This document shows, one piece after another, positions 1-64,000 of a DNA stretch of 64,000 nucleotides. Location: assembly GCA_035697485.1 (NCBI GenBank), contig DASSCU010000043.1, positions 11,548-75,547 of the forward strand, given 5' to 3'. Below the pieces are notes generated by a model. That model was given only the letters and a program-made list of their open reading frames with translations. It ran no database searches and had not been told where the DNA came from. How positions within the stretch are numbered: position 1 is the first letter of the stretch; every line of letters begins with the position of its first letter. The stretch comes from Actinomycetota bacterium. GTDB lineage: Bacteria; Actinomycetota; UBA4738; HRBIN12. Both the position numbers and the translations under genes were made by a program.

Positions 1-899
1 ACTGGCAGCTCCGTGGAGAGCCCGAGCGCACCGTGCTGATCCGACGTGAGAAGGCCTACCACGGCATGCACACGGCGGGCACGTCGCTTGCCGGGATCCC
101 GGCGAACGCTACCGGCCACGGCGAGCTGATCGAGGACGTCACCGAGGTCCCGTGGGACGACGCCGAAGCGCTCCGTACCGCGATCGAGGCGGACGAGCCG
201 GCGCGCGTGGCCGCGTTCTTCTGCGAGCCCGTGATCGGCGCCGGCGGGGTGTTCCCTCCGCCGGAGGGCTACCTCGAGACCGCCCGCGCGGTCTGCCGCG
301 AGTTCGGGGTGCTGTTCGTGGCCGACGAGGTGATCACCGGGTTCGGCCGCGCAGGCGACTGGTTCGCGTCGACCCGGTTCGGACTCGAGCCCGACATCAT
401 CACCTGCGCGAAGGGCATCACGAGCGGGTACCTGCCGATGGGCGGCGTGATCGCCGCGCCGTGGGTCGCCGAGCCCTTCTGGGCCGAGGGCGCCGGACTC
501 TGGCGCCACGGCTACACGTATAGCGGCCATGCGTCGGTGGCGGCCGCGGCCCTCGCCAACCTCGACATCATCGAACGCGAGGGGTTATGCGAACGCGCCC
601 TCAAGCTCGAGGCGCCGCTCTTGGAGGCCCTTCAACCCTTGGCCGGGCACGAGCTGGTCGAGGAGGTCCGTGGTGGGGTCGGCATGCTCGCTGCGGTGAA
701 CCTGCGTCAGGATCTCATCGCGGACGAGTCTTCGCTGCCGGCGCGCGTCGGCATGGCGTGTCGCGAGGCCGGCATGCTGGTCCGCCCGCTCGTCGGCGGC
801 GCGGTCGCCGTCTCCCCGCCGCTCGTGATCGACGACGACGAGATCTCGGCGATAGCCCGGGCGTTCAAGGACGGGCTGGACGCGGTCGGGGCAGGCTAG
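1..899 (+). CDS. Class III (PLP-dependent) aminotransferase, C-terminal portion; the 5' end lies upstream of the window (codon phase starts at nt 3)
   Basis: Carries DEVITGFGRAGDWFA...PDIITCAKGITSGYLPMGG, the hallmark of class-III transaminases (BioA/GabT/omega-TA family). The frame runs open from the window edge to the stop at 899. Confidence 0.8.
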   Translation, partial: WQLRGEPERTVLIRREKAYHGMHTAGTSLAGIPANATGHGELIEDVTEVPWDDAEALRTAIEADEPARVAAFFCEPVIGAGGVFPPPEGYLETARAVCREFGVLFVADEVITGFGRAGDWFASTRFGLEPDIITCAKGITSGYLPMGGVIAAPWVAEPFWAEGAGLWRHGYTYSGHASVAAAALANLDIIEREGLCERALKLEAPLLEALQPLAGHELVEEVRGGVGMLAAVNLRQDLIADESSLPARVGMACREAGMLVRPLVGGAVAVSPPLVIDDDEISAIARAFKDGLDAVGAG

Positions 900-935
900 G
901 CTCGTCCGGGCGGGCGGAGCGAGCGTCACCGCGCC

Positions 936-1256
936 TCAGTGGAACGAGTTGCCGCAGGCGCAGCCGCCCTGGGCGGCCGGGTTGTCGATCGTGAACCCGG
1001 ACTGCTCGAGCGTGTCGACGAAGTCGATCGTGGCCTGCGAGAGATACGGCACGCTCATCTTGTCGATCACGAGCCGCACGCCGAACTGCTCCTCCGCCTG
1101 GTCCTTCTCGCCGATCTGGTCGTCGAGGTACATCGCGTATCGCAGACCCGAGCACCCGCCGGGCTGCACGGCCACGCGAAGCGCGATGTCGTCACGGCCT
1201 TCCTCGGCCAACAGCTCCTTGACCTTGCCGGCCGCGGTCTCGGTGAGCGTGATCAT
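936..1256 (-). CDS. HesB/IscA/ErpA-type A-type Fe-S cluster carrier
   Basis: 107 aa starting MITLTETAAGKVKELL and ending ...GGCACGNSF (C-terminal CxC cysteine motif of the IscA/SufA family). The internal ATG at 1256 was chosen over the Arg-rich 5' extension. Confidence 0.8.
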   Translation of the reverse strand: MITLTETAAGKVKELLAEEGRDDIALRVAVQPGGCSGLRYAMYLDDQIGEKDQAEEQFGVRLVIDKMSVPYLSQATIDFVDTLEQSGFTIDNPAAQGGCACGNSFH

Positions 1257-1341
1257 CGTTCCTCCGGGGTGACGTCGGGGTGGTCTCAATATCCTACCCG
1301 GCGGCGAGCCGGAATCCGACCTCTCCGGTCGAGAACCTCGG

Positions 1342-1812
1342 TCATCGCGCCGCCAGGTCGATCACCGTCGCCCCGCTGACCCTAACCAGGTCGGTCGGGG
1401 TCAGCGGGAACACCGAGTCGGGCGTCCCCGCAGCCGCCCACACCACCTCGTGGACGAGCAAATCCCGGTCGCAGAAGGCCCGGACCCGGTCGACGTGCCC
1501 GAAGGGCGGGGTGCCGCCGACCGCGAACCCGGTCGCGGTCCGAGCTTCCTCGGGGGTGGCCCGGCGCACGGCCTCGGCGCCTGCGGCGGCCCCGAGCTTC
1601 GCCTCGTCGACCCGGTTCGACCCCGAGGTGAGGGCGAGCACGGGCCGATCGTCGGCCATGAACACCAGCGACTTCACGATCTGGCCCACGTCGCACCCGA
1701 TCGCCCGTGCCGCGTCGTCGGCCGTCTTCGTGCCCTCAGAGAACCGGCGCCCCTGCGGGTGCAGCCCCTGGGCCCTCGCGGCCTCGGCGAACCGCTCCAT
1801 GGCGGTGCTCAT
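1342..1812 (-). CDS. ybaK: YbaK/ProX-type aminoacyl-tRNA deacylase (Cys-tRNA(Pro) deacylase)
   Basis: 156-aa C-terminal part of the 399-aa track ORF. Carries ...GQIVKSLVFMADDRPVLALTSG...GGTPPFGH typical of the YbaK deacylase fold. The start ATG at 1812 overlaps the upstream glycerate kinase stop (ATGA). The Arg-rich N-terminal extension was discarded. Confidence 0.7.
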   Translation of the reverse strand: MSTAMERFAEAARAQGLHPQGRRFSEGTKTADDAARAIGCDVGQIVKSLVFMADDRPVLALTSGSNRVDEAKLGAAAGAEAVRRATPEEARTATGFAVGGTPPFGHVDRVRAFCDRDLLVHEVVWAAAGTPDSVFPLTPTDLVRVSGATVIDLAAR

Positions 1813-2939
1813 CGTCGTTCCCCCTCGAGATCGTCGGCTCCCACGGCCAGCTCCGAGCCCGCTGCGACCAGCGCCGCCCGCGCGTCGTCGAGCGCGGCCC
1901 GCTCCCCCACGCGGTCGACGAGCGACACGACCCGCACGCCGGGCACGTCGATCGTCGCACGGCCGCAGACGATGACGGCGGGCACGCCGGCGAGGCCGCA
2001 GGCCTCGAGGACACCGGCGGGTGTCTTCCCGTGGAGGGACTGCTCGTCGAGCGATCCTTCCCCGGTCACGACGAGGTCGGCCCCGGCGATGCGATCGGCG
2101 AGCCCGACCGCGTCCATCACGACCTCGACGCCCGGGTGCAGCCGAGCGCCGCAGAAAGCCATCAGGCCGAACCCCAGGCCGCCGGCCGCGCCCGCCCCGG
2201 GCTCGTCGCGGAGCCCGATCGCGAGGTCCCGCTCGACCACGGCGGCCAGGTGTCCGAGCGCGCGGTCGAGCACGGCGACGTCCTCGGCGTCGGCGCCCTT
2301 CTGCGGCCCATAGACGGCGCTCGCGCCCGACGGCCCCGTCAGGGGGTTGTCCACGTCGCAGGCACCGGTCACGGCCACGTGCGCCAAGCCCGGATGCATC
2401 GCGGAGAGGTCGATACGAGCCAGCGCCAGGAGCCCCTCCCCGCCGTCGGCGATCGGGCGCCCCGACCCGTCGAGGAATCGTCCACCCAGCGCCGACGCCA
2501 TGCCGACGCCGCCGTCGTTCGTGGCGCTCCCGCCGATGCACACGATGAGGCGGTCGGCTCCCGCGTCGATCGCGCGGGCCATCAGCTCCCCGGTGCCGCG
2601 CGTCGTGGTCCGCAGCGGGTCGCGGCGACCCTCGTCGAGCAGCGAGAGTCCCGAGGCGCGGGCCATCTCGACCACCCCGAGCATGCCGCCCTGCGACGGC
2701 ACCAAGCCGAAGGCGGCGTCGACGGGGTCACCCATCGGCCCGGACACGATGGACCGCTCGATGCGACCCCCGAGCGCATCGACCAAGGCGTCCATCGTCC
2801 CCTCACCGCCGTCGGCCATGGGCACGACGTCCACGTCGTCGCCGGGTCGCTCACGGCGCCATCCGGTCGCCAACGCTTCGGCGGCCTGGCGAGCGGTCAG
2901 CGTGCCGCGGAACTTGTCGGGGGCCACGAGGATGCGCAC
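1809..2939 (-). CDS. Glycerate kinase (GlxK/GarK family)
   Basis: 376 aa over full length beginning MRILVAPDKFRGTLTA (classic glycerate kinase N-terminus), with LIVCIGGSATNDGGVG and VVTGEGSLDEQSLHGK motifs. GTG start at 2939. Confidence 0.8.
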   Translation of the reverse strand: MRILVAPDKFRGTLTARQAAEALATGWRRERPGDDVDVVPMADGGEGTMDALVDALGGRIERSIVSGPMGDPVDAAFGLVPSQGGMLGVVEMARASGLSLLDEGRRDPLRTTTRGTGELMARAIDAGADRLIVCIGGSATNDGGVGMASALGGRFLDGSGRPIADGGEGLLALARIDLSAMHPGLAHVAVTGACDVDNPLTGPSGASAVYGPQKGADAEDVAVLDRALGHLAAVVERDLAIGLRDEPGAGAAGGLGFGLMAFCGARLHPGVEVVMDAVGLADRIAGADLVVTGEGSLDEQSLHGKTPAGVLEACGLAGVPAVIVCGRATIDVPGVRVVSLVDRVGERAALDDARAALVAAGSELAVGADDLEGERR

Positions 2940-3004
2940 GGGTCGGACTGTACAATCCGCGCCGAGGCCCGGAGGCTCGGCCCCCGGCCGGTGAGGAGGA
3001 TCAT

Positions 3005-3835
3005 GTGAGCCTTGATCGCGAGCAGCTGCTGGGCGTCGCCCACGCCGAGCGCCAGCGCCTGGGGCGCATGATCCAGTACGCCGAACCGACGACCTGGGAG
3101 CAGCCGAGCGCCGCCGACGGTTGGTGGAACCGCGACGTGATCGCCCACCTCGCCGCGGGCGACACGATCGCGGCGCAGCTCGTGGCCGGCGAGCCGGCCG
3201 CCGAGCTCGAGGAGTGGCGGCGCGAGCATCCCGAGGGTCCGTTCGACATCGACGCGTTCAACGCATGGACCGTGGGTCGCCGATCAGGGCTCGAGACGCG
3301 GGAGGTGCTCACGCGCTGGGGCGAGGCGGCCGATTCGTTCCTCGCGCACTGCGCGACGATCTCCGAGGAGGACTGGGCCTCGAAGCGGTACGACTACGTC
3401 GCCGGTCCGATCGCCGCCCGGTACCTGGTGCAGACGAGGGTCGTCGAGTGGTGGCTGCACGGCGAGGATGTGCGGGCCACGAACGGGCTCGGCCCCGACT
3501 ACCAGCATTGGCCGGTCCACCTGACGATCGATCTCGCGGTCCGCATGCTCCCCTGGTCGCTGGGGCGTGCCGGCCTCGACCTGTCAGGTCAGACCGTCCG
3601 GGTCGACGTCGACGGCGCCGGCGAGGGTTCGTGGCACTGGGGTCTGGGTTCCGGCGAGGCCCCGTCGGGCCGTCACAAGCCCGACGCGACGATCGTCGGC
3701 CGGGCACCGCAGCTCGCGCTCGTCGCCGGCCAGCGACTCAAGCCCGACGACGTGCTCTCCTCTGGCAACGTGGTGCTCGGCGGCGAGCGCCTGCTCGCCG
3801 ACACCGTGCTCAGGCACCTGCGCGCGTTCCCGTAG
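3005..3835 (+). CDS. Mycothiol-dependent maleylpyruvate isomerase N-terminal / DinB-like domain protein (TIGR03083-type actinobacterial protein)
   Basis: 276 aa with an N-terminal HxxxE-type DinB/MDMPI-like region (WNRDVIAHLAAGD...). Strong SD GAGGAGGA sits 5 nt upstream of the GTG start. Confidence 0.55.
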   Translation: MSLDREQLLGVAHAERQRLGRMIQYAEPTTWEQPSAADGWWNRDVIAHLAAGDTIAAQLVAGEPAAELEEWRREHPEGPFDIDAFNAWTVGRRSGLETREVLTRWGEAADSFLAHCATISEEDWASKRYDYVAGPIAARYLVQTRVVEWWLHGEDVRATNGLGPDYQHWPVHLTIDLAVRMLPWSLGRAGLDLSGQTVRVDVDGAGEGSWHWGLGSGEAPSGRHKPDATIVGRAPQLALVAGQRLKPDDVLSSGNVVLGGERLLADTVLRHLRAFP

Positions 3836-3852
3836 GCCCGCGAAGCCTCGCG

Positions 3853-4839
3853 TCAGCGGGTGACCAGGAGCCGCTTCACGGCCCGTGGGGACGACCCGAA
3901 CCGGTACTTGTACCGGTAGTCGCCCTTCAGCAGGTCGAAGCCGCTGCAGCCCTGCTCGATCGCGAGGCGGATGTCCTCGCCGACGAGCACCATGCCGGGG
4001 GCGAGGGTCCCCCACGACCGGTCGAACGCGCTGTTGTAGAGGTACGACGTGCCGCCCCAGACGAAGCCGATCGTGCCGGCCGCGAGCTGGCCCCCCACCT
4101 CGATGAACGTCAGCCGGAACACGCCGTCGGCACAGAAGGCCTCGCCGAGGCGGCGGAAGAAGATCTCCATGCCGGGGACCATGAAGACGCCCTTGGGCCC
4201 CTCCGACGCGCGGTGCAACTCGACGAATCGATCGAGCAGCGGGATCAGCGTGCCCTCATCGGCGGTCACGATCCGGAACGCGCCGGCCTCCTCGGTGAGC
4301 TTGCGGGCCTTCCGCTTGATCTCGTGACGGTACTTCGACGAGAGCCCGGCCAGGTACTCGTCCCACGAACCGGGCAGGGGCAGGAACGGCGCCACCCCGT
4401 CCTCGTCCTCGCGCACGCCGAGTCCCTGGGCGTTGGCGGAGTCGCGGAGCAGCCCGAACCACGGCTGGTCCTCGAGCAGCCCCCGCAGGTCGGCCTCGGA
4501 CCAGTCGTCCCGCGCGAGCAGCGCGGTCCACAGCTCCTTGGCCATCGCGTCCTGCCGTTCGGGCAGCCCGACGGGCCCCATGTAGTCGGTGATCTCGGTG
4601 CCGCCGAGGAACCGGAGCGTGTCCCCGATGCGCTCGAACGCGACCGCCCCGACCTGGCTGCCGTCGTCCTCCTCGGCGAACGCGAGCAGCAGGTGCTCGG
4701 GCGTCTCCCCGAACTCCTCCCAGTAGAGCTTCAGGAAGGCCGGCGTGTGGAAGAACGACCCGGCGGGGTCGGTCTGTACGAGCTCGCGCCATCCACGTCG
4801 ATGGAAGTCCCGCCCGTCTTCGCTGAATACGATGTGCAT
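3853..4839 (-). CDS. GNAT-fold acyltransferase, FemAB/CelD/BioF2-like (Acetyltransf_6-type)
   Basis: 328 aa resembling the FemAB-like/cellulose-biosynthesis CelD-like N-acyltransferase family (...KYRHEIKRKARKL...FVWGGTSYLYNSAFD...). ATG start at 4839. Confidence 0.55.
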   Translation of the reverse strand: MHIVFSEDGRDFHRRGWRELVQTDPAGSFFHTPAFLKLYWEEFGETPEHLLLAFAEEDDGSQVGAVAFERIGDTLRFLGGTEITDYMGPVGLPERQDAMAKELWTALLARDDWSEADLRGLLEDQPWFGLLRDSANAQGLGVREDEDGVAPFLPLPGSWDEYLAGLSSKYRHEIKRKARKLTEEAGAFRIVTADEGTLIPLLDRFVELHRASEGPKGVFMVPGMEIFFRRLGEAFCADGVFRLTFIEVGGQLAAGTIGFVWGGTSYLYNSAFDRSWGTLAPGMVLVGEDIRLAIEQGCSGFDLLKGDYRYKYRFGSSPRAVKRLLVTR

Positions 4840-4889
4840 GCTCGAGGAATCCTAGGCACGGCCCGCGCCGGCGGCATGCCGGTGACCGC

Positions 4890-6668
4890 TCACCAGCTGC
4901 CGCCACCGCCTCCGCCGCCGCCGCCGCCGGAGAACCCGCCGCCGGAGAACCCGCTCGAGCCCGAGCCGGACGGGGTCGAGGCGATCGTGCCGCCGGTCGC
5001 GACCGCGAAGCCCTCCATCGAGTCCGCGAACTGCGCGTAGACGAACGGCCGCGGAGAGAGGTACCAGCTGGTGTCGGGCTCGATGCCGAGCGCCTCGAAC
5101 GCCTTCGCCCACTTGTCGGTACAGCCGAACACCACCGCGAACGGCAGGAACCGGGTGAAGACGAGCTCCTTCTCGGCCCACCGCGACATATGGGTCTCGG
5201 CCGTCTCGATCACGGTTCGGAAGCCGCGCACCCGCCGCAGCATCGCGGTGCCTTTCGCCGTGCGCGCCGGCATCCGCCCCGCCGAGGCCAGTAGCAGCAC
5301 GGCACCCAGGATCAGCGGGATGCCGAGCAAGCCCCAGTGGGTGAACGCCGCGAGCGCGAACGCGACGCCGCCGGCGACGATCAGCGCCACCACGCCCAGC
5401 GCGTACCACTTGGCGCGCACCTTGTCGGGACGCTGGCTGAACCAACCCCGCTTCACGGCGTCGGCGTAGAGCGACTCCTTGACGCCGTTGAGCCGCTCGG
5501 CGAACACGTTCTTCAGCTCCGAGATCGTGACCTCGGTGCCGTCGCGGAAGAGCCCGTCGAGGAGACGTCGCTCGTAGGTGAGCAGGTCGTCGTCGGACCT
5601 CTCCAGACGGATCAGGCGCCAGTCGGGCTTGCCGAACCAGCCCTCCTTGGGGATCTCCTGGATCAGCAGGTAGCCGCGCACGGCGAGGTCCACGAGGGTG
5701 GCCGACACGTCGAGCACGTTCGCCTGCTCGTCCAGGAGGGTCCCCATCTGGCCCGGACGCATGTCGTCGGGCGGCGCGAACTCCACCGGCGCGCTCTCGT
5801 CGGCCTCCCCCAGCCGCACCGCCTGATGCTCACCAGTGGGATTGCCCATGACCTGGTCCACCTGAGAGCCGCGGTACCGGCGGTCGCGTCCGCGGCCCCA
5901 GACGAGCGCGATCACGCCGCCGATCGCGGCGAGGCCGAGCACGGCCGTGCCCCCGAGGGTCGCCGGGGTCGCCGCATACGCGCGTCCGAGGCTCCAGCGT
6001 TCCTCGAGCACGGGCGCGGGCTCGGGGACGGCACCCTTGGGCAGGCCGACGACGATCGTCACTCCGCTGTACGAGCCCAGCCCGGTCTGGGCGAACCGCG
6101 CCTCGGCGCCGTCGGCGCTCGAGCGCAGGCACGGAAGGGTCGAGCCCTCGTACCCTTGGAAACAGGCCACCTGCGTGATGTCGGCGGGCGCGTGCACGCG
6201 TATGGTCGCCCGCTCGATCGGCGCCGACCACTCGGTGCCCACCGCGTTCCAGTACAGCTCGTCATGGTCAGGGAAGCCATTCAGTGCCGCCTCGACCGTG
6301 TACGTCAGCTCGTACGTGTGCCGGCCGGTGATCTCGGTGTCGGCGTCGCCGACGCGGATGCGGGTGATGCCTCCGGCCGCCGACTCCACCTCGTAGCCGG
6401 CGGGCGTGCCCTCGCTCGCGCGAACCTCGACCACGTCGAGCGGGTAGATGCGGTCGTACGTGTCGTCGTAGCGCAGGCGTGTCGGGATGTCACGAAGGAT
6501 GCCGTGCCGGCGAACCGTGCCGAAGTCGTAGTCGATCGTCTCCACGATCGTGAACGTGCCGTCGTCGCCGATCGTGATGTCGACGCCGTAATCGACGATC
6601 CGTTCGCTGGGCTGTGCACGGGCGGGTGCCGCGACGAGCAGGAGGGCGCCGAGCGTGGCGGCGAGCAT
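4890..6668 (-). CDS. DUF2207-family membrane protein with signal peptide, internal TM helices and a poly-Gly C-terminal tail
   Basis: Starts at internal ATG 6668 (MLAATLGALLLVAAPARA signal peptide). Large extracytoplasmic N-domain, TM helices around residues 250-280 and 440-500, C-terminus SGFSGGGFSGGGGGGGGGGSW. Confidence 0.65.
   Translation of the reverse strand: MLAATLGALLLVAAPARAQPSERIVDYGVDITIGDDGTFTIVETIDYDFGTVRRHGILRDIPTRLRYDDTYDRIYPLDVVEVRASEGTPAGYEVESAAGGITRIRVGDADTEITGRHTYELTYTVEAALNGFPDHDELYWNAVGTEWSAPIERATIRVHAPADITQVACFQGYEGSTLPCLRSSADGAEARFAQTGLGSYSGVTIVVGLPKGAVPEPAPVLEERWSLGRAYAATPATLGGTAVLGLAAIGGVIALVWGRGRDRRYRGSQVDQVMGNPTGEHQAVRLGEADESAPVEFAPPDDMRPGQMGTLLDEQANVLDVSATLVDLAVRGYLLIQEIPKEGWFGKPDWRLIRLERSDDDLLTYERRLLDGLFRDGTEVTISELKNVFAERLNGVKESLYADAVKRGWFSQRPDKVRAKWYALGVVALIVAGGVAFALAAFTHWGLLGIPLILGAVLLLASAGRMPARTAKGTAMLRRVRGFRTVIETAETHMSRWAEKELVFTRFLPFAVVFGCTDKWAKAFEALGIEPDTSWYLSPRPFVYAQFADSMEGFAVATGGTIASTPSGSGSSGFSGGGFSGGGGGGGGGGSW
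4899..4955. repeat. GCC/GGC trinucleotide tract plus a 15-nt tandem duplication encoding the poly-Gly tail
   Basis: ccgccaccgcctccgccgccgccgccgccgg followed by gccggagaacccgcc repeated twice. Seen directly in the sequence. Confidence 0.5.
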
Positions 6669-6720
6669 CGCGAGCCGGTGTGCCACGCGGGCGTGAGGCC
6701 AGGGGATCACGCCGCGAAGC

Positions 6721-7176
6721 TTAGACGCTGTGTGCCTGGGCACCGCTCGCCTCGCCGGCACCCTCGAGGGCGTCCTGCAACACGTCCCAGGCGAGCACGG
6801 CGCACTTGATGCGGATCGGGTACTGCACGACGCCCTTGAGTGCCACGAGGTCGCCGAACGTCTCCTCGTCGGGCTCGACGTCGCCCGCCATCATGCCGCG
6901 GAACCCGGCGGCGAGCGCCTTGGCGTCGGCGACGCTCGACCCGGTGACGGATTCGGTCATCATGGACGCGCTCGACTGGCTGATCGAGCACCCCGCGCCC
7001 TGGAACGTCACCTCCGCGACCCGATCACCCTCGACGTGAGCGTAGACCGTGATCTCGTCGCCGCACAGGGGGTTGTTGGCGTGACACCGCAACTCGGCAC
7101 CGGGGAGCTCTCGCTTGTTCCGCGGGTCCTTGTAGTGGTCGAGGATCACTTCCTTGTAGATGTCGTCGAGCGCCAC
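6721..7176 (-). CDS. sufU: SufU (NifU/IscU-like) zinc-dependent sulfur transfer protein
   Basis: 151 aa from GTG 7176 (VALDDIYKEVILDHYKDPRNKREL...NPLCGDEI...GAGCSISQSSASMMTE...KCAVLA). SD AGGGAA lies just upstream. The Arg-rich extension of the track ORF was discarded. Confidence 0.85.
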   Translation of the reverse strand: MALDDIYKEVILDHYKDPRNKRELPGAELRCHANNPLCGDEITVYAHVEGDRVAEVTFQGAGCSISQSSASMMTESVTGSSVADAKALAAGFRGMMAGDVEPDEETFGDLVALKGVVQYPIRIKCAVLAWDVLQDALEGAGEASGAQAHSV

Positions 7177-7198
7177 GGTTCCCTCTCTCGTTCGGGGG

Positions 7199-8467
7199 TC
7201 AGCTGAAGATCGACTGCGCGCGGTCGAGGGCAGCGACGAGCGCGTCCACCTCGTCCTTCGTGTTGTAGACGTAGAACGACGCGCGGGCGGTGGCCGGCAC
7301 ACCGTATCGGCGCATCACGAGCTGGGCGCAGTGGTGACCGGCCCTGATGGCGACGCCCTCCTCGTTGAGGATCGTCGCGAGGTCGTGCGGGTGCACGTCC
7401 TTGAACCAGAAGCTCACCGCCCCGCCGCGGATGCTCGCGTCCTTGGGACCGAACACGGTCGCCCCGGCGTCGAGCAGGCGATCGAGGGCGTAGCGGGTGA
7501 TCTCCTCCTCGTGGGCGCGCACGTTCGACATGCCGAGGGCGTCGAGGTACTCGATCGCCGCGGCCAGCCCGACCTGCTGGGCGATCGGCATCGTGCCGGC
7601 CTCGAACTTGAACGGCGCCGACTTGTAGGTGCTGTGGTCGTGGAAGACCTCGTGGATCATCTCGCCGCCGCCGAGCATCGGCTGCATCGACTCGAGCACC
7701 TCGGTGCGGCCGTACAGGCCGCCGCTCGCCGTGGGGCCGAGCATCTTGTGGCCGGTGAACCCCAGCAGATCCACGTCGAGCGCCCGGACGTCGATCGGCG
7801 AGTGCGGCGCGAGCTGCGCCGCATCGACCGCGATGATCGCACCGACCGCGTGCGCAGCGTCGGCGAGCTGACGCAGCGGGGTGATCGTGCCGAGGGCGTT
7901 CGACATGCCGGTGACGCTCACGATCGCGGTGCGGTCGGTCAGCAGCGACCCCAAGTCGGAGAGGTCGAGGAGGCCGTCGTCGGTGAGCGGGATGTAGCGC
8001 AGGGTCGCTCCCGTCACGGCGGCGGTCATCTGCCACGGCACGATGTTCGAGTGGTGCTCCATGTCGGAGAGCAGGACCTCGTCGCCCTCACGGAGGTGGG
8101 CTCGACCCCAGCCCTGGGCGACGAGGTTCATCGACTCGGTCACGCCTCGCGTGAACACGATCGTCTCGGGCTCGGGTGCGCCGAGGAACCGCGCCACGAC
8201 GGCCCGAGCACCCTCGTAGGCCTGGGTCGCCTCCTCCCCCAGCATATGGATGCCCCGGTGTGCGTTCGCGTTGTGCAGGCGGAAGAAGTCGGCCTCGGCC
8301 TCGATCACCTGGGTCGGCTTGTGCGAAGTGGCGGCGCTGTCGAGGTAGACGAGCGGATGCTCGCCCACGGTCCGCGTGAGGATCGGGAAGTCGCGCCGGA
8401 TCGCGTCGACGTCGAGGCCTCCCACGCGGTCGTCCGCGACGGGCGCGGTCTCGGCGTGTTCGGTCAT
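7199..8467 (-). CDS. sufS: Cysteine desulfurase SufS (class II)
   Basis: 422 aa with YLDSAATSHKP, TGHKMLGPTASGGLYG (PLP lysine) and RAGHHCAQ (active-site Cys loop). SD GAGGGAG sits 8 nt upstream. Confidence 0.9.
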   Translation of the reverse strand: MTEHAETAPVADDRVGGLDVDAIRRDFPILTRTVGEHPLVYLDSAATSHKPTQVIEAEADFFRLHNANAHRGIHMLGEEATQAYEGARAVVARFLGAPEPETIVFTRGVTESMNLVAQGWGRAHLREGDEVLLSDMEHHSNIVPWQMTAAVTGATLRYIPLTDDGLLDLSDLGSLLTDRTAIVSVTGMSNALGTITPLRQLADAAHAVGAIIAVDAAQLAPHSPIDVRALDVDLLGFTGHKMLGPTASGGLYGRTEVLESMQPMLGGGEMIHEVFHDHSTYKSAPFKFEAGTMPIAQQVGLAAAIEYLDALGMSNVRAHEEEITRYALDRLLDAGATVFGPKDASIRGGAVSFWFKDVHPHDLATILNEEGVAIRAGHHCAQLVMRRYGVPATARASFYVYNTKDEVDALVAALDRAQSIFS

Positions 8468-8489
8468 GGATCAGCTCCCTCGGGTGTGG

Positions 8490-9296
8490 CTACACCACTT
8501 CGACGGTCGCATCGGCCTCGAGCCCCAGCTCGGCACGGATGCCCTCGTAGCCCTTGGCCTCGAGTTCGTGCGCCAGCTCCGCCCCGCCGGTCTTCACGAT
8601 ACGCCCTTGCATCATCACGTGGACCGTGTCGGGCGTGATGTAGTTCAGCATGCGTTGGTAGTGCGTGATCAGGAGCACACCCAGGCCGGGCCCGACCAGC
8701 TCGTTGACGCCCTGGGCGACCAGCTTCAGCGAGTCGATGTCGAGCCCGGAGTCGGTCTCATCCAGGATCGCGATCTGCGGCTGCAGCACCGCGAGCTGGA
8801 GCACCTCGTTCCGCTTCTTCTCGCCCCCGGAGAAACCCTGGTTCAAGTAACGGTTCACCATCGCGTCGTCGACGCCGAGGCGGTCCATCTGCTCCTTCAT
8901 ATGCTTGCGGAACGCCAAGGCGCTCACCTGCTCGCCCTTCACCGCCTGGTACGCGGTGCGCAGGAAGTTCACGACGGAGACCCCGGGCACCTCGGTCGGG
9001 TACTGCATCGCGAGGAACAGTCCCCGCTTGGCGCGCTCATCGGGCGTCAGCGCGGTGATGTCTTCCCCGTTGAAGATCACCCTTCCCTCGGTGACCTGGT
9101 ACCCGGGGCGGCCCATGATCACGTTGCTGAGTGTGGACTTGCCCGATCCGTTGGGTCCCATCAGCGCGTGCGTCTCGCCTTGGCGCACCACGAGGTCGAT
9201 ACCGTTCAGGATCTGCTTGCTTTCGACCGTCGCGTGCAGTCCTCGCACCTCGAGGGTCGCCGCCCCGGTGCCGTTGCCGTTCGTCGTCTCAGCCAT
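8490..9296 (-). CDS. sufC: SufC Fe-S assembly ATPase
   Basis: Starts at internal ATG 9296 (MAETTNG...). Walker A GPNGSGKST, ABC signature FSGGEKKR, Walker B ILDETDSGLD. Confidence 0.9.
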   Translation of the reverse strand: MAETTNGNGTGAATLEVRGLHATVESKQILNGIDLVVRQGETHALMGPNGSGKSTLSNVIMGRPGYQVTEGRVIFNGEDITALTPDERAKRGLFLAMQYPTEVPGVSVVNFLRTAYQAVKGEQVSALAFRKHMKEQMDRLGVDDAMVNRYLNQGFSGGEKKRNEVLQLAVLQPQIAILDETDSGLDIDSLKLVAQGVNELVGPGLGVLLITHYQRMLNYITPDTVHVMMQGRIVKTGGAELAHELEAKGYEGIRAELGLEADATVEVV

Positions 9297-9301
9297 CGTC
9301 C

Positions 9302-9613
9302 TCACACCTCGATCATCACGTCGTCGCCGTCGACGGTCACCGCGAAGGCGTCGACGGGCTGGGTCGCCGGCAGGGTCTTCGGGTTGCCCGTGTTCAGGTC
9401 GAACGTGGACCCGTGCTTCGGGCACTCGATCGTCTCGAGGTCGGCGTCGACCTCGCCCTCGTCCAAGTAGTACTTCGCGTGGCTGCAGATCGCGTCGAGC
9501 GCGCGGAACCCTTCCTCGCCGAGGTTCACGACCGCGACCTCGCGCCCGTCGACGCGGTACCGCCTCGCCTCACCGGGCGGCACGTCCTTCGTCTCGCAGA
9601 CGCGCACGGACAT
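9302..9613 (-). CDS. Rieske (2Fe-2S) domain ferredoxin embedded in the suf operon
   Basis: 103 aa with CSH...CPKHGS (Rieske CxH...CxxH ligands). Its start overlaps the sufD stop by 1 nt (TGATG). Confidence 0.8.
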   Translation of the reverse strand: MSVRVCETKDVPPGEARRYRVDGREVAVVNLGEEGFRALDAICSHAKYYLDEGEVDADLETIECPKHGSTFDLNTGNPKTLPATQPVDAFAVTVDGDDVMIEV

Positions 9614-10914
9614 CAGCGGATGCCCTCGGCCAGCTCGGCGTCGATCGCTGCGACGGCGCCTTCACGCACCTCGTCGATCTGCACTCGGTCGAGCACCTCC
9701 TGGAAGAACCCGGTCACGATCAGCCGCTCGGCCTCGTCGTGGGGGATGCCACGAGACTCGAGGTAGAAGAGCGCCTCGTCCTCGACGGGCCCCACGCTCG
9801 CCGCATGGCCGCACTTCACGTCGTTCGCCTCGATCTCGAGGTTGGGGATCGCGTCGGCCTTCGCGTGCTCGCTCAGCACGATGTTGCGGCTCGTCTGCAT
9901 CGCGTCGGTCTTCTGGGCCCCCGGTCGCACGTAGACCCAGCCGGAGTAGACGGCTCGGCTGCGATCGCGCAACGCCCCCTTGTACAGCAGATCGCTCGTA
10001 CAGTTCGGCGCCACGTGGTCCTGGCTCGACCGATGGTCGAAGTGCTGCTCACCGTCGGCGAAGAAGACGCCGAGCTGCTCGCTGAACCCACCCGGCTCGG
10101 CGAGCTCGACCTCGGTCTCGGTACGCGCGAGATCCGCCCCGAACCCGAGGGAGAGCGTCCGCAGGTCGGCGTCGCGCCCGGTCCGGGCGCGTTGGATCGC
10201 CAGATGGGTCATGCCCGCGCCCCAGTCCTGGATCGCCGCGTACCGCACGTGCGCGCCGTCGCCGACGCGGATCTCGGTGATCGCGTCGCTGAATGCGCGG
10301 GTGAGATCGGGCGAGGCGTACCGCTCGATGAACGTCACCTCGGCCCCCGCCTCGACCACGATCAACGTGTGCGGGAAGACCGCGGCTCCGTCGACGTCGA
10401 CGTACGTCAACGTCTGCAGTGGCAGGTCGACCCTCGTGTCGCGGGGCACGTACAGGAACGTGCCACCGGTTCGAAAGGCGCCGTGCATCGCGGTGAAGCG
10501 GGTGCGCTTGGTCGGGACGAGATCGTGAAGCGAGCGCTCGACGAGGTCCGGGTACTCAGCCGCAGCTGCGTCGAGATCGGTGAAGATCACGCCCTTCGCC
10601 GCCAGCGTCGGGTCGAGGTGAGTGACCATGACGTCGGAATCGTGCTGGATCTGCAGACCGGCGCGGTCGCCGATGTCGCCTGCCGCCTCCAGGATCTCCG
10701 CCGGCACGCCGTCGAGGTTCTCCGCACGACCGCCCGCCGTGTACGGCGCGAACGTGAGGTCCAGGTCCGACAGGTCGGTGTAACGCCACTCCTCGGTCTC
10801 CTGCGACGGGATCGGCAGGGCTTCGAAGTCGGCGAACGCCTGTCGCCGCAGGTCGCCAATGAACCCGGCGACCTCGGGCAAGCTCGCCAGGGCGCGTTCG
10901 TCGAAGGTGGTCAT
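9613..10914 (-). CDS. sufD: SufD Fe-S cluster assembly protein
   Basis: 433 aa with SufBD-family C-terminal beta-helix region. Lies immediately downstream of sufB (8-nt gap). Confidence 0.85.
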   Translation of the reverse strand: MTTFDERALASLPEVAGFIGDLRRQAFADFEALPIPSQETEEWRYTDLSDLDLTFAPYTAGGRAENLDGVPAEILEAAGDIGDRAGLQIQHDSDVMVTHLDPTLAAKGVIFTDLDAAAAEYPDLVERSLHDLVPTKRTRFTAMHGAFRTGGTFLYVPRDTRVDLPLQTLTYVDVDGAAVFPHTLIVVEAGAEVTFIERYASPDLTRAFSDAITEIRVGDGAHVRYAAIQDWGAGMTHLAIQRARTGRDADLRTLSLGFGADLARTETEVELAEPGGFSEQLGVFFADGEQHFDHRSSQDHVAPNCTSDLLYKGALRDRSRAVYSGWVYVRPGAQKTDAMQTSRNIVLSEHAKADAIPNLEIEANDVKCGHAASVGPVEDEALFYLESRGIPHDEAERLIVTGFFQEVLDRVQIDEVREGAVAAIDAELAEGIR

Positions 10915-10921
10915 CGCGGCG

Positions 10922-12334
10922 TTAGCCGACCGAGCCTTCCATCTGCAGCTCGACGAGGCGGTTCAGCTCGACCGCGTACTCCATCGGCAGCTCGCGCGTG
11001 ATCGGCTCGATGAAGCCGTTCACGATCATCGCGGTGGCCTCGACCTCGGACAGCCCTCGGCTCATCAGATAGAAGAGCTGGTCGTCGCCCACCTTCGAGA
11101 CCGTGGCCTCGTGCCCGAGCGCCGCCGTCTCCTCCTCGACCTCGATGTAGGGATAGGTGTCGCTGCGGCTCTCGTCGTCGAGGATCAGCGCGTCGCAGCG
11201 AACCGTCGACTTCGCGTGATGTGCGTCTGGTTCGACCCGCACGAGCCCCCGGTAGCCGGTGCGCCCGCCGTCCTTCGAGACCGACTTCGAGGTGATCACG
11301 CTCGTCGTGTACGGAGCCGCGTGGATCGCCTTGCCCCCGGCGTCGGTGTGCATGCCCTTGCCGGCGTATGCCACGGAGAGCACCTCGCCACGCGCACCCT
11401 TGCCCACCAGGTAGATCGACGGGTACTTCATCGTGACCTTCGAGCCGATGTTGCCGTCGACCCATTCCATGACGGCGTCCTCGTGCGCGACGGCACGCTT
11501 CGTGACGAGGTTGTAGACGTTCGTCGACCAGTTCTGGATCGTCGTGTACCGCACCCGGGCCCCCTTCATCGCCTTGATCTCGACGACGGCGGAGTGCAGG
11601 GAGTCGCTCGTGTAGATCGGGGCCGAGCAGCCCTCGACGTAATGCACGTAGCTGCCCTCGTCGGCGATGATCAGCGTGCGCTCGAACTGCCCCATGTTCT
11701 CGGCGTTGATGCGGAAGTACGCCTGCAGCGGGATGTCGACGTGCACGCCCGGCGGCACGTAGATGAACGAGCCGCCCGACCACACCGCCGAGTTCAGCGC
11801 CGCGAACTTGTTGTCGTTCGCGGGGATCACGGTGCCGAAGTGCTCGCGCACCAGGTCGGGGTAGTCGCGCAGCGCGCTGTCCATGTCGGTGAAGAGCACG
11901 CCCATCTGGTCGAGCTCGTCCTTGATCTTGTGATAGACGACCTCGCTCTCGTACTGCGCGCTCACACCGCCGAGGTACTTCTGCTCCGCCTGGGGGATGC
12001 CGAGCTTGTCCCAGGTGCCGCGGATGTCTTCGGGGAGGTCCTCCCAGTTCGCGGCCTGCTTCTCGGTCGAGCGGATGAAGTAGTAGATGTTCTGGAAGTC
12101 GATGTCTGACAGGTCGGCGCCCCACCACGGCATCGGCCGCATGTCGAAGTACCGCAGGCTCTTCAGGCGGTACTTCCGCATCCACTCGGGCTCGCCCTTG
12201 AGCGCGGAGATCTCTTCGACCACGCGTTCGTTCAAGCCCCGCTTCGGCTCGAAGACGGCATGCGAAGGGTCCTTCCAGTCGAACCGGTAGCCCTTGGCGA
12301 GCTCCTTGAGGTGTTCTTCCTGTGTGACGGCCAT
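10922..12334 (-). CDS. sufB: SufB Fe-S cluster assembly scaffold
   Basis: Starts at internal ATG 12334 ([22 protein letters not shown]...) with SD AGGAGA about 10 nt upstream. Highly conserved SufB sequence throughout. Confidence 0.9.
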
Positions 12335-12502
12335 CGGTAGCGGGTCTCCTCGCGCGTCGATCGTCGGACCGCTGCCCCGCGGTGGTGCGAACACTTCCGA
12401 TGCTACCCGCGGGTGACGCTCAAAGTCTACCGGAAAGGTCGGATTTGCGTCCGGCTCGCCGGGTTGCATACCCTTCCGCCACCGAGCGAAGGGGGACGTC
12501 GG

Positions 12503-12673
12503 ATGGACGGAACGAGAGCGGCAGGCGGGTCGAAGACCGGCGTGAAGATCCTGGCGGTGGTGATCGCCGCGGCGGCGCTCGCGGTCGCCGCGACGACCGG
12601 TGATTCGTGGGCCGTCCGATCGATCCTGGTGCTGGTCGCCGGCGACGTGGCGGTGCGTCTCTGGCGATGGTGA
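12503..12673 (+). CDS. Possible small membrane protein (56 aa) translationally coupled to the PAP2 gene
   Basis: [56 protein letters not shown] has two hydrophobic segments. SD GGGGGA lies 7 nt upstream; its stop overlaps the PAP2 start (ATGgTGA). Could be a GC artefact. Confidence 0.25.
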
Positions 12674-13308
12674 TCCGCCGGCGCATCGACGCCGCCGCCC
12701 TGGCGGGGGGCCTCGGCGTGCTCGCGCTCTGTGCGATCCCGGCCTCGAGCGGGCGGGTGGACGGGCCCGAGCGAGCCGTCTTCGAGGCGATCAACGGGCT
12801 GCCGGATGCGCTCGAGCCGGTGATGCTGACCGCCCAGTTCCTCGGGGTGCTCGCGATCGGCCCCCTCGTCGCGTCGATCGCTCTCGTCGCCCGTCGCCCG
12901 CGGCTCGCGGTCGCGGCGCTGCTCGTCACCCTCGGGAAGCTTCTGGCCGAGCGGCTCGTCTGGAAGGTGGTGCAGCGCAACCGACCCGGCGAGACGGAAC
13001 CCGAGGCGATCGTCCGCGGCGATACGAGCCCGACCGGGGTCTCCTTCGTGAGCGGACACGTCGTGCTCACCACCGGCCTGGCCTGGGTGGCGACCCCCTA
13101 CCTGCACGGCCGGTGGCGGATCGTGCCGTGGGTGATCGTCGCCCTGGTGGCGTTCGCGCGCGTTTACCTGGGGGCTCACAACCCGCTCGACGTGGCCGGA
13201 GGGTTCGGCCTGGGCCTCGCGATCGGCGGTGCGGTCAATCTCGCCCTCGGGGTGCCGGCCGAGGGCTCGGACGCGACGGCCGGCGACGCGCAGGGAACCG
13301 AGGTCTGA
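12667..13308 (+). CDS. PAP2-family phosphatase (phosphatidic acid phosphatase type 2 / undecaprenyl-PP phosphatase-like) membrane protein
   Basis: Carries [10 protein letters not shown]...VSGH...[12 protein letters not shown], which matches the three PAP2 signature motifs (KX6RP, PSGH, SRX5HX3D). Several TM helices. Start taken at internal ATG 12667. Confidence 0.7.
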
Positions 13309-13339
13309 CGGTCCCCGCCCCCCGCGTCGCCGAGCGGGC

Positions 13340-14188
13340 TTACCCGCCCAACTCCACCGGCGCCCCGACCAGCGAGCCGTACTCGGTCCACGATCCGTCG
13401 TAGTTCTTGACGTGTTCGTAACCCAGGAGCTCCTGCAGCGCGAACCAGGTGTGGCTCGAGCGCTCGCCGATCCGACAGTAGGCGATGACCTCACGGTCGG
13501 GGGTGATGCCCTCGGCCTCGTAGAGCTCGCGCAGCTCGTCCGCGCTCTTGAACGTGCCGTCGTCGTTCGCGGCCTTCGCCCACGGGATGTTCGCGGCACC
13601 GGCGATGTGGCCGGGCACCTGCGACTGCTCCTGCGGCAGGTGGTCGGGCGCGAGCTTCTCACCGCGGAATTCCTCGGGCGAGCGGACGTCGACGAAGCCG
13701 GGTGCGCCGCCCACCTTGCCGATCACCTCGTCGCGGAGCGCTCGGATCTCGGGACGCTCGGCGCCCGTGATCGTGAACCCCGCGGGTTCGTAGCTCGGCA
13801 CCTCCTGCGTCAGCTCGCGGCTCTCGAGCTCCCACTTCTTCCGGCCGCCGTTCAGCAGCTTCACATCGTCGAACCCGCGGAGCTTCAGCAGCCAGTAGGC
13901 GTAGGCGGCGAACCAGTTGTTGTTCCCGCCGTAGAGCACGACGGTGGTGCCCTCGCCCACTCCAGCCTCCGAGAGCAAGCGCGAGAAGCCGCCCTGGTCC
14001 TGGAAGTCTCGCCCGACCTCGGAGTGGAGGTCCGTGGTCCAGTTCCACTTCACGGCACCGCGGATGTGACCTTTGTCGTACGCGGTGGTGTCCTCGTCGA
14101 CCTCGATCACGCGCACGCCGCGATCGTCGAGATGTTCCTCCAGCCAGCCGGTGCTGACGAGCACGTCGGGATTCGAGTAGTCGGCCAT
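13340..14188 (-). CDS. Thiosulfate/3-mercaptopyruvate sulfurtransferase (tandem rhodanese domains)
   Basis: 282 aa with two rhodanese domains and active-site loop YCRIGERSSHTW. SD GGAGAGGAAGGA lies upstream of ATG 14188. Confidence 0.85.
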   Translation of the reverse strand: MADYSNPDVLVSTGWLEEHLDDRGVRVIEVDEDTTAYDKGHIRGAVKWNWTTDLHSEVGRDFQDQGGFSRLLSEAGVGEGTTVVLYGGNNNWFAAYAYWLLKLRGFDDVKLLNGGRKKWELESRELTQEVPSYEPAGFTITGAERPEIRALRDEVIGKVGGAPGFVDVRSPEEFRGEKLAPDHLPQEQSQVPGHIAGAANIPWAKAANDDGTFKSADELRELYEAEGITPDREVIAYCRIGERSSHTWFALQELLGYEHVKNYDGSWTEYGSLVGAPVELGG

Positions 14189-14226
14189 GTCGGTTCGGTC
14201 CTTCCTCTCCCGGTCGGGGAAACGAC

Positions 14227-14255
14227 GACGGCGGCCGCACGATGCGGCCGCCGTC
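14227..14255 (-). terminator. Perfect 13-bp stem / 3-nt loop hairpin between sufT and the rhodanese gene (terminator or attenuator candidate)
   Basis: gacggcggccgca-cga-tgcggccgccgtc, followed on the minus strand by GTCGTTTCCCC (weak U-tract). Seen directly in the sequence. Confidence 0.3.
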
Positions 14256-14480
14256 CGGTGTTCTCGGTCCGGAGATGGTGGTTCAGGGGCCGCGTTACGT
14301 ATGCATCTCCGGGTCGGCGCCGGTCGCCGGACAGCACAGGCGAGAGGGGATCATGGCCGCCACCTCCCCGATGCACCTCGTCCGGACCAAATCACGGCTC
14401 CTCGGTCGGATTCGCAGGTGCGATACCTATCGCATCTGCGACGACGCCGTCAAACGGGCCTCGCCGCGGGGGTCGGACGC

Positions 14481-14855
14481 TCAGAAGATGCCGAGGGCGG
14501 CCTTGGCTTCGTCGGACATCATCTCCGGGGTCCACGGTGGACGCAGCACGAACTCCGGTCGCACCTCGTCGACGCCGGGGATGCCTCGCAGGAACGAGCG
14601 CATCTGATCCTCGATCATCGGCCCGATCGGACACCCCATCGTGGTCAGCGAGTACTGGATGTCGACGCCGCCGTCGTGGTCCACCTGAACGTCGTACACG
14701 AGCCCGAGGTCGACGATGTTCAGGCCGAGCTCAGGATCGTAGACGTTCTTCAGGGCTTCGAAGACGGCCTCGCGCGTGTCGCCGCTCGCCGTCTCGACGG
14801 CGTCCTGCGCGTCGGCTCCGTCGCTTCCTGCGTCAACCGCGATCTCTTCGTGCAT
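14481..14855 (-). CDS. sufT: SufT (DUF59/MIP18-family Fe-S cluster maturation protein)
   Basis: 124 aa with EALKNVYDPELGLNIVDLGLVYDV...TTMGCPIGPMI, the DUF59 signature. Confidence 0.8.
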   Translation of the reverse strand: MHEEIAVDAGSDGADAQDAVETASGDTREAVFEALKNVYDPELGLNIVDLGLVYDVQVDHDGGVDIQYSLTTMGCPIGPMIEDQMRSFLRGIPGVDEVRPEFVLRPPWTPEMMSDEAKAALGIF

Positions 14856-14934
14856 GCGCGCATCCTGTCTCGACTCGTCCTATCCTGAACAGCGTACCCG
14901 TACTTCCCCACAACGAAGGAGCGTGTCACCGCCC

Positions 14935-15585
14935 ATGTCGGAGTCGCCGATCCGTGCGCTGATCGTGGACGACCACCCCGTGACCCGCGAAGGGCTCCGC
15001 ACCGCGCTGGAGCTCTCCGACGAGATCGTCGTGGTCGTCGGCGAGGCGGCCACCGGCGAGGAGGCGGTGGAGCAGGCCCGTGAGCTCACCCCCGACGTCG
15101 TCTTCATGGACGTGCGCATGCCCGGCATGGACGGCATCGAGGCGACGCGGCGCATCCGTCAGGCCGCTCCCGCCACCAAGGTCATCTTGATCACGATCGA
15201 CGAGTCGCGCGGCGCGATCAGCGAGGCGATCCAGGCGGGTGTTTCCGGCTACCTCCTGAAGGATGCCTCCCCCGACGCGCTCGTCGACGCGGCCAAGAAC
15301 GCGATCGAGGGGAACGCGGTGATCCATCCCCAGCTCACGAAGACGTTCATCGAGGAGGTGCGGTTGGGTGAGGCCGAGGGCCCGAAGGCCGCCCCGCTAT
15401 CCAAGCGCGAGCGCGAGATCCTGCAGAAGGTCGCCGACGGGTCGACGACACGCCAGGTCGCGACCGAACTCGGGATCTCTCCCCACACCGTGAAGACCCA
15501 CCTCGAGCGCATCTTCGAGAAGCTCGGTGCGAACGACCGAGCCCAGGCGGTGGCGATCGCGATCCGCACCGGCATCGTGCACTGA
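14935..15585 (+). CDS. NarL/FixJ (LuxR) family two-component response regulator
   Basis: Starts at internal ATG 14935 (MSESPIRALIVDDHPVTREGL...). Receiver region has DVVFMDVRMPGMDG and the C-terminal LuxR HTH is LSKREREILQKVADGSTTRQVATELGISPHTVKTHL. SD AAGGAG lies 13 nt upstream. Confidence 0.85.
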   Translation: MSESPIRALIVDDHPVTREGLRTALELSDEIVVVVGEAATGEEAVEQARELTPDVVFMDVRMPGMDGIEATRRIRQAAPATKVILITIDESRGAISEAIQAGVSGYLLKDASPDALVDAAKNAIEGNAVIHPQLTKTFIEEVRLGEAEGPKAAPLSKREREILQKVADGSTTRQVATELGISPHTVKTHLERIFEKLGANDRAQAVAIAIRTGIVH

Positions 15586-15629
15586 CCGGCGCCTCAACCG
15601 GTCCCTGCCGCGGCCGATAGGAACAACAC

Positions 15630-16820
15630 ATGCTCCGTTCCGTGCTCCTCTGCGACACGACGGACGAGATCGCAGCGCTCCGCGTCGCGGCCGTCAACGA
15701 CCCGGATCTCGTCGTCGAGGTCTCCTCCGACGCGCTCCGCGCGATCGAGGCGGCAGCGCGTCTGCGGCCCGACGTCGTGGTCTGCCGACTCTCGATGGAA
15801 GGGTTCTCGGGCACGGAGCTGCTCGCCCGCATCGGCGCCTCGTCACCGGACTCGCACGTGATCGTGCGCGTGCCCGTCGACGACGTCGCTCGGGCGTCCT
15901 CGTGCCTCGCCGAGGGGGCGCACGGGGTCGTCGCCACCGACGATGAGGCGGGCGCGGTGATGGCCGCGATCCGGGCGGTGGCCGAGGGCGGGGTGGCCCT
16001 GTCCCCCCGCATCGCCCGCTCGATCGGCGACGCGCTCCTCGAGTCGCTCGACGCGACCGAGCGGCTCGGCGCCGACCTCGAGGACATCCGTCACAGCGTG
16101 GCCCAGGGCACGTCGGCGAAGGCCGACTTCCTCTCCAACATCTCCCATGAGCTCCGGACACCGGTGACCGTGGCCAAGGGCATCGCTTACGTGCTGAACA
16201 ACCCGTCGATCGGCGAGGACGAACGGACGGAGTTCCTCGGCGAGCTCCAAGGGTCCCTGGACAAGCTGATGGGCCTCGTGGACGAGATCATCACGATGTC
16301 GGAGCTCGAGCGCGGCACGTTCGAGCTCCAACTGGCCGACGTGGATCTCGCCCCCACCGTCGACCGAGCCGTCGCGGCGGCACGGGAGCAGCACCCGAAG
16401 ATCCGCATCGAGGCGTCGATCGCAACGCCGCTGCTCACGCTCGCCGACGAAGAGCGGCTCGAGGGGGTGGTGGCCGAACTCCTGGACAACGCGTGTCGCT
16501 ACTCCCCCGACGGGATGCCCGTGCACGTCTCGGCGAGGTCGATGTCGGAAGGCATCGTCGTGAGCATCACCGACCGAGGTGAGGGCCTCGACCGCACGGT
16601 GGCGAGGCGTTCGTTCGACGAGCCTTTCTCGACCGGTGAAGGCGTCCTGCGCAAGGAGAAGGCCGGCGTCGGGGTCGGATTGCACCTCGCACGGCAGCTC
16701 GTGATCGAGCACGGCGGCACGCTCTGGACGGACCCGCTGCCCGGCGGTGGCACCCGGGCATCGTTCTGCATCCCGCCGCCGGCCTCCCGAGGGCACATCC
16801 GGTCGGCGGGCGCCGCCTGA
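15630..16820 (+). CDS. Histidine kinase with an N-terminal receiver-like (pseudo-receiver) domain
   Basis: H-box SHELRTPVT, N-box DNACRYSPDG, G1 TDRGEGL, G2 GVGVGLHLARQL. The first ~120 aa have a REC-like fold in which the phospho-acceptor Asp position reads ...DVVVCRLSMEGFSG. Confidence 0.8.
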   Translation: MLRSVLLCDTTDEIAALRVAAVNDPDLVVEVSSDALRAIEAAARLRPDVVVCRLSMEGFSGTELLARIGASSPDSHVIVRVPVDDVARASSCLAEGAHGVVATDDEAGAVMAAIRAVAEGGVALSPRIARSIGDALLESLDATERLGADLEDIRHSVAQGTSAKADFLSNISHELRTPVTVAKGIAYVLNNPSIGEDERTEFLGELQGSLDKLMGLVDEIITMSELERGTFELQLADVDLAPTVDRAVAAAREQHPKIRIEASIATPLLTLADEERLEGVVAELLDNACRYSPDGMPVHVSARSMSEGIVVSITDRGEGLDRTVARRSFDEPFSTGEGVLRKEKAGVGVGLHLARQLVIEHGGTLWTDPLPGGGTRASFCIPPPASRGHIRSAGAA

Positions 16821-16923
16821 GCGGCGTGCCGGATCGAGCGTGACCGGCGGGCCGCATCGAGCGCGTTCCTCGGGCGGCGCTGGCGGCGAGCGTCCAGGTC
16901 GCCTATCCTCCTGTGGGGGTCGC

Positions 16924-17628
16924 GTGCGAAGAACCGTCGTGGGGATGACGATCGCCCTCTTGGGCACCGGGTGCGTCGCGCCCTCGACGACCGATGTCCC
17001 AGCGGTCGCCGACACGATCGAGGTCCTCTCCTCACCGAGCCCGTTCACGCAGGTCAACGCCGGTCCCGTCTCCGCGCTGGTGCCCGACGGCTGGGAAGCC
17101 CACCCCCCGGTCGACACCGGGTTCCGCGGCGGGTTCCTGGCCTCACCTCATCCCGATCGGTGGCGACGCATGGACGGTGGCGTCCCTGGCATGTCGGCGA
17201 CATGGGTGGACGCGACCCGTGTGGGCATGCCGTCGGACTTCTACTATCTCGCGGCCACGGGTCCCCTGTTGGCGAACCTGACGGAATCCCGGCGCTGCCG
17301 CGCGGAGACCCCCCGGGTGTTCGTGGACCGCCGGCCAGAGTTCTCCTCGAGGGGACCGACCCACGGCGACTACGTGGCCCGTGGGGAGGGCTCCTGCGAA
17401 GTGCGGGGGGTCTCGACACGGTGGGCCTACTTCGTCGCCGCTCCCGGCTATGGGCCCGTGCACGAGATCGGCATCCCTGCCTCCGGGCTCTACGTGGTCG
17501 TGGCGGTCGCCCCCGAGGGGGAACGCGCCGAGTCATTCCTCGACCGGCTGATCCGCCACACCTCGTTCGGCGGGTCGTCAGTCGACGATCTCGTCCACGC
17601 CATCGGAGGCGGGGTCCGGGCCCGCTGA
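16924..17628 (+). CDS. Hypothetical lipoprotein
   Basis: GTG 16924 preceded by GGGGG. N-terminus VRRTVVGMTIALLGTGC has a lipobox (LLGTGC). No recognisable domain. Confidence 0.45.
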   Translation: MRRTVVGMTIALLGTGCVAPSTTDVPAVADTIEVLSSPSPFTQVNAGPVSALVPDGWEAHPPVDTGFRGGFLASPHPDRWRRMDGGVPGMSATWVDATRVGMPSDFYYLAATGPLLANLTESRRCRAETPRVFVDRRPEFSSRGPTHGDYVARGEGSCEVRGVSTRWAYFVAAPGYGPVHEIGIPASGLYVVVAVAPEGERAESFLDRLIRHTSFGGSSVDDLVHAIGGGVRAR

Positions 17629-17638
17629 CGCGGGAAGC

Positions 17639-18757
17639 TCAGCGCGGGTTTCGGTCGACGAACGGCGGTCGCACCACGTCCGCGACCCCACGCCGCCCGC
17701 GGATGTCGACCTCTACGGTGTCGCCGGTGGTGGCGACGTCGGCGGGCCAGAGGTAGGCGAGGCCGATGCCCGTCTGCAGCAGCGGCGAGAACGTCCCGCT
17801 CGTGACCTCACCGATCAGCTGGTCCTCGGTGAACACGGGGTAGTGGGCCCGTGGGATGTGTCGTCGCTCGTGCATGCGCAACCCCACGAGCCGGCTCGGC
17901 AGCCCTTCCTCGCGTTGCCGCAGCAGCGACGTCCGCCCTCGGAAGTCGCCCTTGTCGAACGAGACGGCCCACGACAACCCTGCCTCCAGGGCGGTGACCG
18001 ACTCGAACAGGTCCTGCCCGTAGAGCGGATACCCCATCTCGAGTCGAAGCACGTCGCGCGCCGCGAGGCCGCACGGTGCACCACCGTAAGGCCCCATCTC
18101 CTCGAGCAGTGCGCTCCACAGGTCGTGGGCCACGTCCTGGAACGTGAAGAGCTCGAACCCGACCTCGCCGGTATAGCCCGACCTCGTGACGATCACGGGC
18201 CGTCGTTTGAACTCCGACTCGACACACTGCATGAACGCGAGGTCGCTCGCTTCCGGGAACAGCCGCTGCATCACGTGGACCGACTCGGGTCCCTGGACCG
18301 CGAGGAAGCACCAGTCCTGGTGGTACATCAGGTGCACACGGGAGTCGGCCGGCGTCTCCTCTAGGATCTGCAGGACCCGGTGCGCGTTGGCGGCGTTCGG
18401 CACCACGAAGTAGCGCTCGTCGTCGAGGCGATACACGATCAGGTCCTCGATCACGCCCCCGCCCTCGTTCAATACGAGGTTGTAGAGCGCCTCACCGACG
18501 GCGGCGCGGGACACGTCGTTGGTGACGACCCGCTGCAGCAGACCCAGGGCTCCGGGGCCGGTCACATCCACCTTGCCGAGGTGCGTGAGGTCGAACAGTC
18601 CGACGCGCTCGCGAACCGTCTCGTGCTCCTTCAGCGCCCCGGCGTACTCGATCGGCATCGACCATCCGCCGAACGGACCGAGCTTCGCGCCGAGCGCCCG
18701 ATGTTCCGCCTCGAGGGGCGTGTGCTGCAGCGCCGCGGGCTCGTCCACGCCCGGCAT
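17639..18757 (-). CDS. gcvT: Glycine cleavage system aminomethyltransferase GcvT
   Basis: 372-aa C-terminal part of the 626-aa track ORF, from MPGVDEP... with GcvT motifs (...GLFDLTHLGK..., YTGEVGFELF). The start coordinate was computed from residue count; my reading of the raw lines near 18720 was off by one nucleotide, so it may be wrong by 1-3 nt. Confidence 0.8.
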   Translation of the reverse strand: MPGVDEPAALQHTPLEAEHRALGAKLGPFGGWSMPIEYAGALKEHETVRERVGLFDLTHLGKVDVTGPGALGLLQRVVTNDVSRAAVGEALYNLVLNEGGGVIEDLIVYRLDDERYFVVPNAANAHRVLQILEETPADSRVHLMYHQDWCFLAVQGPESVHVMQRLFPEASDLAFMQCVESEFKRRPVIVTRSGYTGEVGFELFTFQDVAHDLWSALLEEMGPYGGAPCGLAARDVLRLEMGYPLYGQDLFESVTALEAGLSWAVSFDKGDFRGRTSLLRQREEGLPSRLVGLRMHERRHIPRAHYPVFTEDQLIGEVTSGTFSPLLQTGIGLAYLWPADVATTGDTVEVDIRGRRGVADVVRPPFVDRNPR

Positions 18758-18797
18758 CGTAGCCGCTCGGAGGAAGCCCGGTAGACTGGCTCGTCGG

Positions 18798-20180
18798 ATG
18801 GGTGATGCGTACGATGTAGCCGTGATCGGAGGTGGGACGGCGGGGTACTCCGCCGCCCTGCGCGCCGCCGAACTCGGCCTACGCGTCGCTCTCGTCGAGC
18901 GCGACGACCGCATCGGCGGCACGTGCCTGCTTCGAGGATGCATCCCGACGAAAGCCCTGCTCCAGTCGGCCGCGGTGATGGATGCCGTGAACCGGTCCGA
19001 CGAGTGGGGTATCAAGGCATCGGGCGAACCCGATTGGTCGGCCGTGAAAGCCTTCGAAGACTCCGTCGTCGACAAGCTGGTCAACGGCGTCACCGGCCTC
19101 CTCTCGGCCCGCAAGATCGACGTCGTGCAGGGACCTGCCCGGCTGGTGCCGGGCCAGACCGCCCTGGAGGTCGGCGGCTCCCGGCTCGAGGCGAGTGACA
19201 TCGTCATCGCGACCGGGTCCACCCCGAAGCTGCTGCCCGGAGTCGAGATCACCGACCGCATCATCACGAGCGACCAGGCCCTCTGGTACGACCGGATCCC
19301 CGGCTCGGTGGTCGTGATCGGGGCGGGCGCGGTCGGACTTGAGTTCGCGTCGTTGTACCGGTCCTTCGGGGCGGAGGTCACCCTCGTCGAGGCGCTCGCG
19401 AGACTGGCGCCGCTCGAAGACGACGAGGTGTCGAAGGAGATCGCGCGGGCGTACCGCAAACGCGGCATCAGCACGGCGGCCGGTGCGTCCGTCGAGGCGA
19501 TCGTGGATGCGGGCGACACCGTTGAGGTGACCTACGACCCCGGGAAGGGCGCCATCACGGTCTCCGCCGACGTCTGCCTCGTCGCCACGGGCCGCGGCCC
19601 GGTGACCGACGGACTCGGCTTGGCGGAAGCGGGGGTCTCGACCCACGAGAAGGGGTTCGTGAACGTCGACGCCAGCCTGCGCACGAACGTCGATCACGTG
19701 TGGGCGATCGGCGACGTCGCCTCCACCCCGCTGCAGCTCGCCCACGTGGCCTTCACCGAGGGCTACGCGGTCGCCGAGCGCATCGCGGGCCACGACGTGC
19801 CCGAGATCGAATACGTGAAGATCCCGAAGGTCACGTACTGCGCGCCCGAGATCGCCAGCGTCGGGCTGACCGAGGCGCAGGCTCGCGAGGCCGGGCTCGA
19901 CGTCACGATCGAGAAGGTCGACTTCCGGGCGATCGGCAAGGCGAACATGCTCGGCGAGGGAGGGTTCGTGAAGATCGTGGGCGAGACCGACGGACCGGTC
20001 CGCGGCGTGCACATGATCGGCCCGCACGTGACCGACCTGATCGCCGAGGGCATGCTGATCGTGAACTGGGAGGCGATGCCCGCCGAGGTGGCGGCGATGA
20101 TGCACCCCCACCCGTCCCTGTCCGAAGGCATCGGCGAGGCGCACCTGGCGCTCGCCGGCAAGCCCCTGCACACCCCGTGA
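18798..20180 (+). CDS. lpd: Dihydrolipoyl dehydrogenase (E3, Lpd)
   Basis: MGDAYDVAVIGGGTAGYSAALRAAELG (FAD site), redox disulfide GGTCLLRGCIPTK, C-terminal HPHPSLSE dimerisation motif. Confidence 0.9.
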   Translation: MGDAYDVAVIGGGTAGYSAALRAAELGLRVALVERDDRIGGTCLLRGCIPTKALLQSAAVMDAVNRSDEWGIKASGEPDWSAVKAFEDSVVDKLVNGVTGLLSARKIDVVQGPARLVPGQTALEVGGSRLEASDIVIATGSTPKLLPGVEITDRIITSDQALWYDRIPGSVVVIGAGAVGLEFASLYRSFGAEVTLVEALARLAPLEDDEVSKEIARAYRKRGISTAAGASVEAIVDAGDTVEVTYDPGKGAITVSADVCLVATGRGPVTDGLGLAEAGVSTHEKGFVNVDASLRTNVDHVWAIGDVASTPLQLAHVAFTEGYAVAERIAGHDVPEIEYVKIPKVTYCAPEIASVGLTEAQAREAGLDVTIEKVDFRAIGKANMLGEGGFVKIVGETDGPVRGVHMIGPHVTDLIAEGMLIVNWEAMPAEVAAMMHPHPSLSEGIGEAHLALAGKPLHTP

Positions 20181-20191
20181 GGAGCGATCGA

Positions 20192-21265
20192 GTGGCGACC
20201 GAGGTCGGCCCCGCCGGCGCCCCAGCCGAGACGACGGGTGGCGGGCGGCCCCTGCCCGACGACGAGCTGGCCGAGATGCTGCACATGCTCAAGCTCGCCC
20301 GGTACTTCGACGAGCGCATGGAAGCCCTGTACCGGCAGGGCCGCCTTCCGGGCGCGATCTACTCGGGCCGTGGCCAGGAGGGCACGCACGTCGGCACGGC
20401 GTGGGCCCTGCGTCCGGACGACTCGTTGTTCCCCACGCACCGCGACCTCACAGCACAGCTCACCAAGGGTCTGGACCTCAAGCGGGTGATGGCGCAGTTC
20501 TGGGCTCGCATCGACGGGTACACCCGCGGGCGCGATGGCAACAGCCACATCGGCGACTGGTTCGGCAACAAGACGTTCACGGTCATGTCGCACCTGCCGA
20601 TCGCCTATCCGGTCGCGGTCGGCGCGGCGCTCGCCTACAAGCTCAAGGGCGAGCCCAACGTCGCCCTCGCGATCTGCGGAGACGGCTCCACCTCGAACGG
20701 GCGCTGGCACGAGGCGATCAACACGTCGGCGATCCACCGGCTCCCCGTCGTCTGGGTCGTGAACAACAACCAGTTCGCGTACTCGACCCCGAACATGCTC
20801 GAGTTCGCGATCCCGACGATCGCCGAGCGGGCGGTCGCCTACGGCATCCCCGGTGTCCGCGTCGACGGCGGCAACGTGCTCGAGGTCTTCGAGGCCGCGC
20901 GCGCGGCGGTCGAGCGCGCCCGGGCCGGTGAGGGCCCGACGCTGATCGAGTCGGTCTCGCTGCGGTGGCGGGGCCACGCGGGGCACGACCCGGCGAAGTA
21001 CATGCCCGACGAGCTGCTCCAGGAGTACATGGCGAACCACGATCCGGTGCGCAACTTCGAGGAGTACTTGCTCTCGGAAGGTGTCGTCACGAAGGACGAC
21101 ATCGACGGGATCGCGCAGCGCGTCGAGGCAGAGTTCGACGAGGGGTACGCGTTCGCACTCGCCTCCCCGTTCCCCGAGCCCGGCGACGCCACGAAAGGGC
21201 TCTGGGTCGAGGACGGCTACTGGACGAGCGAGCCCGGCCGCGGCGGCGGCACCGAGGCGGGCTGA
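20192..21265 (+). CDS. 2-oxoacid dehydrogenase E1 component alpha subunit (TPP-dependent)
   Basis: GTG 20192 with SD GGAG 7 nt upstream. TPP-binding GDGSTSNGRWHEAINTSAIHRLPVVWVVNNN. Confidence 0.85.
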   Translation: MATEVGPAGAPAETTGGGRPLPDDELAEMLHMLKLARYFDERMEALYRQGRLPGAIYSGRGQEGTHVGTAWALRPDDSLFPTHRDLTAQLTKGLDLKRVMAQFWARIDGYTRGRDGNSHIGDWFGNKTFTVMSHLPIAYPVAVGAALAYKLKGEPNVALAICGDGSTSNGRWHEAINTSAIHRLPVVWVVNNNQFAYSTPNMLEFAIPTIAERAVAYGIPGVRVDGGNVLEVFEAARAAVERARAGEGPTLIESVSLRWRGHAGHDPAKYMPDELLQEYMANHDPVRNFEEYLLSEGVVTKDDIDGIAQRVEAEFDEGYAFALASPFPEPGDATKGLWVEDGYWTSEPGRGGGTEAG

Positions 21266-22314
21266 TGGCGACGACCGTGAAGCTCGAAGCCGGCGCCGCC
21301 GGTCACGGCGCCGAACCACGCGGGAAGCGCGGCGACGACGGGCAGGCCACCTACCTGATCGCGATCGCCGAGGCCCTCTGGGAGGAGATGGAGCGCGACG
21401 AGCGTGTCTACATGCTCGGCGAGGACATCGCCGTCTACGGTGGGGCCTTCAAGGTGACCGAGGGGTTCCTCGACCGATTCGGTGAGCAGCGCGTGATCGA
21501 CACGCCGATCGCCGAGGAGACGATCGTCGGCATGGCGGTCGGCTCGGCGATGGAAGGCTTGCGGCCCGTCGCGGAGTTCCAGTACGCCGACTTCATGTCG
21601 TCGGGATTCGACTCGATCTCCACGGTGCTGGGGCGCTACCACTATCGCTCGGGCGTGCCGCTGCCGGTCGTCCTGCGCGGTCCGTCGGGAGGGTACGTGC
21701 GGGCGTCGTCGTTCCACTCGGTGAATCCCGAGCCCTGGTTCGCCTACGGGGGCGGCATCAAGATCGTGGCGCCGGCGTTCCCGGCCGACGCCAAGGGTTT
21801 GATGAAGTCCGCGGTGCGCGACGACAACCCGGTGCTCTACCTCGAGCACAAGTGGATCTATCGGCGCATCAAGGAGCAAGTCCCCACCGACCCTGAGTTC
21901 CTCGTGCCGATCGGCGAGGCCGACGTGAAGCGTGAGGGCACCGACGTCTCGATCGTCACGTACGGCGCGCTCGTGCACAAGTCCCTGGAGGCCGCCGAGA
22001 GCCTCGCGCAGCGTGGCATCTCCGCCGAGGTCGTCGATCTGCGCACCGTGCATCCGATCGACGAGGAGACCGTGCTGAACTCGATCGCGAAGACGTCGCG
22101 TGCGCTGGTCGTGAGCGAAAGCTACCGGTTCGTCGGCATCGGGGCCGAGGTCGGGGCGACGATCGCCGAGAAGGCGTTCGAGCACCTCGACGCCCCCGTG
22201 ACCAGGCTGTCGCCGCCCAACATGCCGGTCCCCTTCTCCCCCACGCTCGAGGACGCGTTCCTGCCGCAGGTGGCCGACATCGAGCACGCCGTCGAGGAGT
22301 TGTCCGCCTGGTGA
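21265..22314 (+). CDS. 2-oxoacid dehydrogenase E1 component beta subunit
   Basis: Start overlaps the E1alpha stop (TGATG). Transketolase-like pyrimidine-binding and C-terminal domains (…EQRVIDTPIAEE…). Confidence 0.9.
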   Translation: MATTVKLEAGAAGHGAEPRGKRGDDGQATYLIAIAEALWEEMERDERVYMLGEDIAVYGGAFKVTEGFLDRFGEQRVIDTPIAEETIVGMAVGSAMEGLRPVAEFQYADFMSSGFDSISTVLGRYHYRSGVPLPVVLRGPSGGYVRASSFHSVNPEPWFAYGGGIKIVAPAFPADAKGLMKSAVRDDNPVLYLEHKWIYRRIKEQVPTDPEFLVPIGEADVKREGTDVSIVTYGALVHKSLEAAESLAQRGISAEVVDLRTVHPIDEETVLNSIAKTSRALVVSESYRFVGIGAEVGATIAEKAFEHLDAPVTRLSPPNMPVPFSPTLEDAFLPQVADIEHAVEELSAW

Positions 22315-22342
22315 GTCGCGTGTCGCACGAAGGAGGAGCCTG

Positions 22343-23719
22343 ATGACGTCGATCCAGATGCCGCAACTCGGCGAGACGATCGTCGAAGGCACGATCCTGA
22401 AGTGGCTGAAGGCCGAGGGCGACGCCGTGGAGCGCGACGAGCCGCTGTTCGAGATCTCGACCGACAAGGTCGATACGGAAGTGCCCTCCCCCGTGGCGGG
22501 CACCCTCACGAAGATCCTCGTGGAGGAAGGCGCGACGGTTCCCGTCGGGACGGAACTGGCGGAGGTCGCGTCCGACGAGGACTCGGCAACTCAGCCGGAC
22601 GCGGGTGCTCCGGCGGGTGAGGCTGCGGTGTCGTCCGCGCCGCCGGCGTCGCAGGCGAGCGGCGGGCCCAGTGGCGAGACGCCGGGCCAGGATGTGAGCG
22701 ACGCCTCCGCCCCACCCGTGTCCGTTGCGTCGCCCGTCCCCGCCGGATCCGGGGTCGCTCCGGTGCCGGATCGGGGGCCTCGGTCGCAGATCCTCTCGCC
22801 GCTCGTGCGCAAGCTGGCACAGGAGCACGGCATCGACCTGTCCGCGGTGACGGGCACCGGCACCGGAGGGCGGATCACCAAGGCCGACGTCATGGCCGTG
22901 GTGGCGTCGGGCGGCGCAGGTGCGGGGGCACCCTCGCCCGCGACGCCGGCGGCCGCGCCGGTGGCCGCTTCGACGGGGGTCGCGCCGCCTGCGGTCGGCA
23001 CCGCCGCGGCCGCGGGGGAGACGGTCGAGCCGATGTCGCACATCCGCAAGGCGATCGCCACCCACATGCTCGCTTCGGTGAACGAGACGGCACGCGCGTG
23101 GACGATGGTCGAGGTGAACGTCGATCATCTCGTGAAGCTTCGCGAGCGCGCGAAGGACGCGTTCCTCGCGGCGCACGGTGTGAAGCTCACGTACCTACCG
23201 TTCGTGGTCCGCGCAACCGTCGATGCGCTGCAGGCGTTCCCGGCGGTGAACTCGCGCATCGTCGGGGACGAGGTCGTCACGCCCCGCGCCGTCCACATGG
23301 GCATCGCCGTCAGCTATGACGCGGGTTTGATCGTGCCCGTGATCCGCGACGCCGAAGCGATGAACAGCGTCGGCATCGCGGCCGCGGTCGCCGACCTCGC
23401 CGCCCGGGCCCGCTCGCACCAACTGAAGCCCGACGAGGTCCAGGGCGCCACCTTCACGATCACGAACCCCGGCCCGTACGGCTCCCTGATTAGCGTGCCG
23501 ATCATCAACCAGCCGAACGTGGGCATCCTGTCGCTCGACGCGATCCAGCGGCGGCCGGTCGTGGTCGAGGGTGACGCGATCGCCGTGCGCAGCATGGTGT
23601 ACGTCTCGATGTCATGGGACCACCGCCTGATCGACGGCGAGATCGCCACGCGGTTCCTGGCCCGCGTGAAGCACAACCTCGAAGGCTGGGATTTCGCCGA
23701 GGACCTGGGGATCCGATGA
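22343..23719 (+). CDS. Dihydrolipoamide acyltransferase (E2) with lipoyl, E3-binding and catalytic domains
   Basis: Lipoyl site EISTDKVDTEVPSP, E3-binding domain ILSPLVRKLAQEHGIDLSAVTGTGTGGRITKADV, catalytic DHRLIDG. SD GAAGGAGG lies upstream. Confidence 0.9.
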   Translation: MTSIQMPQLGETIVEGTILKWLKAEGDAVERDEPLFEISTDKVDTEVPSPVAGTLTKILVEEGATVPVGTELAEVASDEDSATQPDAGAPAGEAAVSSAPPASQASGGPSGETPGQDVSDASAPPVSVASPVPAGSGVAPVPDRGPRSQILSPLVRKLAQEHGIDLSAVTGTGTGGRITKADVMAVVASGGAGAGAPSPATPAAAPVAASTGVAPPAVGTAAAAGETVEPMSHIRKAIATHMLASVNETARAWTMVEVNVDHLVKLRERAKDAFLAAHGVKLTYLPFVVRATVDALQAFPAVNSRIVGDEVVTPRAVHMGIAVSYDAGLIVPVIRDAEAMNSVGIAAAVADLAARARSHQLKPDEVQGATFTITNPGPYGSLISVPIINQPNVGILSLDAIQRRPVVVEGDAIAVRSMVYVSMSWDHRLIDGEIATRFLARVKHNLEGWDFAEDLGIR

Positions 23720-24417
23720 CCCGGCGGACGTGGCTGTTCGAGCCCGATGGGCTCGTGCCGTACGACGCCGCGAACGAGGCGATGCACGACCTGGCGCGGC
23801 GGCGACTCGACGACGTGGTCCCCGACGCAGTGATCCTGCTGCAGCACCCTCCGGTGTTCACGGCCGGCCGCCGTGCGAAGCCCGAGCACCTGGTCTGGAG
23901 TGAGGACGAGGCGGCCGCGCACGGCGCCGGGGTGCACCACATCGACCGGGGTGGCTCGTTCACGTTCCACGGACCCGGGCAGCTCGTGGGGTATCCGATC
24001 CTGCACCTCGGCGGTCGCCCCGACGCTGCTCGGTACCTGCGCGCGCTCGAGGCCGCCGTGATCCGAACCGGCGCGGAGCTCGGGGTGGAACTGCACCGGC
24101 GGGACGACGTGCAGACGGGGGTCTTCGCCGGGGACGACAAGGTCTGTGCGATCGGCGTGCGCTTGATGCGGACCCGGGTGACGCTGCACGGCTTCGCGAT
24201 CAACTGCGACACCGACCTGTCGTGGTTCGACGGCATCGTGGCCTGTGGGCTCCCCGACAACGGCGTGACGTCGCTCTCGAGGCTGCTCGAGCGCGACGTC
24301 ACCGTCGAGGAGGTCCTCCCGATCGTGGAAGACGCACTCGCGGCAGAGTTCGGGCTCGCCTACGAGATGGCCCCTCCTGACGAGCTCGAACCGTTCCTCG
24401 CGCCCCTGGTGGCCTGA
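23716..24417 (+). CDS. lipB: Lipoyl(octanoyl) transferase LipB
   Basis: Start ATG overlaps the E2 stop (ATGA). Contains ...RGGSFTFHGPGQLVGYPIL...DKVCAIGVRL... (LipB catalytic Cys/Lys region). Confidence 0.85.
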   Translation: MTRRTWLFEPDGLVPYDAANEAMHDLARRRLDDVVPDAVILLQHPPVFTAGRRAKPEHLVWSEDEAAAHGAGVHHIDRGGSFTFHGPGQLVGYPILHLGGRPDAARYLRALEAAVIRTGAELGVELHRRDDVQTGVFAGDDKVCAIGVRLMRTRVTLHGFAINCDTDLSWFDGIVACGLPDNGVTSLSRLLERDVTVEEVLPIVEDALAAEFGLAYEMAPPDELEPFLAPLVA

Positions 24418-24456
24418 ACCGCGACGGTCGAGGACGGCCGGACGGGGCCGGGCGGC

Positions 24457-25203
24457 TCAGGCGGTGTCGGCGATCAGCGCGTACCGCGGGAGATGCTCGA
24501 GCCATCCCAGGGGCCAGGGCTCGTGCAACCGGGCGGCCCACTCGATGTCACGGAGACGCTGGATGCGCACGCCGGTCCATCCGGCCTCGTAGGCGGCGTC
24601 GACCAGGGGGATGGGTGACGGCATCCCCGCGAGCGGCAGCGCCTCGAGCACCTCGTCGGGGTAGGGGGCATGGTGGTGGTCGGCGACCCCCATCGCTCGA
24701 CGGACCATGTCGGCCATGGCGTGCTTGGCCCGGTCGGCGGAGGCGCGGGAACCCCGGACCCCCTCGAAGAGCACGATGCGTCCGCCGGCCGCCGTCACCT
24801 CGCGCCACGCGCGGAGCGCTCCGACCGGGTCGGGCATGGTCCACAGCAGATGACGCTCGATCACGGCGTCGAACGGTCCACCGGGCGGCGCCATCGCGGA
24901 TCCGACCTCGAACCGGAGCTCGAGCCCCTTCACGGCGGCCTTCTCGCGGGCCTTCGAGAGCATGCCCTCGGACAGGTCCAGGGCGGTCACCCGATACCCG
25001 AGCTCCGCCGCGAGCAGGCTCAGCGAGCCCGTGCCCGCCCCGGCGTCGAGCACCGCGACGGGCGGCTCGGGCAGCGCTCGTCGCAGCGCGGCTCGCCAGG
25101 TGGCCGCCTCGAGCGGATCGGAGACCGCATGCGAGACGGAGCGGTCGTAGGTCTCTGCATCGCGATCCCAGAAGTCCCTGATCCGATCGTGCACGTCGGG
25201 CAT
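24457..25203 (-). CDS. Class I SAM-dependent methyltransferase
   Basis: Motif I VLDAGAGTGSLS and post-I ALDLSEGML. Confidence 0.75.
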   Translation of the reverse strand: MPDVHDRIRDFWDRDAETYDRSVSHAVSDPLEAATWRAALRRALPEPPVAVLDAGAGTGSLSLLAAELGYRVTALDLSEGMLSKAREKAAVKGLELRFEVGSAMAPPGGPFDAVIERHLLWTMPDPVGALRAWREVTAAGGRIVLFEGVRGSRASADRAKHAMADMVRRAMGVADHHHAPYPDEVLEALPLAGMPSPIPLVDAAYEAGWTGVRIQRLRDIEWAARLHEPWPLGWLEHLPRYALIADTA

Positions 25204-25225
25204 GCGCTTTCCCTCCGGGAGGTCG

Positions 25226-26041
25226 TCAGAAGAGACGGGCGGCGAGCTTGGGCCGGTACTCCCCCACGAGCGGGTCGTCCCCGAGGGTGGCGAAGATGTC
25301 GACCATCGACTCCCGCGCGGTGGCCGGGTCGTCGTCGAAGGCCGCGAGCAGCCCTTCGAGCGCGTCGCGCCACCTCCCCGAGGCCGCCGCCGCCCTCGCC
25401 CTCGAGATCGCGTCCTCGCCCGCGAGCGAGGCCCAGTCGTGAACCCGCACCGTCGCCATCACGCGTTCCGCATCGCGATCGGGCAGCAAGGGCTCGACGA
25501 GCGCCTTCGCCTCCTCGGTCTGTCCGCGGCCCACCAGGATCCGGGCGAGCCCGACCGCCGCTTCCCGGTTGTCCGGATCCTTCGCGAGGGCGTCACGGTA
25601 CCCCGCCTCAGCCGACGCGAGGTCGCCGGCGACCTCCTCCGCGAGTGCCTCGTCGGCCTCGACGTCGGCCTCGCTCGGGAGGATCGAGTCGATGAACCGG
25701 TTGACCTCGGGTTCGGGGTAGGCCCCGATGAACATGTTCACGGGCTGCCCACCACTGAACGCCACGACGGTGGGGATCCCCTGACTCTGCACCGCCTGCA
25801 ACAATGCGTTGCCGACGGCGTTGGCGTCGACGTCGAGCTTGGCCAGGAGGAACGCTCCTTGCCGCTCCGCGGCGACCTTCTCGAGGATCGGGCCGAGCGT
25901 GCGGCACGGCGCGCACCACGAGGCCCACATGTCGACCACGACGGGGCGCTGCATCGAGCCTTCGATCACCACCTGCTCGAAGTCGGCGTCGGTGACGTCG
26001 AGCACGGTGGTCGCGGTGCTCGGCCTGCTCATGTCCACCAT
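25226..26041 (-). CDS. Thioredoxin-domain protein with C-terminal TPR-like region (YbbN/CnoX-like co-chaperone)
   Basis: WASWCAPCR thioredoxin CxxC motif, followed by a helical-repeat C-terminal half. Confidence 0.75.
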   Translation of the reverse strand: MVDMSRPSTATTVLDVTDADFEQVVIEGSMQRPVVVDMWASWCAPCRTLGPILEKVAAERQGAFLLAKLDVDANAVGNALLQAVQSQGIPTVVAFSGGQPVNMFIGAYPEPEVNRFIDSILPSEADVEADEALAEEVAGDLASAEAGYRDALAKDPDNREAAVGLARILVGRGQTEEAKALVEPLLPDRDAERVMATVRVHDWASLAGEDAISRARAAAASGRWRDALEGLLAAFDDDPATARESMVDIFATLGDDPLVGEYRPKLAARLF

Positions 26042-26054
26042 GCTTCTCAGCCTC

Positions 26055-28265
26055 TCACACGCTCACGGCTGCGACGGGCGGGCGGCGTGACCCGCCGAGG
26101 TCGCCGCGATCGCGACCACGACCGAACCGGCGGAGGCGGAGCGCGTTCAGCACCACGGTCACGCTCGAGACCGCCATCGCCGCGGCCGCCCACATCGGAT
26201 CGAGCACCCCGAACACGGCGAGCGGGATCATCACGACGTTGTACGCGAACGCCCAGAAGAGGTTCTGCGCGATGACCCGGTAGGTCCGACGGGCGAGCTC
26301 GATCGCATCCGCCACCGATGCGAGCGAGCCTCCCAACAGGTTCACCTCGGCCGCGGCGAGCGCGACGTCGGTGCCCCTCCCCATCGCGACGCCCACGTCG
26401 GCCTTGGCCAGGGCGGGCGCGTCGTTCAACCCGTCGCCGACGAAGATCACCCGATGCCCGGCCCCCTGCAGCTGCGCGACCTCCTCGACCTTGCCCTCGG
26501 GACCGACCTCGGCGGACACGCGACGGATCCCGACATCGGCGGCGACCGCCCGAGCGGTCGCGCGATGGTCGCCCGTGACCATCGCGACCTCGAGGCCGGC
26601 CCCGCGGAGGCGGGCGACGGTGTCGCGTGCCTCGGGCTTCACCCGATCGGCCACGGCCACCACGCCGATCGGGTCGCCGTCACGCCACACGGCGAACGGG
26701 GTTCGACCCTCCGCGGCCAATCGGTCGATCTGCGCCTGCATCGCGGGCGACAACGGCCCCGCCCGTCCGACACGGACCTCACGCCCGTCGACCGTCGAGA
26801 TGGCCCCGAGTCCCGGTTCGGCGCGGTGCCGGTCCCCCGCGGGCACGTCGATGGCGCGCTCCCGGGCCGCGAGGACGATCGCCTCGGCGATCGGATGTTC
26901 CGAACCGGCTTCCGCCGCGGCCGTAGCTGCGAGGAGGGTGTCGTCGTCCACCCCGGGGGACGGAACGAGATCGGTGAGCCGCATCACGCCGTCGGTCACC
27001 GTGCCCGTCTTGTCGAGCAGCACGACGTCGGCGCTGCGAGCGGACTCGAACACCTCGCCGCCCTTGAAGAGGACACCCAGCTCTGCCGCCCTCCCCGTGC
27101 CCGCCATGATCGCCGCGGGCGTGGCGAGCCCGAGCGCGCACGGGCACGCGATGAGCAGGACCGCCACCGCATGGAGCATCGCCGCTCCCGTCGTCGCGTC
27201 GGTGAGCGCGAGCCAGCCGACGAACGTGGCCGCGGCGATCGCGAGGACGACGGGCACGAAGACCGCCGACACGCGATCCGCGAGGCGCTGGACCGGCGCC
27301 TTCGAACCCTGGGCGGCCTCGAGCAGGCGCACGATCTCGGCGAGCCGCGTCCCAGCGCCGACGGTGGTGACGAAGACGACCAATCGGCCGTTCCCGTTCA
27401 CCGTGGCCCCGACGACGTCGTCGCCGGGCTCGACCTCGACGGGCGCCGACTCGCCGGTCAGCAGCGAGAGGTCGACCCACGACGACCCCTGCTTCACGAT
27501 CCCGTCGGCCGGGATCGTCTCGCCGGGGCGGACGACGACGAGCTGCCCGGGGCGGAGGTCGTCGATCGGGACCGGCCGTTCCGACCCGTCGATCAGCAGC
27601 GTCGCCGACTTCGCCCCACGGTCGAGCAGCGCCCTCGATGCGTCGGCGGCGCTGGCGCGAGCGCGTGCCTCGAGCACTTTGCCGACGAGGATCAACGTGA
27701 CGATCACGGCCGCCGTGTCGAAGTAGTGGTCGTGTTCGCCCAGCAGGACGGCAGCGGCGCTGTACCCGTACGCCGACAGCGAGCCGATCGCGACCAACGT
27801 ATCCATCGTGGTCGCGCCGTGCAGGGCGGACCGCGCCGCTGCTCGAAGGAACGGCCAGCCCGAGTAGAAGACGACGGGCGTCGAGAGCAGCCATGCCAGC
27901 TCCTGGCTCCGCGCCGCATGCGGCAGGGCGAACGTGAGCCAGAGGACGGCGACCGTCAGCGGCACCGCCACCGCGAGCCTGCGCGCGTACGACCGTGCCT
28001 CGTCGGCCGGAGACCGTCGCTCGGTGTGGATCCGGGCGCCGTACCCGACCCCTCGGACCGCCTCCACGAGCGGTCCGACGTGGACCGCGTCGCGACCGCC
28101 CTGCTCCTCCCGGACCATCGCGGTGCGCGTCGCGAGGTTCACCGAGGCTGCCTGCACCCCCGGCACCCGCTCGAGCGCACGTTCCACCCGCTGCACACAG
28201 GACGCGCAGGTCATGCCCTCGATGTCGAGCACGATCGCGTGACGGTCGCTCTCCACGGGTCTCAC
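26055..28265 (-). CDS. copA: Cu(I)-translocating P1B-type ATPase
   Basis: N-terminal HMA domain [17 protein letters not shown] motif [18 protein letters not shown] phosphorylation site, and VTGDHRATA...[10 protein letters not shown]. Confidence 0.9.
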
Positions 28266-28522
28266 TTGCCCGCGAGCCGGCCCACCGCCGCCATCAACTC
28301 CTCGATCTTGGCCTCACCGCCCCCCTGCTCGATCGACTCGCGGACGCAGTGGCGCACGTGGTCATCGAGCAACCCCATGCCGACAGCTCGCAGTGCAGCC
28401 TGGACCGAGCTCAGCTGGGTGAGGATGTCGATGCAGTAGGCATCCTCGTCCACCATGCGCTGCAGGCCGCGGACCTGACCCTCGATGCGACGGAGCCGAT
28501 CCTGCACCGCCTTCTTGTTCAT
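28262..28522 (-). CDS. csoR: CsoR-family copper-sensing transcriptional repressor
   Basis: 86 aa [44 protein letters not shown]...HCVR. The Cys-His-Cys metal ligands are in the conserved positions. Its stop overlaps the copA start (ATGA). Internal ATG 28522 was chosen over the Arg/Ser-rich extension. Confidence 0.8.
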
Positions 28523-28547
28523 CTCGTAGCCGTACACCGCAGCCCCC

Positions 28548-28712
28548 TCACATGTGCCGCTCGTCGTCGGTGAGCGACAGGAAATGGTCGGGATCGTCCC
28601 GGAACCGTCGCATGCATCCGACCGAGCAGAAGAGATACGTCGTGCCTCCGTGCTCCCATGCAGCCGCGGCGGACGCTTCATCGACAGCCATGCCGCACAC
28701 CGGATCCTTCAT
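28548..28712 (-). CDS. YHS/TRASH-domain small metal-binding protein (54 aa), absent from the ORF track
   Basis: Translated by hand: MKDPVCGMAVDEASAAAAWEHGGTTYLFCSVGCMRRFRDDPDHFLSLTDDERHM. It matches the YHS domain pattern DPVCGM...YYFCS..C..F. SD GAGGAGG lies 7 nt upstream of the ATG, and the stop is 26 nt upstream of csoR. Confidence 0.7.
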   Translation of the reverse strand: MKDPVCGMAVDEASAAAAWEHGGTTYLFCSVGCMRRFRDDPDHFLSLTDDERHM

Positions 28713-28750
28713 GGGTCGCCTCCTCACACCTGGGTCGGTTCCATCGCGAG

Positions 28751-28770
28751 TATACCAGGGGGGGGTATCC
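28751..28770. promoter_or_regulatory. Candidate CsoR operator: G-tract pseudopalindrome tATACCAGGGGGGGGTATcc
   Basis: ATACC...GGTAT inverted repeat flanking a G8 tract, about 40 nt upstream of the YHS-csoR-copA unit. It resembles the GC-rich, G/C-tract-centred palindromes bound by CsoR in Bacillus and Mycobacterium. Confidence 0.5.
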
Positions 28771-28848
28771 GCATTAGGCCGTCGAGATCTCGGGTCGGCC
28801 GAGGACCCCGGTGTATGCTCGCCACACGGTGCAAGGAAGCTCGGTCAC

Positions 28849-29871
28849 GTGTCCACGCGGGTAGCGCCGACCCCCCACGGGGCGCTCGGACTCACCGACG
28901 AGGACCTCCTGGCGATGTTCCGCCTCGTGCTGACGGCCCGCCTGCTCGACGAGGCGGCCCTGCGCCAGAACCGCATGGGCCGGGCTCCGTTCGTCGTGCC
29001 CGCCGAAGGGCACGAAGGGTGCCAGGTGGGCACGGCATGGGCGATGCGCCGAGGCATCGACGTCTGGTTGCCGTATTACCGCGACGGCGGCGTGGTGCTC
29101 ACCGCCGGCATGACGCCTTACGAGATCTTCCTCGGCATCTTCGCGAAGGCCGACGACCCGTCGAGCGGCGGCCGCCAGATGCCGTCGCATTGGGGGCATC
29201 GCGCGCTCGGCATCATCACCGGCTCCTCCCCGATCGCGACCCAGGTGCCGCACGCGGCCGGCATCGCCTATGCGATCAAGTACCGCAACGAAGACGCCGT
29301 CGTGGCGTCTTGGTTCGGCGACGGAGCGACGAGCGCGGGCGACTGGCACGAGGGGCTGAACTTCGCGGGGATCCACCGCTTGCCGGTGGTCTTCGTCTGC
29401 GAGAACAACCACTACGCGATCAGCGTGCCGCAGTCTAAGCAGATGGCGATCGACGACGTGGCCGACCGGGCCGCGGGGTACGGGTTCCCCGGTGTCGTGG
29501 TCGACGGCAACGACGTGCTCGCCTGCTACGCCGCGATGAAGGAGGCGCACGACCGCGCCCGCGCCGGCGAGGGCCCCACGCTGATCGAATGCAAGACCTA
29601 CCGGTTCCTGGGGCACACGTCCGACGACGACGACAAGACCTACCGCTCGCGGGACGAGGTGGAGGAGGCGCGACATCACGACCCGCTCCACGTGTTCGGC
29701 GAGTACCTACGTTCGCAGGGCCTGCTCGACGACGTCGGTGCCGAGGAGCTGCGCGGCGACGTCAAAGGCGAGATCGACGAAGCCCTCGCAGCCGCTTGGG
29801 ACGCCTCCGACCCGGAGCCCACGTCGGCGCTTCGACACGTGTTCGCCGGCGACGACGAGGACGACCGATGA
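28849..29871 (+). CDS. Second TPP-dependent E1 alpha subunit (acetoin/pyruvate/branched-chain 2-oxoacid dehydrogenase type)
   Basis: GTG 28849 with SD AAGGAAG 8 nt upstream. TPP motif GDGATSAGDWHEGLNFAGIHRLPVVFVCENNHYAIS. Confidence 0.8.
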   Translation: MSTRVAPTPHGALGLTDEDLLAMFRLVLTARLLDEAALRQNRMGRAPFVVPAEGHEGCQVGTAWAMRRGIDVWLPYYRDGGVVLTAGMTPYEIFLGIFAKADDPSSGGRQMPSHWGHRALGIITGSSPIATQVPHAAGIAYAIKYRNEDAVVASWFGDGATSAGDWHEGLNFAGIHRLPVVFVCENNHYAISVPQSKQMAIDDVADRAAGYGFPGVVVDGNDVLACYAAMKEAHDRARAGEGPTLIECKTYRFLGHTSDDDDKTYRSRDEVEEARHHDPLHVFGEYLRSQGLLDDVGAEELRGDVKGEIDEALAAAWDASDPEPTSALRHVFAGDDEDDR

Positions 29872-30857
29872 CCGAGAAGAACGTCGTCACCGCGATCCGC
29901 GATGCCCTGCACGACGAGATGGCCGATGACGACCGGATCGTGCTGCTCGGCGAGGATGTCGGGAACCGGGGCGGCGTCTTCCGCATCAGCGCGGGCTGGA
30001 TGCAGGAGTTCGGGGAGCAGCGCGTGATCGACACGCCGCTCGCGGAATCGGGGCTCGTCGGGGTCGCGATCGGCATGGCGATGCACGGGATGCTGCCGGT
30101 GGCGGAGATCCAATTCGCGGACTTCATCCATCCGGCGTTCGATCAGATCGTGTCGGAAGCCGCCCGCATCCGGTACCGATCGAACGGGGCCTTCTCGTGT
30201 CCCCTCGTGATCCGCGCCCCGTGCGGCGGGGGCATCCACGGGGCGCTCTACCACTCGCAATCGATCGAAGCCTTCTTCGCCCACGTGCCGGGGCTCAAGG
30301 TCGTCATGCCGGCCACACCCGCCGACGCGGCGGGCCTGCTGCGCGCCGCGATCGCCGACCCCGACCCGGTGCTGTTCCTCGAGCACAAGAAGACCTATCG
30401 CGCGATCACCGGCGACGTGCCCGACGAGCGGCATGTCGTGGAGATCGGGCGGGCCGACGTGAAACGCGAGGGCATCGACCTCACGTGCGTCAGCTACGGG
30501 TATGCCCTGCATACGTGCCTCGACGCCGCTGCGCGGCTGCACGAAGACGAGGGCGTCTCGGTCGAGGTCGTCGACGTGCGCTCCCTCGCGCCGCTCGACA
30601 CCGAGACGATCCTGGCGTCGGTGCGCCACACCTCGAAGGCGATCGTCGTGTACGAGGACAATCGGACCTATGGCGCAGGCGCGGAGATCGTGGCCACGAT
30701 CGCCGAGGAGGCCATGTTCGACCTCGACGCGCCGATCGTGCGTGTCGGAGGCCCCGACGTGCCCGCCATGCCGTTCGCAGCGCCGCTCGAACACTTCTTC
30801 ATGGAGCCAGAGCCCGACCAGGTCTACCGGCGCATGCTCGAGCTCGCGCGCGCCTGA
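29868..30857 (+). CDS. Second E1 beta subunit
   Basis: ATGA overlap with the preceding alpha subunit. Conserved E1beta sequence (…EQRVIDTPLAES…). Confidence 0.85.
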   Translation: MTEKNVVTAIRDALHDEMADDDRIVLLGEDVGNRGGVFRISAGWMQEFGEQRVIDTPLAESGLVGVAIGMAMHGMLPVAEIQFADFIHPAFDQIVSEAARIRYRSNGAFSCPLVIRAPCGGGIHGALYHSQSIEAFFAHVPGLKVVMPATPADAAGLLRAAIADPDPVLFLEHKKTYRAITGDVPDERHVVEIGRADVKREGIDLTCVSYGYALHTCLDAAARLHEDEGVSVEVVDVRSLAPLDTETILASVRHTSKAIVVYEDNRTYGAGAEIVATIAEEAMFDLDAPIVRVGGPDVPAMPFAAPLEHFFMEPEPDQVYRRMLELARA

Positions 30858-30929
30858 TCACGCGCTCGGACCCGTCGCATCCACAACCGGTTCAGAGGCC
30901 GTCCGAGCGCGTCGATAACGCCATCGACG

Positions 30930-33900
30930 GTGAACCCGCGCGATCACACGCCCAACCCCGACCGCGAGCGGTCGACGAGCCGGCACGACCTCACGGTCGT
31001 GCTGGGCGCCGTCGCGCTGTTCGCGATCGGGGTCGCCACCGGCGCGTTCCAGGTGATCCACGAATCCCTCGAGACCAGGGCACGAGGACTCGCCGACGCA
31101 GCCTTCGGGGTCCTCATCGTCGGCTGCTGGGCGGGCGGCGTGATCGCGCTGCTGCACCGTCGCCATGCGCGGGTCGAGCAGTCTCGGCGAACCGAGAGCG
31201 AGGCGAAGTACCAGGCCATGGTCGAGCAGGTGCCCGCAGTGGCCTACACGTGGGATCCGGCGCACGAGCCCGGCACCGTTCCGGCCACCTACATCAGCCC
31301 CCAGATCGAGCGCCTGCTCGGCTTCACGACACAGCAATGGATCGAAGATCCCGAGCTGTGGGGCCGCCAGGTCCACGATGGCGACCTCGACCGCGTGCTC
31401 TCGGCCTGGCACGAGGCGGTCGAGGCGGGCGATCGGTTCTCGGTGGAGTACCGCATCCGCACCGCGACCGGCGAGGAGCTGTGGGTCCGCGACGAGGCGA
31501 GCCCGTCTCACGGTCGGGACGGGACGCGATACCGCGGGGTGCTCTACGACGTCACGTCGGAGCACGAAACACAGCAGGCGCTCCGCGCCCTGGAGGAGCG
31601 GTTCCGGCGACTCGTCGAGCAGACACCGGGCATCACCTACATCGAGGACGCGGCGACCGAGGAGACCCTCTACATCAGCCCGCAGGTCGAAGACGTCTAC
31701 GGGTACACGCCTGAGGAGTGGATGGCCGACGCCGGGCTCTGGGCGCGTTCGCTGCACCCCGACGACCGGGCGTGGGTCGTGGCGGACAACGCCGCCGACA
31801 CCGAAGGTGTGTGGAGCGTGGACTACCGGTCCGTCACCAGGGACGGTCACACGATCTGGGTGCACAACGAGGCCGTGTTGATCCGCGACGACGGCGGCGC
31901 GCCGCTCTTCTGGCAGGGGCTCGTGCTCGACATCACCGAGCGCAAGGAGGCCGAGGCAAGGCTGCGCGAGGCCGAGGAACGGTACCGCCGGCTCGTCGAG
32001 CAGCTGCCGGCGGTGGTCTACATCGACGCGGTCGACGAGTTGGCGACCGCGCGATACGTCAGTCCGCAGTACCAGCGCCTCACCGGATACACGCCCGCCG
32101 AACGGATGGCCGACCCCGCGATGTGGATGAGGATGATCCACCCCGACGACCGCGAGCGCGTGGTCGCGGAGTCCAACCGCACGAACGAGACGGGAGAGGC
32201 CTACGACATCGAGCATCGTATCGTCCGCAAGGACGGGCGGGTCGTCTGGGTGCACGACCACGCCTTCCTGGTCCGTTCGGCCGATGGCGACGACGTGTGG
32301 CAGGGCGTGCTCACCGACATCACCGATCGCAAGCTCACGGAGGACGCCCTGACCACGAGGGACCGCATCCTCGAGGCGGCGGGGTACGCGGCGGAGCGCT
32401 TCCTGCGCGCGCCCTCGTGGCGGGATTGCATCGACGACGTGCTCGCCCGGCTCGGTCTCGCCGGTTCGGCCACGCGGGCGGCGGTGTTCGAGAACCTCGA
32501 CCGGCCCTTCGGCCCGCACGCGTCGCTGCGGCACGCATGGGTCGCCGACGACGCACCCACCGCCATCGACCGCCCGTCGTCCGGATCCCACCCCTACGGG
32601 GAGGGCCACGCCCGTTGGGTCGAGACGCTGGGCGCCGGCGATGCGATCCACGGTCCGGTGGCAGACCTCCCCGAGCCCGAACGAAGGACGCTCGCCGACG
32701 CCGGCATCCGGTCCACGATCGTCATGCCGGTGCACGTGCAGGGCGAGTGGTGGGGATACATCTGCTTCGACGAGAGCGACGAGGATCGGGCCTGGCAGCC
32801 CGCCGAGGTCGACGCGATCCGGGTGGTCGCCAACACCCTCGGTGCCGCGATCGAGCGGGAACAGGGCGCCCGGCGCCTCGGCGAGGCCGAGGAGCGCTAT
32901 CGAGCGATCGTGGAGCACGTCCCGGCCGCGATCTACCTCGACCGGGCCGACCGCTCGATGCACACGATCTATGTCAGCCCCCAGGTCGAGGAGATCACTG
33001 GGTTCACGCCCCAGGAATGGATCGACGAACCCGACCTGTGGCTGACGATCATGGCGCCGGAAGACCGTCCCGAGGCGGAGCGCACCTACCTCGCGTCGGT
33101 GACGTCGAAGCAACCATGGAAGGCCGAGTACCGGGTCAACACGCGCGATGGCCGCACGATCTGGTTGCACGACGAGACCACGTTCGTCACCGACGCGGAC
33201 GGAGAACCACTCTTCCTTCAGGGGGTGCTCATGGACATCACCGAGCGGAAGCTCGCGGAGCAGGCCCTGCGGGACTCGGAGCGCCGCGAGCGCGACGCCG
33301 CCGAGCGGCTCCGCGCCCTCGACGAGATGAAGAACACGTTCCTCGCGGCAGTTTCGCACGAGCTCCGGAGCCCGCTCACGTCGATCCTGGGGCTGTCGCT
33401 GACCCTCGAGCGCGCCCCCGGGATGACCCCGAACGACCGTGAGGACCTGCTCGTGCGCCTCGCGTTCAATGCGCGCAAGCTCGACCGGCTGCTGAAGGAT
33501 CTGCTCGACATCGACCGACTCAACCGCGGGATCGTCGAGCCCCAGTACCGGACGGTCGACGTCGCAGCCCTCACGCGTCGGAGCGTCGAAAGCCTCGACA
33601 CGACCGCGGGCCGCGTGATCGAGTTCGACACACCGCCGCTCGTGCTCACGATCGACCCCCCCAAGCTCGAGCGCATCGTCGAGAACCTGGTCGCCAACGC
33701 GGTGCGGCACACCCCGACGACCAGCCGCATCTGGGTCCGACTGGAGCCGGTCGAGGGAGGGGCCCTGCTCAGCGTCGAGGACGACGGTCCAGGCGTACCC
33801 GCCGAGCTCCGCGACGCCGTCTTCGAGCCGTTCCGTCAGGGGCCCACGGCGACGCCACACTCACCCGGGACCGGGATCGGCCTTTCCCTCGTCGCTCGCT

Positions 33901-34058
33901 TCGCGGAGCTGCACAGCGGGCGTGCGTGGGTCGACGAACGCCCCGGCGGCGGTGCCGCGTTCCGCGTCCTCCTGCCGTCGGCTCCCGGCACCGGCCCGAT
34001 GCCGGACCCCTGCCCCGACGAGGACGCCGCCGACACGCAGACGGCCGACGCGGTCTGA
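30930..34058 (+). CDS. Multi-PAS/GAF sensor histidine kinase with N-terminal TM helices
   Basis: Two N-terminal TM segments, at least four PAS-like repeats (recurring YISPQ.E...G.T..EW...W...HPDD), a GAF-like region, H-box SHELRSPLTSILG and an HATPase_c domain (GTGIGLSLV). Confidence 0.85.
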   Translation: MNPRDHTPNPDRERSTSRHDLTVVLGAVALFAIGVATGAFQVIHESLETRARGLADAAFGVLIVGCWAGGVIALLHRRHARVEQSRRTESEAKYQAMVEQVPAVAYTWDPAHEPGTVPATYISPQIERLLGFTTQQWIEDPELWGRQVHDGDLDRVLSAWHEAVEAGDRFSVEYRIRTATGEELWVRDEASPSHGRDGTRYRGVLYDVTSEHETQQALRALEERFRRLVEQTPGITYIEDAATEETLYISPQVEDVYGYTPEEWMADAGLWARSLHPDDRAWVVADNAADTEGVWSVDYRSVTRDGHTIWVHNEAVLIRDDGGAPLFWQGLVLDITERKEAEARLREAEERYRRLVEQLPAVVYIDAVDELATARYVSPQYQRLTGYTPAERMADPAMWMRMIHPDDRERVVAESNRTNETGEAYDIEHRIVRKDGRVVWVHDHAFLVRSADGDDVWQGVLTDITDRKLTEDALTTRDRILEAAGYAAERFLRAPSWRDCIDDVLARLGLAGSATRAAVFENLDRPFGPHASLRHAWVADDAPTAIDRPSSGSHPYGEGHARWVETLGAGDAIHGPVADLPEPERRTLADAGIRSTIVMPVHVQGEWWGYICFDESDEDRAWQPAEVDAIRVVANTLGAAIEREQGARRLGEAEERYRAIVEHVPAAIYLDRADRSMHTIYVSPQVEEITGFTPQEWIDEPDLWLTIMAPEDRPEAERTYLASVTSKQPWKAEYRVNTRDGRTIWLHDETTFVTDADGEPLFLQGVLMDITERKLAEQALRDSERRERDAAERLRALDEMKNTFLAAVSHELRSPLTSILGLSLTLERAPGMTPNDREDLLVRLAFNARKLDRLLKDLLDIDRLNRGIVEPQYRTVDVAALTRRSVESLDTTAGRVIEFDTPPLVLTIDPPKLERIVENLVANAVRHTPTTSRIWVRLEPVEGGALLSVEDDGPGVPAELRDAVFEPFRQGPTATPHSPGTGIGLSLVARFAELHSGRAWVDERPGGGAAFRVLLPSAPGTGPMPDPCPDEDAADTQTADAV

Positions 34059-34066
34059 CCCCCGCG

Positions 34067-35344
34067 CTAACCGTCGTCGGGCCGGTCGGCGTCGAGGTCG
34101 GGCTCGTCGACGAGGCGCTTGCGGACCGCCGCCACCAGCCCTTCCCCTCGCGCCCTCGCACGGCGCCGCTGCTCGTCCATCGCCTGCCTCGCTTCTTCGG
34201 GGTCGATCTCCCGCGTGAGGTCCGCCTCGATCACGTCGTGCCGGTCGAGCGCGCTCGAGACCACGGCCTGCACGATCGCGGCGACGGGCAGCGCGATGAG
34301 CGCCCCGATCAACCCGGCGATGCTGGCTCCGGCGATCGCGCACCCGAACGCGACCGCGGCGTGCAGCTCCATCGTCTTCGCCGTGATGCGCGGGCTGAGC
34401 ACGTAGTTCTCGAGCTGCTGGTACAGGGTGAAGAACACGAGCAGGATCAACGCCTTCCACGGGCTCTCGACGACGGTGACGAGGAGCGGCAAGGCCATCG
34501 CGATGTAGGTGCCCACGGTCGGGATGAACTGGGAGACGAGCCCCATCCATAGCGAGAGCGGAACGGCGAAGGGGATCTCGAGGACCGACAGCACGATGAA
34601 GGTCGCCACACCGGAGACGAGGGCGAGCAAGAGCCGGGAGTACAGGTACGCCCCGGTCTTCTCGATCGCGACCTCCCAGATCCACAGCACGTGCTGCTGG
34701 CGGGCGGGCGGCAGGACCGAGAGCACCGTGCGGCGGAAGCGCGGCCCGTCGGCGGTGAAGTAGAACGTGAACAGCCCAACCGTCAGGAGCATGAAGATCG
34801 CGCCGACCAGCGACGACGCGAACCCGAAGACGTTGCCGGCGATGTTGGTCGCGAACCCCGCGAGGTTGGAGTCGGCGTTCTTGAGTTGATCCTCGATCGT
34901 GGCCTGCGAGATCTCGACGTTGAACCACCGCTCGGTGTATCCGCTGACGTTCGTCAGGATGTCCGGCGCCGCGTCGATCAAGGCTCGCAGTTGGTCGACG
35001 ACCAACGGGATCATCATCCCGACCATCACGATCGAGACGACCGCGATCGCGAACAGGATGGCACCCGTCGCCAGGCCCCGACGCCAGCCCCGCCGTGCGA
35101 GCCAGTCGACCGCCGGCTCGAGCGCGAACGACGCGAACAGGGCCACGAGCACCCAGGTGAGCAGGCTGGAGAGCTGGCGCAACAGCGACGTCGCCGTCAT
35201 CGCGACCAGCCACACCGCGAAGATGACCCCGAGGAGCGTGAGGATCCATCGCCAGGAGGGCGGTTGGATCGTCACCGGGATCGGCCGGCGCTCCTCGGGC
35301 TCGGACGAGCCGTCGCCGGACCTCGGCTCCTGACCAGCGTTCAT
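34067..35344 (-). CDS. AI-2E family (PerM/YhhT, UPF0118) transporter
   Basis: 8-TM profile and overall similarity to AI-2E family permeases, with a Pro/Glu-rich N-terminus. Confidence 0.75.
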   Translation of the reverse strand: MNAGQEPRSGDGSSEPEERRPIPVTIQPPSWRWILTLLGVIFAVWLVAMTATSLLRQLSSLLTWVLVALFASFALEPAVDWLARRGWRRGLATGAILFAIAVVSIVMVGMMIPLVVDQLRALIDAAPDILTNVSGYTERWFNVEISQATIEDQLKNADSNLAGFATNIAGNVFGFASSLVGAIFMLLTVGLFTFYFTADGPRFRRTVLSVLPPARQQHVLWIWEVAIEKTGAYLYSRLLLALVSGVATFIVLSVLEIPFAVPLSLWMGLVSQFIPTVGTYIAMALPLLVTVVESPWKALILLVFFTLYQQLENYVLSPRITAKTMELHAAVAFGCAIAGASIAGLIGALIALPVAAIVQAVVSSALDRHDVIEADLTREIDPEEARQAMDEQRRRARARGEGLVAAVRKRLVDEPDLDADRPDDG

Positions 35345-35416
35345 CGATCCTCCAGCTCCACCGCGACTGCTCCTCGCGCGGAGGATACCCCCGATGCGGG
35401 GCTACACTCGGACGAC

Positions 35417-36394
<978 letters not shown>

Positions 36395-36413
36395 CCGCAG
36401 CCCAACGGCGGAC

Positions 36414-36811
<398 letters not shown>

Positions 36812-36849
36812 GACCGAGGATACCCTCGCCGTAGACTGCGGGCCTGACG

Positions 36850-37725
36850 ATGCGACGGCCGATCGCCCTCCTCATGCTCGGGTCAGTGCTGGTGGCGGCC
36901 TGTTCGAGCTCGCCCGATGGACCGGCAGACCCGGTACCGGCCGCCGAGTTACGCGGCACGCCCGCCCTGCTCCAGGCCCAGGTCCGGGGGGCGACACTCG
37001 GATTCGTCGAGGCTTATCGCGCCACGGTGATCGGGGGCGACGACCTGGAGGCGATCGCGGCCACGCCCTTGATGCGCCGGTTCGCGTACTGGCTCGGCGT
37101 CACGAACGCCGCGTTCCCCGGAGAGATCACCGCCACGTCCGTCGTGAGCGCCGTCGGGCCCGCGACCGTGGTGGGTGCGAACGACCGCGTGCTCGAGGTC
37201 GAACTCGCCGCTCAGGTCGATGTCGCCGCGCAACCGACCGACGGCGGCGACCCGCTCGAGTTCACCGTGCCGCTCGACGGGCCGGTCCGTTTCGCTGCGA
37301 CCGAGCCGGGCGCCTGGCGGGTGATCGATTTCGTCCGGTTCGGGGTGCCCGTGAGCGGGGCGTTCGTGCCGCTCGACCTCCCCTACGAGCGGCCGGGCGT
37401 CCGGATCACGCTCGATTCCTTCGGGGGCGTCCCGACGTGGAGCTTCTTCGTGCGAGTCGCGGCGACCGGCCCCAAGGTGCTCAGCCTCTCCGAATCGGAC
37501 GTCACCCTCGTCGGCCCCGACGGGAGGGTGGTCGGAGAGGCGATCGAGGTCTCTGCTCCCCTGCTCGAGGTCGCTCCCGGCGGTCGCATCGACGGTGCCC
37601 TGTCGTTCGAGCCGCTCGACGACGTCCGGGAGGTTTCTCTGCGCATCGACTTCGACGGCGCCGACGACCCGGAACCACTCGAGATCCCGCTCCGCACGCT
37701 CGTGCAGGCCGACGCCGCCGCCTGA
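36850..37725 (+). CDS. Hypothetical secreted lipoprotein
   Basis: MRRPIALLMLGSVLVAACSSS (signal peptide plus lipobox LVAAC). No recognisable domain. Confidence 0.5.
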   Translation: MRRPIALLMLGSVLVAACSSSPDGPADPVPAAELRGTPALLQAQVRGATLGFVEAYRATVIGGDDLEAIAATPLMRRFAYWLGVTNAAFPGEITATSVVSAVGPATVVGANDRVLEVELAAQVDVAAQPTDGGDPLEFTVPLDGPVRFAATEPGAWRVIDFVRFGVPVSGAFVPLDLPYERPGVRITLDSFGGVPTWSFFVRVAATGPKVLSLSESDVTLVGPDGRVVGEAIEVSAPLLEVAPGGRIDGALSFEPLDDVREVSLRIDFDGADDPEPLEIPLRTLVQADAAA

Positions 37726-37735
37726 ACCCGCCCGT

Positions 37736-38140
37736 TCAGCGGGCCGCGAGCCAGTCGTCGACTCCCTGGTTCGCGAGTCGATCTGCTTCGGCGTTCCGCT
37801 CACGACGCACGTGCTCGAACTCGATCGAGTCGAACGCCGCGGCGAGCTCACGCACCCGCCGATGCAGGGGCTGGAGGTGCGGCGACTTCACCCGGTACCG
37901 GCCGGTGAGCTGGTTGATCAGGAGCTGGGAGTCCGATCGCAACAGCACCGCGGATGCGCCGAGCTCGCGGGCCCGTTCCAGACCCCGGATCACGGCCGTG
38001 TACTCGGCGACGTTGTTCGTGGCCTCGCCGAGACCTTCGGCCACCTCTGCCAGCACGACCCCGCTCGGGTCGGTGATCTGCGCACCTGCGCCCGCCGGGC
38101 CAGGGTTCCCACGGGAGGCCCCGTCGCAGGCGACGATCAC
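37736..38140 (-). CDS. RNase H (RNase HI-like) family protein
   Basis: 134 aa MIVACDGASRGNPGPAGAGA...NNVAEYTAVIRGLE...RSDSQLLINQL... with DEDD-type RNase H catalytic residues in context. Confidence 0.75.
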   Translation of the reverse strand: MIVACDGASRGNPGPAGAGAQITDPSGVVLAEVAEGLGEATNNVAEYTAVIRGLERARELGASAVLLRSDSQLLINQLTGRYRVKSPHLQPLHRRVRELAAAFDSIEFEHVRRERNAEADRLANQGVDDWLAAR

Positions 38141-38841
38141 ACGACCAGGATGCGCCGGCAGTGCTCACACCTCCTGATGCCCTCGGCGCGCTTCACTCGG
38201 TCCAGCTCCACAGCCGAGAGCTGTTCGTGGCAGGCCTGGCACACTCCATCGACGAGCGCCGCCGCCCCGATGCCTTTCTTCAGCCGCCGCAGGTCCTCGT
38301 AGAGCTCGAGCACGTCGGGCTCGATCTCGGGAGCGATCGCCTCGCGCTCCGCGCCGCGCGCGGCGAGATCGGCATCGACGCGAGCGAACTCCTCCTCGGC
38401 CGCGCCGGCGGCCTCCTCCGCCTCGGTCCGTCGCGTGGTCATCTCGCGCTCGGCGACCGCCGCGTCGGCCTCGAGCTGTTCGCGGAGCTCCATCAGGGCT
38501 AGCAGCTCGTCCTCGCGATCGGATCGGCGCTTGCGGATGCTCGCGATCTCGTGCTGCAGCGCCTCGAGCTCCTTGGCGTTCACGATCGACCCGTCGTACA
38601 TACGCGTCTGCTCGGCCTGCTCCTTCTGCGTCATCGAGTCGATCTCGTGTTCGAAGCGCATCTGGTCGCGCCCGAGCTCATCGAGTCGCAGGCGGAGCTC
38701 CCCGAGCCGGGCCTCCGCGGCATCGGCCGTCACACGCACCGCGGCGAGCTCGGTACCCTGCTCGAGCGTCCGGCGACGCGCGCGCAACCGGTCGATCGCG
38801 GTGTCGGCGTCCTGGAGAGCGAGCAGGCGGGGGGTCGTCAT
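38137..38841 (-). CDS. C4-type zinc-ribbon coiled-coil protein (COG1579/DUF164 family)
   Basis: Long coiled-coil followed by CQACHEQL...CEHCRRIL. Its stop overlaps the RNase H start, a pairing commonly conserved in Actinobacteria. Confidence 0.7.
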   Translation of the reverse strand: MTTPRLLALQDADTAIDRLRARRRTLEQGTELAAVRVTADAAEARLGELRLRLDELGRDQMRFEHEIDSMTQKEQAEQTRMYDGSIVNAKELEALQHEIASIRKRRSDREDELLALMELREQLEADAAVAEREMTTRRTEAEEAAGAAEEEFARVDADLAARGAEREAIAPEIEPDVLELYEDLRRLKKGIGAAALVDGVCQACHEQLSAVELDRVKRAEGIRRCEHCRRILVV

Positions 38842-38946
38842 GGCACGCGAAGACTAGCCGATGCCGGCTGCGAGCCTCGAGGCATCGACCGAGCATCCCA
38901 GCGGGTGGATCGACACCGGCGGCCCGCCTCGCCGCCGGTGTCGGCC

Positions 38947-39141
38947 CTACGGAGGAAACTCGACGCTCTCGAACGACGAGTTCGTCGCCTGTCCCAGGAA
39001 CGCCACTGCCGCCACGACCACCATCGCGATCAATGCCAGCATCAACGCGTATTCCACGGCGGTCGCGCCCCGGTCCTCCAGCACCCGGTCGCGGATCGCC
39101 GCTCGCCAGACCTGGGCTTGCGAATACAGCCGCAGGATCAT
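38947..39141 (-). CDS. flp: Flp-family type IVb prepilin (64 aa)
   Basis: MILRLYSQAQVWRAAIRDRVLEDRGATAVEYALMLALIAMVVVAAVAFLG... carries the Flp processing/signature motif G/ATAVEYAL plus a hydrophobic stretch. SD GAAGGGAG lies 7 nt upstream. Confidence 0.65.
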   Translation of the reverse strand: MILRLYSQAQVWRAAIRDRVLEDRGATAVEYALMLALIAMVVVAAVAFLGQATNSSFESVEFPP

Positions 39142-39265
39142 GCGGGAGCTCCCTTCATGTCGGGCGGTCGTGGGGCCGGCCCAATCGCCGGTCAACCCCG
39201 CGGCCGTCTATGAGTCGGTATCGGCTCCGAGGACCTTCGTATTGAGTGCCGGGTAGGCTTCCTTC

Positions 39266-40045
39266 GTGCAGGCCGAAGTGGGCGGACGGGTCGCGCTGGT
39301 CACCGGGGCGGGAAGCCCGACCGGGATCGGATTCGCGTGCGCCACCGTGCTCGCCCGTGAGGGCGCCGCCGTCGCGGTCACCTCGACGACCGATCGGATC
39401 GAGGTGCGGGCGGGTGAGCTGCACGAGATGGGCGCCGAGGCCGCAGGCTTCGTGGCCGACCTCACCGACCGTGAGCAGGCTCGAGCGATGATCGATGCGG
39501 TGCTCGAGCTGTTCGGTCGCATCGACATCGTGGTGAACAACGCGGGCATGGTGAACGTCGGCATGCAGGGCCAGGCCACCGGAGCGTTCTCCGAGATGGA
39601 CGATGCGAGCTGGGACCTCGACCTAACGCTCAACCTGCAGACCGCCTACAACGTCACGCGCCCGGTCGTGCCCGGCATGGTCGAACGAGGGCGGGGCCGC
39701 ATCGTGATGGTCTCGTCCGCGACCGGCCCGGTCGCCGCGATCGCCGGATCGGTCGGGTACGGAGCGGCGAAGGCAGGCATGGACGGACTGATGCGCGGCC
39801 TTGCGCTCGAACTGGGGCCTTCCGGCATCACCGTGAACTCCATCGCTCCGGGCTGGATCGCGACGGGCTCCCAGACGCCCGACGAAGCCGTCGCCGGGCG
39901 GCACACACCGCTCGGCCGTTCGGGCCGCCCCGACGAGGTGGCCGAAGTCGTTGCGTTCCTCGCGAGCGAACGCGCGAGCTACCTCACCGGTCAGTCGATC
40001 GTGGTCGACGGGGGTAACACGATCCAGGAGATGAAGGGCCCGTAG
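39266..40045 (+). CDS. SDR-family oxidoreductase (FabG-like)
   Basis: [10 protein letters not shown] Rossmann motif, NNAG, and catalytic YGAAK. Confidence 0.85.
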
Positions 40046-40052
40046 CGCCCGG

Positions 40053-40811
40053 ATGTTCCGCTTCCTGCTGCGTCCGCGCTGGATCGGACTGACGCTGTTC
40101 GCGGTCGTCGTCGTCGGGGTGTGCGTGCGGCTCGGGCTCTGGCAGCTCGACCGTCTCGAGGGGCGGCGCGATTTCAACGACCGGTACGCTTCCGGGCTCG
40201 CGAGGGCTCCGCGCCCGCTCGAGGACCTGCTCCGCGACGGAGGCGCGCTCGCCTATCGACGGGCGATCGCGATCGGTCGTTACGACACTGAGCACGAGGT
40301 GATCCTCTACGGTCGTTCCCTCGACGGCCAGGCAGGCAACCATGTGCTGACTCCGCTCGTGCTCGCCGACGGCCGAGCCGTCGTCGTCGATCGTGGATGG
40401 GTGCCGTTCGAGATGGACGAACCGCCCGTCGCCGGCGCCGCTCCGCCCGGCGAGACGGATGTCGAGGTCGAAGGGACGCTGTTCGCTCCGCAGCCCGGCG
40501 GAGCAGGAGAGATCCAGGCCGGCATGGATCGGGTGACCACGATGCGGTCGGTCGACGTCGACGCGATCGCCCGCGACGTGTCGTACGACCTGGTGCCCTG
40601 GTTCCTGCAGTTGCGATCGCAGACCCCGGGCGGCGGTGATCTCCCCGTGCCTGCGCCGCTCCCGGAGCTCGACGACGGTCCGCACCTGAGCTACGCGTTC
40701 CAGTGGTTCGCGTTCGCGACGATCGCGGCCGTCGGCTACGTGATCCTGGTGCGGCACGAGGTTGCAGACCGAAGCGCCACAGCCTCAGGGTCCGGCGTCG
40801 GGCCCGGCTGA
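40053..40811 (+). CDS. SURF1-family cytochrome oxidase assembly protein
   Basis: N- and C-terminal TM helices with the SURF1 signature (...GLWQLDR...LSYAFQWFAFA...). Confidence 0.75.
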   Translation: MFRFLLRPRWIGLTLFAVVVVGVCVRLGLWQLDRLEGRRDFNDRYASGLARAPRPLEDLLRDGGALAYRRAIAIGRYDTEHEVILYGRSLDGQAGNHVLTPLVLADGRAVVVDRGWVPFEMDEPPVAGAAPPGETDVEVEGTLFAPQPGGAGEIQAGMDRVTTMRSVDVDAIARDVSYDLVPWFLQLRSQTPGGGDLPVPAPLPELDDGPHLSYAFQWFAFATIAAVGYVILVRHEVADRSATASGSGVGPG

Positions 40812-41282
40812 GCGACCGCCGAGCTCGCGATCCAGGATCAAGAGTGCCGGACCGCTCTCACCCGCGAGCCTCAGCGACTCGACGATCTGGGAGACCGTGG
40901 CCTCTTCTTCCACCTGCTCGGTCGCGAACCAATCGAGGAAGGCGGCCGTGGCTCGATCTGCACCGTCGTAGAGTCCGTCGATCGATGCCGTGATCATGCG
41001 CTCGTGCGCGAGCGACGCCTCGAACACCTCCAGGGGCGATCCGGATCCGACGGGCGGGGCCTCGAGGGACCCGAGCGTCACCGCCCCGCCACGGTCGAGG
41101 ATGAAGTCGAAGAACCTCATCGCGTGCTCCTGCTCCTCGGCAGCCTGGGCGCGCATCCACGTCGAGAAGCCGGGGAAGCCGCCAGCCTCGAAGTGCGCGG
41201 CCATCTGCAGGTACAGGTAGGACGACGCGAACTCCCTCCGCATCTGCTCGTTCAGCCGGGTTTCGAGATCGGGTGTCAGCAC
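40785..41282 (-). CDS. ftn: Non-haem bacterial ferritin
   Basis: VLTPDLETRLNEQMRREFASSYLYLQMAAHF...EEQEHAMRFFD aligns along its length with E. coli FtnA ([21 protein letters not shown]...). GTG start. Confidence 0.85.
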   Translation of the reverse strand: MLTPDLETRLNEQMRREFASSYLYLQMAAHFEAGGFPGFSTWMRAQAAEEQEHAMRFFDFILDRGGAVTLGSLEAPPVGSGSPLEVFEASLAHERMITASIDGLYDGADRATAAFLDWFATEQVEEEATVSQIVESLRLAGESGPALLILDRELGGRSAGPDAGP

Positions 41283-41378
41283 CGCGACATGCTACCCAGC
41301 GGGGTGTCAACGCGCGTCGAGCTTTCGGCCTTTGCCCCCGCCGTTCGACCGCGCGTTCGCTCCGCGAGCGGCCTGCCG

Positions 41379-41765
41379 CTACGCCATCTGGTTCCGCATG
41401 CTCTCCGCGGCCATCGCGAAGTAGTCGTCGAGCGCCTGCGCGACGTCTGTGGGTGGATCGAGCGCATCGACCGCCTCCCGCATGTGCGCGAGCCACCGAT
41501 CACGCTCCTCGCCCCCGATCGAGAAGGGCGCGTGCCGCATGCGAAGCCGTGGGTGCCCTCGCTCGTCGCTGTAGTCAGTCGGGCCGCCCCAATACTGCGC
41601 CAGGAAGAGCGTCAGCCGGCGACGGGCCGGGGCGAGGTCGTCGGGCTCGGGATACAGACGCAGCAGCACCGGGTCGCCGGCGACACCCTCGTAGAAGCGA
41701 TCGACCAGGGCCTCGAAGAACGGCATGCCGCCGACGGTCTCGTACAGGGTCTGCTGTTCGCTCAC
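41379..41765 (-). CDS. Truncated haemoglobin (group I, GlbN-like)
   Basis: 128 aa with ...LYETVGG...FYEGVAGDP.L...Y... 2-on-2 globin motifs. Confidence 0.75.
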   Translation of the reverse strand: MSEQQTLYETVGGMPFFEALVDRFYEGVAGDPVLLRLYPEPDDLAPARRRLTLFLAQYWGGPTDYSDERGHPRLRMRHAPFSIGGEERDRWLAHMREAVDALDPPTDVAQALDDYFAMAAESMRNQMA

Positions 41766-41793
41766 GACGACGAGTCTACGGACCGCGAACCGC

Positions 41794-42288
41794 TCACCAG
41801 AGGAACGGCCAGAATCGCCGTCGGACGCGGGAACGGTACGACCCGTACTCCGCGTAGTGCTCGACGAGCCACGCCTCCTCGCGGCGGCGCTTCCCCTCGA
41901 ACAGCAAGACGAGCAGCGCCGTCGGGATCAACGCAAGGGGCGAAGAGAGCAACGAGACGCCGAGCACCAGCAGCAACACCCCTCCGTAGATCGGATGGCG
42001 CACGAACGCGTACACGCCGACCTCGCGGAACGCCGCGTCGTCACGAGGACGCGGCAGCGGGGTGAGGGCCGATCCGAGCGCACGGGATCCGGCCAGCGAC
42101 AGGGCCGCCCCGGCCAGGACGCCGGCAAGACCGGCCACCGTGGTCAACGTCCGGATCTCACTCGGCCACGGCGGACCCCGCCAGCCAGCACCGAGGACGG
42201 CCACGAACAACGCCAGCTGGAGCGCGACCCAACCCTCACCTCTCGATCCGAGATCTGGGAGCCGAGATCCGTCGCCTCGTCGGGACAT
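41794..42288 (-). CDS. Membrane methyltransferase of the ICMT/PEMT (isoprenylcysteine carboxyl / phospholipid methyltransferase) family
   Basis: 4 TM helices and VRHPIYGG...EE..L...YG.Y..Y. Confidence 0.65.
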   Translation of the reverse strand: MSRRGDGSRLPDLGSRGEGWVALQLALFVAVLGAGWRGPPWPSEIRTLTTVAGLAGVLAGAALSLAGSRALGSALTPLPRPRDDAAFREVGVYAFVRHPIYGGVLLLVLGVSLLSSPLALIPTALLVLLFEGKRRREEAWLVEHYAEYGSYRSRVRRRFWPFLW

Positions 42289-42299
42289 CCCCGATCCAG

Positions 42300-42971
42300 C
42301 TAGGGAGACGGTGAAGGGTCTGCCGTCGGGTCGGGCGATGGAGAGTCGCTGGGATCGGGCGGTGGAGGGTCGGTCGTCGGGTCCGGATCGGGCGGTGGAG
42401 GGTCGGGGGAAGGGTCGGGTGTCGGCGACGGATCACCGCCGCCGGTGCCTCCGCCGCCGCCGGTGCCTCCTCCGCCGCCGAGGCCTCCTCCGCCGCCGGT
42501 GCCTCCTCCGCCGCCGGTGCCTCCGGCGGTGCCTCCTCCGCCGGTTCCACCGCCCGCGGTCCCACCCATGCCTCCGCCGCCTGCAGAGGGAGATGGCGCG
42601 ATCTCGCCGTCGGTGCCGATGGAAGCGACCTCACGCACGCGCGCGGGGCGACCGGACGGCACCGAATACTCGAGGCTGGCGCTCGGGGGCTGCATCCCGG
42701 GCTCCTCGGCCGGAACGATCACGTCGCCCTCATCGGTGAGGTCGACGCCTGCGGCGGAGTTCGCCGCTTCGCGGGCCGTCGGCCACACCGCGATCCCGGC
42801 GATCGCCACGACGAAGACCGCCGCGACCGAGACGCCGACTCTGAGGGTGTGCTGGAGCGCATGACGCTTCCACGTCGCACGGGCGATCGCGTACACGATC
42901 AGGCCGCCCACGGCGACGAGCAACGCGAAGGTGACCGCGTCGGCGAGGATATTGAGGTCTGTCGTCGACAT
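42300..42971 (-). CDS. Membrane-anchored Gly-rich / Pro-Asp-rich low-complexity protein
   Basis: Two N-terminal TM helices, then (TGGGGG)n and PSPTPDPSPDPPPPDPDP low-complexity tails. Reality of the full ORF is uncertain. Confidence 0.45.
   Translation of the reverse strand: MSTTDLNILADAVTFALLVAVGGLIVYAIARATWKRHALQHTLRVGVSVAAVFVVAIAGIAVWPTAREAANSAAGVDLTDEGDVIVPAEEPGMQPPSASLEYSVPSGRPARVREVASIGTDGEIAPSPSAGGGGMGGTAGGGTGGGGTAGGTGGGGGTGGGGGLGGGGGTGGGGGTGGGDPSPTPDPSPDPPPPDPDPTTDPPPPDPSDSPSPDPTADPSPSP
42440..42600. repeat. Imperfect tandem repeats of a ~21-nt GGN-codon unit (gccggtgcctcctccgccgcc)
   Basis: Seen directly in the sequence; encodes the (TGGGGG)n tract. Confidence 0.5.
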
Positions 42972-43424
42972 GTCTGCCTCATGCCGGCTGCGGGGGGAAG
43001 CCGCCCTGGGTCGGGTCGGCTGATGACGGCCGCAGACCTGACCTTGTTCTACCCCCTGGGGACCGAGACGACAACGTCATTCCCCAATAATCTCAGGCGA
43101 AAAAGCGCTTATCTGGGTATCATCGGTCCCCCGTCCGTCGAGCCCGACGGCGGTCCGGCAGCGAAGGGAACCGTCCAGCGGATCTGGTCGGCCGCGTGTG
43201 CGCGACACCCAGTTCCTGAGCATCGGGGCTCACGTCGCATTCGAGGGACGCGTCAGCACCGTGCGGTCCTCCGAGGACAACGCGCTGATGCGATCGATGC
43301 CAACATCCCGGAGCGGGACGGACATTGGCGGTCGACGGAGGCGGTTCGCTCCATCCCGCGCTGATGGGTGACGTGATCGCCTCGCTGCCCGTCGAGAACG
43401 GGTGGGAAGGGATCGTCATCCACA

Positions 43425-44338
43425 TCACGGCACGGCGGCGAACTCGGTGACATCGAGGATCCATCCTCCCGCCGCCGCGTTCGTGACCACCTGCTCGGCG
43501 GAGGTCGCGCCTGCGATCACCGAGGCGACCGGGCGGTGGGCCAGGATCCAGCCGAACGCGAGCTCGAGCAGGGTGTGGTCGCGATCCGTCGCGAACGCCT
43601 CGAGTGCCTCGATCCGATCGAACCGTTCGTGGGTCATCGCCTCCGCCCGCTCCTGGTCGTCGAACCACGTGTCGAGCCTCGAACCCACAGCCACACGCGT
43701 TCCGCGCCGGTACTTGCCCGTCAGCAACCCGTTCGCCAGCGGGTAGTACGGGAGGTACGCGATGCCGAGGCGTCCGGCTTCGTCGAGCCCGTCGTCGATA
43801 TCGGCTCGGTCGAGCAGGTTCAGCTCGTTCTGCACGCACGCGAACCGCGCACCCGCGCCCGCCGCCCGGTCGGCCGCTCGGAGCTGCGCCGCCGAGAAGT
43901 TCGAACAACCGATCTCGCGCACCTTGCCTTCGCGCACGAGCGCGTCGAGCTCACCCAGGGTCTCCCCGATCGGTGTCTCGTCGCGTGGCTCGTGAAGCTG
44001 GTAGAGATCGATGCGATCGGTACCGAGACGTCGCAGACTCGCCTCGAGTGAGGCGCGGACGTAGGCGGGTGATGCCCCCCGGCGAGACCGGGCCTCCCGG
44101 GCTTGCCGAACTTCGATGCGAGGACGACTCGGTCGCGACGGCCCCGCAGCGCCCGACCGAGGAACGCTTCACTCTCCGTGTCGCCGTAGATGTCGGCCGA
44201 GTCGAACAACGTGATCCCCACGTCGATCGCCGCATCGACGACCTCGCGGGTCCGGGCCTCGTCGATGCTCCAGCCGAAGTTGTTGCACCCGAGCCCCACG
44301 ACAGAGACCTCGAGCGACCCGATCGAGCGTGTCCGCAC
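43425..44338 (-). pseudogene. Aldo/keto reductase disrupted by a frameshift in a G6 homopolymer (or a sequencing error)
   Basis: The N-terminal 85 aa (MRTRSIGSLEVSVVGLGCNNFGW...VVLASKFG) sit in one frame and the C-terminal 255 aa (...GASPAYVRASLEASLRRLGTDRIDLYQLHEPRDETPIGETL...KVREIGCSNF...) in another. The switch occurs at the ccggggggcat run (plus-strand C6 at 44075-44080). Confidence 0.6.
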
Positions 44339-44386
44339 GACGCGGAGGTTACCCCGACCGCATCGAACGCACGCAGAGGGCTCGCA

Positions 44387-45220
44387 TCACGCGTGGCATC
44401 TCGAAAGACCGGCGTCGAGCCGATCCCCGGAATCGGCATCGATGAAGCGCCATCGGTAGGCTCCCGGGCGCAACGCGAGATCCAGCACCCCCCAGTTGTC
44501 GTTGCCGGTGATCCGCTTCTGCGAGCCGGACTTCCTCGAGCTGAACGACCGTGTCTCGACCCCGCCCATCCCGACCACGAACTCTCGGATGCCGTCGGCC
44601 GCGACCCTCCCGGACGGTCGCTTCCTCGCGAATCGTTCGTAGTCGTGGTCGTGCCCGTTCAGGATCACGTCGACACCGTTCGCATAAGCGGTGCGCCACC
44701 AGGCGGCGACGCCCTGCTGATTCCCGTTCTGGCCCGAGCTCCACCGCGGGTGGTGGAAGAAGAGGAGCTCGCACCGGCGGTCGTCGCTCGAGAGCACGGT
44801 GGCGAGGCGGGTCCGCTGGCGCGCGATGCGGACGTTGGAATCCAGGGAGACGACGAGCCAGCTCCCGAGCACGAACGACCGGACCCTCCCTGCCTGCACG
44901 TGGAAGTAGGACTCGTATCCGGCAGCGCCCCGCGTCATCCAGTCGTGGTTGCCCGGGCTCGGCCTGGTGATGCTCCGGAACCGTCCCCACGTGGGCTCGT
45001 AGTATCGGTTGAATTGGCTCCCCGTTCCGTCGGGGTAGGCGTGATCGCCGACCGTGAGCACGAAGTCGGGGTCGAGGGCGATCACTCGATCGGCGGTCTG
45101 GGTGTCGCCGGAACCGCTCGACCCGATGTCCCCGGCGACGACCACGTGCACGGCCTCGGCGGGCGTGACCGTGGCCAGGGTGAACGTCACCGACAGCGCG
45201 AACGTCACGATCCTCGCCAT
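44387..45220 (-). CDS. Secreted calcineurin-like metallophosphoesterase
   Basis: Start ATG 45220 with SD GGAGG. Signal peptide MARIVTFALSVTFTLATVTPAEA. Motifs GDIG, GDHAY, GNHD and GHDHDYER. Confidence 0.75.
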   Translation of the reverse strand: MARIVTFALSVTFTLATVTPAEAVHVVVAGDIGSSGSGDTQTADRVIALDPDFVLTVGDHAYPDGTGSQFNRYYEPTWGRFRSITRPSPGNHDWMTRGAAGYESYFHVQAGRVRSFVLGSWLVVSLDSNVRIARQRTRLATVLSSDDRRCELLFFHHPRWSSGQNGNQQGVAAWWRTAYANGVDVILNGHDHDYERFARKRPSGRVAADGIREFVVGMGGVETRSFSSRKSGSQKRITGNDNWGVLDLALRPGAYRWRFIDADSGDRLDAGLSRCHA

Positions 45221-45298
45221 GCGCACCTCCTCACCGCCATGCCGTTGACAGGGTCCTGCTCCAAGGATAGGAGGAGGCTCCATCGAGAGGAGGGCCAG

Positions 45299-45706
45299 AT
45301 GCACCGGAACCTCGCATCGTTGTTGGTACTCGCGAGCCTCGTGATCGGCGCCTTCGCGTTCTCGGCGGTCGCCGACGTGCGCGGAGGCGGCCAGTCGCTC
45401 GCACAACGGGTGACCGCGCTCGAGGCGAGCGCGGAGCGTCAGCGCCGGGCGATCGACGGCCTGCGTGAAGAGAACCGCCAGCAGGATCGAACGATCCAGC
45501 GACTCCTCCGCTTCCGCACCTCGGCCAACGAGCGCATCGCGGTGCTCGAGCGGCGCACCTCGAGGCTCAGCGGGCGAGGCGTGTACTCCGGTCCGGTCGA
45601 CAACGGACAGGTCCGGCTCGGGGCCGACCCGGCCGACTGCGCCGGTGCGGTCGCGGAGTGGAACGCGGCCGGCACGTCGCTCGGCTGCGTCCCGCCCCCT
45701 GCGTAG
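45299..45706 (+). CDS. Hypothetical secreted coiled-coil protein
   Basis: SD GAGGAGGG. MHRNLASLLVLASLVIGAFAFSAVA signal peptide, then a heptad-like region (QRVTALEASAERQRRAIDGLREENRQQDRTIQRLL). Confidence 0.45.
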   Translation: MHRNLASLLVLASLVIGAFAFSAVADVRGGGQSLAQRVTALEASAERQRRAIDGLREENRQQDRTIQRLLRFRTSANERIAVLERRTSRLSGRGVYSGPVDNGQVRLGADPADCAGAVAEWNAAGTSLGCVPPPA

Positions 45707-45796
45707 ACACTACGGCCCCGGACGCGAGGCGGGGGCGGACGTCGCGAACGCTCGCGACGTCCGCCCCCGGGCGGCCTTCCCTCGCAGGTACCGAAC

Positions 45797-46321
45797 TCAG
45801 CCCTGGTTGAGCGCGTCCTCCGGAGTCATCGGGTCGCCGGTCTCCAGCAGCGACTTGAGATCGCTGAGCACCCATGCCCAACCGCCGCCGGCGCCCACCT
45901 CTTCCAGGCCGCCGGACAGCAGGGTCGCGAGACCGGGCGCGCCGTCGAGCTCGTGGGTCAGCGTCAGCTTCGTCACGCCACCCTTCCCCTCGGCGATGTC
46001 GTAGGTGAGCCTCGTGAACCCCTCGGCTTCCATCTGGGGGTCCATCACCATGCGCCAGGTCTGCACGAGCCGGTTCGGCGGGTCGGCCTCGATCACCTCG
46101 CCGTCGATCGCGACGTCGGGGGCTCCGGTCTGCCGCATCGCCTCGCTCGTATAGGCGATGTACTTCCCGCCTGGGCGCAGGTCGTAGTCGACCGTACCGC
46201 CGTAGCCGTATCGGGCCGTCCAGGCCGGGTCGGTGATCGCCTGCCAGATGCGCTCGGGTGAGGCCTTGATGTACACGCGGTACACCTGGGTGGTGACCGC
46301 CGTCTCGGTGCTTGTCGTCAT
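45797..46321 (-). CDS. SRPBCC-superfamily protein (AHSA1 / activator-of-Hsp90-ATPase-like)
   Basis: 174 aa from ATG 46321. Typical AHSA1-like sequence (...YRVYIKASPERIWQAITDP...). Start overlaps the ArsR stop (ATGA). Confidence 0.75.
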   Translation of the reverse strand: MTTSTETAVTTQVYRVYIKASPERIWQAITDPAWTARYGYGGTVDYDLRPGGKYIAYTSEAMRQTGAPDVAIDGEVIEADPPNRLVQTWRMVMDPQMEAEGFTRLTYDIAEGKGGVTKLTLTHELDGAPGLATLLSGGLEEVGAGGGWAWVLSDLKSLLETGDPMTPEDALNQG

Positions 46322-46656
46322 GCCGTTCCCTCCCCTTCCAGCTCGTGCTTGAGCTCCGCGAGCGCCGACACCCGGCGCTCCGTGTACTTGTCGATCCACC
46401 GGTCGTGGATCAGCCGGACCGGCACCGGGTTGAGGAAGTGCAGCTTCTCCCGGCCCTGCCGGTGCGTGACGACGAGGCCGGCATCCTCGAGCACCCGCAG
46501 ATGCTTCATGACCCCGAAGCGCGACATCTCGAGCTCGGACTCGAGCTGCGTCAGCGTGCGGCCGTCACGCTCGAACAGCAGGTCGAGCAGGAAGCGTCGC
46601 GTCGGGTCTGCGAGCGCCTTGAACACACGGTCGTCGTCGTTCACGGGTCGCAGCAT
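46318..46656 (-). CDS. ArsR/SmtB-family transcriptional regulator
   Basis: FKALADPTRRFLLDLLFERDGRTLTQLESELEMSRFGVMKHLRVLEDAGLV (winged HTH). Start taken at ATG 46656, 3 nt from the palindrome. Confidence 0.8.
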   Translation of the reverse strand: MLRPVNDDDRVFKALADPTRRFLLDLLFERDGRTLTQLESELEMSRFGVMKHLRVLEDAGLVVTHRQGREKLHFLNPVPVRLIHDRWIDKYTERRVSALAELKHELEGEGTA

Positions 46657-46658
46657 AG

Positions 46659-46674
46659 GTGACCATATGGTCAC
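46659..46674. promoter_or_regulatory. Perfect 16-bp palindrome GTGACCATATGGTCAC, candidate ArsR-family operator over a leaderless -10 (TATGGT)
   Basis: Seen directly. It lies 3 nt upstream of the ArsR ATG; a TANNNT hexamer lies 6 nt upstream of the ATG, consistent with a leaderless transcript. Confidence 0.4.
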
Positions 46675-46745
46675 ATGTCAAGCGGGAGCAGCCAGTCGCG
46701 TAATGTTCGCGGCATGCTCGAGTCACCGATCCGGCCGGCATCGCC

Positions 46746-49700
46746 GTGAGCATCTCGAGAGCACAGCGATCGCTCGCGCTGAGGCCAGGCGAGGGGGCCC
46801 CGGTCGCGCTCATCGTCGCGATCTCGTTCTTCGTCGCGGCCGGGCTGATGATCGGCCAGAGCGGCATCGAGGCATTGTTCTTCGATCGGTACGGGGTCGA
46901 TCGTCTGCCCGTGATGTACCTCGTCTTGGGAGGGACGATGTTCCTCGCGACCCTCGGGTTCGGATGGCTCGTCGTCCGCCTCGGGCGGGGCGGGGCCTGC
47001 ATCGTGATCCCGATCTCGGTCGCGGCGTTCGCGCTCGCGGGAAGGGCGGCGATCGCGGCCGATGTCGCATGGATCACGCAGGCGCTGTGGCTCCTGCAAG
47101 GGGTGGGCTACTTCGTTCTCGGGCTGACGGTTTGGGGGTTGGCAGGCATCGTCACCGACACCCGTCAGGCCAAACGCTTCTTCCCGTTGATCGGCGCCGG
47201 AAGCGTGCTCGGATACGTGATCGGCGGGCTCGTGACGAAGCCGCTCGCGACGTGGCTCGGCACTCCCAACCTGCTGCTCGTCTGGGTCGCGACCCTCGTC
47301 GGCGCCGTCGGGCTGAGCACCGTACTCCTCGCTCGGGCGAACCGGCAGGCCGTGGGCACCGATCGCCGCCCCGACGCGACCGGGCAGCTGACCGTCGGCC
47401 TTCGGTACGTGGCTCGCTCCACCCTGATGCGATGGCTCGCCCTCGGGTCGATCCTGTTCTCCCTATTGTTCTTCTCTCTCTACCTGCCGTTCTCGCGCGC
47501 GGCGACCGACCGGTTCCCGAACCCCGATGACCTGGCCGGGTTCTTCGGTCTGTTCTTCGGCGTGTCGACAGGCGTCGCGTTCGTGCTGTCGCTGTTCGTG
47601 ACGAACCGAGCGTTGGCCCGGTTCGGGGTGCCGACGGTGCTGCTCGTGCTGCCGCTGCTCTACGTCGTGGCGTTCGGGGTGCTCGCGATCGAGGACGGCT
47701 TCGCCACCCTCATGGTCTTCAGGTTCGCGCAGGTCGCATGGCTCCAGGGCGGCGCTTCGAGCACCACCGAGGCCGTGATCAACACGGTGCCGCCCGATCG
47801 ACGTGATCAGACCAGGGCGTTCATCTACGGCGGGCCGACGCAGGTCGGCACGATCCTCGCCGGCGTGATCGCGCTCGTCGGCGAACGCGCCCTCGCTCCT
47901 CGCGTGCTCTACCTCATCGGTCTGACCGCGGCGGTGCTCGCGACGATCGCGATGATCGGCGTCCGCCGGGCTTACCCCAGGGAACTCGTGCAGGCGCTCC
48001 GTGAAGGCCGGCCCCGCGTGTTCGGTGCCGACCAGTACGGATCGGTCGCGCCCGAGCCTTTCGGACTGGCGCGGGCGGATGCCTCTGCCCTCGAGGTCGC
48101 CGTCGGGGGGCTCGGAGATCCCGACGCGCGCGTGCGCCGGGTCGCGGCGACCGTGCTCGGGGATCTGGACGCTCCGGTCGCTCGGGATGCCCTCGTCGGT
48201 GCGCTCGACGACGGCGACGACGCTGTGCGCGCGGACGCCCTCCGCTCGCTCGCCCGCTCCGGCGCGATCGAGGCCGTCCCCGACATCCTTCGACGGACGA
48301 CCGATCGGGCACCGGCGGTGCGGGTCGCGACGGCCCACGCCCTGCGCACGCTCGGCGTACCGCCGGAAGCCGCATCCCATGCAGCGGCGCCCCTCATGCA
48401 CGACCCCGACCCGTTCGTGCGAGTGAGCGCCGCCGCGGCGCTCGCCGCCCTCGACGACCATCGGGCCGCGACGATCACGCTGATCGAGCTCGCCGGGTCG
48501 GTCGATGACGACGTACGGATCGCCGCGTTCCGAGAGATGCGGGGGCTCGGGTCGAAGGTCACGCTCGATGTCGTGCTCGGCGGCATGCAGGACGACGCTC
48601 CGCTCGTGCGAGCCGAAGCCGCCCGTGTGTGCGCGGAGCTCGCCCGAATCAACACCGACGCCGAGGGCGCCCGCGCTCTCGACGCGTTGGTTTCGGCCGC
48701 GTGCGATCGACAGCGCGTGGTGCGGGAGGCCGCGCGCGACGGACTCGCCACGATCGGCGAGCCAGCGGTCGATCCGCTCATGCGCTCCTTGGACGCACGC
48801 AACCTGCGAGCGGGCGCGCTGGCCGCGCTCGAGCGGCTTCCCGTGGGGAACCGTGCCGACCAACTCCGCGCCTTCGCAGCCTCGACCGTGCAGGAGGCCG
48901 TGGAGCGGCACGGAGTGGGCACAGCGCTCGAGGACGACGGTGGCGAGGCCGTCCGCCTGCTCAAGGATTCGCTGCTCTTCCTGTCCGAGCGCGACGCGGT
49001 GCTCGGCCTTCGAGCCGCCGCGCTGATCGATGGCGGTGCGCAGATGCGCGTCGCGCTCGAGAACCTCTCGGCGACCGACCCAGGTCAGCGGGCCAACGCC
49101 CTCGAGGTGATCGAGAGCGTGGCAGAGCGTGACATCGTGCGACCCCTGCTGACGATCTGGGAGGGCACCCCGGCGCGCCTCGAACTCCAGACCGTGCAGC
49201 AACGACTGGAACACGACCCCGACGATTGGATCAGAGCGTGCGTCGCGCTGGCGGCACGCTCGCGAGGAGGAACGATGACCGAGACCCTGTCCACGCTCTC
49301 GACGATGGAACGTGTGCTCTTCCTGCGGAAGGTGCCGCTGTTCTCGGCGCTCCCGCCGCCCGACCTGGAGCCGATCGCCTCGGTCGCCCGGGAACAGGCC
49401 TTCGCGGACGGCGACACGATCGCCGAGCAAGGCGAGCCCGGTGAAGCGATGTTCATCATCGTGAGTGGCGACGTCGCGGTGACCTCGGGCCGCGGCGAGG
49501 AGCGGAGGGTGCTCGCCACTCGTTCGCAGGGCGACGTCGTGGGCGAGATGGCCGTGATCACGAGCGAGCCCCGCATCGCCGATCTCGTCTGCGATGGGCC
49601 CGTCCGCGTGCTGTCGATCGATCGGCCGCGCTTCGAGGCGATCCTGCGAGAACGGCCCGAGACCTCCCTCGGCGTGATCCGCGTGCTGTGTCAGCGATTG

Positions 49701-49772
49701 GCAGAGGGTGGGGACGAAGGCCGGTTTGACGTTGCCGACGGCACCGGGACCACGACAGCGTCGACGGGGTGA
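46746..49772 (+). CDS. 12-TM transporter-like domain (MFS / TLC nucleotide-transporter-like) fused to HEAT/PBS-lyase repeats and a C-terminal cyclic-nucleotide-binding (CAP/CNB) domain
   Basis: 12 hydrophobic helices in the first ~480 aa. Repeated DPDARVRRVAATVLGDL / DGDDAVRADALRSLA HEAT-like units. C-terminal FLRKVPLFSALPPPDLEPIASVAREQAFADGDTIAEQGEPGEAMFIIVSGDV...GEMAVI is a canonical cNMP-binding module. Confidence 0.8.
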   Translation: MSISRAQRSLALRPGEGAPVALIVAISFFVAAGLMIGQSGIEALFFDRYGVDRLPVMYLVLGGTMFLATLGFGWLVVRLGRGGACIVIPISVAAFALAGRAAIAADVAWITQALWLLQGVGYFVLGLTVWGLAGIVTDTRQAKRFFPLIGAGSVLGYVIGGLVTKPLATWLGTPNLLLVWVATLVGAVGLSTVLLARANRQAVGTDRRPDATGQLTVGLRYVARSTLMRWLALGSILFSLLFFSLYLPFSRAATDRFPNPDDLAGFFGLFFGVSTGVAFVLSLFVTNRALARFGVPTVLLVLPLLYVVAFGVLAIEDGFATLMVFRFAQVAWLQGGASSTTEAVINTVPPDRRDQTRAFIYGGPTQVGTILAGVIALVGERALAPRVLYLIGLTAAVLATIAMIGVRRAYPRELVQALREGRPRVFGADQYGSVAPEPFGLARADASALEVAVGGLGDPDARVRRVAATVLGDLDAPVARDALVGALDDGDDAVRADALRSLARSGAIEAVPDILRRTTDRAPAVRVATAHALRTLGVPPEAASHAAAPLMHDPDPFVRVSAAAALAALDDHRAATITLIELAGSVDDDVRIAAFREMRGLGSKVTLDVVLGGMQDDAPLVRAEAARVCAELARINTDAEGARALDALVSAACDRQRVVREAARDGLATIGEPAVDPLMRSLDARNLRAGALAALERLPVGNRADQLRAFAASTVQEAVERHGVGTALEDDGGEAVRLLKDSLLFLSERDAVLGLRAAALIDGGAQMRVALENLSATDPGQRANALEVIESVAERDIVRPLLTIWEGTPARLELQTVQQRLEHDPDDWIRACVALAARSRGGTMTETLSTLSTMERVLFLRKVPLFSALPPPDLEPIASVAREQAFADGDTIAEQGEPGEAMFIIVSGDVAVTSGRGEERRVLATRSQGDVVGEMAVITSEPRIADLVCDGPVRVLSIDRPRFEAILRERPETSLGVIRVLCQRLAEGGDEGRFDVADGTGTTTASTG

Positions 49773-50518
49773 CCTTTCAGCGACAGGCTCCTGCGTTCGA
49801 GCCCGTCGAGATCGATCCCCGAAGCGGCTGCGGCGGCATCGGTGACCAGGATCTCGCCCGGCCCCGCTTGGGCGGCGACGTGGGCGGCGACGTTGATCGC
49901 ATCTCCCAAGGCCGTGAAGTCGCTCGTTGCCCCGCTCGAGACCACCCCGACGAACGCCGTGCCCGTATGCACCCCCGCACCGAGGGGCAGCCACGGGCCG
50001 TCGTCGTCTCCGTGCCCAGTCGCGACCAGCAGGTGCTCCGCCGCGCGCACCGCCGCGGCGGCGTGATCCTCACCCGCCGTGAGCGGCATGAAGAAGCCTA
50101 CGACCTCGTCCCCAACGAACTTCTCCACGATCGCGTCGTGAGCGAGGAGCGCGTCTGTCGCGACCCTGTAGAAGCGCTGCATCAGGTGCGCGAACTCCAT
50201 CGTGCCGATCTGCCTCGCGATGTCGCTCGAGCTCCGCACGTCGGCGAACAGGAAGGAGAGTTCGATCTCCGCGCCGCTGACGTCCTTCGTCGACAACCAC
50301 GTCACGCATCGCGAACAGAGGTTGGGGTTCTTCGCCCACGGGGTGAAGCCGAACGGCCCCAGGAGAAGCGGCCCCACGCCCGCGAACGGGACCGAGCACA
50401 GCCTGCACCGGGGTCCCTTGGGCAGGAGGCGGAACACGAAGTGCCCGAAGTGCGCGGACGGATGTGACCCGTCGAGGTAGGCGCGCCATTCGTCCTCGGC
50501 GGTCGCGTACCTCGGCAT
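49691..50518 (-). CDS. Class III adenylate/guanylate cyclase with N-terminal Cys4 zinc-ribbon-like segment
   Basis: CRLC...CSRC N-terminal, then cyclase core LFADVRSSS...GDEVVGFF...GVHTG...GDAINVAAHV. Confidence 0.8.
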   Translation of the reverse strand: MPRYATAEDEWRAYLDGSHPSAHFGHFVFRLLPKGPRCRLCSVPFAGVGPLLLGPFGFTPWAKNPNLCSRCVTWLSTKDVSGAEIELSFLFADVRSSSDIARQIGTMEFAHLMQRFYRVATDALLAHDAIVEKFVGDEVVGFFMPLTAGEDHAAAAVRAAEHLLVATGHGDDDGPWLPLGAGVHTGTAFVGVVSSGATSDFTALGDAINVAAHVAAQAGPGEILVTDAAAAASGIDLDGLERRSLSLKGHPVDAVVVPVPSATSNRPSSPPSANR

Positions 50519-50522
50519 CCTC

Positions 50523-52478
50523 TCAGCTCCCCGCCGTGCCGGAATCGGTGGGCTGCCAACGGAGGGTGACGACCCGTACGGGGTCGGCGATGCCTCTCAG
50601 CGAGACCGCGCGCTCACGCTCAACGGGGAAGGGCATCGGCTCGCTCTCGACGGTGCTGCACGTCACGACGATCTCACTCGACTCCGCCAACGCGCCGACT
50701 CGAGCCGCCTGATGCACACCGATACCCGCGTAGTCGTCGCCGAGCACGGTGGCCTCCGCCGCGTGCAGTCCGATCCGGACCTGCGGTGCGAACCCGTGGA
50801 GGCGGCGATGCTCAGCCAGCGTGCGCTGGATCGCCACCGCACAGGTCGCCGCATCGTCCGCGGCGCTGAACGCGGCGAAGTAGCCGTCGCCGGTCGTGTG
50901 AACGACCGCACCCCCATGTCGCTCGATGAGCGTGCTCAGGGTCTCGTTGTGCCAGCGCATGATGCCTTCCCACGCCTCGTCGCCGATCGTCTCGAGCAGA
51001 TCCGTCGATCCGACGATATCCGTGAACATGAACGTCCGCCCGACCCGCCGCCCCTGGGCCTTCTCCCCCGACCTGATCAGGTCGAGGCAGCGCTGTGCCT
51101 CGAGTGCGGCGCCGAGTTGGTCGAACGTAGCGTGCGCAGCTCGGAGCTCCAGCATCGCCGACGCCTCATCGCCGTCCAGCCGGTGCGCGTTCGCCAGGCA
51201 TCGGCGGGCCCCGGCGGTCTCGAACGGCAGGTCGGCCTCCGTCCACAATCTGATGGCCAGGCGGAGTTCCTTGATGGCCCCGCCGGCATCGCCTTCGAAC
51301 GTGAGGACGCTTCCCAGGGCCTGGTGCGCGCTCGCCTGCCATACGGCCGCGTCGTAGCTCTGGGCGATCGTGCCGAGCTCCTCAGCCGCTGAACGCGCCT
51401 CTGCCGCATGGTGGGATGCGAGCGCGATCTCGACCGCCGCGGGGAGCAACCGGGCTCTTGCGACGGCCATCGGCTGTTCCGCGAGCGCTCCTCGGATCGA
51501 CGAACGCGCCGCCACGAACTGCCCGCGTGCGAGCTGCAACAACGCCAGGCCCGGTTGGGCATCGTTGCCACGTTGGTGGGCCATGGCGAATGCTTCGTCC
51601 GCAGCGTCGAGGTCGCCCATACGCAGACGGATCTCCCCGATCTCGCGGAATCCGACGGCGGATACGGGGAGTTCGCCGAACGCCGTCAGCTCTCGGACGG
51701 CTCGTCGCGCCTCGCTCTCGGCCTCGGCGAACGCGCCTCGCAACCGCATGATCTCGGCCTGCCGCACACGGCAATGGCCGGGGAATCCGTTGATCGACTG
51801 GCGCTCGCACCATCGCTTCGTCGCTTCCGTCCATTCGCCCGCCCGACGATAATCGGCGAGATCGATGCACGCGACGATCGTGAAGCAGTAGACGATCCCG
51901 GTCGCGATCGGCGTGAGCTCGCCGGCGACCGCGGCGACCGTGGCCTCGTCGATCAGGTCCATGCCATCCTTGACGTGGGCTTGGCCGATGTGAGCCATGC
52001 CTTGGCACATCAACCCGAACGCCTGCAGGTCCGGGTCGCCGTAGCGCGTGCCGATATCAAGCATCGCCGTCGCGTGCTGCATCATCTCCTCGAAGCTCTC
52101 GCTGCTGCGAGCCTTCGCCAGCTCGAGGTAGCCGTGCTCCACCCCCTCGGACTGAGCCGCGAGCAGTCGCGCAGCACGGCGGAACCAGCCTGCCGCCTGC
52201 GCGGAACCCAATCGGTCTCCCCAACGATCGGCCAGCTGCAGCGCGACGTACGCGGCGCGCCGCTCGTTCCCTTCGTGGTTGTACGCGGCGAATGCCTGCT
52301 CGAGCGCATCGATGCATCGGGCGGGATTGGCCGTCCACCACGCCGCCTCCGCCAACAGCTCCAATTCCTCGCCGGTGAGCGAGCCTTCCGCGGATGCGTC
52401 CGCGAACGCCTCGTACGCGTCCTGCCAGGCGTGGTCCTCAAGCGCCTGACGTGCGCGACCCAGCGTGCTGGCATCCAT
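50523..52478 (-). CDS. TPR-like helical N-terminal domain fused to class III adenylate/guanylate cyclase domain
   Basis: Start ATG 52478 (MDASTLGRARQ...). C-terminal FMFTDIVGSTDL...HTTGDGYFAAF...GLHAAEATVLGDDYAGIGVHQAARV. Confidence 0.8.
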   Translation of the reverse strand: MDASTLGRARQALEDHAWQDAYEAFADASAEGSLTGEELELLAEAAWWTANPARCIDALEQAFAAYNHEGNERRAAYVALQLADRWGDRLGSAQAAGWFRRAARLLAAQSEGVEHGYLELAKARSSESFEEMMQHATAMLDIGTRYGDPDLQAFGLMCQGMAHIGQAHVKDGMDLIDEATVAAVAGELTPIATGIVYCFTIVACIDLADYRRAGEWTEATKRWCERQSINGFPGHCRVRQAEIMRLRGAFAEAESEARRAVRELTAFGELPVSAVGFREIGEIRLRMGDLDAADEAFAMAHQRGNDAQPGLALLQLARGQFVAARSSIRGALAEQPMAVARARLLPAAVEIALASHHAAEARSAAEELGTIAQSYDAAVWQASAHQALGSVLTFEGDAGGAIKELRLAIRLWTEADLPFETAGARRCLANAHRLDGDEASAMLELRAAHATFDQLGAALEAQRCLDLIRSGEKAQGRRVGRTFMFTDIVGSTDLLETIGDEAWEGIMRWHNETLSTLIERHGGAVVHTTGDGYFAAFSAADDAATCAVAIQRTLAEHRRLHGFAPQVRIGLHAAEATVLGDDYAGIGVHQAARVGALAESSEIVVTCSTVESEPMPFPVERERAVSLRGIADPVRVVTLRWQPTDSGTAGS

Positions 52479-52536
52479 CCCGCGGTCCTCCGAGCTTCGA
52501 TGTTGCCACGACGGTCCGCCACCGGGAAGCGACCTT

Positions 52537-53895
52537 GTGGCGAGCGGCACGACCGGCGAGACTGCCCACGTGACGCTCCCCGAGACCCAGTACACGCTCG
52601 CTCCCGACGGCGTGCACATCGCCTATCAGGTCTCGGGCTCCGGCGACATCGACCTCCTGCTGATGCACGGCACCGTGTCGCACCTCGAGATCGCCTGGGA
52701 GGACCCCAAGCTTCGGCGCCTGTACGAGCGGCTGGGCGAGTTCTCGCGCCTGATCCGCTTCGACCGCCGGGGCATGGGCATGTCGGATCCGCTGGACCGC
52801 TTACCGACCTTCGACGAGCAGGTCGGTGACTTCCTCACGGTGATGGACGAGGTGCAGGCGGAGCGACCCGCCGTGATGGGCACCACCGATGCCGGCATGC
52901 TCGCGCTGGCGTTCGTCGCCGAACACATCGATCGGGTCTCCGCGGCGGTCGCGTTCGAGACCGCTCCCCGCCTCGTGCCCTCCGAGGACGACGACTTCGG
53001 CGTGGACCCGGAGATGCTCGCACGGATGGCGAACGCGAGCGTCGTGATCGACATCGACACCCACATCGGGATCGTGGCGCCGGCGCGCAGGGACGAGCCG
53101 GGCTTCAGGTCATGGTTCCGCCGGTACAACCGCTCGGCCTCCAGCGGCATCCGCATCGACGAGTTCATCAGGGAGAACACGCACTGGGACATCCGCGAGC
53201 TCTTGCCCTCGATCGACGTCCCCGTGCTGGTCATGAACCGCAGCCAGAACACGATCCTGCCGATGCGGAACGCGCACGCACTGGTCGCGGCGCTCCCGAA
53301 CGCCCGGCTCGCCGAGATCGACGGGACCGGCACGGCGATCTTCGCGGACGACGTCGAGGACATCGCCGACGAGATCGAAGCGTTCCTGACGGGCACACGG
53401 CCGCCGCCCAGGCGCGACCGGGTGCTCGCGACCGTGCTCTTCACCGACGTGGTGGACTCCACGCGGCTCGCGGCCGAGCTCGGCGATCAGCGCTGGCGGG
53501 AGATGCTCGAGCGCCACCACCGGTTGCTCCGTGCCGAGCTCGACCGCTTCGGCGGGCACGAGGTGCACACGGCCGGAGACGGGTTCCTCGCGACGTTCGA
53601 CTCACCCCGACACGCCATCCTGTGCGCACGGGCAGCAGCCGCCGCGCTCGGCTCTCTCGGCCTCGAGATCCGCGCAGGAGTCCACACGGGGGAGGTCGAG
53701 CGTTCCGACGGCGATGTGCAGGGCCTCGCGGTGCACATCGGCGCTCGCATCTCGGCCATGGCGGGCGCCGGCCAGGTCTTCGTCTCGTCGACGGTGACGG
53801 AACTCGTCGTGGGCTCGGGTCTGGAGTTCCTCGACCGCGGCGAGCACGAGTTGAAGGGCGTGCCCGGCCAGTGGCACGTGTACGAGGTGGCCTGA
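52537..53895 (+). CDS. Alpha/beta-hydrolase fold domain fused to class III adenylate/guanylate cyclase domain
   Basis: GTG 52537 with GGGAAG upstream. N-terminal HG...GMGMSD hydrolase-like region and C-terminal LFTDVVDSTRL...HTAGDGFLATF...GVHTGEVE...GLAVHIGARI. Confidence 0.75.
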   Translation: MASGTTGETAHVTLPETQYTLAPDGVHIAYQVSGSGDIDLLLMHGTVSHLEIAWEDPKLRRLYERLGEFSRLIRFDRRGMGMSDPLDRLPTFDEQVGDFLTVMDEVQAERPAVMGTTDAGMLALAFVAEHIDRVSAAVAFETAPRLVPSEDDDFGVDPEMLARMANASVVIDIDTHIGIVAPARRDEPGFRSWFRRYNRSASSGIRIDEFIRENTHWDIRELLPSIDVPVLVMNRSQNTILPMRNAHALVAALPNARLAEIDGTGTAIFADDVEDIADEIEAFLTGTRPPPRRDRVLATVLFTDVVDSTRLAAELGDQRWREMLERHHRLLRAELDRFGGHEVHTAGDGFLATFDSPRHAILCARAAAAALGSLGLEIRAGVHTGEVERSDGDVQGLAVHIGARISAMAGAGQVFVSSTVTELVVGSGLEFLDRGEHELKGVPGQWHVYEVA

Positions 53896-53896
53896 C

Positions 53897-55441
53897 ATGC
53901 GCGAGGTGACGATCGGCGCCGCTCCCCTCGAGATCGAGGATCTGCTCGCGATCGCGCGAGGCGCCAGGGTCGAGCTCGACGACGATGCGCGCTCGACGAT
54001 CGCGTCGAGCCGGGCGGTCATCGACCGGATGCTCGAGAGCGACCAGCCCGTCTACGGCCTGAATACGGGCGTGGGACACATGAAAGACGTCGTCCTCCCC
54101 GACCAGGCACTGCGAAGCGGCCAGGTGACGCTGCTGATGACGCACGCCGGGGGGACCGGCCCGCCCCTGTCCGCCGAGCGGGTGCGTGGCTCGATGGCCG
54201 TGCGGCTGAACGGCATCGCTCGAGGAGGAGCTGGAGCGAGCCCCCGGGTGGCCGAGGTGCTCGTCGCGATGCTGAACGCCGGCGTCCATCCGGTCGTGCC
54301 GTCCCGCGGTTCGGTCGGTGCCGGCGACCTCGGCCAGATGGCCAGCATCGGACAGGTCATGATCGGCCGCGGCCTTGCCGAGCTCGGCGGCGACGTGCAC
54401 GCAGGCTCGGACGCGATGCGGCAGGCCGGCGTCGAGCCGTTGCGTCTCGAGCCCAAGGACGGACTCACGATCGTGTCGTCGAACGCGGTCTCGATCGCCG
54501 AGGCAGCGATCGTGATCGAGCGGGCGCAGCGAGTCGCCGAACGCGCGGACGTGGTGGCGGCGCTCTCGCTCGAGGCGACGAGCGGCAATCCGTCGGTCGT
54601 CCGTCCGGCGGTGGGCCGGGCCAAGCCCTTCCCCGGCCAGATCGCCGCGTGCGCGGGGGTCGATGAGGCGCTCTCGGGGAGTTTCCTGTTCGAGCCCGGT
54701 GCTTCGAGGTCGGTGCAGGATCCCTTGTCGTTCCGGGTCATCCCTCAGGTGCACGGTGCTTTCCGCGTCGCGATCGCCGCCGCGCGCAGCGCCGTGCACA
54801 TCGAGCTGAACGGGCGCGGCGACAATCCACTCGTCTCGATCGAGGACGACGCGATCGTGCACAACGGCAACTTCCACCCGCTCGTGATGGCGATCGCCTT
54901 CGATCAGTTGCGCGTCGCGATGACGCACGTGGCCCAGATCAGCGAGCGGCGGATGAGCCACCTGTGGGATCTGTTCTTCGAACGGATCGCCGGGGCGGGC
55001 GGGCCGCCGCCGGGCTGGACGCCCCCGCAGATGCTCGGACTGCAGCTGCGCTACCCCGCGGCCGCGACGTACTCCGCGCTGCGACACCTTGCGTCGCCGG
55101 CGACCCTGGACACCCCGCCCCTCGACATCGGCGTCGAGGATCACGCCACCGCTGCCCCCCTCGCGGTGCGCATGACCGAAGACGCCCTCGCCCTGCTCGA
55201 GGAGATCCTGTCGATCGAGGTGCTGATGGCCAACGACCTGCTCGGCATGGCGACCGACGGATCCGTCGGGCCGGATCGTCCGGTGCCCTCGCTGGGAACC
55301 GGGACCGACGCGCTCTCATCGAGCGCTCGCCGGGCGATCGGCGAGCTCGACACCGACCGGTCGACGGCGGACGTTCAGCGTGCCGTCGCGACCGCCATCT
55401 TCGGAGCTCGGACGAACGACGAGCCGACCGTCGGGACCTGA
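53897..55441 (+). CDS. Histidine/phenylalanine ammonia-lyase (HAL/PAL) family homologue lacking the MIO-forming serine
   Basis: Aligns with HutH (YGLNTGVG..., NFHP, QDPLSFRVIPQV), but the Ala-Ser-Gly triad is GSVGA-GDL (Ser deleted) and the conserved Tyr of QDPYSLR is Leu. The start is 1 nt after the upstream cyclase stop. Confidence 0.8.
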   Translation: MREVTIGAAPLEIEDLLAIARGARVELDDDARSTIASSRAVIDRMLESDQPVYGLNTGVGHMKDVVLPDQALRSGQVTLLMTHAGGTGPPLSAERVRGSMAVRLNGIARGGAGASPRVAEVLVAMLNAGVHPVVPSRGSVGAGDLGQMASIGQVMIGRGLAELGGDVHAGSDAMRQAGVEPLRLEPKDGLTIVSSNAVSIAEAAIVIERAQRVAERADVVAALSLEATSGNPSVVRPAVGRAKPFPGQIAACAGVDEALSGSFLFEPGASRSVQDPLSFRVIPQVHGAFRVAIAAARSAVHIELNGRGDNPLVSIEDDAIVHNGNFHPLVMAIAFDQLRVAMTHVAQISERRMSHLWDLFFERIAGAGGPPPGWTPPQMLGLQLRYPAAATYSALRHLASPATLDTPPLDIGVEDHATAAPLAVRMTEDALALLEEILSIEVLMANDLLGMATDGSVGPDRPVPSLGTGTDALSSSARRAIGELDTDRSTADVQRAVATAIFGARTNDEPTVGT

Positions 55442-55472
55442 GCGCCGACGCTGCTGCGTCGCGGCTGCGCGC

Positions 55473-55853
55473 CTACGGTTGCTGCCAGGTCACCGACCGG
55501 ACGTGGATGTAGCAGCCGAACGGCACCTCGATGCGCATCGTGCGGATCGGGCCCATCCAGCGGTAGGACGCGCATCCCTCGGCATCACGCAGGTCGGCCG
55601 AGATCGTCGCCGGCCCGATGACACCGCCGACGTCCCTGAGGAACCGGTAGCGGATGAACGCCGCCCCGGTCGCGCCGACCGAGGCCACGCACTTCACGTG
55701 CAGCTCGGGACCGTCTTCCGGGAACACCTCGCAGCCGCCCGGATTCCGCACACCAGAATAATCGGCTCCATCGCGGGTGATCGGCCCCGCGGCGAGCGCA
55801 GGCGTCGCGATCGCGGCGACGAGGGCGAGGATCAACAGCGTTCGCTTCATCAT
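55473..55853 (-). CDS. Hypothetical small secreted protein (4 Cys)
   Basis: MMKRTLLILALVAAIATPALA signal peptide. Strong SD GGAGGAGGAAAG upstream. Confidence 0.5.
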   Translation of the reverse strand: MMKRTLLILALVAAIATPALAAGPITRDGADYSGVRNPGGCEVFPEDGPELHVKCVASVGATGAAFIRYRFLRDVGGVIGPATISADLRDAEGCASYRWMGPIRTMRIEVPFGCYIHVRSVTWQQP

Positions 55854-56045
55854 CGCTTTCCTCCTCCTGTTCGGTGGTCACGCGGCTGACCGTCGAAGCG
55901 GGGGGTGAGGCCCGTGGGGACAAGCCTGGGGAAGCCGATGGGAAGCGTGCCGGACCCATCGTTACCCGGTTCTCGTTCTCGACCACCCTAACGGTTCACG
56001 AGGATCGGCGGGAGTCGGTCGTGCGGGCGACGGCACCGCAGTACA

Positions 56046-57200
56046 TCAGCCGGTATCGAGGAACGACCGGCGGTCGACCTGCGTCGGGCCTCGCTCGGGT
56101 CCGCCGCGATAAGGGGAGCCGTCGGCTCGGAACCATCGGACCCTTCCATCGGGGGCGCGTGCGACGCTCCACCCGTGCTCGTGGACGAGCCGGTGGTGGA
56201 AGCCGCAGACCAGCAGCAGGTTGTCGAGGTCGGTGGCGCCCCCACGCGACCACCACACGATGTGGTGGGCGTTCACGAACGCGGTCGATCCACACCCCGG
56301 GAATCGGCAACCGCGGTCGCGGTGTCGCAGCTGCCGCATCATCGAAGCGGACGGCTCCCGCCTCGTGCGCCCGAAGGCAACCGGGTCGCCCGCGTCGCTC
56401 TCGGCGACGACCTGCACGCGCGCGTCGCATGCGAGGCGCTGCAGGGTCTCGGGTGGCATCACCGCCCCGTGCTCGGTCTCGACGTTCCGCCTCCCCGCGA
56501 GGGCCTCGAGCGATGCATGGACCACCAGGGTCGCGCGATCGGCGTCGGCGTCGGCCCCGATGCGTTGCGAGCACAGTGCGAGCAGCGCATCGGCCCGTCG
56601 GGCCTCGATGTACGCACCGTCGTGCTCGTCCGGCATGATCGGGATCTGGTCGACGACACGCTGGAGCGCCTTCGCCACGACCGCGCCCTGCGCCGACGGC
56701 ATGCGGGCCTCGAGGCCGAATCGCCGCCCGCCGTCCTGGTACCAGTAGCGCAGCGAACGGTCCCGCTCGAACTCTGCGGTCTCGTCGTGGGCGGCCCTCA
56801 CCTCGAGGTCGGCACGGCGCCGGATCGTGGCGCACGTGACGTCGCCGGCCCACTCGACGAGCTCGCCCTCGGTCTGCGGCGTCGCGAACCGACTGAGCTC
56901 GATCACCTTGTCGATCCCGAGCATCCCGGCCTCGAACGCGGCGGCGATCTGGGGGAGATCGTGGAGCGTGGTCGCCGACTTGATGACGCGATCGGCCTTC
57001 CACCACGACATGCCGTAGCGGATCGACAGCCAGTGCGCCAGATCTCGAGCGCCCGAATCACGCCATGCGCCACGACGGTCGACCTCGGCGATCACGCCGA
57101 ACAGCGCCACCTGCGCCGCTGCGATGTGGCGGTTCAGGGCGTCGGCGACGCCGATCAGTCCGTCGTCGTCGAGCTCAGCGCTCGCGAGGGATCCGTACAT
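56046..57200 (-). CDS. DUF222 + HNH endonuclease-domain protein (actinobacterial 13E12-repeat-type HNH nuclease)
   Basis: N-terminal DUF222-like region and C-terminal HNH CRFPGC...HHIVWWSRGGATDLDNLLLVCGFHHRLVH. Confidence 0.8.
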   Translation of the reverse strand: MYGSLASAELDDDGLIGVADALNRHIAAAQVALFGVIAEVDRRGAWRDSGARDLAHWLSIRYGMSWWKADRVIKSATTLHDLPQIAAAFEAGMLGIDKVIELSRFATPQTEGELVEWAGDVTCATIRRRADLEVRAAHDETAEFERDRSLRYWYQDGGRRFGLEARMPSAQGAVVAKALQRVVDQIPIMPDEHDGAYIEARRADALLALCSQRIGADADADRATLVVHASLEALAGRRNVETEHGAVMPPETLQRLACDARVQVVAESDAGDPVAFGRTRREPSASMMRQLRHRDRGCRFPGCGSTAFVNAHHIVWWSRGGATDLDNLLLVCGFHHRLVHEHGWSVARAPDGRVRWFRADGSPYRGGPERGPTQVDRRSFLDTG

Positions 57201-57597
57201 GGGTTCGATCGTATGCGGGAGCCGACGTTTGGACCGTGACCTGTGTCACGTGCGCGAGCACCCGCCGAGATCGGCTCTGAGCACGACGCCATCCATCCTT
57301 CGTACCTTTGCTCACCCTCGTCACGACCCGTACTCGGCGCGGAAATGGCGGAACATGGTGTCGATGATGCGGTGGCTCGCGATCTCGGGAGTGGCGGCGC
57401 TGGCGTTCGGTGCCGTGGCTCCGTCGGTCAGCCAGGCCAGGCTGCGCGACCCCTGAGGTCGCCCCCGCCGAACGACGGGTGCATATCGGGGGGCGCATCG
57501 ACGTTCGTCTGCCGGAGTTCTCCAGGACTGCGCGAGGCGCGGTCGAGAGACCGGCCATGTATTCCTCGACGCTCGTGGGTGTCGCCGTGTCGATCTC

Positions 57598-58653
57598 CTA
57601 TCGGGTCGGCAGCTCCGGCCGGCCGTCCTCCAGCAGGTCGACCTTCGTGGAGCGCTCGAACGCGCGGACGCCGCGAAGGACCATGTCGACCGATCCCACG
57701 GGATCGATGCCCACAGCCGTCTCGGCCGCCAACACGAGCCCGTGCACGCCGTCGAGGAGCGTGTTGGCGATGTCGTTGGATTCGGCGATCGTCGGCACCC
57801 GACCGGTGACCATCGACTCCAGGAGGTTCGTCGCGACGTACACCGGGCGATTCCATCGGTTCGCGTGCCGGATGATCGTCTTCTGCACGTAAGGAACGAC
57901 CTCGAACGGGATCTCCCGAGACAGGTCACCTCGGTCGATCAGGACCGCGTCGGAGGCGTCGATGATGGCGTCCATGTTCCTCACCCCCGCGCGGCTTTCG
58001 ATCTTGGCGATGATGCTCGACCCCTGCGGCGCCAACGATCGGATGCGTGACACGTCGTCGGCGCCCGCCGCGAACGAGAGGGCGTAGTCCGCGACCCCGC
58101 GCCGGGCTCCCAGTTCGATCGCGGCGATGTCCTTCTGCGACAGCGCCGGCAGGTCGGGCGGCGGATCGATGGTCACGCCCTTGTTGGAACCTATGCGTCC
58201 GGCGTTCGTCACCACCGCCCGCGCCAAGCGCTCGGATACCTCCGTCACGCGCACCACCGCACCATCGAAATCGATCTCGAGCACGCTGCCGACGGCCAAC
58301 GCTTCGAAGAGTGACTCCGGCCACAACGTCACCGACGACGCCGATCCACTGACCGGATCGGCCGAGAGCAGGATCTCGCTACCCTCGTCGAGCACCACGC
58401 CATCGGCGACCTCACCGCATCGCACCTGGGCGCCCTCGGTATCGAGACAGATCGGGGTGGACGAGCAACCCTGCACCAGCTCGATCGAGGGCTCCACTCG
58501 TTCGAGCGGGGTGTGCGAGAGGTTGATCCGGAACAGGTCGACATCCCGAGCGTCGAGCTCACGGATGATCTCGGGGTCCATGGACGCCGGACCGAGCGTG
58601 CAGAGGATCTGGATCTTCAACGTGCGGCCTCCGGGGGCGACGGTGTCGTTCAC
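57598..58653 (-). CDS. Pyruvate-kinase-like protein (PK barrel domain only, no C-terminal domain)
   Basis: N-terminus LKIQILCTLGPAS...FRINLSH matches the PK N-terminus (KIVCTLGPAS...ARLNFSH). It is 351 aa, versus about 470 for canonical PK. GTG start. Confidence 0.65.
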   Translation of the reverse strand: MNDTVAPGGRTLKIQILCTLGPASMDPEIIRELDARDVDLFRINLSHTPLERVEPSIELVQGCSSTPICLDTEGAQVRCGEVADGVVLDEGSEILLSADPVSGSASSVTLWPESLFEALAVGSVLEIDFDGAVVRVTEVSERLARAVVTNAGRIGSNKGVTIDPPPDLPALSQKDIAAIELGARRGVADYALSFAAGADDVSRIRSLAPQGSSIIAKIESRAGVRNMDAIIDASDAVLIDRGDLSREIPFEVVPYVQKTIIRHANRWNRPVYVATNLLESMVTGRVPTIAESNDIANTLLDGVHGLVLAAETAVGIDPVGSVDMVLRGVRAFERSTKVDLLEDGRPELPTR

Positions 58654-58844
58654 GATATCCGTCGCAACCCGGCCACGTCCGGGAGTCGCACCCCGGAGGC
58701 GAAGGGAAGTCGGCCCTAGAGCCCGCAGAAGGATGGGTCGACAGGATCCAGCCTCGGTCGGGCGGCCGAGGCTGGGCTCCCGTCACCGGGCGTCCGCTCG
58801 CCGGCGACATCACCCCGGCCATCGCCAGCAGCCGGATCGGACGT

Positions 58845-59204
58845 TCAGGACTCGCGTGGCGCTCGAGCCTTGATCGCCGTTCGGGCGACCATGAGCGCCG
58901 CGAACGCGATGATCGCCGCGCCGATGATGACCTTGTTCGGGTCGACCGCGGGCCGCCAATCGACCTCGTCGCCGTGGATCACGTAGGCGCCGGCCGGACG
59001 AGCGTTCAGCCCGAAGCCGCTGCCGCTGCCCTTGCCTTCCCCTTCAGGACCCTCGCCGTTCCCGCCTCCCGCCGCTCCCTGCACCCGAGCGGCCGGGATG
59101 ATCGTGACGCCGTTCTTCTCGTACGGGTCGCCGAACACCCGCCGGACGGTCAACGCGTCCTTCGCCTGCTCGATCGTCTCGAGCACATCGGACTTCGTCT
59201 CCAT
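58845..59204 (-). CDS. GerW/YtfJ-family (sporulation-protein-like) small protein
   Basis: 119 aa from ATG 59204 with SD GGAGG. ...VFGDPYEKNGVTIIPAARVQGAAGGGNGEG... resembles the YtfJ/GerW fold. Family assignment is from memory. Confidence 0.5.
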   Translation of the reverse strand: METKSDVLETIEQAKDALTVRRVFGDPYEKNGVTIIPAARVQGAAGGGNGEGPEGEGKGSGSGFGLNARPAGAYVIHGDEVDWRPAVDPNKVIIGAAIIAFAALMVARTAIKARAPRES

Positions 59205-59542
59205 GAGACGCCTCCTCCCTCGGTGATTCCGACGCTCCCTACTCAACCATCGTCGCGGAGTTCTTGCAGCGTCGAGGTGCGGTTCGGCCAGGTCGCTGCA
59301 GGCCTTGGGCCCCGGATCCCGGGAGTCTTGCGACGAATGGCTCTCGCAGCCTCGGATTCGTCCTCGGCTCCGGCGTGCAGGAGTCGATCCAGGCTCCACC
59401 CGGGAACAGGTCGATCATCGTGGCATCCACCTCACCCTCGTGGAGCACGGGTTCGGAGATGAACATCGGGCGAACGACGGCGAGAGTGAGGTAGAAGGGA
59501 CTCAGCGCATGGTGCGGAGCGCGTGAGTGAGAGAAGGACGGC

Positions 59543-60973
59543 ATGGCTGAACGCTACGACCTGGTGGTCATCGGGGCCGGCCCCGCCGGAGAGAAGGGGG
59601 CCGCCCAAGCCGCGTACTTCGGGAAGCGTGTGGCGGTGATCGATCGGCGACCGCACCCTGGAGGCGCGCCGGTCGCTTCCACAGGGATCCCCACGAAGAC
59701 CCTCCGAGAGACCGCGCTGTACGTCACCGGCTTCCGGAACCGTGACGTGTACGGCCTCAGCCTCGAGCTCGACCGAGAGGCCGTGCTGGAGCACCTGATG
59801 TCGCGCAAGAGCGAGGTCAGGCACACGATGGAACGAGCCGTCGAGGACAACCTGCGACGCCACGGTATCCGCTACATCCAAGGGGAAGCATCGCTCGGGC
59901 ACGATCGGACGGTTCGGGTCGCCCTCGACGACGGGGAGCAACTCTCGCTGCAGGCGGAGATCATCCTGATCGCCTCGGGGTCCCGTCCGTTCAGGCCGTC
60001 CGGTGTTCCTTTCGACGATCCCGACGTTCACGACTCCGAAGAGATCCTGGAGATCCGGGAGCTTCCCGCACGCATGGCGGTGATCGGTGGCGGTCCCGTC
60101 GCATGCGAGTACGCCTCCATCTTCACCGCCCTCGGGACCGATGTGACGCTCATCGATGCCGCGGATCGCCTCCTCCCGTTCATGGACGAGGAGATCTCGC
60201 GACTGCTCGCCGAGACCTTCGAGCGGATGGGGATGAGGTTGGTCCTGGGAGCCGGGGTGGCGACGATCGAGCGATCGGACGGTGGGCTCCGCGTGCGCGT
60301 CGAGAACGGGGATGTCCTCCTCCCCGAGCAGGTGCTGTTCGCGGCCGGGCGATCGGGCAACACCGAGGGACTCGGCCTCGAGGAGCGCGGAGCGGAGCTC
60401 GACGCTCGGGGTCGGATCAAGGTGGACGAGCACTTCCAGACCGCCGCGGAGGGAATCTACGCTGCGGGCGACGTGATCGGCCCGCCGGCGCTCGCTTCCG
60501 TCTCCATGGAGCAGGGGCGCGTGGCCGTCTGCCATGCCTTCGGATTCCCGTTCAAGGAGACCGTCGACCCACTCCCGCCGTTCGCGGTGTACTCGATCCC
60601 CGAGGCCGCCATGGTCGGCCTCACCGAGGAGGCGGCCCGGGCCCGGCAGGTGGAGCACGAGGTCGGTCGTGGATGGTTCGCCGGGAACGCGAGGGCGACC
60701 ATCTCGGGGTTCCCCGAAGGACTGGTGAAGTTGGTGTTCCGTCGTGAGGACAAGGCGCTCCTCGGAGTGCACATCCTGAGCGAATCAGCCAGCGAGTTGA
60801 TCCACATCGGCCAGGCCGTCGTCCACGCCGGGGGAACCATCGATCGGTTCATCCACACCACGTTCTGCGCGCCGACCAGGAGCGAGGCGTACAAGTACGC
60901 GGCTTACGACGGGCTCCAGCGGCTGGCCGCCGGGTCGGACACGTCCACCATCGCGGCCAGCTCCGGTCTCTGA
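59543..60973 (+). CDS. sthA: Soluble pyridine nucleotide transhydrogenase SthA (Si-specific NAD(P)+ transhydrogenase)
   Basis: Alignable over full length to E. coli SthA (YDLVVIGAGPAGE...AAGDVIGPPALAS...HIGQAV). Confidence 0.85.
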   Translation: MAERYDLVVIGAGPAGEKGAAQAAYFGKRVAVIDRRPHPGGAPVASTGIPTKTLRETALYVTGFRNRDVYGLSLELDREAVLEHLMSRKSEVRHTMERAVEDNLRRHGIRYIQGEASLGHDRTVRVALDDGEQLSLQAEIILIASGSRPFRPSGVPFDDPDVHDSEEILEIRELPARMAVIGGGPVACEYASIFTALGTDVTLIDAADRLLPFMDEEISRLLAETFERMGMRLVLGAGVATIERSDGGLRVRVENGDVLLPEQVLFAAGRSGNTEGLGLEERGAELDARGRIKVDEHFQTAAEGIYAAGDVIGPPALASVSMEQGRVAVCHAFGFPFKETVDPLPPFAVYSIPEAAMVGLTEEAARARQVEHEVGRGWFAGNARATISGFPEGLVKLVFRREDKALLGVHILSESASELIHIGQAVVHAGGTIDRFIHTTFCAPTRSEAYKYAAYDGLQRLAAGSDTSTIAASSGL

Positions 60974-61052
60974 TCAGCAGGCGGACCTCGGAGGCAGCGC
61001 CCAGTCCGAAGTGGATGCGGGGGTCGGAGGAGACTCTGACGCCGGGCTCGTC

Positions 61053-62375
61053 TCACCACGTGAAGCCGGGCGGGCGAGGTTGGCACTCTTCGTCGGTTCG
61101 CTCCCGCATCCAGGCGAGCCGGTCCGCGTGCCGCTCGTCGCCCGCGACGTTCGTGAGCTCCCACGGATCGTTCCGGTAGTCGTAGAGCTCCTCGGATCCG
61201 CCCGAGTAGCGCACGTAGAGCCATCCGCGGGTCCGGAAGCCGCAGTACGCGGGTCTCGCTACCCGCTGGCCGTTCCCGTCGCTCCCGTCGGTGACGGCGG
61301 CCTCGAGCGCGAAGCCCTCACGTGGCTCGGTTCCGAGCAGCGAGATCCCTTCGATGCCGTACGGGGCCGGGATGCCTGCCGCCTCGACGATCGTCGCGGT
61401 GACGTCGATGTTCAACGCGAGACGGCGATCCTGGGTGCCGGGCTCGATGTGTGAGTCCCATCGCATCGCGAGCGGTACGCGCGAGGCCCCGTTGTGCGGC
61501 ATGTACTTGCCTCTGAGCCTGTGCTCGCCCCAGAAGTGACCGTTGTCGCTCGTGAAGATCACGAGCGTGTCCCTGAGGTCACGATGCTCGTCGATCGCGT
61601 CGAGGACCGTATCGACCGCGTCGTCGACAGAGCGGAGCGCCTCCTGGGTGTTTCGCCGCTGCTCGGTGATGTTCTCGATCGAGACCGGGTCCAGCTCGGC
61701 GATCCACGGAGGCTTGTCGGTCACGTCGGCCTCGTTGACGTGAGGCGCGAGGTACGGGCCGACCGTCGCGCTTCCCGCATGCCGGGGCGCCGGCGTCGCC
61801 GGTCCGTGCACGGCGAAGGGCGTGAACATCAAGAAGAGCGGTTGGTCGGCCGGGGCGTTGCGGATCGCTCGCGCAGCGAGGCGGGCCAGCACGTCGGTCG
61901 AGTAGTCCGCGCTGTCGTGGCCGTGTCTCGTCTTTGATCCGTCCGTGTGGCGGAGCTGGTAGTCGAAGTACGCCCCGTTCCGGACCGCGAACGCGTGCCA
62001 CCGGCTCCATCCCGGTGGTACGTAGCCGGGTGGCGACTCGTCGTAACCGTTGAGGTATTTGCCGACCAGCACGGTTCGGTACCCGGCCTGCCGCAACCAC
62101 ACGGCGAGCGTTCGTTCTTCCAGGCCCCCCTCGTGGAAGGTCGACCACCCGCCGGTGCCGCCGATGTCGTCGCTGCGTCCGTTCGACCAGATGCCGGTCG
62201 AGTGCGCGTACAAGCCGGTGAGCATCGACGCCCGCGATGGGCAACACACCGACGTCGGGATCATGCCGTTCGTGTACCTGGCGCCCCGCTCGATGATCCG
62301 CCTCGGCACCGCCTCCATCCAGTCGACGGTGTGAACTCGCTGGTCGTCGGTGACGATGAGCACCACGTCGGGCAT
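61053..62375 (-). CDS. Cys-type sulfatase (arylsulfatase / GlcNAc-6-sulfatase-like)
   Basis: CCPSRAS formylglycine motif, and GKYLNGY, FTSDNGH. Confidence 0.85.
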   Translation of the reverse strand: MPDVVLIVTDDQRVHTVDWMEAVPRRIIERGARYTNGMIPTSVCCPSRASMLTGLYAHSTGIWSNGRSDDIGGTGGWSTFHEGGLEERTLAVWLRQAGYRTVLVGKYLNGYDESPPGYVPPGWSRWHAFAVRNGAYFDYQLRHTDGSKTRHGHDSADYSTDVLARLAARAIRNAPADQPLFLMFTPFAVHGPATPAPRHAGSATVGPYLAPHVNEADVTDKPPWIAELDPVSIENITEQRRNTQEALRSVDDAVDTVLDAIDEHRDLRDTLVIFTSDNGHFWGEHRLRGKYMPHNGASRVPLAMRWDSHIEPGTQDRRLALNIDVTATIVEAAGIPAPYGIEGISLLGTEPREGFALEAAVTDGSDGNGQRVARPAYCGFRTRGWLYVRYSGGSEELYDYRNDPWELTNVAGDERHADRLAWMRERTDEECQPRPPGFTW

Positions 62376-62551
62376 GGCTGGGTCCCTTCGGGAGCCGTTC
62401 GATGTTCCCCACGTCTAGCCCGGCGTAGGGAACGGGTCAAATCGAGCCACTCACTCGTCGTCGATGGTGGCCCGCTCGGAACCGGCGTCGAAGAGGTCGT
62501 CGAGCTCGGGCCGCGTGATCGGTGCGGCCGGAGCCAGCAGGACACGAACCG

Positions 62552-63421
62552 CTACGGCACGCTGCGAACGAAGCCGACGTCGATCGCGCCGACGTGGTCA
62601 CGGAGGTGATGGAGGAGCGCGTAGACCAGCGTCACCTCGCCCAGCATCTCCAGCATCTCCTCGGCGGACGTCAGCAGGCCGACGGCGACCTTCGAGGCGC
62701 CATCCGCCTGCTGCCAGTCGGCCACCCCGCCCGCGAGCGAGACGATCTGGGCGCTCACCATCTCCAGCCCGAACGCGCCGGCCAGGAAGAGACCGCCAGC
62801 GATCAGGATCAGCCGGCGCGTCGCCGGCGGCAGGCGCCACACGAACCTGGCGAACGTCACGACCACCGCAGCGACCACCAACACGCCCGGCACGACCCAG
62901 ACGAACGAGATCGCGCCGCCGGGCGTGATGCCCGCGGTCGTCTCGAGCAGGTACTTGAGCTCGGATCCGACCGACTCGTGCATCGCAGCAACCTCGTCGA
63001 CCGAGAGGAAGAGCACGATGGCTGCCAGCGAGCCCCAGTGCAGAGCGCATCGGTCTCCGCGCTGCCTCACAGCGAGGGCGATCGTCCCGAGCAGGAAGGC
63101 CGATATCGCGAGCGCGATGCTCTGGAACCAAGTGGGGATGCTGCGCTCCGCACCGACGTCGAAGACGCGCAGCGGGTGCAGGAGGACCTCCTGCGGCCAG
63201 AGGTAGAGAGCTCCGCGCGCGGCCAATCCGGCGAACGTGAGCGCGACGACGGCGATGAGCAGCGCCTTGGCGATCGTCTCGGGACGAACGAGGATCGTCG
63301 TGACCGGGCCGTCGGCGGGCCCGCGGGTCGTCGGGGTCGCGCTCGATGACACGACCGAGGCGTCCGCCGGATCCCGAACATCGACGACATCGTCGCGCCG
63401 CCGCACCGGTCGATGCGCCAT
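62552..63421 (-). CDS. Hypothetical polytopic membrane protein
   Basis: At least 6 hydrophobic helices. No recognisable domain. N-terminal extent uncertain. Confidence 0.45.
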   Translation of the reverse strand: MAHRPVRRRDDVVDVRDPADASVVSSSATPTTRGPADGPVTTILVRPETIAKALLIAVVALTFAGLAARGALYLWPQEVLLHPLRVFDVGAERSIPTWFQSIALAISAFLLGTIALAVRQRGDRCALHWGSLAAIVLFLSVDEVAAMHESVGSELKYLLETTAGITPGGAISFVWVVPGVLVVAAVVVTFARFVWRLPPATRRLILIAGGLFLAGAFGLEMVSAQIVSLAGGVADWQQADGASKVAVGLLTSAEEMLEMLGEVTLVYALLHHLRDHVGAIDVGFVRSVP

Positions 63422-63918
63422 CGGTTACCCCCGAGAGATCGCCCCGTCCTGCACCGTCAGGGCACACGCTCGCTCTTCCCCTCGTCGCGACACTACCACC
63501 ATCGCCCCCGGAGAAACGGCCTACGGCGCGCAGGGGAGCTCCGGGTCTCGAGCCCGTCGACGGTGGGCCTTCGACATGTGCTGCCTCGGTCACGACAGGG
63601 CAAAGCCATGTGGCATACGAGATCGTCGGGAAGGGGCGCTCGATCTCCTGCTCGCCGGGCGGCTCTCGCTCGTCATCCGTCGACCGACTCTCAACCCGCC
63701 GTCGTGGCTATCGGAGGAAGACGTACACTGGAGGTAGACGCGACCCCCGTACCTGTCGGGAGAAGACCTACTGACGGGGACTCGCCTCCATCCGGTCCCA
63801 TCCGCTGGTCCCAGCGAAGGCCTGATACCCCGAGCGGGTTCCGCTCTCGATCTGGCTCACGTTGGCCCCAGATGTTCAGGGGCAACACGTATCGAGCAAA
63901 CAAAGGAGAGCACACACA

Positions 63919-64000
63919 TGAAGCACGTGCGCGTAGCAACCTACGAGATCAAGCAGGGATCCTTCCAGGAGATCGCCGACCTCGCCCGTCAGGGCATGCT
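63919..64000 (+). CDS. Start of a hypothetical protein (3' end beyond window)
   Basis: SD AAGGAG 8 nt upstream of the ATG. Reads MKHVRVATYEIKQGSFQEIADLARQGM... Confidence 0.35.

Follow-up and report, generated by a model that had tools for sequence, protein, structure and literature searches.

The window, by which we mean the whole 64-kb stretch of DNA analyzed here, carries lipB and lipA on the forward strand, and 10,999 bp separate the lipB stop from the start of lipA (Table 1). The original prediction had placed lipA about 11 kb beyond lipB, just before rnpB, an RNase H gene and a Zn-ribbon gene, and both the coordinates and the right-flank annotation agree with this. As it also stated, lipB is fused to the E2 gene through an ATGA, the lipB ATG at 23716 overlapping the TGA stop of E2, and Pfam and ORF annotation recovered every gene it listed for the interval, including a small YHS ORF. 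The separation is real in coordinates and differs from the layout of Mycobacterium tuberculosis, where lipB (Rv2217) stands next to lipA (Rv2218; PMC8219968) and belongs to a dlaT-Rv2216-lipB operon (PMC7064933). The broader claim that the two genes are neighbours in many actinobacteria is supported here for M. tuberculosis only, whose layout we took for comparison from these two papers and from general background.

Table 1. Features of the lipB-lipA locus and its flanks (positions in the window).
Feature	Position	Strand	Evidence and remarks
gcvT (glycine-cleavage T protein)	17639..18757	-	Pfam GCV_T + GCV_T_C; TIGR00528 337 bits vs cut-off 236
lpd (E3, dihydrolipoyl dehydrogenase)	18798..20180	+	TIGR01350 464.6 bits vs cut-off 408.8
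E1alpha-1, PDH-like	20192..21265	+	Pfam E1_dh; nearest solved structure G. stearothermophilus PDH E1alpha 1w85, 163 bits
E1beta-1	21265..22314	+	Pfam Transket_pyr + Transketolase_C; NF006667 345.8 bits vs cut-off 321
E2, DlaT/SucB_Actino type	22343..23719	+	TIGR02927 435.4 bits vs cut-off 423.45; Pfam Biotin_lipoyl + E3_binding + 2-oxoacid_dh
lipB (octanoyltransferase)	23716..24417	+	NF010925 193.8 bits vs 155; TIGR00214 143.6 vs 83.55
Class I SAM methyltransferase	24457..25203	-	Pfam Methyltransf_25 + Methyltransf_11; last gene of proposed minus-strand operon
Thioredoxin-TPR protein (CnoX/YbbN-like)	25226..26041	-	Pfam Thioredoxin, TPR_19, TPR_20; best PDB matches YbbN/chaperedoxin, 90 bits
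copA, P1B-type Cu(I) ATPase	26055..28265	-	TIGR01511 544.6 bits vs cut-off 397
csoR/ricR-type copper-sensing repressor	28262..28537	-	Pfam Trns_repr_metal 106.5 bits
YHS-domain small ORF, 59 aa	28548..28727	-	Pfam YHS 52.9 bits vs cut-off 30.3; first gene of proposed copper operon
CsoR-operator-like palindrome ATACCAGGGGGGGGTAT (ATACC-N7-GGTAT)	28752..28768	.	In 121-bp divergent YHS/E1alpha-2 spacer
E1alpha-2, BCKDH-like	28849..29871	+	Pfam E1_dh 306 bits; nearest structures T. thermophilus 2-oxoacid DH 1um9 (270 bits), human BCKDH
E1beta-2	29868..30857	+	Pfam Transket_pyr/Transketolase_C; NF006667 327 bits vs cut-off 321
Multi-PAS/GAF histidine kinase, 1042 aa, membrane-anchored	30930..34058	+	Pfam domains; HisKA H-box SHELRSP
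AI-2E family permease	34067..35344	-	Pfam AI-2E_transport 206.8 bits
lipA (lipoyl synthase)	35417..36394	+	TIGR00510 353.4 bits vs cut-off 310.25; CX4CX5C + CX3CX2C cluster motifs
rnpB (RNase P RNA, class A)	36415..36806	-	Rfam RF00010 207.5 bits; convergent with lipA
291-aa predicted lipoprotein ORF	36850..37725		Between rnpB and RNase H gene
RNase H gene	37736..38140	-	Pfam; matches N-terminal part of PRK07238 model
CT398-like Zn-ribbon gene	38137..38841	-	Pfam

Promoter and terminator scans gave nothing useful in this high-GC DNA, and operon structure is therefore read from gene spacing alone. The first proposed operon, lpd-E1alpha1-E1beta1-E2-lipB, has intergenic overlaps or gaps of 1-28 nt and would encode a PDH-like complex whose E2 is of the DlaT type, lipB probably being translationally coupled to E2. 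Divergent from lpd across a 40-bp spacer is gcvT, and an operon for SUF Fe-S assembly and a gene for a rhodanese are found at most 12 kb away. As in M. tuberculosis Rv2215-Rv2218, a DlaT/SucB_Actino-type E2 gene stands directly upstream of a co-oriented lipB. Unlike that arrangement, the E2 here has one lipoyl domain (TDKV motif at residues 40-43), its gene is preceded by lpd and heterotetramer-type E1alpha and E1beta genes, and lipA lies 11 kb from lipB behind a second E1alpha/E1beta pair.

The reverse-strand genes YHS-csoR-copA-TrxTPR-methyltransferase follow one another with overlaps or gaps of 4-22 nt and would form a copper-efflux operon behind a putative CsoR operator, ending in a CnoX-like thioredoxin predicted to be redox-active and a methyltransferase. 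CopA carries GMTCxxC, TGE, CPC, DKTGT and GDGxND motifs, the CsoR product has the ligand set Cys35-His60-Cys64, and the YHS ORF is annotated as a gene in three relatives (L081-L083). The Cys-His-Cys repressor, the P1B Cu-ATPase with CPC and GMTCxxC, and a GC-rich palindrome just upstream of the operon are all shared with CsoR/RicR copper operons such as M. tuberculosis cso and the Streptomyces lividans CsoR regulon, and the ATACC-N7-GGTAT palindrome presumably resembles published CsoR sites. The present operon differs from these in its leading YHS ORF and its trailing thioredoxin-TPR and methyltransferase genes, in its position between two halves of a lipoate/2-oxoacid dehydrogenase cluster, and in a RicR-model score below the curated cut-off (109.5 vs 175 bits). 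The thioredoxin-TPR protein combines, like Escherichia coli CnoX (YbbN), an N-terminal thioredoxin fold with C-terminal TPR (top structures 3qou, 3qdn and 9wcw, about 90 bits). Its intact WCAPC motif, predicted to be a canonical active site, sets it apart from CnoX, which is not known to carry a CxxC motif.

The palindrome is the single match in the whole window. In 1.3 Mb of DNA scanned from relatives, 36 loci have one or two copies each, often in the perfect form ATACCCCTAGGGGGTAT; the palindrome lies just upstream of E1alpha-2 in 34 of these (the exceptions are L033 and L036), and a csoR match is present in 33.

E1alpha2, E1beta2 and the PAS kinase gene, on the forward strand, would constitute a third operon in which lipA was ancestrally the last gene. 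The two E1 genes share a 4-nt ATGA overlap. Both E1 pairs show the E1_dh and Transket_pyr/Transketolase_C architecture of heterotetrameric (alpha2beta2) E1 and are 38% (alpha) and 48% (beta) identical to each other; pair 1 is closest to PDH-type enzymes (Geobacillus stearothermophilus 1w85) and pair 2 to BCKDH-type enzymes (Thermus thermophilus 1um9, human BCKDH 1dtw). Scores of 255 and 336 put both alpha subunits under the cut-off of the NCBIfam equivalog model PDH_E1_alph_x (411), and no substrate can therefore be assigned. Unlike these systems, pair 2 has no adjacent E2/E3 gene of its own and is followed by the sensor kinase gene and lipA; its likely docking partner is the one E2/E3 whose genes lie 5 kb upstream. 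The kinase gene contains internal DNA repeats at the level of PAS units, and the length of its ORF in relatives varies between about 630 and 1860 aa.

To the right of lipA, rnpB was found downstream in 7/7 relatives tested, and the RNase H and Zn-ribbon pair forms a conserved right flank in synteny maps of the relatives. The wider neighbourhood in M. tuberculosis presumably holds such a pair as well (Rv2228c-like and Rv2229c-like). The ORF of 291 aa between rnpB and the RNase H gene was absent from the original prediction.

Genes for copper efflux, sensor kinases and permeases are common island cargo. Their presence between lipB and lipA, together with the adjacency of that pair in M. tuberculosis described above, could suggest that the interval of about 11 kb is one horizontally acquired or accessory island, gained between once-adjacent genes by this genome or its recent ancestors, a reading to which the original prediction pointed. 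Like genomic islands and integrative elements, cargo-type genes here split a pair that is adjacent in a reference organism; unlike them, the interval shows neither compositional skew nor mobility signs. GC3 of the block is 0.86-0.95 vs a flank mean of 0.876, codon-usage log-likelihood of its genes is no worse than that of the flanks, and z for the tetranucleotide correlation of block windows runs from +0.45 to +1.23, so that the block is typical of the window. As had been stated, signs of mobility are missing: a tRNA scan of the 64-kb window, a search for integrase or transposase domains in the block and a search for direct repeats at its borders all found none.

Absence from relatives was not found either. 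A set of 80 species-level genomes was retrieved, LipA identity to the window being 70-91%, and loci were mapped by tblastn. The order throughout is lipB, (methyltransferase), TrxTPR, (copA, csoR), E1alpha2-E1beta2, (kinase), (AI-2E), lipA, parentheses marking genes that may be missing. Block genes lie directly upstream of lipA in 72/72 loci having at least 1.3 kb there, and the core occurs in all 72 assessable genomes down to 70% LipA identity. Among the 32 loci showing both genes, lipB is never within 1 kb of lipA (distances 3.4-9.0 kb). Three relatives (L081, L082 and L083) have the complete identical order, genes left of lipB included; LipA identity is 83-85% for the two whose contigs are the same as those of L005 and L010. 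Identity of block genes also follows flank divergence, with Spearman rho 0.56-0.82 for seven of the eight; the exception is csoR, a short protein for which rho is a weak 0.34 (n = 13). For flank genes represented by 17 or more loci (lipB, SDR, SURF1, the 291-aa ORF and globin), rho is 0.71-0.92. The same gene order in relatives, the native composition and this vertical-looking divergence contradict a single acquired block, which we consider highly improbable. We conclude, with a probability of about 0.8, that the lipB-lipA interval is a vertically inherited, lineage-wide arrangement in uncultured soil Actinomycetota.

Within this arrangement, part of the interval is indeed variable as originally claimed: the methyltransferase, YHS-csoR-copA, kinase and AI-2E genes are each present or absent among relatives. 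The claim does not hold for Trx-TPR or for E1alpha-2 and E1beta-2, which occur in every relative whose locus covers their positions. Nor is the second E1 pair an orphan, as it had been called, for it lies 5 kb from the lpd-E1-E2 operon and was probably once in one operon with lipA. The methyltransferase gene was found in 19 assessable relatives and missing from 12, and copA was found in 25 and missing from 28 (53 assessable). In kinase-less genomes the gap from E1beta2 to lipA is 14-88 bp, and in relatives without AI-2E the kinase ORF stops about 15 bp before lipA. The AI-2E gene is confined to the clade of the window, plus L017. The junction between kinase and lipA holds different genes by clade, either AI-2E or a lipoprotein gene of about 165 aa.

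Such patchiness could also reflect repeated independent gain, in which the copper module, methyltransferase and PAS kinase entered a minimal lipB-TrxTPR-E1alpha2-E1beta2-lipA locus on several occasions in different sub-lineages, each time at the same intergenic sites. The modules require 4-13 state changes each on the tree, the kinase-lipA junction did take up different genes in different clades, and copA identity falls to 43-52% in four distant loci, vs 63-75% in most others outside the closest group, which may reflect replacement by another paralogue or xenologue. Ancestral states were reconstructed by Fitch parsimony on an unbootstrapped, midpoint-rooted NJ tree of few proteins (LipA+E1alpha2+E1beta2). 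This places the methyltransferase, copA, csoR and kinase at the root and gives AI-2E as absent there, with 10-13 changes each for copA, csoR and kinase, root calls that could shift with another root, whose position is uncertain. Module-less genomes retain what look like deletion scars: L067 keeps a copA fragment (C-terminal residues 677-714) beside an operator, L030 keeps a csoR fragment, and in L008 and L012, which lack copA, a degenerate operator is still present, as is conserved sequence overlapping the copA 3' end. In addition, position and orientation of the modules are always exactly identical, and the divergence of their sequences follows that of the lineage (rho 0.81 for copA and 0.82 for the kinase). 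Repeated gain is on these grounds unlikely. From the midpoint-rooted parsimony and the scars we infer that repeated loss better explains the variation, with methyltransferase, YHS-csoR-copA and PAS kinase ancestral; AI-2E alone looks like a clade-specific insertion.

Another possibility is that the arrangement was selected for function, with CsoR-CopA, the chaperedoxin and the sensor kinase protecting or regulating lipoylated E2, which is sensitive to copper and oxidants, and LipA, a [4Fe-4S] enzyme. At this position the copper operon and Trx-TPR appear to be ancestral, the Trx-TPR gene with its intact CxxC starts 13 bp downstream of copA, the spacer that holds the putative CsoR operator is also that of the E1alpha2 promoter region, and the SUF and rhodanese genes are within 12 kb. 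However, the copper module was apparently lost many times while the cluster was kept, as in the 28/53 genomes without copA. In the window the end of the palindrome is 43 nt upstream of the -10-like element conserved before E1alpha2, and its distance to the start of YHS is 25 nt; this placement therefore resembles a normal autoregulatory site, not a shared one. We regard selection for such a function as unlikely.

Under vertical inheritance, lipB and lipA would have been apart since the base of the lineage or earlier, its ancestor having either gained Trx-TPR and E1alpha2/E1beta2 between a neighbouring pair or never had the two genes adjacent. Most differences among relatives would be due to loss of the copper module, methyltransferase or kinase gene, and others to PAS units gained or lost within the kinase gene. 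In the clade of the window, an AI-2E gene in opposite orientation would have entered the junction of kinase and lipA, and lipA therefore now stands behind a 72-bp divergent spacer. The locus is best read as a cluster, specific to this lineage, of enzymes that depend on lipoate, with a probable ancestral E1alpha2-E1beta2-kinase-lipA operon and a CsoR-controlled copper operon alongside.

As the original prediction had it, lipB and lipA lie apart in this genome, with 10,999 bp between the stop of lipB and the start of lipA, and the ATGA overlap that fuses lipB to E2 is read directly in the sequence. Genes were called via third-position GC (GC content is about 70% along the entire window), starts were then refined, and identities were assigned by Pfam, NCBIfam, Rfam and motif checks. 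The resulting map, tabulated below, agrees with the gene content first described, the small YHS ORF included. LipB and LipA match the family models of a predicted de novo lipoylation pathway, and both Fe-S cluster motifs of LipA, CX4CX5C and CX3CX2C, were found at residues 66 and 92. By Pfam and NCBIfam the E1alpha/beta, E2 and E3 genes make up a predicted 2-oxoacid dehydrogenase complex cluster, in which E2 carries lipoyl, subunit-binding and catalytic domains. All components belong to well-known families and the arrangement is the particular feature: lipB is the last gene of a PDH-like operon, lipA is or was the last of a BCKDH-like E1 operon that includes a gene for a sensor kinase, and between the two lies the copper operon.

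Positions, strands and supporting matches of the features discussed (window coordinates)
Feature	Position	Strand	Support
A-type Fe-S carrier gene	936-1361	-	
SUF Fe-S assembly operon	7199-12790	-	
sufS-like class-V aminotransferase	7199-8470	-	
sufC-like ABC ATPase	8490-9569	-	
sufD-like	9613-10962	-	
sufB-like	10922-12790	-	
Double-rhodanese gene	13340-14350	-	
228-aa predicted lipoprotein	16942-17628	+	
gcvT	17639-18757	-	
lpd	18798-20180	+	TIGR01350 464.6 bits vs 408.8
E1alpha-1	20192-21265	+	
E1beta-1	21265-22314	+	
E2	22343-23719	+	TIGR02927 435 bits vs cut-off 423; lipoyl-lysine motif TDKV
lipB	23716-24417	+	NF010925 193.8 bits vs 155; TIGR00214 143.6 vs 83.55
SAM methyltransferase	24457-25203	-	
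Thioredoxin-TPR	25226-26041	-	
copA	26055-28265	-	TIGR01511 544.6 bits vs 397
csoR	28262-28537	-	Pfam Trns_repr_metal 106.5 bits
YHS ORF	28548-28727	-	
Palindrome (candidate operator)	28752-28768		
E1alpha-2	28849-29871	+	
E1beta-2	29868-30857	+	
PAS/GAF histidine kinase	30930-34058	+	HisKA, HATPase_c, H-box SHELRSP
AI-2E permease	34067-35344	-	
lipA	35417-36394	+	TIGR00510 353.4 bits vs 310.25
rnpB	36415-36806	-	Rfam
291-aa predicted lipoprotein ORF	36850-37725	+	no Pfam/NCBIfam match
RNase H	37736-38140	-	
Zn-ribbon	38137-38841	-	
ArsR-type regulator gene	46318-46677		
1022-aa fusion	46704-49772	+	
Three cyclase-domain ORFs	49691-53895		
DUF222 + HNH endonuclease ORF	56046-57245	-	
Second Lpd-like reductase	59531-60973	+	Pyr_redox_2 + Pyr_redox_dim

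The genes from lpd to lipB, with gaps of 11, -1, 28 and -4 nt and an E2 of the actinobacterial DlaT/SucB type (TIGR02927), mirror the dlaT-Rv2216-lipB operon of Mycobacterium tuberculosis (PMC7064933). In that organism lipB is Rv2217 and lipA is Rv2218 (PMC8219968), whereas here the two are split. A literature search for the lipB and lipA locus tags of Corynebacterium gave no relevant match.

The genes between lipB and lipA, from the methyltransferase to AI-2E (hereafter the block), had been interpreted as an acquired or accessory insertion. No foreign composition was found in them. GC3 of block genes is 0.86-0.95 (mean 0.903) vs a mean of 0.876 for the 41 other window ORFs, and in synonymous codon choice they match the window's usage no less closely than the flank genes do. 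Tetranucleotide composition is native too: 4-kb segments of the block, correlated with the remainder of the window, score z = +0.45 to +1.23, which ranks them among the most typical stretches. No tRNA gene occurs within the window, no integrase or transposase domain in any block ORF and no direct repeat at the block borders, the sole repeats being PAS units inside the kinase gene; the initial reading had not seen such elements either. An empty site was also missing from the relatives, lipB adjoining lipA in 0 of the 32 loci showing both. Composition, mobility hallmarks and the search for an empty site thus all fail to mark the block as a genomic island.

Related loci were obtained by scanning species-representative genomes with the window LipA and taking the best 80 loci (LipA identity 70-91%), with flanks of up to 10 kb each; all come from MAGs of uncultured Actinomycetota/Actinomycetes. 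Gene maps were built by tblastn with 28 window proteins. Wherever at least 1.3 kb upstream of lipA was available (72/72 loci), this space holds E1beta-2, the kinase or AI-2E. The shortest lipB-lipA interval among the 32 loci, 3.4 kb, reads lipB-TrxTPR-E1alpha2-E1beta2-lipA, and thioredoxin-TPR and the second E1 pair were found in every locus covering that position. Downstream of lipA, rnpB was found in seven of the seven relatives tested. Since the 10-kb flank leaves out lipB in the nearest relatives, contigs of two thioredoxin-TPR homologues were fetched instead. Three loci, L081, L082 and L083, show a complete gene order identical to that of the window: RR, RR/HK, lipoprotein and gcvT; lpd-E1a-E1b-E2-lipB; MTase-Trx-copA-csoR-YHS; E1a-E1b-HK; AI-2E; lipA. 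L081 and L083 share their contigs with L005 and L010 of the LipA scan, where LipA is 83-85% identical. In L083 (contig_200057, 12142-16702) lpd, E1, E2 and lipB are called as several short fragments, which probably reflect assembly frameshift errors and not real pseudogenes, and caution is advised with gene calls from such MAGs.

A split found throughout the relatives is at odds with a local insertion, and it is older than the divergence of at least 80 species-level genomes. The best 80 and 120 matches of the genome and protein searches gave no outgroup layout; because the matches listed were all members of the same lineage, they do not polarise the origin of the split. The window LipA gave no match in an exact look-up.

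To measure co-divergence, we compared across loci how similar each block gene is to its orthologue in the window with the identity averaged over LipA, RNase H and the Zn-ribbon protein. Spearman rho was 0.56 for the methyltransferase, 0.72 for thioredoxin-TPR, 0.81 for copA, 0.76 for E1alpha2, 0.79 for E1beta2, 0.82 for the kinase and 0.76 for AI-2E. Flank genes with at least 17 loci gave 0.82 (lipB), 0.77 (SDR), 0.76 (SURF1), 0.92 (globin) and 0.71 (291-aa ORF). The block genes have thus diverged in step with the flank genes, except csoR, a short protein with weak co-divergence (rho 0.34, n=13). LipA distances level off near 25%, which keeps the all-against-all distance correlations with LipA moderate (0.14-0.77). 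The same gene order in close relatives and this vertical-looking divergence contradict a single acquired block.

What varies among the relatives is individual genes. The methyltransferase, YHS-csoR-copA, the kinase and AI-2E are each separately present in some and absent in others, and csoR sometimes occurs alone, without the remainder of the copper module. An earlier neighbor-joining tree from flank genes was noisy owing to missing data, and a tree of LipA, E1alpha2 and E1beta2 (58 taxa, midpoint-rooted) was used instead. Fitch parsimony on this tree gave presence as the root state for the methyltransferase (4 changes), copA (10), csoR (13) and the kinase (10), and AI-2E as derived (2 changes); because the tree is unbootstrapped and its root uncertain, the direction of change is one that we infer. 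Deletion scars in loci missing the copper module lend independent support to the same direction, namely loss: a copA fragment (residues 677-714) abuts an operator in L067, a csoR fragment remains in L030, and L008 and L012 retain a degenerate operator and conserved sequence overlapping the 3' end of the window copA. Overall, the comparison of 80 related genomes shows a layout that appears old, vertically inherited and varying by loss.

The minus-strand operon YHS-csoR-copA-Trx-MTase has gaps of 10, -4, 13 and 22 nt and is preceded by the palindrome ATACCAGGGGGGGGTAT. ATACC-N7-GGTAT has a single match in the window and one or two per locus in 36 loci (1.3 Mb of relatives); it lies just upstream of E1alpha-2 in 34 of the 36 (exceptions L033 and L036), and 33 of them have a csoR match. 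The candidate operator of the relatives is often a perfect ATACCCCTAGGGGGTAT, which resembles published CsoR operators. CsoR has the ligand set Cys-His-Cys (Cys35, His60, Cys64) and scores under the cut-off of the RicR-specific model. These features identify it as a predicted Cu(I)-sensing repressor of the CsoR family with a candidate upstream operator. Co-regulation of E1alpha2-lipA by CsoR was considered; the operator geometry favours plain autoregulation. CopA, with motifs GMTCxxC, CPC and DKTGT at residues 17, 374 and 418, is a predicted P1B-1 copper-exporting ATPase (CopA/CtpV). The thioredoxin-TPR protein, a thioredoxin domain with a C-terminal TPR and an intact WCAPC site, fits a CnoX/YbbN-like chaperedoxin in its architecture and best PDB matches.

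The second E1 operon begins 121 bp from YHS, and the sequence upstream of E1alpha-2, including a -10-like element, is conserved with or without the copper module. E1alpha2 and E1beta2 are 38% and 48% identical to their counterparts in the first pair. The nearest structures to the second pair are BCKDH-type (1um9, 270 bits; 1dtw, 208 bits) and those to the first PDH-type; no BCKDH-specific model matched E1alpha2/beta2 and PDH_E1_alph_x scored under its cut-off, so that the substrate classes of both pairs are putative. None of the loci has a second E2 or E3 gene beside the second pair, which therefore apparently relies on the E2/E3 encoded upstream. Relatives that lack the kinase have 14-88 bp between E1beta2 and lipA, and those with the kinase but no AI-2E have about 15 bp between the end of the kinase ORF and lipA. 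These short gaps suggest that lipA was probably the terminal gene of an E1alpha2-E1beta2-kinase operon. The window's clade has AI-2E on the opposite strand between the kinase gene and lipA, which leaves a 72-bp divergent spacer at 35345-35416 that would now have to hold the lipA promoter. A computed promoter and terminator scan, uninformative for DNA of 70% GC, gave 0 promoter-like sites and 1 terminator-like site, fewer than in shuffles.

The kinase ORF varies about three-fold in length among relatives (about 630-1860 aa). The conserved C-terminal stretch of about 380 residues is 57-67% identical to the window kinase in the majority of those distant loci in which no other part aligns. Within the window gene, DNA repeats of the PAS unit recur at intervals of 381-387 bp and at approximate multiples of that spacing, so the ORF has likely changed length by duplicating or losing PAS units, which suggests rapid gain and loss of sensor modules. 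A BCKDK/PDK-like E1 kinase was set aside, since the canonical HisKA H-box and two N-terminal TM helices make the protein look like an ordinary sensor kinase. No response-regulator gene adjoins it in the window or the relatives, the nearest being LuxR-type, about 15 kb upstream. Nine loci of another clade than the window's (L017, L028, L045, L061, L062, L064, L074, L075 and L077) have at the kinase-lipA junction a gene on the minus strand that encodes a predicted lipoprotein (about 165 aa) without family match, in tandem with AI-2E in L017. The junction is either a repeated insertion site or the position of a lipoprotein-AI-2E pair lost differently among clades.

Core-metabolism genes surround the cluster (SUF operon, rhodanese, glycerate kinase, pyruvate kinase), consistent with a stable chromosomal region. 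With the SUF operon no more than 12 kb upstream of the lipoate cluster, Fe-S and sulfur-supply genes sit close to the gene of the Fe-S enzyme LipA. Between the RR/HK gene and gcvT, L081 and L083 share with the window a 228-aa predicted lipoprotein that matches nothing in Pfam or NCBIfam. The 291-aa ORF between rnpB and the RNase H gene is found in some relatives only, and the lipA-to-RNase H distance therefore ranges over 0.4-6.9 kb. Further downstream, a 1022-aa fusion of a TLC-type ATP/ADP-transporter-like region, HEAT repeats and a cyclic-nucleotide-binding domain adjoins an ArsR-type regulator gene and is followed by three ORFs with adenylate/guanylate-cyclase domains, which suggests a local cyclic-nucleotide signalling cluster. 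Another flavoprotein disulfide reductase of Lpd-like type (480 aa) is encoded 40 kb away from the first lpd. The DUF222 and HNH endonuclease ORF, of a family that is multi-copy and possibly mobile in mycobacteria, is the sole mobile-element-like gene seen in the window, 20 kb away from the lipB-lipA interval.

Another possibility is that the cluster is a functional unit and no accident of history, in which CsoR-controlled copper efflux, a redox-active CnoX-like thioredoxin and the hypervariable multi-PAS kinase would be retained between lipB and lipA, alongside two E1 pairs, to protect or regulate lipoylated E2 and [4Fe-4S] LipA. We consider this improbable. The parts guarded might then be the copper- and oxidant-sensitive elements of lipoate metabolism. 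A link between copper and lipoylation is known from eukaryotic cuproptosis; such a unit, if true, would be its bacterial counterpart and an instance of a sensor kinase integrated in one operon with 2-oxoacid dehydrogenase and lipoyl synthase genes. This leaves a small lead to a possible coupling of copper homeostasis, thiol redox and lipoylation.

Returning to the layout as old and vertically inherited, it leaves the current understanding of lipoate and 2-oxoacid dehydrogenase pathways unchanged. It corrects the expectation that a split between model-organism neighbours, filled with cargo-looking genes, is evidence of horizontal acquisition, and it records how these genes are organised, in a lineage-specific way, in abundant, uncultured soil Actinomycetota.

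Follow-up and report, generated by a model that had tools for sequence, protein, structure and literature searches.

A stand-alone YHS/TRASH gene at the head of a predicted CsoR-regulated copper efflux operon in Actinomycetota

The 64-kb stretch of DNA analysed here, referred to as the window, carries on its minus strand a compact gene cluster in which yhs, coding for a small stand-alone YHS/TRASH protein, is followed by csoR and copA (Table 1). A predicted CsoR operator precedes the cluster, and a gene for a thioredoxin-TPR protein, possibly a fourth member, follows it. The order yhs-csoR-copA is the one put forward in the initial annotation of this DNA; the csoR next to yhs is of the Cu(I) type, and the third gene encodes a Cu+-type P1B ATPase.

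Table 1. Genes and regulatory elements of the yhs-csoR-copA cluster, with positions in the window.
Feature	Position	Strand	Basis or remark
CsoR operator (predicted), ATACCCCCCCCTGGTAT on the minus strand	28752..28768	.	Motif uniqueness, published boxes, conservation
Putative promoter: -10 TATACT (28754-28749) with preceding TGn (28757-28755)	28749..28757	-	Within the operator right arm; inferred
Shine-Dalgarno sequence GAGGAGG of yhs	28719..28725	-	Read from the sequence; 6 nt before the ATG
yhs, 54-aa stand-alone YHS/TRASH protein, CopM-like	28548..28712	-	Pfam, homologues, pN/pS, AlphaFold
csoR, 91-aa CsoR, GTG start	28262..28537	-	Pfam, alignment to 4ADZ, homologue starts
copA, 736-aa Cu+-exporting P1B-1 ATPase with one N-terminal HMA domain	26055..28265	-	TIGR01511, Pfam, motifs
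Thioredoxin-TPR protein, 271 aa, possible fourth operon gene	25226..26041	-	Starts 13 nt after copA; membership uncertain

The yhs reading frame extends from an ATG at position 28712 to a TGA at 28550-28548 and has the translation MKDPVCGMAVDEASAAAAWEHGGTTYLFCSVGCMRRFRDDPDHFLSLTDDERHM. Its product matches the Pfam YHS profile (PF04945) with 53.3 bits and an E-value of 2.8e-14 (cut-off 30.3), the match spanning residues 1-46 and profile positions 1-45 of 47, which bears out the 54-aa YHS/TRASH module originally proposed on the minus strand. The strong Shine-Dalgarno sequence claimed along with it is present as well, and a purine-rich GGAGG-like block occurs at the same place in the aligned yhs upstream regions of relatives. 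The description of the gene as unannotated was right for the list of open reading frames then at hand but not for the public record, since NCBI names the identical protein HET6714358.1, "YHS domain-containing protein [Actinomycetota bacterium]", and this protein is found on 19 contigs. At JGI the product is labelled "Cu+-exporting ATPase", which is a mislabel; annotation pipelines already call the gene.

The YHS protein displays the pattern D-x2-C-x22-C-x3-C, in which D3, C6, C29 and C33 are the putative ligands. By sequence comparison, this spacing is identical to that of the YHS domain of the M. phlei adenylyl cyclase (D178, C181, C204 and C208), a domain that confers a copper-specific response (PMC4626032). 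We recovered 39 homologous protein clusters, mostly of 54 aa, and among 30 homologues D3, C6 and the AAAAWE motif are invariant, with C29 and C33 conserved in at least 90%. The pN/pS values range from 0.19 to 0.73, with synonymous variation within the invariant AAAAWEH motif, and by these measures yhs is under purifying selection. The AlphaFold model of the protein has a pLDDT of 95.8, and its best Foldseek matches are the YHS domains of phenol hydroxylase 2INP (probability 0.98, TM 0.65) and of the ToMO and T4MO hydroxylases, together with L24e and the ZMYM5 TRASH domain, all with E-values above 0.001 because the protein has only 54 residues; a sequence profile matches 2INP at an E-value of 1.2e-4. 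Neither Pfam nor NCBIfam detected an HMA domain in the product, which hence does not belong with the MxCxxC-type CopZ proteins, and the earlier statement that it has a different fold from CopZ is therefore correct. No NCBIfam model matches the 54-aa protein. Judged from its sequence features, yhs is a genuine 54-residue gene with a putative metal-binding product.

The csoR product matches the Pfam family Trns_repr_metal (PF02583) with 108.2 bits, and its best solved relative is the CsoR of S. lividans (4ADZ, 94 bits). Residues C35, H60 and C64 align with the Cu(I) ligand positions of 4ADZ and 2HH7, the HVRHC segment aligning with the ligand His and Cys of 4ADZ. Furthermore, the RLRR and CIDILTQ segments align with the RLXR motif and the conserved Gln of the S. 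lividans protein, residues that are needed there for operator binding (PMC3902906). The protein falls below the RicR-specific NCBIfam cut-off (109.5 versus 175). By these alignments, csoR encodes a Cu(I)-type CsoR with a Cys-His-Cys ligand set. A spacer of 10 nt separates the yhs stop codon from the csoR start, a GTG at 28537, and homologues start at the same place, as exemplified by the ATG in locus L001; the initial annotation had given a gap of 26 nt, which these homologues correct. An alternative start at the ATG at 28522 was rejected, as homologue alignment places it inside the gene.

The GTG start codon of copA overlaps the csoR stop codon by 4 nt (GTGA), an arrangement that recurs in loci L085, L087 and L089. 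CopA scores 544.6 bits against TIGR01511 (cut-off 397), has the Pfam domains HMA, E1-E2_ATPase and Hydrolase, and shows in its translation the motifs GMTCASC, CPC, DKTGT, YN (FAYN) and MAVSS. The yhs gene is located 283 nt upstream of copA on the same strand, with csoR in between, and the 10-nt yhs-csoR spacing together with the csoR-copA overlap makes co-transcription likely. No gene for an HMA-type CopZ was detected in the window, whose sole GMTCxxC motif is the one within CopA. Relatives of the 271-aa protein encoded after copA have Thioredoxin plus TPR_19/TPR_20 domains, and a consensus scan located no terminator-like site between copA and this gene. The thioredoxin-TPR gene follows copA in 17 of the 22 related loci with enough sequence and is missing from L083, whose three-gene cluster lies in a different neighbourhood.

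The initial annotation had also noted, about 40 nt further upstream, a G-tract inverted repeat of the CsoR type. This 20-mer, tATACCAGGGGGGGGTATcc on the plus strand, lies at 28751-28770, 38 nt from the yhs ATG, and its CsoR-type character is upheld both by its match to published operators and by its recurrence in related loci. The anchors TAC (28767-28765) and GTA (28755-28753) flank a C8/G8 tract, and the site, TAC-CCCCCCCTG-GTA at 28753-28767, agrees with the published box TAC-X9-GTA, in which S. lividans CsoR needs the TAC and GTA bases for binding (PMC3902906). The TACC-N7-GGTA core at the same positions is the sole match in the window, against 0.01 expected from shuffles. The operator also fits both of the CsoR boxes ATACCCCnnnGGGGTAT and TATACCCnnnnnGGGTATA (PMC5057107). 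With respect to the full arms ATACCCC and GGGGTAT, the left arm is perfect and the right arm reads CTGGTAT, that is, with two mismatches to the C. glutamicum-type box and one to the TATACCC-N5-GGGTATA type (PMC5057107). As the right arm is degenerate, the affinity of CsoR for the site may be low. Of the 50 distinct sites in the family, 13 have the T variant of the right arm, and all 13 come from the clade of the window; the identical 17-mer is present in L094, L095 and L097.

Scans of 25900-29100 for sigma-70 and terminator consensus sequences gave no match, and no -35 element was identified; the promoter call consequently relies on a conserved TATnnT. Position 20 of the site is T in 40 of the 50 distinct operators, which completes TATnnT, and the mirror position on the left lacks a comparable preference, being A in 11 of the 50. 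This asymmetrically conserved T supports a putative -10 element inside the operator. With the hexamer located in the right arm, bound repressor would block RNA polymerase. Rfam revealed no RNA element in the yhs leader, its sole match in the window being RNase P RNA. Additional control of the divergent E1 operon by the same operator was considered and rejected, given that some 55 nt separate the E1 -10 element (28814-28819) from the centre of the box, which lies upstream of it, and that the three-gene cluster of L083 keeps the box without an E1 neighbour.

Related loci were collected with a trimmed protein alignment (A3), which retrieved 80 loci from metagenome contigs. A degenerate DNA pattern for CGMxV-x4-AAAAWEH gave no match in metagenome contigs, although JGI members exist, and a scan of the genome collection with the full alignment was swamped by generic DPVCGMxV sequences, with one true subfamily locus (L001) among 80. 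Most YHS matches in the other 79 generic loci are fused to CopA as N-terminal modules of Cu-ATPases, an architecture described previously (PMC5552934). In the family itself, csoR lies directly downstream of yhs in 61 of 68 loci, and copA comes after csoR in 55, while 11 more run out of sequence. The search for the palindrome in these loci located the box upstream of yhs in 59 of the 68, in 50 distinct sequences, with its 5' end 28-75 nt (most often 53-57 nt) before the yhs start, and there it stands out as the principal conserved segment of intergenic DNA that has otherwise diverged. The background amounts to 10 matches in 254 kb, or about 0.008 per 200 nt; nine of the ten fit TACC-N7-GGTA, eight of them just after a yhs stop codon and one upstream of copA in L088, so that the background seems to consist largely of additional CsoR sites. 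Loci from Acidobacteria, Chloroflexi and Alphaproteobacteria have the same box ahead of csoR or copA.

The three genes stay together despite different flanking genes (L083). Many relatives have a second CsoR-like box between yhs and csoR, which suggests that yhs can be a transcription unit of its own and that only the clade of the window has the single-operon layout. Loci L116 and L121 show the order box-yhs-copA with no csoR in between, corresponding to the classic copZA layout, and L088 has copA-yhs and no csoR. In the archaeal locus L060, a gene for a 55-aa YHS protein stands directly before copA. A plasmid search returned only matches below 60% identity, mostly to ATPase-fused YHS domains, and the yhs subfamily was not encountered on plasmids. 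Gene identities, gene order and the operator motif, as well as the conservation of all of these, are thus matters of direct observation.

We propose that these genes probably constitute a copper-derepressed, self-regulated yhs-csoR-copA efflux operon, possibly reaching the thioredoxin-TPR gene, in which the YHS protein would act as a cytosolic Cu(I) carrier or buffer. The start of transcription, the binding of CsoR to the box, the binding of copper by YHS and its transfer are what we infer. At low copper, apo-CsoR would occupy the single operator and keep RNA polymerase off the -10 element. A rise in cytosolic Cu(I) would load Cys35, His60 and Cys64 of CsoR, the repressor would leave the DNA, and a single promoter, some 30 nt ahead of the yhs start, would drive all genes of the operon. 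The presence of csoR inside the operon means that the response would limit itself. The YHS protein, presumably the first and best-translated product, would most likely bind Cu(I) through Asp3, Cys6, Cys29 and Cys33, feed it to CopA and possibly load CsoR. Such a role would be that of CopZ in other CsoR regulons and the one proposed for CopM in archaea. CopA has an HMA domain of its own, and a separate copper donor would therefore not be strictly required.

A small TRASH/YHS chaperone adjoining copA has already been described in archaea as CopM (PMC3595675, PMC7830388), which is co-transcribed with copA and induced by copper (PMC3595675). Archaeal CopM (CopT in the copRTA nomenclature; Sulfolobus, Metallosphaera and Ferroplasma) likewise stands alone, measures about 55-70 aa and has the TRASH Cys pattern; it is encoded beside a CPC-type copA, as yhs is placed in a copA cluster, and is described as replacing HMA-type CopZ (PMC7830388). 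The N-terminal DPVCGM is common to both, the published copM primer encoding D-P-V-C-G-M (PMC3595675), and the 55-aa protein of L060 shares 52% identity with the window protein over residues 3-46. In contrast to the CopM systems, the host here is bacterial (Actinomycetota metagenome-assembled genomes), csoR separates the chaperone gene from copA, and an invariant AAAAWEH motif and a C-terminal Met are peculiar to the subfamily. Moreover, the regulator is a CsoR tetramer with a G-tract operator and not the archaeal Lrp-HTH plus TRASH CopT/CopR; because the adjacent regulator belongs to PF02583, the locus is not a member of copTMA/copRTA, and only its small protein is homologous.

Among bacterial systems, the closest parallel in gene order is the copZ-csoR-copA operon of Thermus thermophilus HB8 (PMC4938975), where, as here, the gene of a small cytosolic protein comes first, CsoR is encoded within the operon and a P1B-1 ATPase gene follows. 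The likeness to the copZ position pointed out in the initial annotation thus has a precedent for the order chaperone-csoR-copA. The CsoR-regulated copZA operons of S. lividans, Bacillus subtilis and Corynebacterium glutamicum share the operator type TAC-X9-GTA around G-tracts (PMC3902906), and the box ATACCCCnnnGGGGTAT is common to C. glutamicum (PMC5057107). Unlike in the copZ operons, the first gene here encodes a YHS/TRASH fold and not a ferredoxin-like HMA domain with MxCxxC, the right arm of the operator is degenerate in the clade of the window, and many relatives have the second box between yhs and csoR. The YHS/TRASH domains fused to ATPases, as in rhizobial P1B ATPases and the Bradyrhizobium-type CueA under CsoR, belong to the same domain family and are likewise associated with CPC ATPases, frequently with a CsoR box in the vicinity, as in L055 and L071 (PMC5552934, PMC5057107). 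Here, by contrast, the module is free-standing and the ATPase carries an HMA domain instead; a free-standing module can diffuse and could serve several partners.

The observations just described also bear on other explanations of the locus. That yhs is a spurious reading frame in a GC-rich leader, or the inverted repeat fortuitous, or both, is effectively refuted: short reading frames are common in GC-rich DNA, dozens being listed in the window, and the palindrome has an imperfect right arm, but the strength of the Pfam match (E 2.8e-14), the length-conserved homologues under purifying selection, the uniqueness of the palindrome in the window (0.01 expected) and the conserved position of the box (59/68 loci, the rate elsewhere being about 0.008 per 200 nt) all speak against chance. 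A role unconnected with copper trafficking is also very improbable, in which YHS would be a structural Zn(II) or Cys-cluster mini-protein, for instance a redox or thiol-stress partner of the thioredoxin-TPR protein, merely co-expressed with the pump. In keeping with such a role, the TRASH protein L24e binds Cd2+ via conserved Cys residues in a ribosome crystal structure, and the YHS domain of toluene-4-hydroxylase, solved with no bound metal, has no known role in copper handling, nor is copper implicated in the enzyme (PMC4626032). The presence of the thioredoxin-TPR gene after copA in 17/22 loci points in the same direction, but yhs stays in the cluster where that gene is missing (L083), YHS domains are tightly and widely associated with Cu-ATPases and CsoR across phyla, and a YHS domain of identical ligand spacing mediates a copper-specific response (PMC4626032).

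A more serious contender, which we still regard as unlikely, is that the YHS protein tunes the sensor and is not a donor to CopA: by buffering Cu(I) or handing it to CsoR, or by binding CsoR directly, it would set the induction threshold and the shut-off kinetics. CopZ reportedly acts as a Cu(I) donor for CsoR in S. lividans and for CopY in Enterococcus hirae, which counts in favour of this function, as do the HMA domain that CopA already possesses and the position of csoR directly downstream of yhs in 61/68 loci. The two CsoR-like boxes that bracket yhs in many relatives would make it the most tightly CsoR-controlled gene, and the invariant, subfamily-specific AAAAWEH surface and terminal Met suggest a dedicated protein partner. 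On the other hand, L116 and L121 retain box-yhs-copA without an adjacent csoR, L088 has copA-yhs without csoR, and, since most YHS domains occur as part of the ATPase polypeptide, the module is linked with the pump and not with the repressor. Sensor tuning and copper delivery to CopA are, moreover, not mutually exclusive, and we retain the copper-derepressed operon with YHS as a Cu(I) carrier or buffer as the preferred interpretation.

CsoR-controlled copper efflux operons are textbook systems, and the locus varies this familiar scheme of copper resistance without amounting to a novel type of system. To our knowledge, the small partner protein in every characterised bacterial case is the HMA-fold CopZ, and only for archaea has a chaperone with the TRASH/YHS fold been suggested, the copper chemistry of this fold never having been characterised for a free-standing protein. 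This chemistry is said to have been proposed in 2003, with demonstration for a chaperone reportedly still absent, and we know of no solved structure of a CopM-type protein. A literature search returned no paper that places a free-standing YHS gene in a CsoR regulon of bacteria, and the whole lineage studied here has a TRASH/YHS-fold protein in the CopZ slot. Tentatively, and with more doubt than confidence, we suggest that stand-alone YHS mini-proteins may be cytosolic Cu(I) metallochaperones of a second bacterial class, so far unrecognised, that has replaced CopZ in a soil and sediment lineage of Actinomycetota, that AAAAWEH may be dedicated to handing copper to CsoR and to the HMA domain of CopA, and that yhs, where it has two boxes, may be the most sharply copper-switched gene of the regulon.

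As pipelines already call yhs, the practical gain is modest. With about 50 distinct operator variants and two layouts, with one box or two, the family offers a compact study system, and, if the above proposal is true, it would for the first time open the copper chemistry of the TRASH/YHS fold to experiment in a tractable bacterial system. Questions that could be addressed in it are whether YHS modules carry Cu(I), how a donor without the HMA fold docks on an HMA-bearing pump or on CsoR, and how asymmetry of the operator tunes repression.

The peptide encoded by yhs, the small gene upstream of csoR, scored 53.3 bits against the Pfam YHS model (E 2.8e-14, cut-off 30.3) and weakly against a TRASH model, in agreement with the YHS identity first proposed for it. 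At a threshold of E 1e-9 or better, its homologues form 39 clusters in the protein database, most of them exactly 54 aa long; a 59-aa version from GTG 28727 in the ORF list was rejected, as homologues begin at the Met. A 30-sequence alignment shows no variation at D3, C6 or the AAAAWE block, with C29, C33 and H21 kept at 90% or more. A codon comparison of seven loci yielded pN/pS values of 0.19-0.73, and the codons of the four invariant Ala residues vary synonymously, which argues for selection at the protein level. The AlphaFold model (pLDDT 95.8) places two short helices after a beta hairpin; its top structural matches were the YHS domains of phenol, toluene/o-xylene and toluene-4 monooxygenase hydroxylases, with the TRASH proteins L24e and ZMYM5 also among the best, all statistically weak because the domain is tiny. 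Recurrent length, protein-level selection and a confident fold bear out the gene as real. It is not unannotated in public data, as the initial annotation had it, since NCBI already names the identical protein (HET6714358.1, "YHS domain-containing protein [Actinomycetota bacterium]"); JGI labels family members "Cu+-exporting ATPase". Within the subfamily, AAAAWEH (residues 15-21) is invariant (H at least 90%) despite synonymous codon changes, and residue 54 is always Met, immediately 5' of the stop; neither is general to YHS domains.

Coordinates of features in the window and in related loci (L-numbers)
Feature	Position	Strand	Remarks
yhs	ATG 28712 to TGA 28550-28548	minus	encodes MKDPVCGMAVDEASAAAAWEHGGTTYLFCSVGCMRRFRDDPDHFLSLTDDERHM
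Shine-Dalgarno GAGGAGG	28725-28719	minus	6 nt 5' of yhs ATG
Palindromic 20-mer	28751-28770
Core TACC-N7-GGTA	28753-28767
TGG-TATACT	28757-28749		putative extended -10
E1 alpha -10-like hexamer	28814-28819	plus	TATGCT or TAGACT, in conserved block GAGCATACACCGG (minus strand)
2-oxoacid dehydrogenase E1 alpha	GTG 28849	divergent	upstream of yhs
csoR	GTG 28537	minus	10 nt after yhs stop; 91 aa; PF02583, 108 bits
Thioredoxin + TPR_19/TPR_20 gene	25226-26041	minus	13 nt after copA stop
Multi-PAS/GAF histidine kinase (large)	30930-34058	plus	after E1 alpha and beta genes
RNase P RNA, bacterial class A	36415-36806	minus	full length; 207.5 bits; sole Rfam match in window
L044 boxes, csoR, yhs, YHS::CopA fusion	3354-3391, 3342-3743, 3763-3921, 3947-6394
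L141 yhs; L146 yhs	1346-1504; 407-565		52 aa, AAAAWE type
Second boxes in L085, L103, L105, L115, L118, L119, L125, L128, L133, L134, L139, L142, L143, L145, L148, L153	first ~20 nt after yhs stop

The best solved relative of the window CsoR is S. lividans CsoR (4ADZ), and its RLRR, the Cys of YCIDILTQ, Gln and the His/Cys of HVRHC align with Cu(I)-binding or DNA-contact residues of that structure (cf. PMC3902906). The yhs-csoR gap had been put at 26 nt from an internal ATG (28522); homologous loci start csoR at the GTG position, where L001 has ATG. Within GTGA, the stop of csoR and the start of copA overlap, and CopA contains one HMA domain, CPC, YN and MxxSS, scoring 544.6 against the Cu+-ATPase subfamily model (cut-off 397). 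No terminator-like site was found between copA and the thioredoxin-TPR gene, which may be a fourth, copper-co-regulated gene; the architecture of its product is like that of YbbN/CnoX.

The palindrome upstream of yhs was recovered as described, and its core is the sole match in the 64-kb window (0.01 expected from shuffles). Exact look-ups and two collection scans assembled 68 loci, including the window, of the AAAAWE[HY] subfamily, and in 59 of them TAC-N9-GTA occurs within 200 nt upstream of yhs, its 5' end lying 28-75 nt (mostly 53-57 nt) before the start codon. The 50 distinct sequences give the consensus ATACCCCC-N-GGGGTAT, identical to the published C. glutamicum CsoR box, which PMC5057107 gives as ATACCCCnnnGGGGTAT. 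The consensus likewise conforms to TAC-X9-GTA, the rule of PMC3902906, a study in which S. lividans CsoR no longer bound once any TAC or GTA base was exchanged, in line with the CsoR-type operator that had been suggested. In a multiple alignment of upstream regions, conservation between the divergent genes is concentrated mainly in this box, which also stands ahead of csoR or copA at loci from Acidobacteria, Chloroflexi and Alphaproteobacteria. Across 254 kb of the related loci the loose motif turns up at ten other places, nine of them also fitting TACC-N7-GGTA. Of those nine, eight sit 2-6 nt past a yhs stop codon and the ninth lies 5' of copA in L088, so that nearly all of the apparent background is likely to represent further CsoR sites. 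The window's own box (ATACCCCCCCCTGGTAT), weaker in its right arm, recurs unchanged in three independent metagenome contigs (L094, L095, L097), and T at position 12 is common to 13 of the 50 distinct sites. The nearest relative by protein identity (96%), L093, lies on a long-read contig in which many genes are broken, and its operator C-tract, two bases shorter than the window's, is probably a homopolymer sequencing error rather than a real variant.

In 40 of 50 sites the third base past the palindrome is T, a preference not matched at the mirrored position on the left side. This T and the right-arm TAT make up TATnnT, which we take to be the actinobacterial -10 pattern. A sigma-70 consensus scan gave no match; the window's TATACT, in extended form, would be the -10 element, with a predicted start near 28742 and a leader of ~30 nt. 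If this assignment is correct, CsoR on the box would occlude the -10 element. Control of E1 by the box was rejected as improbable, because ~55 nt separate the box centre from the E1 -10-like block within the 136-nt intergenic region.

Among the 68 loci, csoR immediately follows yhs in 61 (gap 0-62 nt) and copA follows csoR in 55, with 11 more running out of sequence. Where room remains, the divergent E1 gene is present upstream in 42 of 51 loci and the thioredoxin-TPR gene after copA in 17 of 22. The latter is absent in L083, where yhs, csoR and copA stay together despite different flanks, indicating that the three behave as a unit. The histidine kinase neighbour recurs in L081, L085 and L087, so conserved gene order reaches far past the copper genes. 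Other arrangements are box-yhs-copA without an intervening csoR, the copZA layout (L116, L121), copA-yhs (L088), and a 55-aa yhs immediately 5' of copA in archaeal L060. L044 (Bryobacter, Acidobacteria), with two tandem boxes, csoR, a 52-aa yhs and a CopA bearing its own N-terminal YHS, shows that a second phylum also has stand-alone YHS genes at CsoR loci, in another gene order. The 79 other generic YHS matches from genomes are mostly one to three modules fused to a Cu-ATPase N-terminus. L141 and L146 are a different context for the AAAAWE subfamily, with no csoR/copA downstream, no upstream box, and an inverted repeat CTAGTCTG...CAGACTAG after each YHS gene. The relatives are all metagenome-assembled Actinomycetota, so no cultured host came to light among them.

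The reading that these sequence data support best is an autoregulated operon of yhs, csoR and copA that is derepressed by Cu(I) and may continue into the thioredoxin-TPR gene. Cu(I) would release CsoR from the box, csoR would be repressed by its own product from within the operon, and the YHS protein would carry or buffer Cu(I) in the cytosol; we infer every functional step, from the site where transcription starts and the binding of CsoR to the binding and transfer of copper. In the main rival reading, the YHS protein works mainly for CsoR, setting a threshold or loading it with Cu(I), rather than for the pump. The invariant subfamily motif and the tight yhs-csoR linkage are compatible with it, as is the two-box layout of relatives: where the yhs-csoR gap is at least 23 nt, a second CsoR-like box (e.g. 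TACCCCCCTGGGGTA) lies 2-6 nt after the yhs stop, bracketing yhs between boxes ~220 bp apart. The clade to which the window belongs, with gaps of 10-14 nt, lacks this second box, which might serve csoR-copA as another promoter-operator or else act as a roadblock. For the YHS protein, serving CsoR and serving the pump are not mutually exclusive.

The Cu(I)-derepressed operon would work like a CopZ-CsoR-CopA system, and its gene order has a direct precedent in copZ-csoR-copA of Thermus thermophilus (PMC4938975). CopZ has an HMA fold, whereas no HMA domain was found in the 54-aa protein, which is thus not CopZ, consistent with the different fold claimed at the outset. By sequence it is a YHS/TRASH family member resembling its homologue, archaeal CopM, a 56-71-aa TRASH protein starting DPVCGM that is co-transcribed with copA, copper-induced and described as a CopZ replacement (PMC3595675, PMC7830388, PMC5328820). 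As the regulator that defines the archaeal cop cluster is missing, the locus does not belong to that system. Identical ligand spacing is seen in a YHS domain that gives an adenylyl cyclase its copper-specific response (PMC4626032). Literature searches found no paper on a stand-alone YHS or TRASH gene linked to CsoR; the parts are known and annotated, and their combination is a fresh variation on a known type of system. Unsurprising to a specialist, it is yet a useful test bed for TRASH/YHS copper chemistry.

Follow-up and report, generated by a model that had tools for sequence, protein, structure and literature searches.

A 64-kb stretch of DNA from an uncultured soil actinobacterium (hereafter the window) carries five adjacent genes, A to E, for a membrane protein with a cyclic nucleotide-binding (CNB) domain, three class III cyclases and a HAL-family protein. 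The original prediction read them as one sensing and relay unit in which several putative inputs, namely metal or redox state sensed by the zinc ribbon of B, a partner protein bound by the TPR domain of C and a small molecule bound by the hydrolase fold of D, converge on cAMP or cGMP. We asked how much of this arrangement is conserved in related genomes, what the individual proteins are likely to do, and which of them could belong to a common pathway.

Layout of the locus

All five open reading frames were present, with a GC3 of 0.86-0.91 as expected for coding sequence (ORF list and codon GC3). Every predicted domain was confirmed and, with the domains, the cyclic-nucleotide theme of the neighbourhood. 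The features are as follows:

Gene A, 46746-49772, plus strand: 1008 amino acids; about 12 transmembrane (TM) segments of NTT/TLC type (residues ~18-405), HEAT solenoid (~445-840) and CNB domain (~855-985)
A-B 3' overlap, 49691-49772: 82 nt, convergent; codes for the unconserved C-terminal tails of A and B
Gene B, 49691-50518, minus strand: 275 amino acids, soluble; N-terminal Cys4 zinc-ribbon-like module (C38, C41, C68, C71) and class III cyclase
Gene C, 50523-52478, minus strand: 651 amino acids, upstream of B; MalT-domain-III-like TPR/SUPR superhelix (3-473) and class III cyclase domain (478-639)
C/D intergenic segment, 52479-52536: 58 nt between the divergent starts of C and D
Gene D, 52537-53895, plus strand: 452 amino acids; alpha/beta-hydrolase-fold domain, then a class III cyclase domain of the Rv1900c type
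Gene E, 53897-55441, plus strand: 514 amino acids; HAL-family protein without the MIO-forming Ser, of the ergothionase/trimethylammonia-lyase type

A and B are convergent in the window and hence are not co-transcribed here. Their 3' overlap, assigned from ORF coordinates and alignments, has counterparts of 49-52 nt in the related loci L002 and L006. Reading the sequence at the C-B junction, we found the stop codon of C (TGA), the nucleotides gagg and the start codon of B (ATG); C is translationally coupled to B through this 4-nt junction with its SD-like GAGG. The original prediction did not mention this coupling. It did propose that E is coupled to D, and this was upheld by the junction sequence, in which a single c separates the TGA of D from the ATG of E, and by the D-E spacing of 0-2 nt retained in L002, L003, L006 and L008. 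C and D are divergent, as predicted, with start codons 58 nt apart, and both starts were called independently at the same sites in L002 (651 and 452 amino acids). The segment between them is presumably a control region common to the C-B unit on the minus strand and the D-E unit on the plus strand.

The only CHD matches in the window are the three cyclase genes B, C and D. A search with a profile of A yielded 69 related genome loci, all from uncultured Actinomycetota, in which CHD density was 0.42 per kb within 1 kb of A versus 0.05 per kb beyond. Hence, the clustering of cyclases around A exceeds chance.

A and its partner cyclase

The membrane part of A matched the TLC family (PF03219) with 34.3 bits (cutoff 21), covering only profile positions 160-374 of 491. 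In NCBIfam, the AAA family of NTP/NDP exchangers was matched weakly (E = 4.8e-7). Hydropathy indicated about 12 TM or hydrophobic segments in a 6+6 pattern, and an AF2 model was confident for the HEAT and CNB parts only, the membrane domain being poor. With a partial TLC match and a poorly modelled membrane domain, a transport function of A is not secure. The HEAT region matched HEAT_2 in five stretches (85 bits) and, in a sequence search of the PDB, alphaRep proteins. C-terminal to it on the same polypeptide lies the cNMP_binding match (PF00027, 69 bits, residues 884-969), which in the PDB search matched PKA RI-alpha and CRP. The phosphate-binding cassette is present with its Gly-Glu and Arg (GEMAVITSEPRIA), and G933, E934, P942, R943 and A945 are invariant among 18 homologues. 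Because these cNMP-binding residues are conserved, A should at least read the nucleotide. The Arg is followed by Ile or Met, at the position occupied by Thr in cGMP-selective domains. We presume that A is a cAMP reader or effector.

B matched Guanylate_cyc in Pfam with 33 bits, and its closest solved relative is CyaC of Spirulina (1wc1). Invariant among B orthologues are the cysteines C38, C41, C68 and C71 of the CxxC...CxxC motif, the metal-binding aspartates D93 and D137, and K133, T202, N209 and H213. K133 and T202 align to the Lys and Thr of CyaC and represent the ATP-type substrate pair. B thus resembles Spirulina platensis CyaC and class IIIb cyclases in its Lys and Thr, the metal-binding Asp pair and the Asn, but carries a Cys4 ribbon instead of the CyaC sensor domains and has a His at the transition-state Arg. 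The transition-state pair is therefore incomplete, with N209 kept and His213 at the Arg position. This His is invariant in the A-linked orthologues, whereas of 97 representatives of the wider zinc-ribbon cyclase family 77 have Arg and 7 have His. Lacking the transition-state Arg, B may perform poorly as a cyclase when alone. Apart from the ribbon, this soluble protein carries no sensor domain.

The original prediction left the product as cAMP or cGMP. The residues agree with the former, through the Lys/Thr pair of B and the Ile/Met instead of Thr in A, and not with the latter, as the guanylyl-cyclase-type Glu occurs in none of B, C and D. From these residues we predict that the product is cAMP.

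The TLC/MFS-HEAT-CNB fusion was expected to co-occur with cyclases across Actinomycetota, and it does so. Sixty-five of the 69 loci were testable, and a class III cyclase lies within 1 kb of A in 59 of them. A B-type cyclase directly adjoins A in 43, a C-type cyclase in 7 further loci, and another CHD is found within 1 kb in 9 more; the remaining 6 had no cyclase within this distance. The 43 A-B loci show four arrangements, with B upstream and divergent (24 loci), downstream and convergent (14), upstream on the same strand (4) or downstream on the same strand (1), and adjacency therefore outlasts rearrangement. It reaches down to 40% identity of A, and across the 43 loci the identity of A to its counterpart in the window correlates with that of B (Spearman 0.59). 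The reciprocal search in metagenomes gave a matching result. A was adjacent in 13 of 15 testable loci of B homologues with at least 60% identity and in 3 of 6 loci at 55-60% identity, and in none of 8 loci of B paralogues at 40-55% identity.

The accessory cyclases and the lyase

In C, a superhelix of 25 helices (AF2 model, pLDDT 89.6) precedes a cyclase domain that matched Guanylate_cyc in Pfam. The N-terminal helix-pair solenoid superposes on known TPR/SUPR sensors. Unlike MalT and the STAND/LuxR-type regulators, C has neither an NTPase nor an HTH domain; its superhelix is fused directly upstream of the cyclase domain and contains four conserved cysteines (198, 204, 224 and 236) that distinguish it from MalT domain III. 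Mycobacterial cyclases of the Rv0386 type have the opposite order, CHD-ATPase-TPR-HTH.

D matched Abhydrolase_1 and Guanylate_cyc in Pfam and aligned end to end with the LipJ model NF058673 of NCBIfam, with 386 bits and thus far below the 800-bit equivalog cutoff. Its CHD matched that of Rv1900c (1ybt) with 178 bits over ~156 residues. D and Mycobacterium tuberculosis Rv1900c (LipJ) share the order of the two domains, but the GxSxG serine elbow is absent from the hydrolase domain in 14 D orthologues, in which the nucleophile elbow MGT(T/S)DAG is conserved, with Asp or Thr as the candidate nucleophile; the GT(T/S)DAG elbow differs from that of Rv1900c. D is also translationally coupled to an MIO-less lyase, which we take to be missing from the neighbourhood of lipJ in M. 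tuberculosis.

The catalytic domains of C and D both retain the Asp pair and the transition-state Arg and have Asp as the substrate residue, as in the Rv1900c CHD, and in both the canonical Lys and Asn are replaced by His. Rv1900c likewise has His for the Asn, but has Asn at the Lys position. With these replacements, both C and D may have low activity or an unusual specificity.

E matched Lyase_aromatic in Pfam (425 bits). Its closest solved relative is ergothionase 6s7j (213 bits). The loop reads GSVG-AG-DL in E versus GSVG-ASG-DL in HAL, so that the Ser of the MIO triad is missing, and about 105 of the 120 closest E homologues have the same shortened loop without Ala-Ser-Gly. An assignment as MIO-type HAL or HutH equivalog was rejected on this ground and because E scored 339.5 bits against TIGR01225 (NCBIfam), for which the cutoff is 539. 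The original prediction took E for a degenerate ammonia-lyase. This interpretation was discarded, because the three diagnostic departures from HAL are common to ergothionase: as in Treponema denticola Td_ETL, E has a loop without Ala-Ser-Gly that is one residue shorter than in HAL, S-x-N where HAL has N-G-T, and QDPLSFR where HAL has QDPYSLR. MIO-less trimethylammonia-lyases use a Tyr base, Gln, Arg and Asn as carboxylate ligands, and His and Glu as imidazole ligands. E retains all of these, as do ergothionase and histidine-betaine lyases, with Y53, H83, Q274, R280, E414 and N323 of NGNF (the last position counted by eye). Judged by sequence, E belongs with the known MIO-less trimethylammonia-lyases, and its active-site residues suggest hercynine or ergothioneine as the substrate. 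What distinguishes ergothionase from histidine-betaine lyase is a Lys that binds the thiolate, Lys384 in Td_ETL. The position is ambiguous in E, at the conserved LRYP motif, where HMMER aligned Leu384 to this Lys and MAFFT gave an alignment shifted by ~2 residues in which the conserved Arg385 aligns to the residue preceding the Lys. The Shewanella trimethylammonia-lyases Swoo_3913, SO_3057 and SO_3299 reside in the periplasm and are coupled to flavocytochrome reductases, whereas E is a cytoplasmic protein whose gene is coupled to that of a cyclase. Genes of the thiourocanate/urocanate pathway were not found near E at this locus.

A proposed cAMP module and alternative readings

On balance, we favour the view that the locus encodes a cAMP module built on an A-B core, in which A reads the cAMP of B and to which C and D-E were added in the window's lineage. 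B, with its Lys/Thr substrate pair, is predicted to make cAMP. A would be an NTT/TLC-type transporter-like protein of the inner membrane with its HEAT and CNB domains on the cytoplasmic C-terminus; cAMP from B would bind the CNB domain and alter the 12-TM domain via the HEAT solenoid, and the activity under control would most plausibly be nucleotide transport. The MalT-domain-III-like superhelix of C, co-translated with B, could bind a ligand or partner. D, with its LipJ-like hydrolase-fold domain, is co-translated with E, which is predicted to remove trimethylamine from a histidine betaine, hercynine or ergothioneine. These two cyclase units, C and D with E, appear to have accreted beside the core, where they probably feed extra inputs into the same cAMP pool and might thus act on the same reader, A.

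The conservation of C and of D-E is patchier than that of A-B. Both occur near A-B only in close relatives of the window, most A-B loci lack C, D and E, and in L019 and L040 D is present but E is not. Cyclases of the C type with 59-60% identity have unrelated contexts without A, and E-family members at 55-68% identity stand alone, beside ArsR-AHSA1, glyoxalase or amidohydrolase genes, without D or A. In L011, L012 and L038, D-E is inverted, and another cyclase and a multicopper oxidase separate it from A-B-C. The five genes thus do not hold together as the single sensing and relay unit that had been proposed; the widely conserved unit is smaller, consisting of A and a B-type cyclase only. The same observations would fit a loose island of cAMP genes, in which C, D and E are an unintegrated accretion of the lineage serving unrelated pathways, with E as a catabolic betaine lyase. 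We regard this as unlikely, as the complete A-B-C-D-E cluster recurs between wholly different flanking genes in loci whose E is 81% and 70% identical, rearranged D-E pairs still lie only a few kb from A, and the retained D-E spacing and the C-B junction with its SD-like GAGG point to integration.

The signal could also run in the reverse direction, with A sensing a transported or bound ligand and controlling B docked on its HEAT repeats via the zinc ribbon, and the CNB domain serving for product feedback instead of as the main output. Both HEAT repeats and zinc ribbons typically mediate contacts between proteins, and B is a soluble protein whose ribbon is its only candidate sensor. The loss of the catalytic Arg in the A-linked orthologues, while unlinked members keep it, fits dependence on a partner, and the pair persists through four arrangements. 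However, physical contact between B and A would have to be assumed, the best 150 representatives of the B family included none with the length of an A-B fusion, and the conserved CNB residues point to A as a reader of the nucleotide. We consider reverse wiring unlikely. A wired in this way would act much like a membrane anchor of a cyclase that is itself soluble, and the arrangement can hold together with a role of A as cAMP reader. A further reading, to which we assign a very low probability, makes A a cAMP-gated transporter for the nucleotide that its neighbour makes or uses, in a self-contained membrane signalling-transport complex, where B would need docking on the HEAT solenoid for its activity. 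Variants would make A a substrate-activated cAMP exporter or, in this free-living soil bacterium, an ATP/ADP exchanger under cAMP control. If true, this would provide a first functional model for orphan NTT-HEAT proteins, which occur in Chlamydia, cyanobacteria and oomycetes.

Returning to the favoured cAMP module with an A-B core, the locus had been thought not to represent a described system. This is incorrect for the architecture of A, as NTT-HEAT-cNBD fusions with the same domain order, NTT/TLC to HEAT to C-terminal cNBD, were already reported in 2017 by Major et al. (Genome Biol Evol, PMC5381601), who independently speculated that cAMP from adenylate cyclase tunes transport by these proteins. 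It stands for the linkage to cyclases, for which we found no report in the literature searched, nor did we find a characterised member of the fusion clade. The survey of Major et al. 2017 included one actinobacterial NTT sequence and, in the text consulted, reported no linkage to cyclase genes, whereas in our searches uncultured soil Actinomycetota had many members of the family and A pairs with a dedicated zinc-ribbon cyclase. The A-B pairing is thus a testable lead on the function of the uncharacterised NTT-HEAT-cNBD family.

Gene content and layout of the cluster

The five adjacent genes and the domain calls of the original prediction proved real, each domain being confirmed by Pfam. Gene borders were set by GC3 and by gene calls made independently in relatives; CHD stands for cyclase homology domain.

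Genes of the cluster and their Pfam domains
46746-49772, + strand: A, NTT/TLC-HEAT-cNMP-binding membrane protein, 1008 aa (TLC, HEAT_2, cNMP_binding)
49691-50518, - strand: B, Cys4 zinc-ribbon class III cyclase, 275 aa (CHD at residues 87-232)
50523-52478, - strand: C, cyclase with a TPR-type sensor, 651 aa (C-terminal CHD)
52537-53895, + strand: D, LipJ-like alpha/beta-hydrolase cyclase, 452 aa (alpha/beta-hydrolase domain, then CHD)
53897-55441, + strand: E, MIO-less HAL-family protein, 514 aa (Lyase_aromatic, 425 bits)

Read directly from the sequence, D and E are joined as TGA-c-ATG and C and B as TGA-gagg-ATG, the divergent start codons of C and D lie 58 nt apart, and the 3' ends of the convergent genes A and B share 82 nt. 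This layout therefore indicates three transcription units, one for A by itself and one each for C-B and D-E. No CHD beyond those of B, C, and D was found anywhere in the 64-kb window, and an Rfam scan of 43000-57500 (E <= 0.1) returned no regulatory RNA. The G+C content of the window is ~70%. Protein E had an exact match in one 6-kb Logan contig and in no other, and the nearest genomes are MAGs of uncultured "Actinomycetes/Actinomycetota bacterium", of which L010 is the best, encoding an A protein with 83% identity.

Pairing of the membrane protein with a zinc-ribbon cyclase

By hydropathy, residues 18-405 of A contain ~12 hydrophobic segments arranged 6+6. In an AF2 model (pLDDT 69.9, pTM 0.48), the HEAT solenoid and the cyclic-nucleotide-binding (CNB) domain were predicted with confidence, but the second half of the membrane domain fell below pLDDT 50, and these scores made the model unfit for a fold search. 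The phosphate-binding cassette, GEMAVITSEPRIA, retains the Gly-Glu and the Arg that contact ribose and phosphate, all invariant across 18 homologues. cGMP-selective CNB domains carry Thr directly after the cassette Arg; in A, this Arg is followed by Ile or Met, not Thr.

The original prediction did not recognise the locus as a described system. This no longer holds for the NTT-HEAT-cNBD architecture, which had already been described (Major et al. 2017, PMC5381601). The cited passages of that survey report that NTT-HEAT fusions are monophyletic and widespread, that hosts of NTT-HEAT and NTT-HEAT-cNBD proteins include free-living bacteria, cyanobacteria, pathogenic Chlamydiae, and oomycetes, and that no such fusion had been characterised at the time; they speculate that cAMP might tune ATP uptake. 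The data set held a single actinobacterial sequence, and the same passages make no mention of cyclase linkage. We found no functional study of any NTT-HEAT protein in the searchable literature.

The predicted co-location of the fusion with cyclases across Actinomycetota was strongly borne out. A genome scan with a profile of A gave 69 loci, all from Actinomycetota MAGs and 65 of them testable, whose neighbours were scored by tblastn with the window proteins. In 43 of the 65 loci, the direct neighbour of A was a B-type cyclase with both ribbon and CHD (59-90% identity); a C-type cyclase adjoined A without B in 7, and another CHD lay <= 1 kb from A in 9, leaving 6 free of a CHD within 1 kb. CHDs were denser around A, at 0.42 per kb up to a distance of 1 kb and 0.05 per kb beyond it. 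The arrangement of the pair varied: B was upstream and divergent in 24 of the 43 loci, downstream and convergent, as in the window, in 14, upstream on the same strand in 4, and downstream on the same strand in 1. The identities of A and B to their window copies were correlated (Spearman 0.59). Reciprocally, when metagenome contigs were scanned with a profile of B and binned by identity to the window copy, A was adjacent in 13/15 testable loci at 60% identity or more, in 3/6 at 55-60%, and in 0/8 at 40-55%. A CNB match occurred near unlinked B paralogues in just 3 of ~50 loci without an adjacent A. The two scans therefore reduce the conserved unit to A and a single orthologous group of zinc-ribbon cyclases. 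A pairing of this kind that survives rearrangement appears to have no earlier report in the searchable literature. A Rosetta-stone fusion of B and A was also sought, and none of the 150 best matches to B among 1.84 billion representative proteins had the length of an A-like fusion; nearly all were 190-310 aa, and a few had N-terminal membrane extensions.

The closest solved relative of B is Spirulina CyaC. The CHD of B is preceded by the ribbon motif PRCxxCxxPF ... WxKNPxxCxxC, and B has the invariant metal residues D93 and D137, the invariant class IIIb ATP pair K133 and T202, and an invariant N209; H213, also invariant, occupies the position of the transition-state Arg of CyaC. In a set of 97 full-length members representing the broader zinc-ribbon CHD family, ~92% retain the Cys4 motif, 77 have Arg at position 213, and only 7 have His. 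These 7 include the closest relatives of B, and thus the Arg-to-His change marks the A-linked clade. From this substitution we infer that B may have reduced basal activity or depend on a partner. No earlier report of a His213 subgroup is apparent in the searchable literature.

Accessory cyclases, the lyase, and flanking genes

The CHD of D matched that of Rv1900c (1ybt) with 178 bits, and residues were compared in this alignment. D has His at the Lys position, where Rv1900c has Asn, and retains the substrate Asp, the Arg, and a His that replaces the Asn. The CHD of C is similar to Ma1120 and Rv1900c and shares the His/Asp/His/Arg pattern of D. The main activity of Rv1900c is that of an adenylyl cyclase, with a minor guanylyl activity. 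Judged by these residues, cAMP is the likely product of the locus cyclases; cGMP, the other product originally proposed, is not predicted because no CHD carries Glu at the Lys position. Heterodimers of B with C or D that would restore a canonical active site were rejected on their residues: the Arg is missing from B, and the Lys and the Asn from both C and D, which leaves each composite site incomplete.

In the hydrolase domain of D, the conserved elbow is GT(T/S)DAG, and a GxSxG serine is absent. The N-terminal 470 residues of C form 25 helices in the predicted fold (pLDDT 89.6), which confirms the TPR call and refines it to a predicted MalT-like sensor superhelix. Four cysteines of this region (C198, C204, C224, and C236; YCxxIxxC ... 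WCxRQ ... GFPGxCRV) are invariant in 30 homologues and may constitute a metal, Fe-S, or redox site.

The original prediction called E a degenerate ammonia-lyase, and this description was not upheld. The loop of E reads GSVGA-GDL instead of the GSVGASGDL of HAL, so that the Ser of the MIO triad is missing, and the same shortened loop is present in ~105 of the 120 closest homologues, which indicates a stable subfamily and not decay. Among solved structures, the best match was Treponema denticola ergothionase (Td_ETL, 6s7j; 213 bits), with HALs at 188-202 bits. E and ergothionase share three departures from HAL: the loop is one residue shorter and lacks Ala-Ser-Gly, S-x-N replaces N195-G-T, and QDPLSFR replaces QDPYSLR (Tyr280 to Leu). 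E retains the Tyr53 base, His83, Gln274, Arg280, and Glu414. According to two recent preprints, absence of MIO characterises the trimethylammonia-lyases, comprising ergothionases as well as histidine-betaine lyases, the two groups being separated by Lys384 of Td_ETL. The matching region of E is placed ambiguously, aligning to a conserved LRYP motif with Arg385 next to it. E is therefore best read as a predicted active lyase on a histidine betaine. A catabolic context was not supported, as urocanase and thiourocanate genes were absent in the six contexts examined, and no constant gene partner of E homologues was seen elsewhere; in a single lineage, an Amidohydro_1 gene is located upstream. In one E-family protein (P0093; L164, 7001-9367; 60% identity), a fused SAM-dependent methyltransferase domain follows at the C-terminus, which is unexpected in combination with a lyase predicted to eliminate trimethylamine.

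Conservation of C, D, and E is narrower. The whole block, with unrelated flanks, is present in L002 (E identity 81%) and in L006 and L007 (70%); L003 (77%) has A-B-D-E without C, L008 (67%) has D-E and, 8 kb off, an A-like gene, and L004 and L005 (68%) and L009 (55%) have E alone. C adjoins A only in relatives with an A identity of roughly 50% or more. The C family is large with other members located elsewhere, and a general C-A linkage was ruled out by two C homologues (59-60% identity) located elsewhere. D and E are 0-2 nt apart in L002, L003, L006, and L008, and the pair is confined to relatives of the window; it is inverted a few kb off in L011, L012, and L038 and 6.6 kb off in L065, and L019 and L040 have D but no E. 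Between A-B-C and the inverted D-E of L012 (15793-18881; also L011 and L038) lie a fourth cyclase, which has an Ad_Cy_reg (Rv1264-type) regulatory domain, and a multicopper oxidase with a heavy-metal-binding domain.

Several observations concern the flanks.

Flanking features in the window
30930-34058, + strand: multi-PAS/GAF histidine kinase, 1042 aa
41379-41765, - strand: truncated (bacterial-like) globin
43425-43937, - strand: aldo/keto reductase ORF, 170 aa, matching profile positions 129-283 only
44387-45406, - strand: calcineurin-like phosphoesterase
45797-46674: ArsR plus AHSA1/SRPBCC pair upstream of A
46318-46674, - strand: ArsR-family gene, 71 nt from A
46652-46681: gap site with the perfect 16-bp palindrome GTGACCATATGGTCAC (46659-46674)
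56046-57200, - strand: DUF222 plus HNH endonuclease gene (13E12-repeat type)
57598-58653, - strand: pyruvate kinase barrel domain only, without C-terminal domain, 351 aa

A single sigma-70-like site was detected in the region (TTGACA-18-TATGCT, - strand), and the palindrome falls between its two hexamers. The palindrome has the appearance of an ArsR operator, and an effect on A is also conceivable. The ArsR plus AHSA1/SRPBCC pair directly precedes the E homologue in L004/L005 (8984-9843), which lack A to D; the arrangement looks as though A-D had entered between ArsR and E, or had dropped out of that position. Considered as an Rv0805-type phosphodiesterase of the module, the phosphoesterase gave no PDB or NCBIfam match at E <= 0.001; Metallophos genes recur near A in L003 (3410-4393), L013, and L079, and a role in cAMP hydrolysis is conceivable yet unsupported. 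The DUF222 plus HNH gene (also L002, 285-1439; L003, 2179-3327) borders the cluster on differing sides in different relatives and may be connected with its rearrangements. The short pyruvate kinase form (340 aa) was also called in L001 and L002, and the aldo/keto reductase gene is either truncated or frameshifted. The histidine kinase and the globin are further sensory genes of the window, and no linkage of either to the cluster was seen in relatives.

A candidate cAMP relay

In the reading best supported by the sequences, B would produce cAMP, which would be read by the CNB domain of A, and the HEAT solenoid would pass the change on to the NTT-type membrane domain. C and D, translationally coupled to B and E, respectively, would have joined later and would supply additional inputs. 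The arrow might also be reversed, A being a membrane sensor and scaffold for B, as the partner-specific Arg-to-His change in B and the two interaction-type modules suggest; the two models are compatible with each other. C, D, and E could alternatively be mere neighbours. The interpretation in the original prediction is partly supported: co-location holds strongly for A with a cyclase, and the five-gene unit is lineage-specific.

All component protein families of the locus are already known. Soil Actinomycetota harbour many MIO-less HAL relatives, a group recently recognised as trimethylammonia-lyases, and in one lineage such a lyase is translationally coupled to a LipJ-like cyclase, which would join betaine/ergothioneine-type chemistry with cAMP signalling; this coupling appears not to have been reported in the searchable literature. 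Within the zinc-ribbon class III cyclases, the A-linked B group forms a subgroup of its own, recognisable by the Arg-to-His change at the catalytic site. For the NTT-HEAT(-cNBD) family, the pairing with a dedicated cyclase, retained through rearrangements, provides the first concrete and cheaply testable hypothesis, in which the ligand would be cAMP, its source the adjoining cyclase, and the output altered transport.
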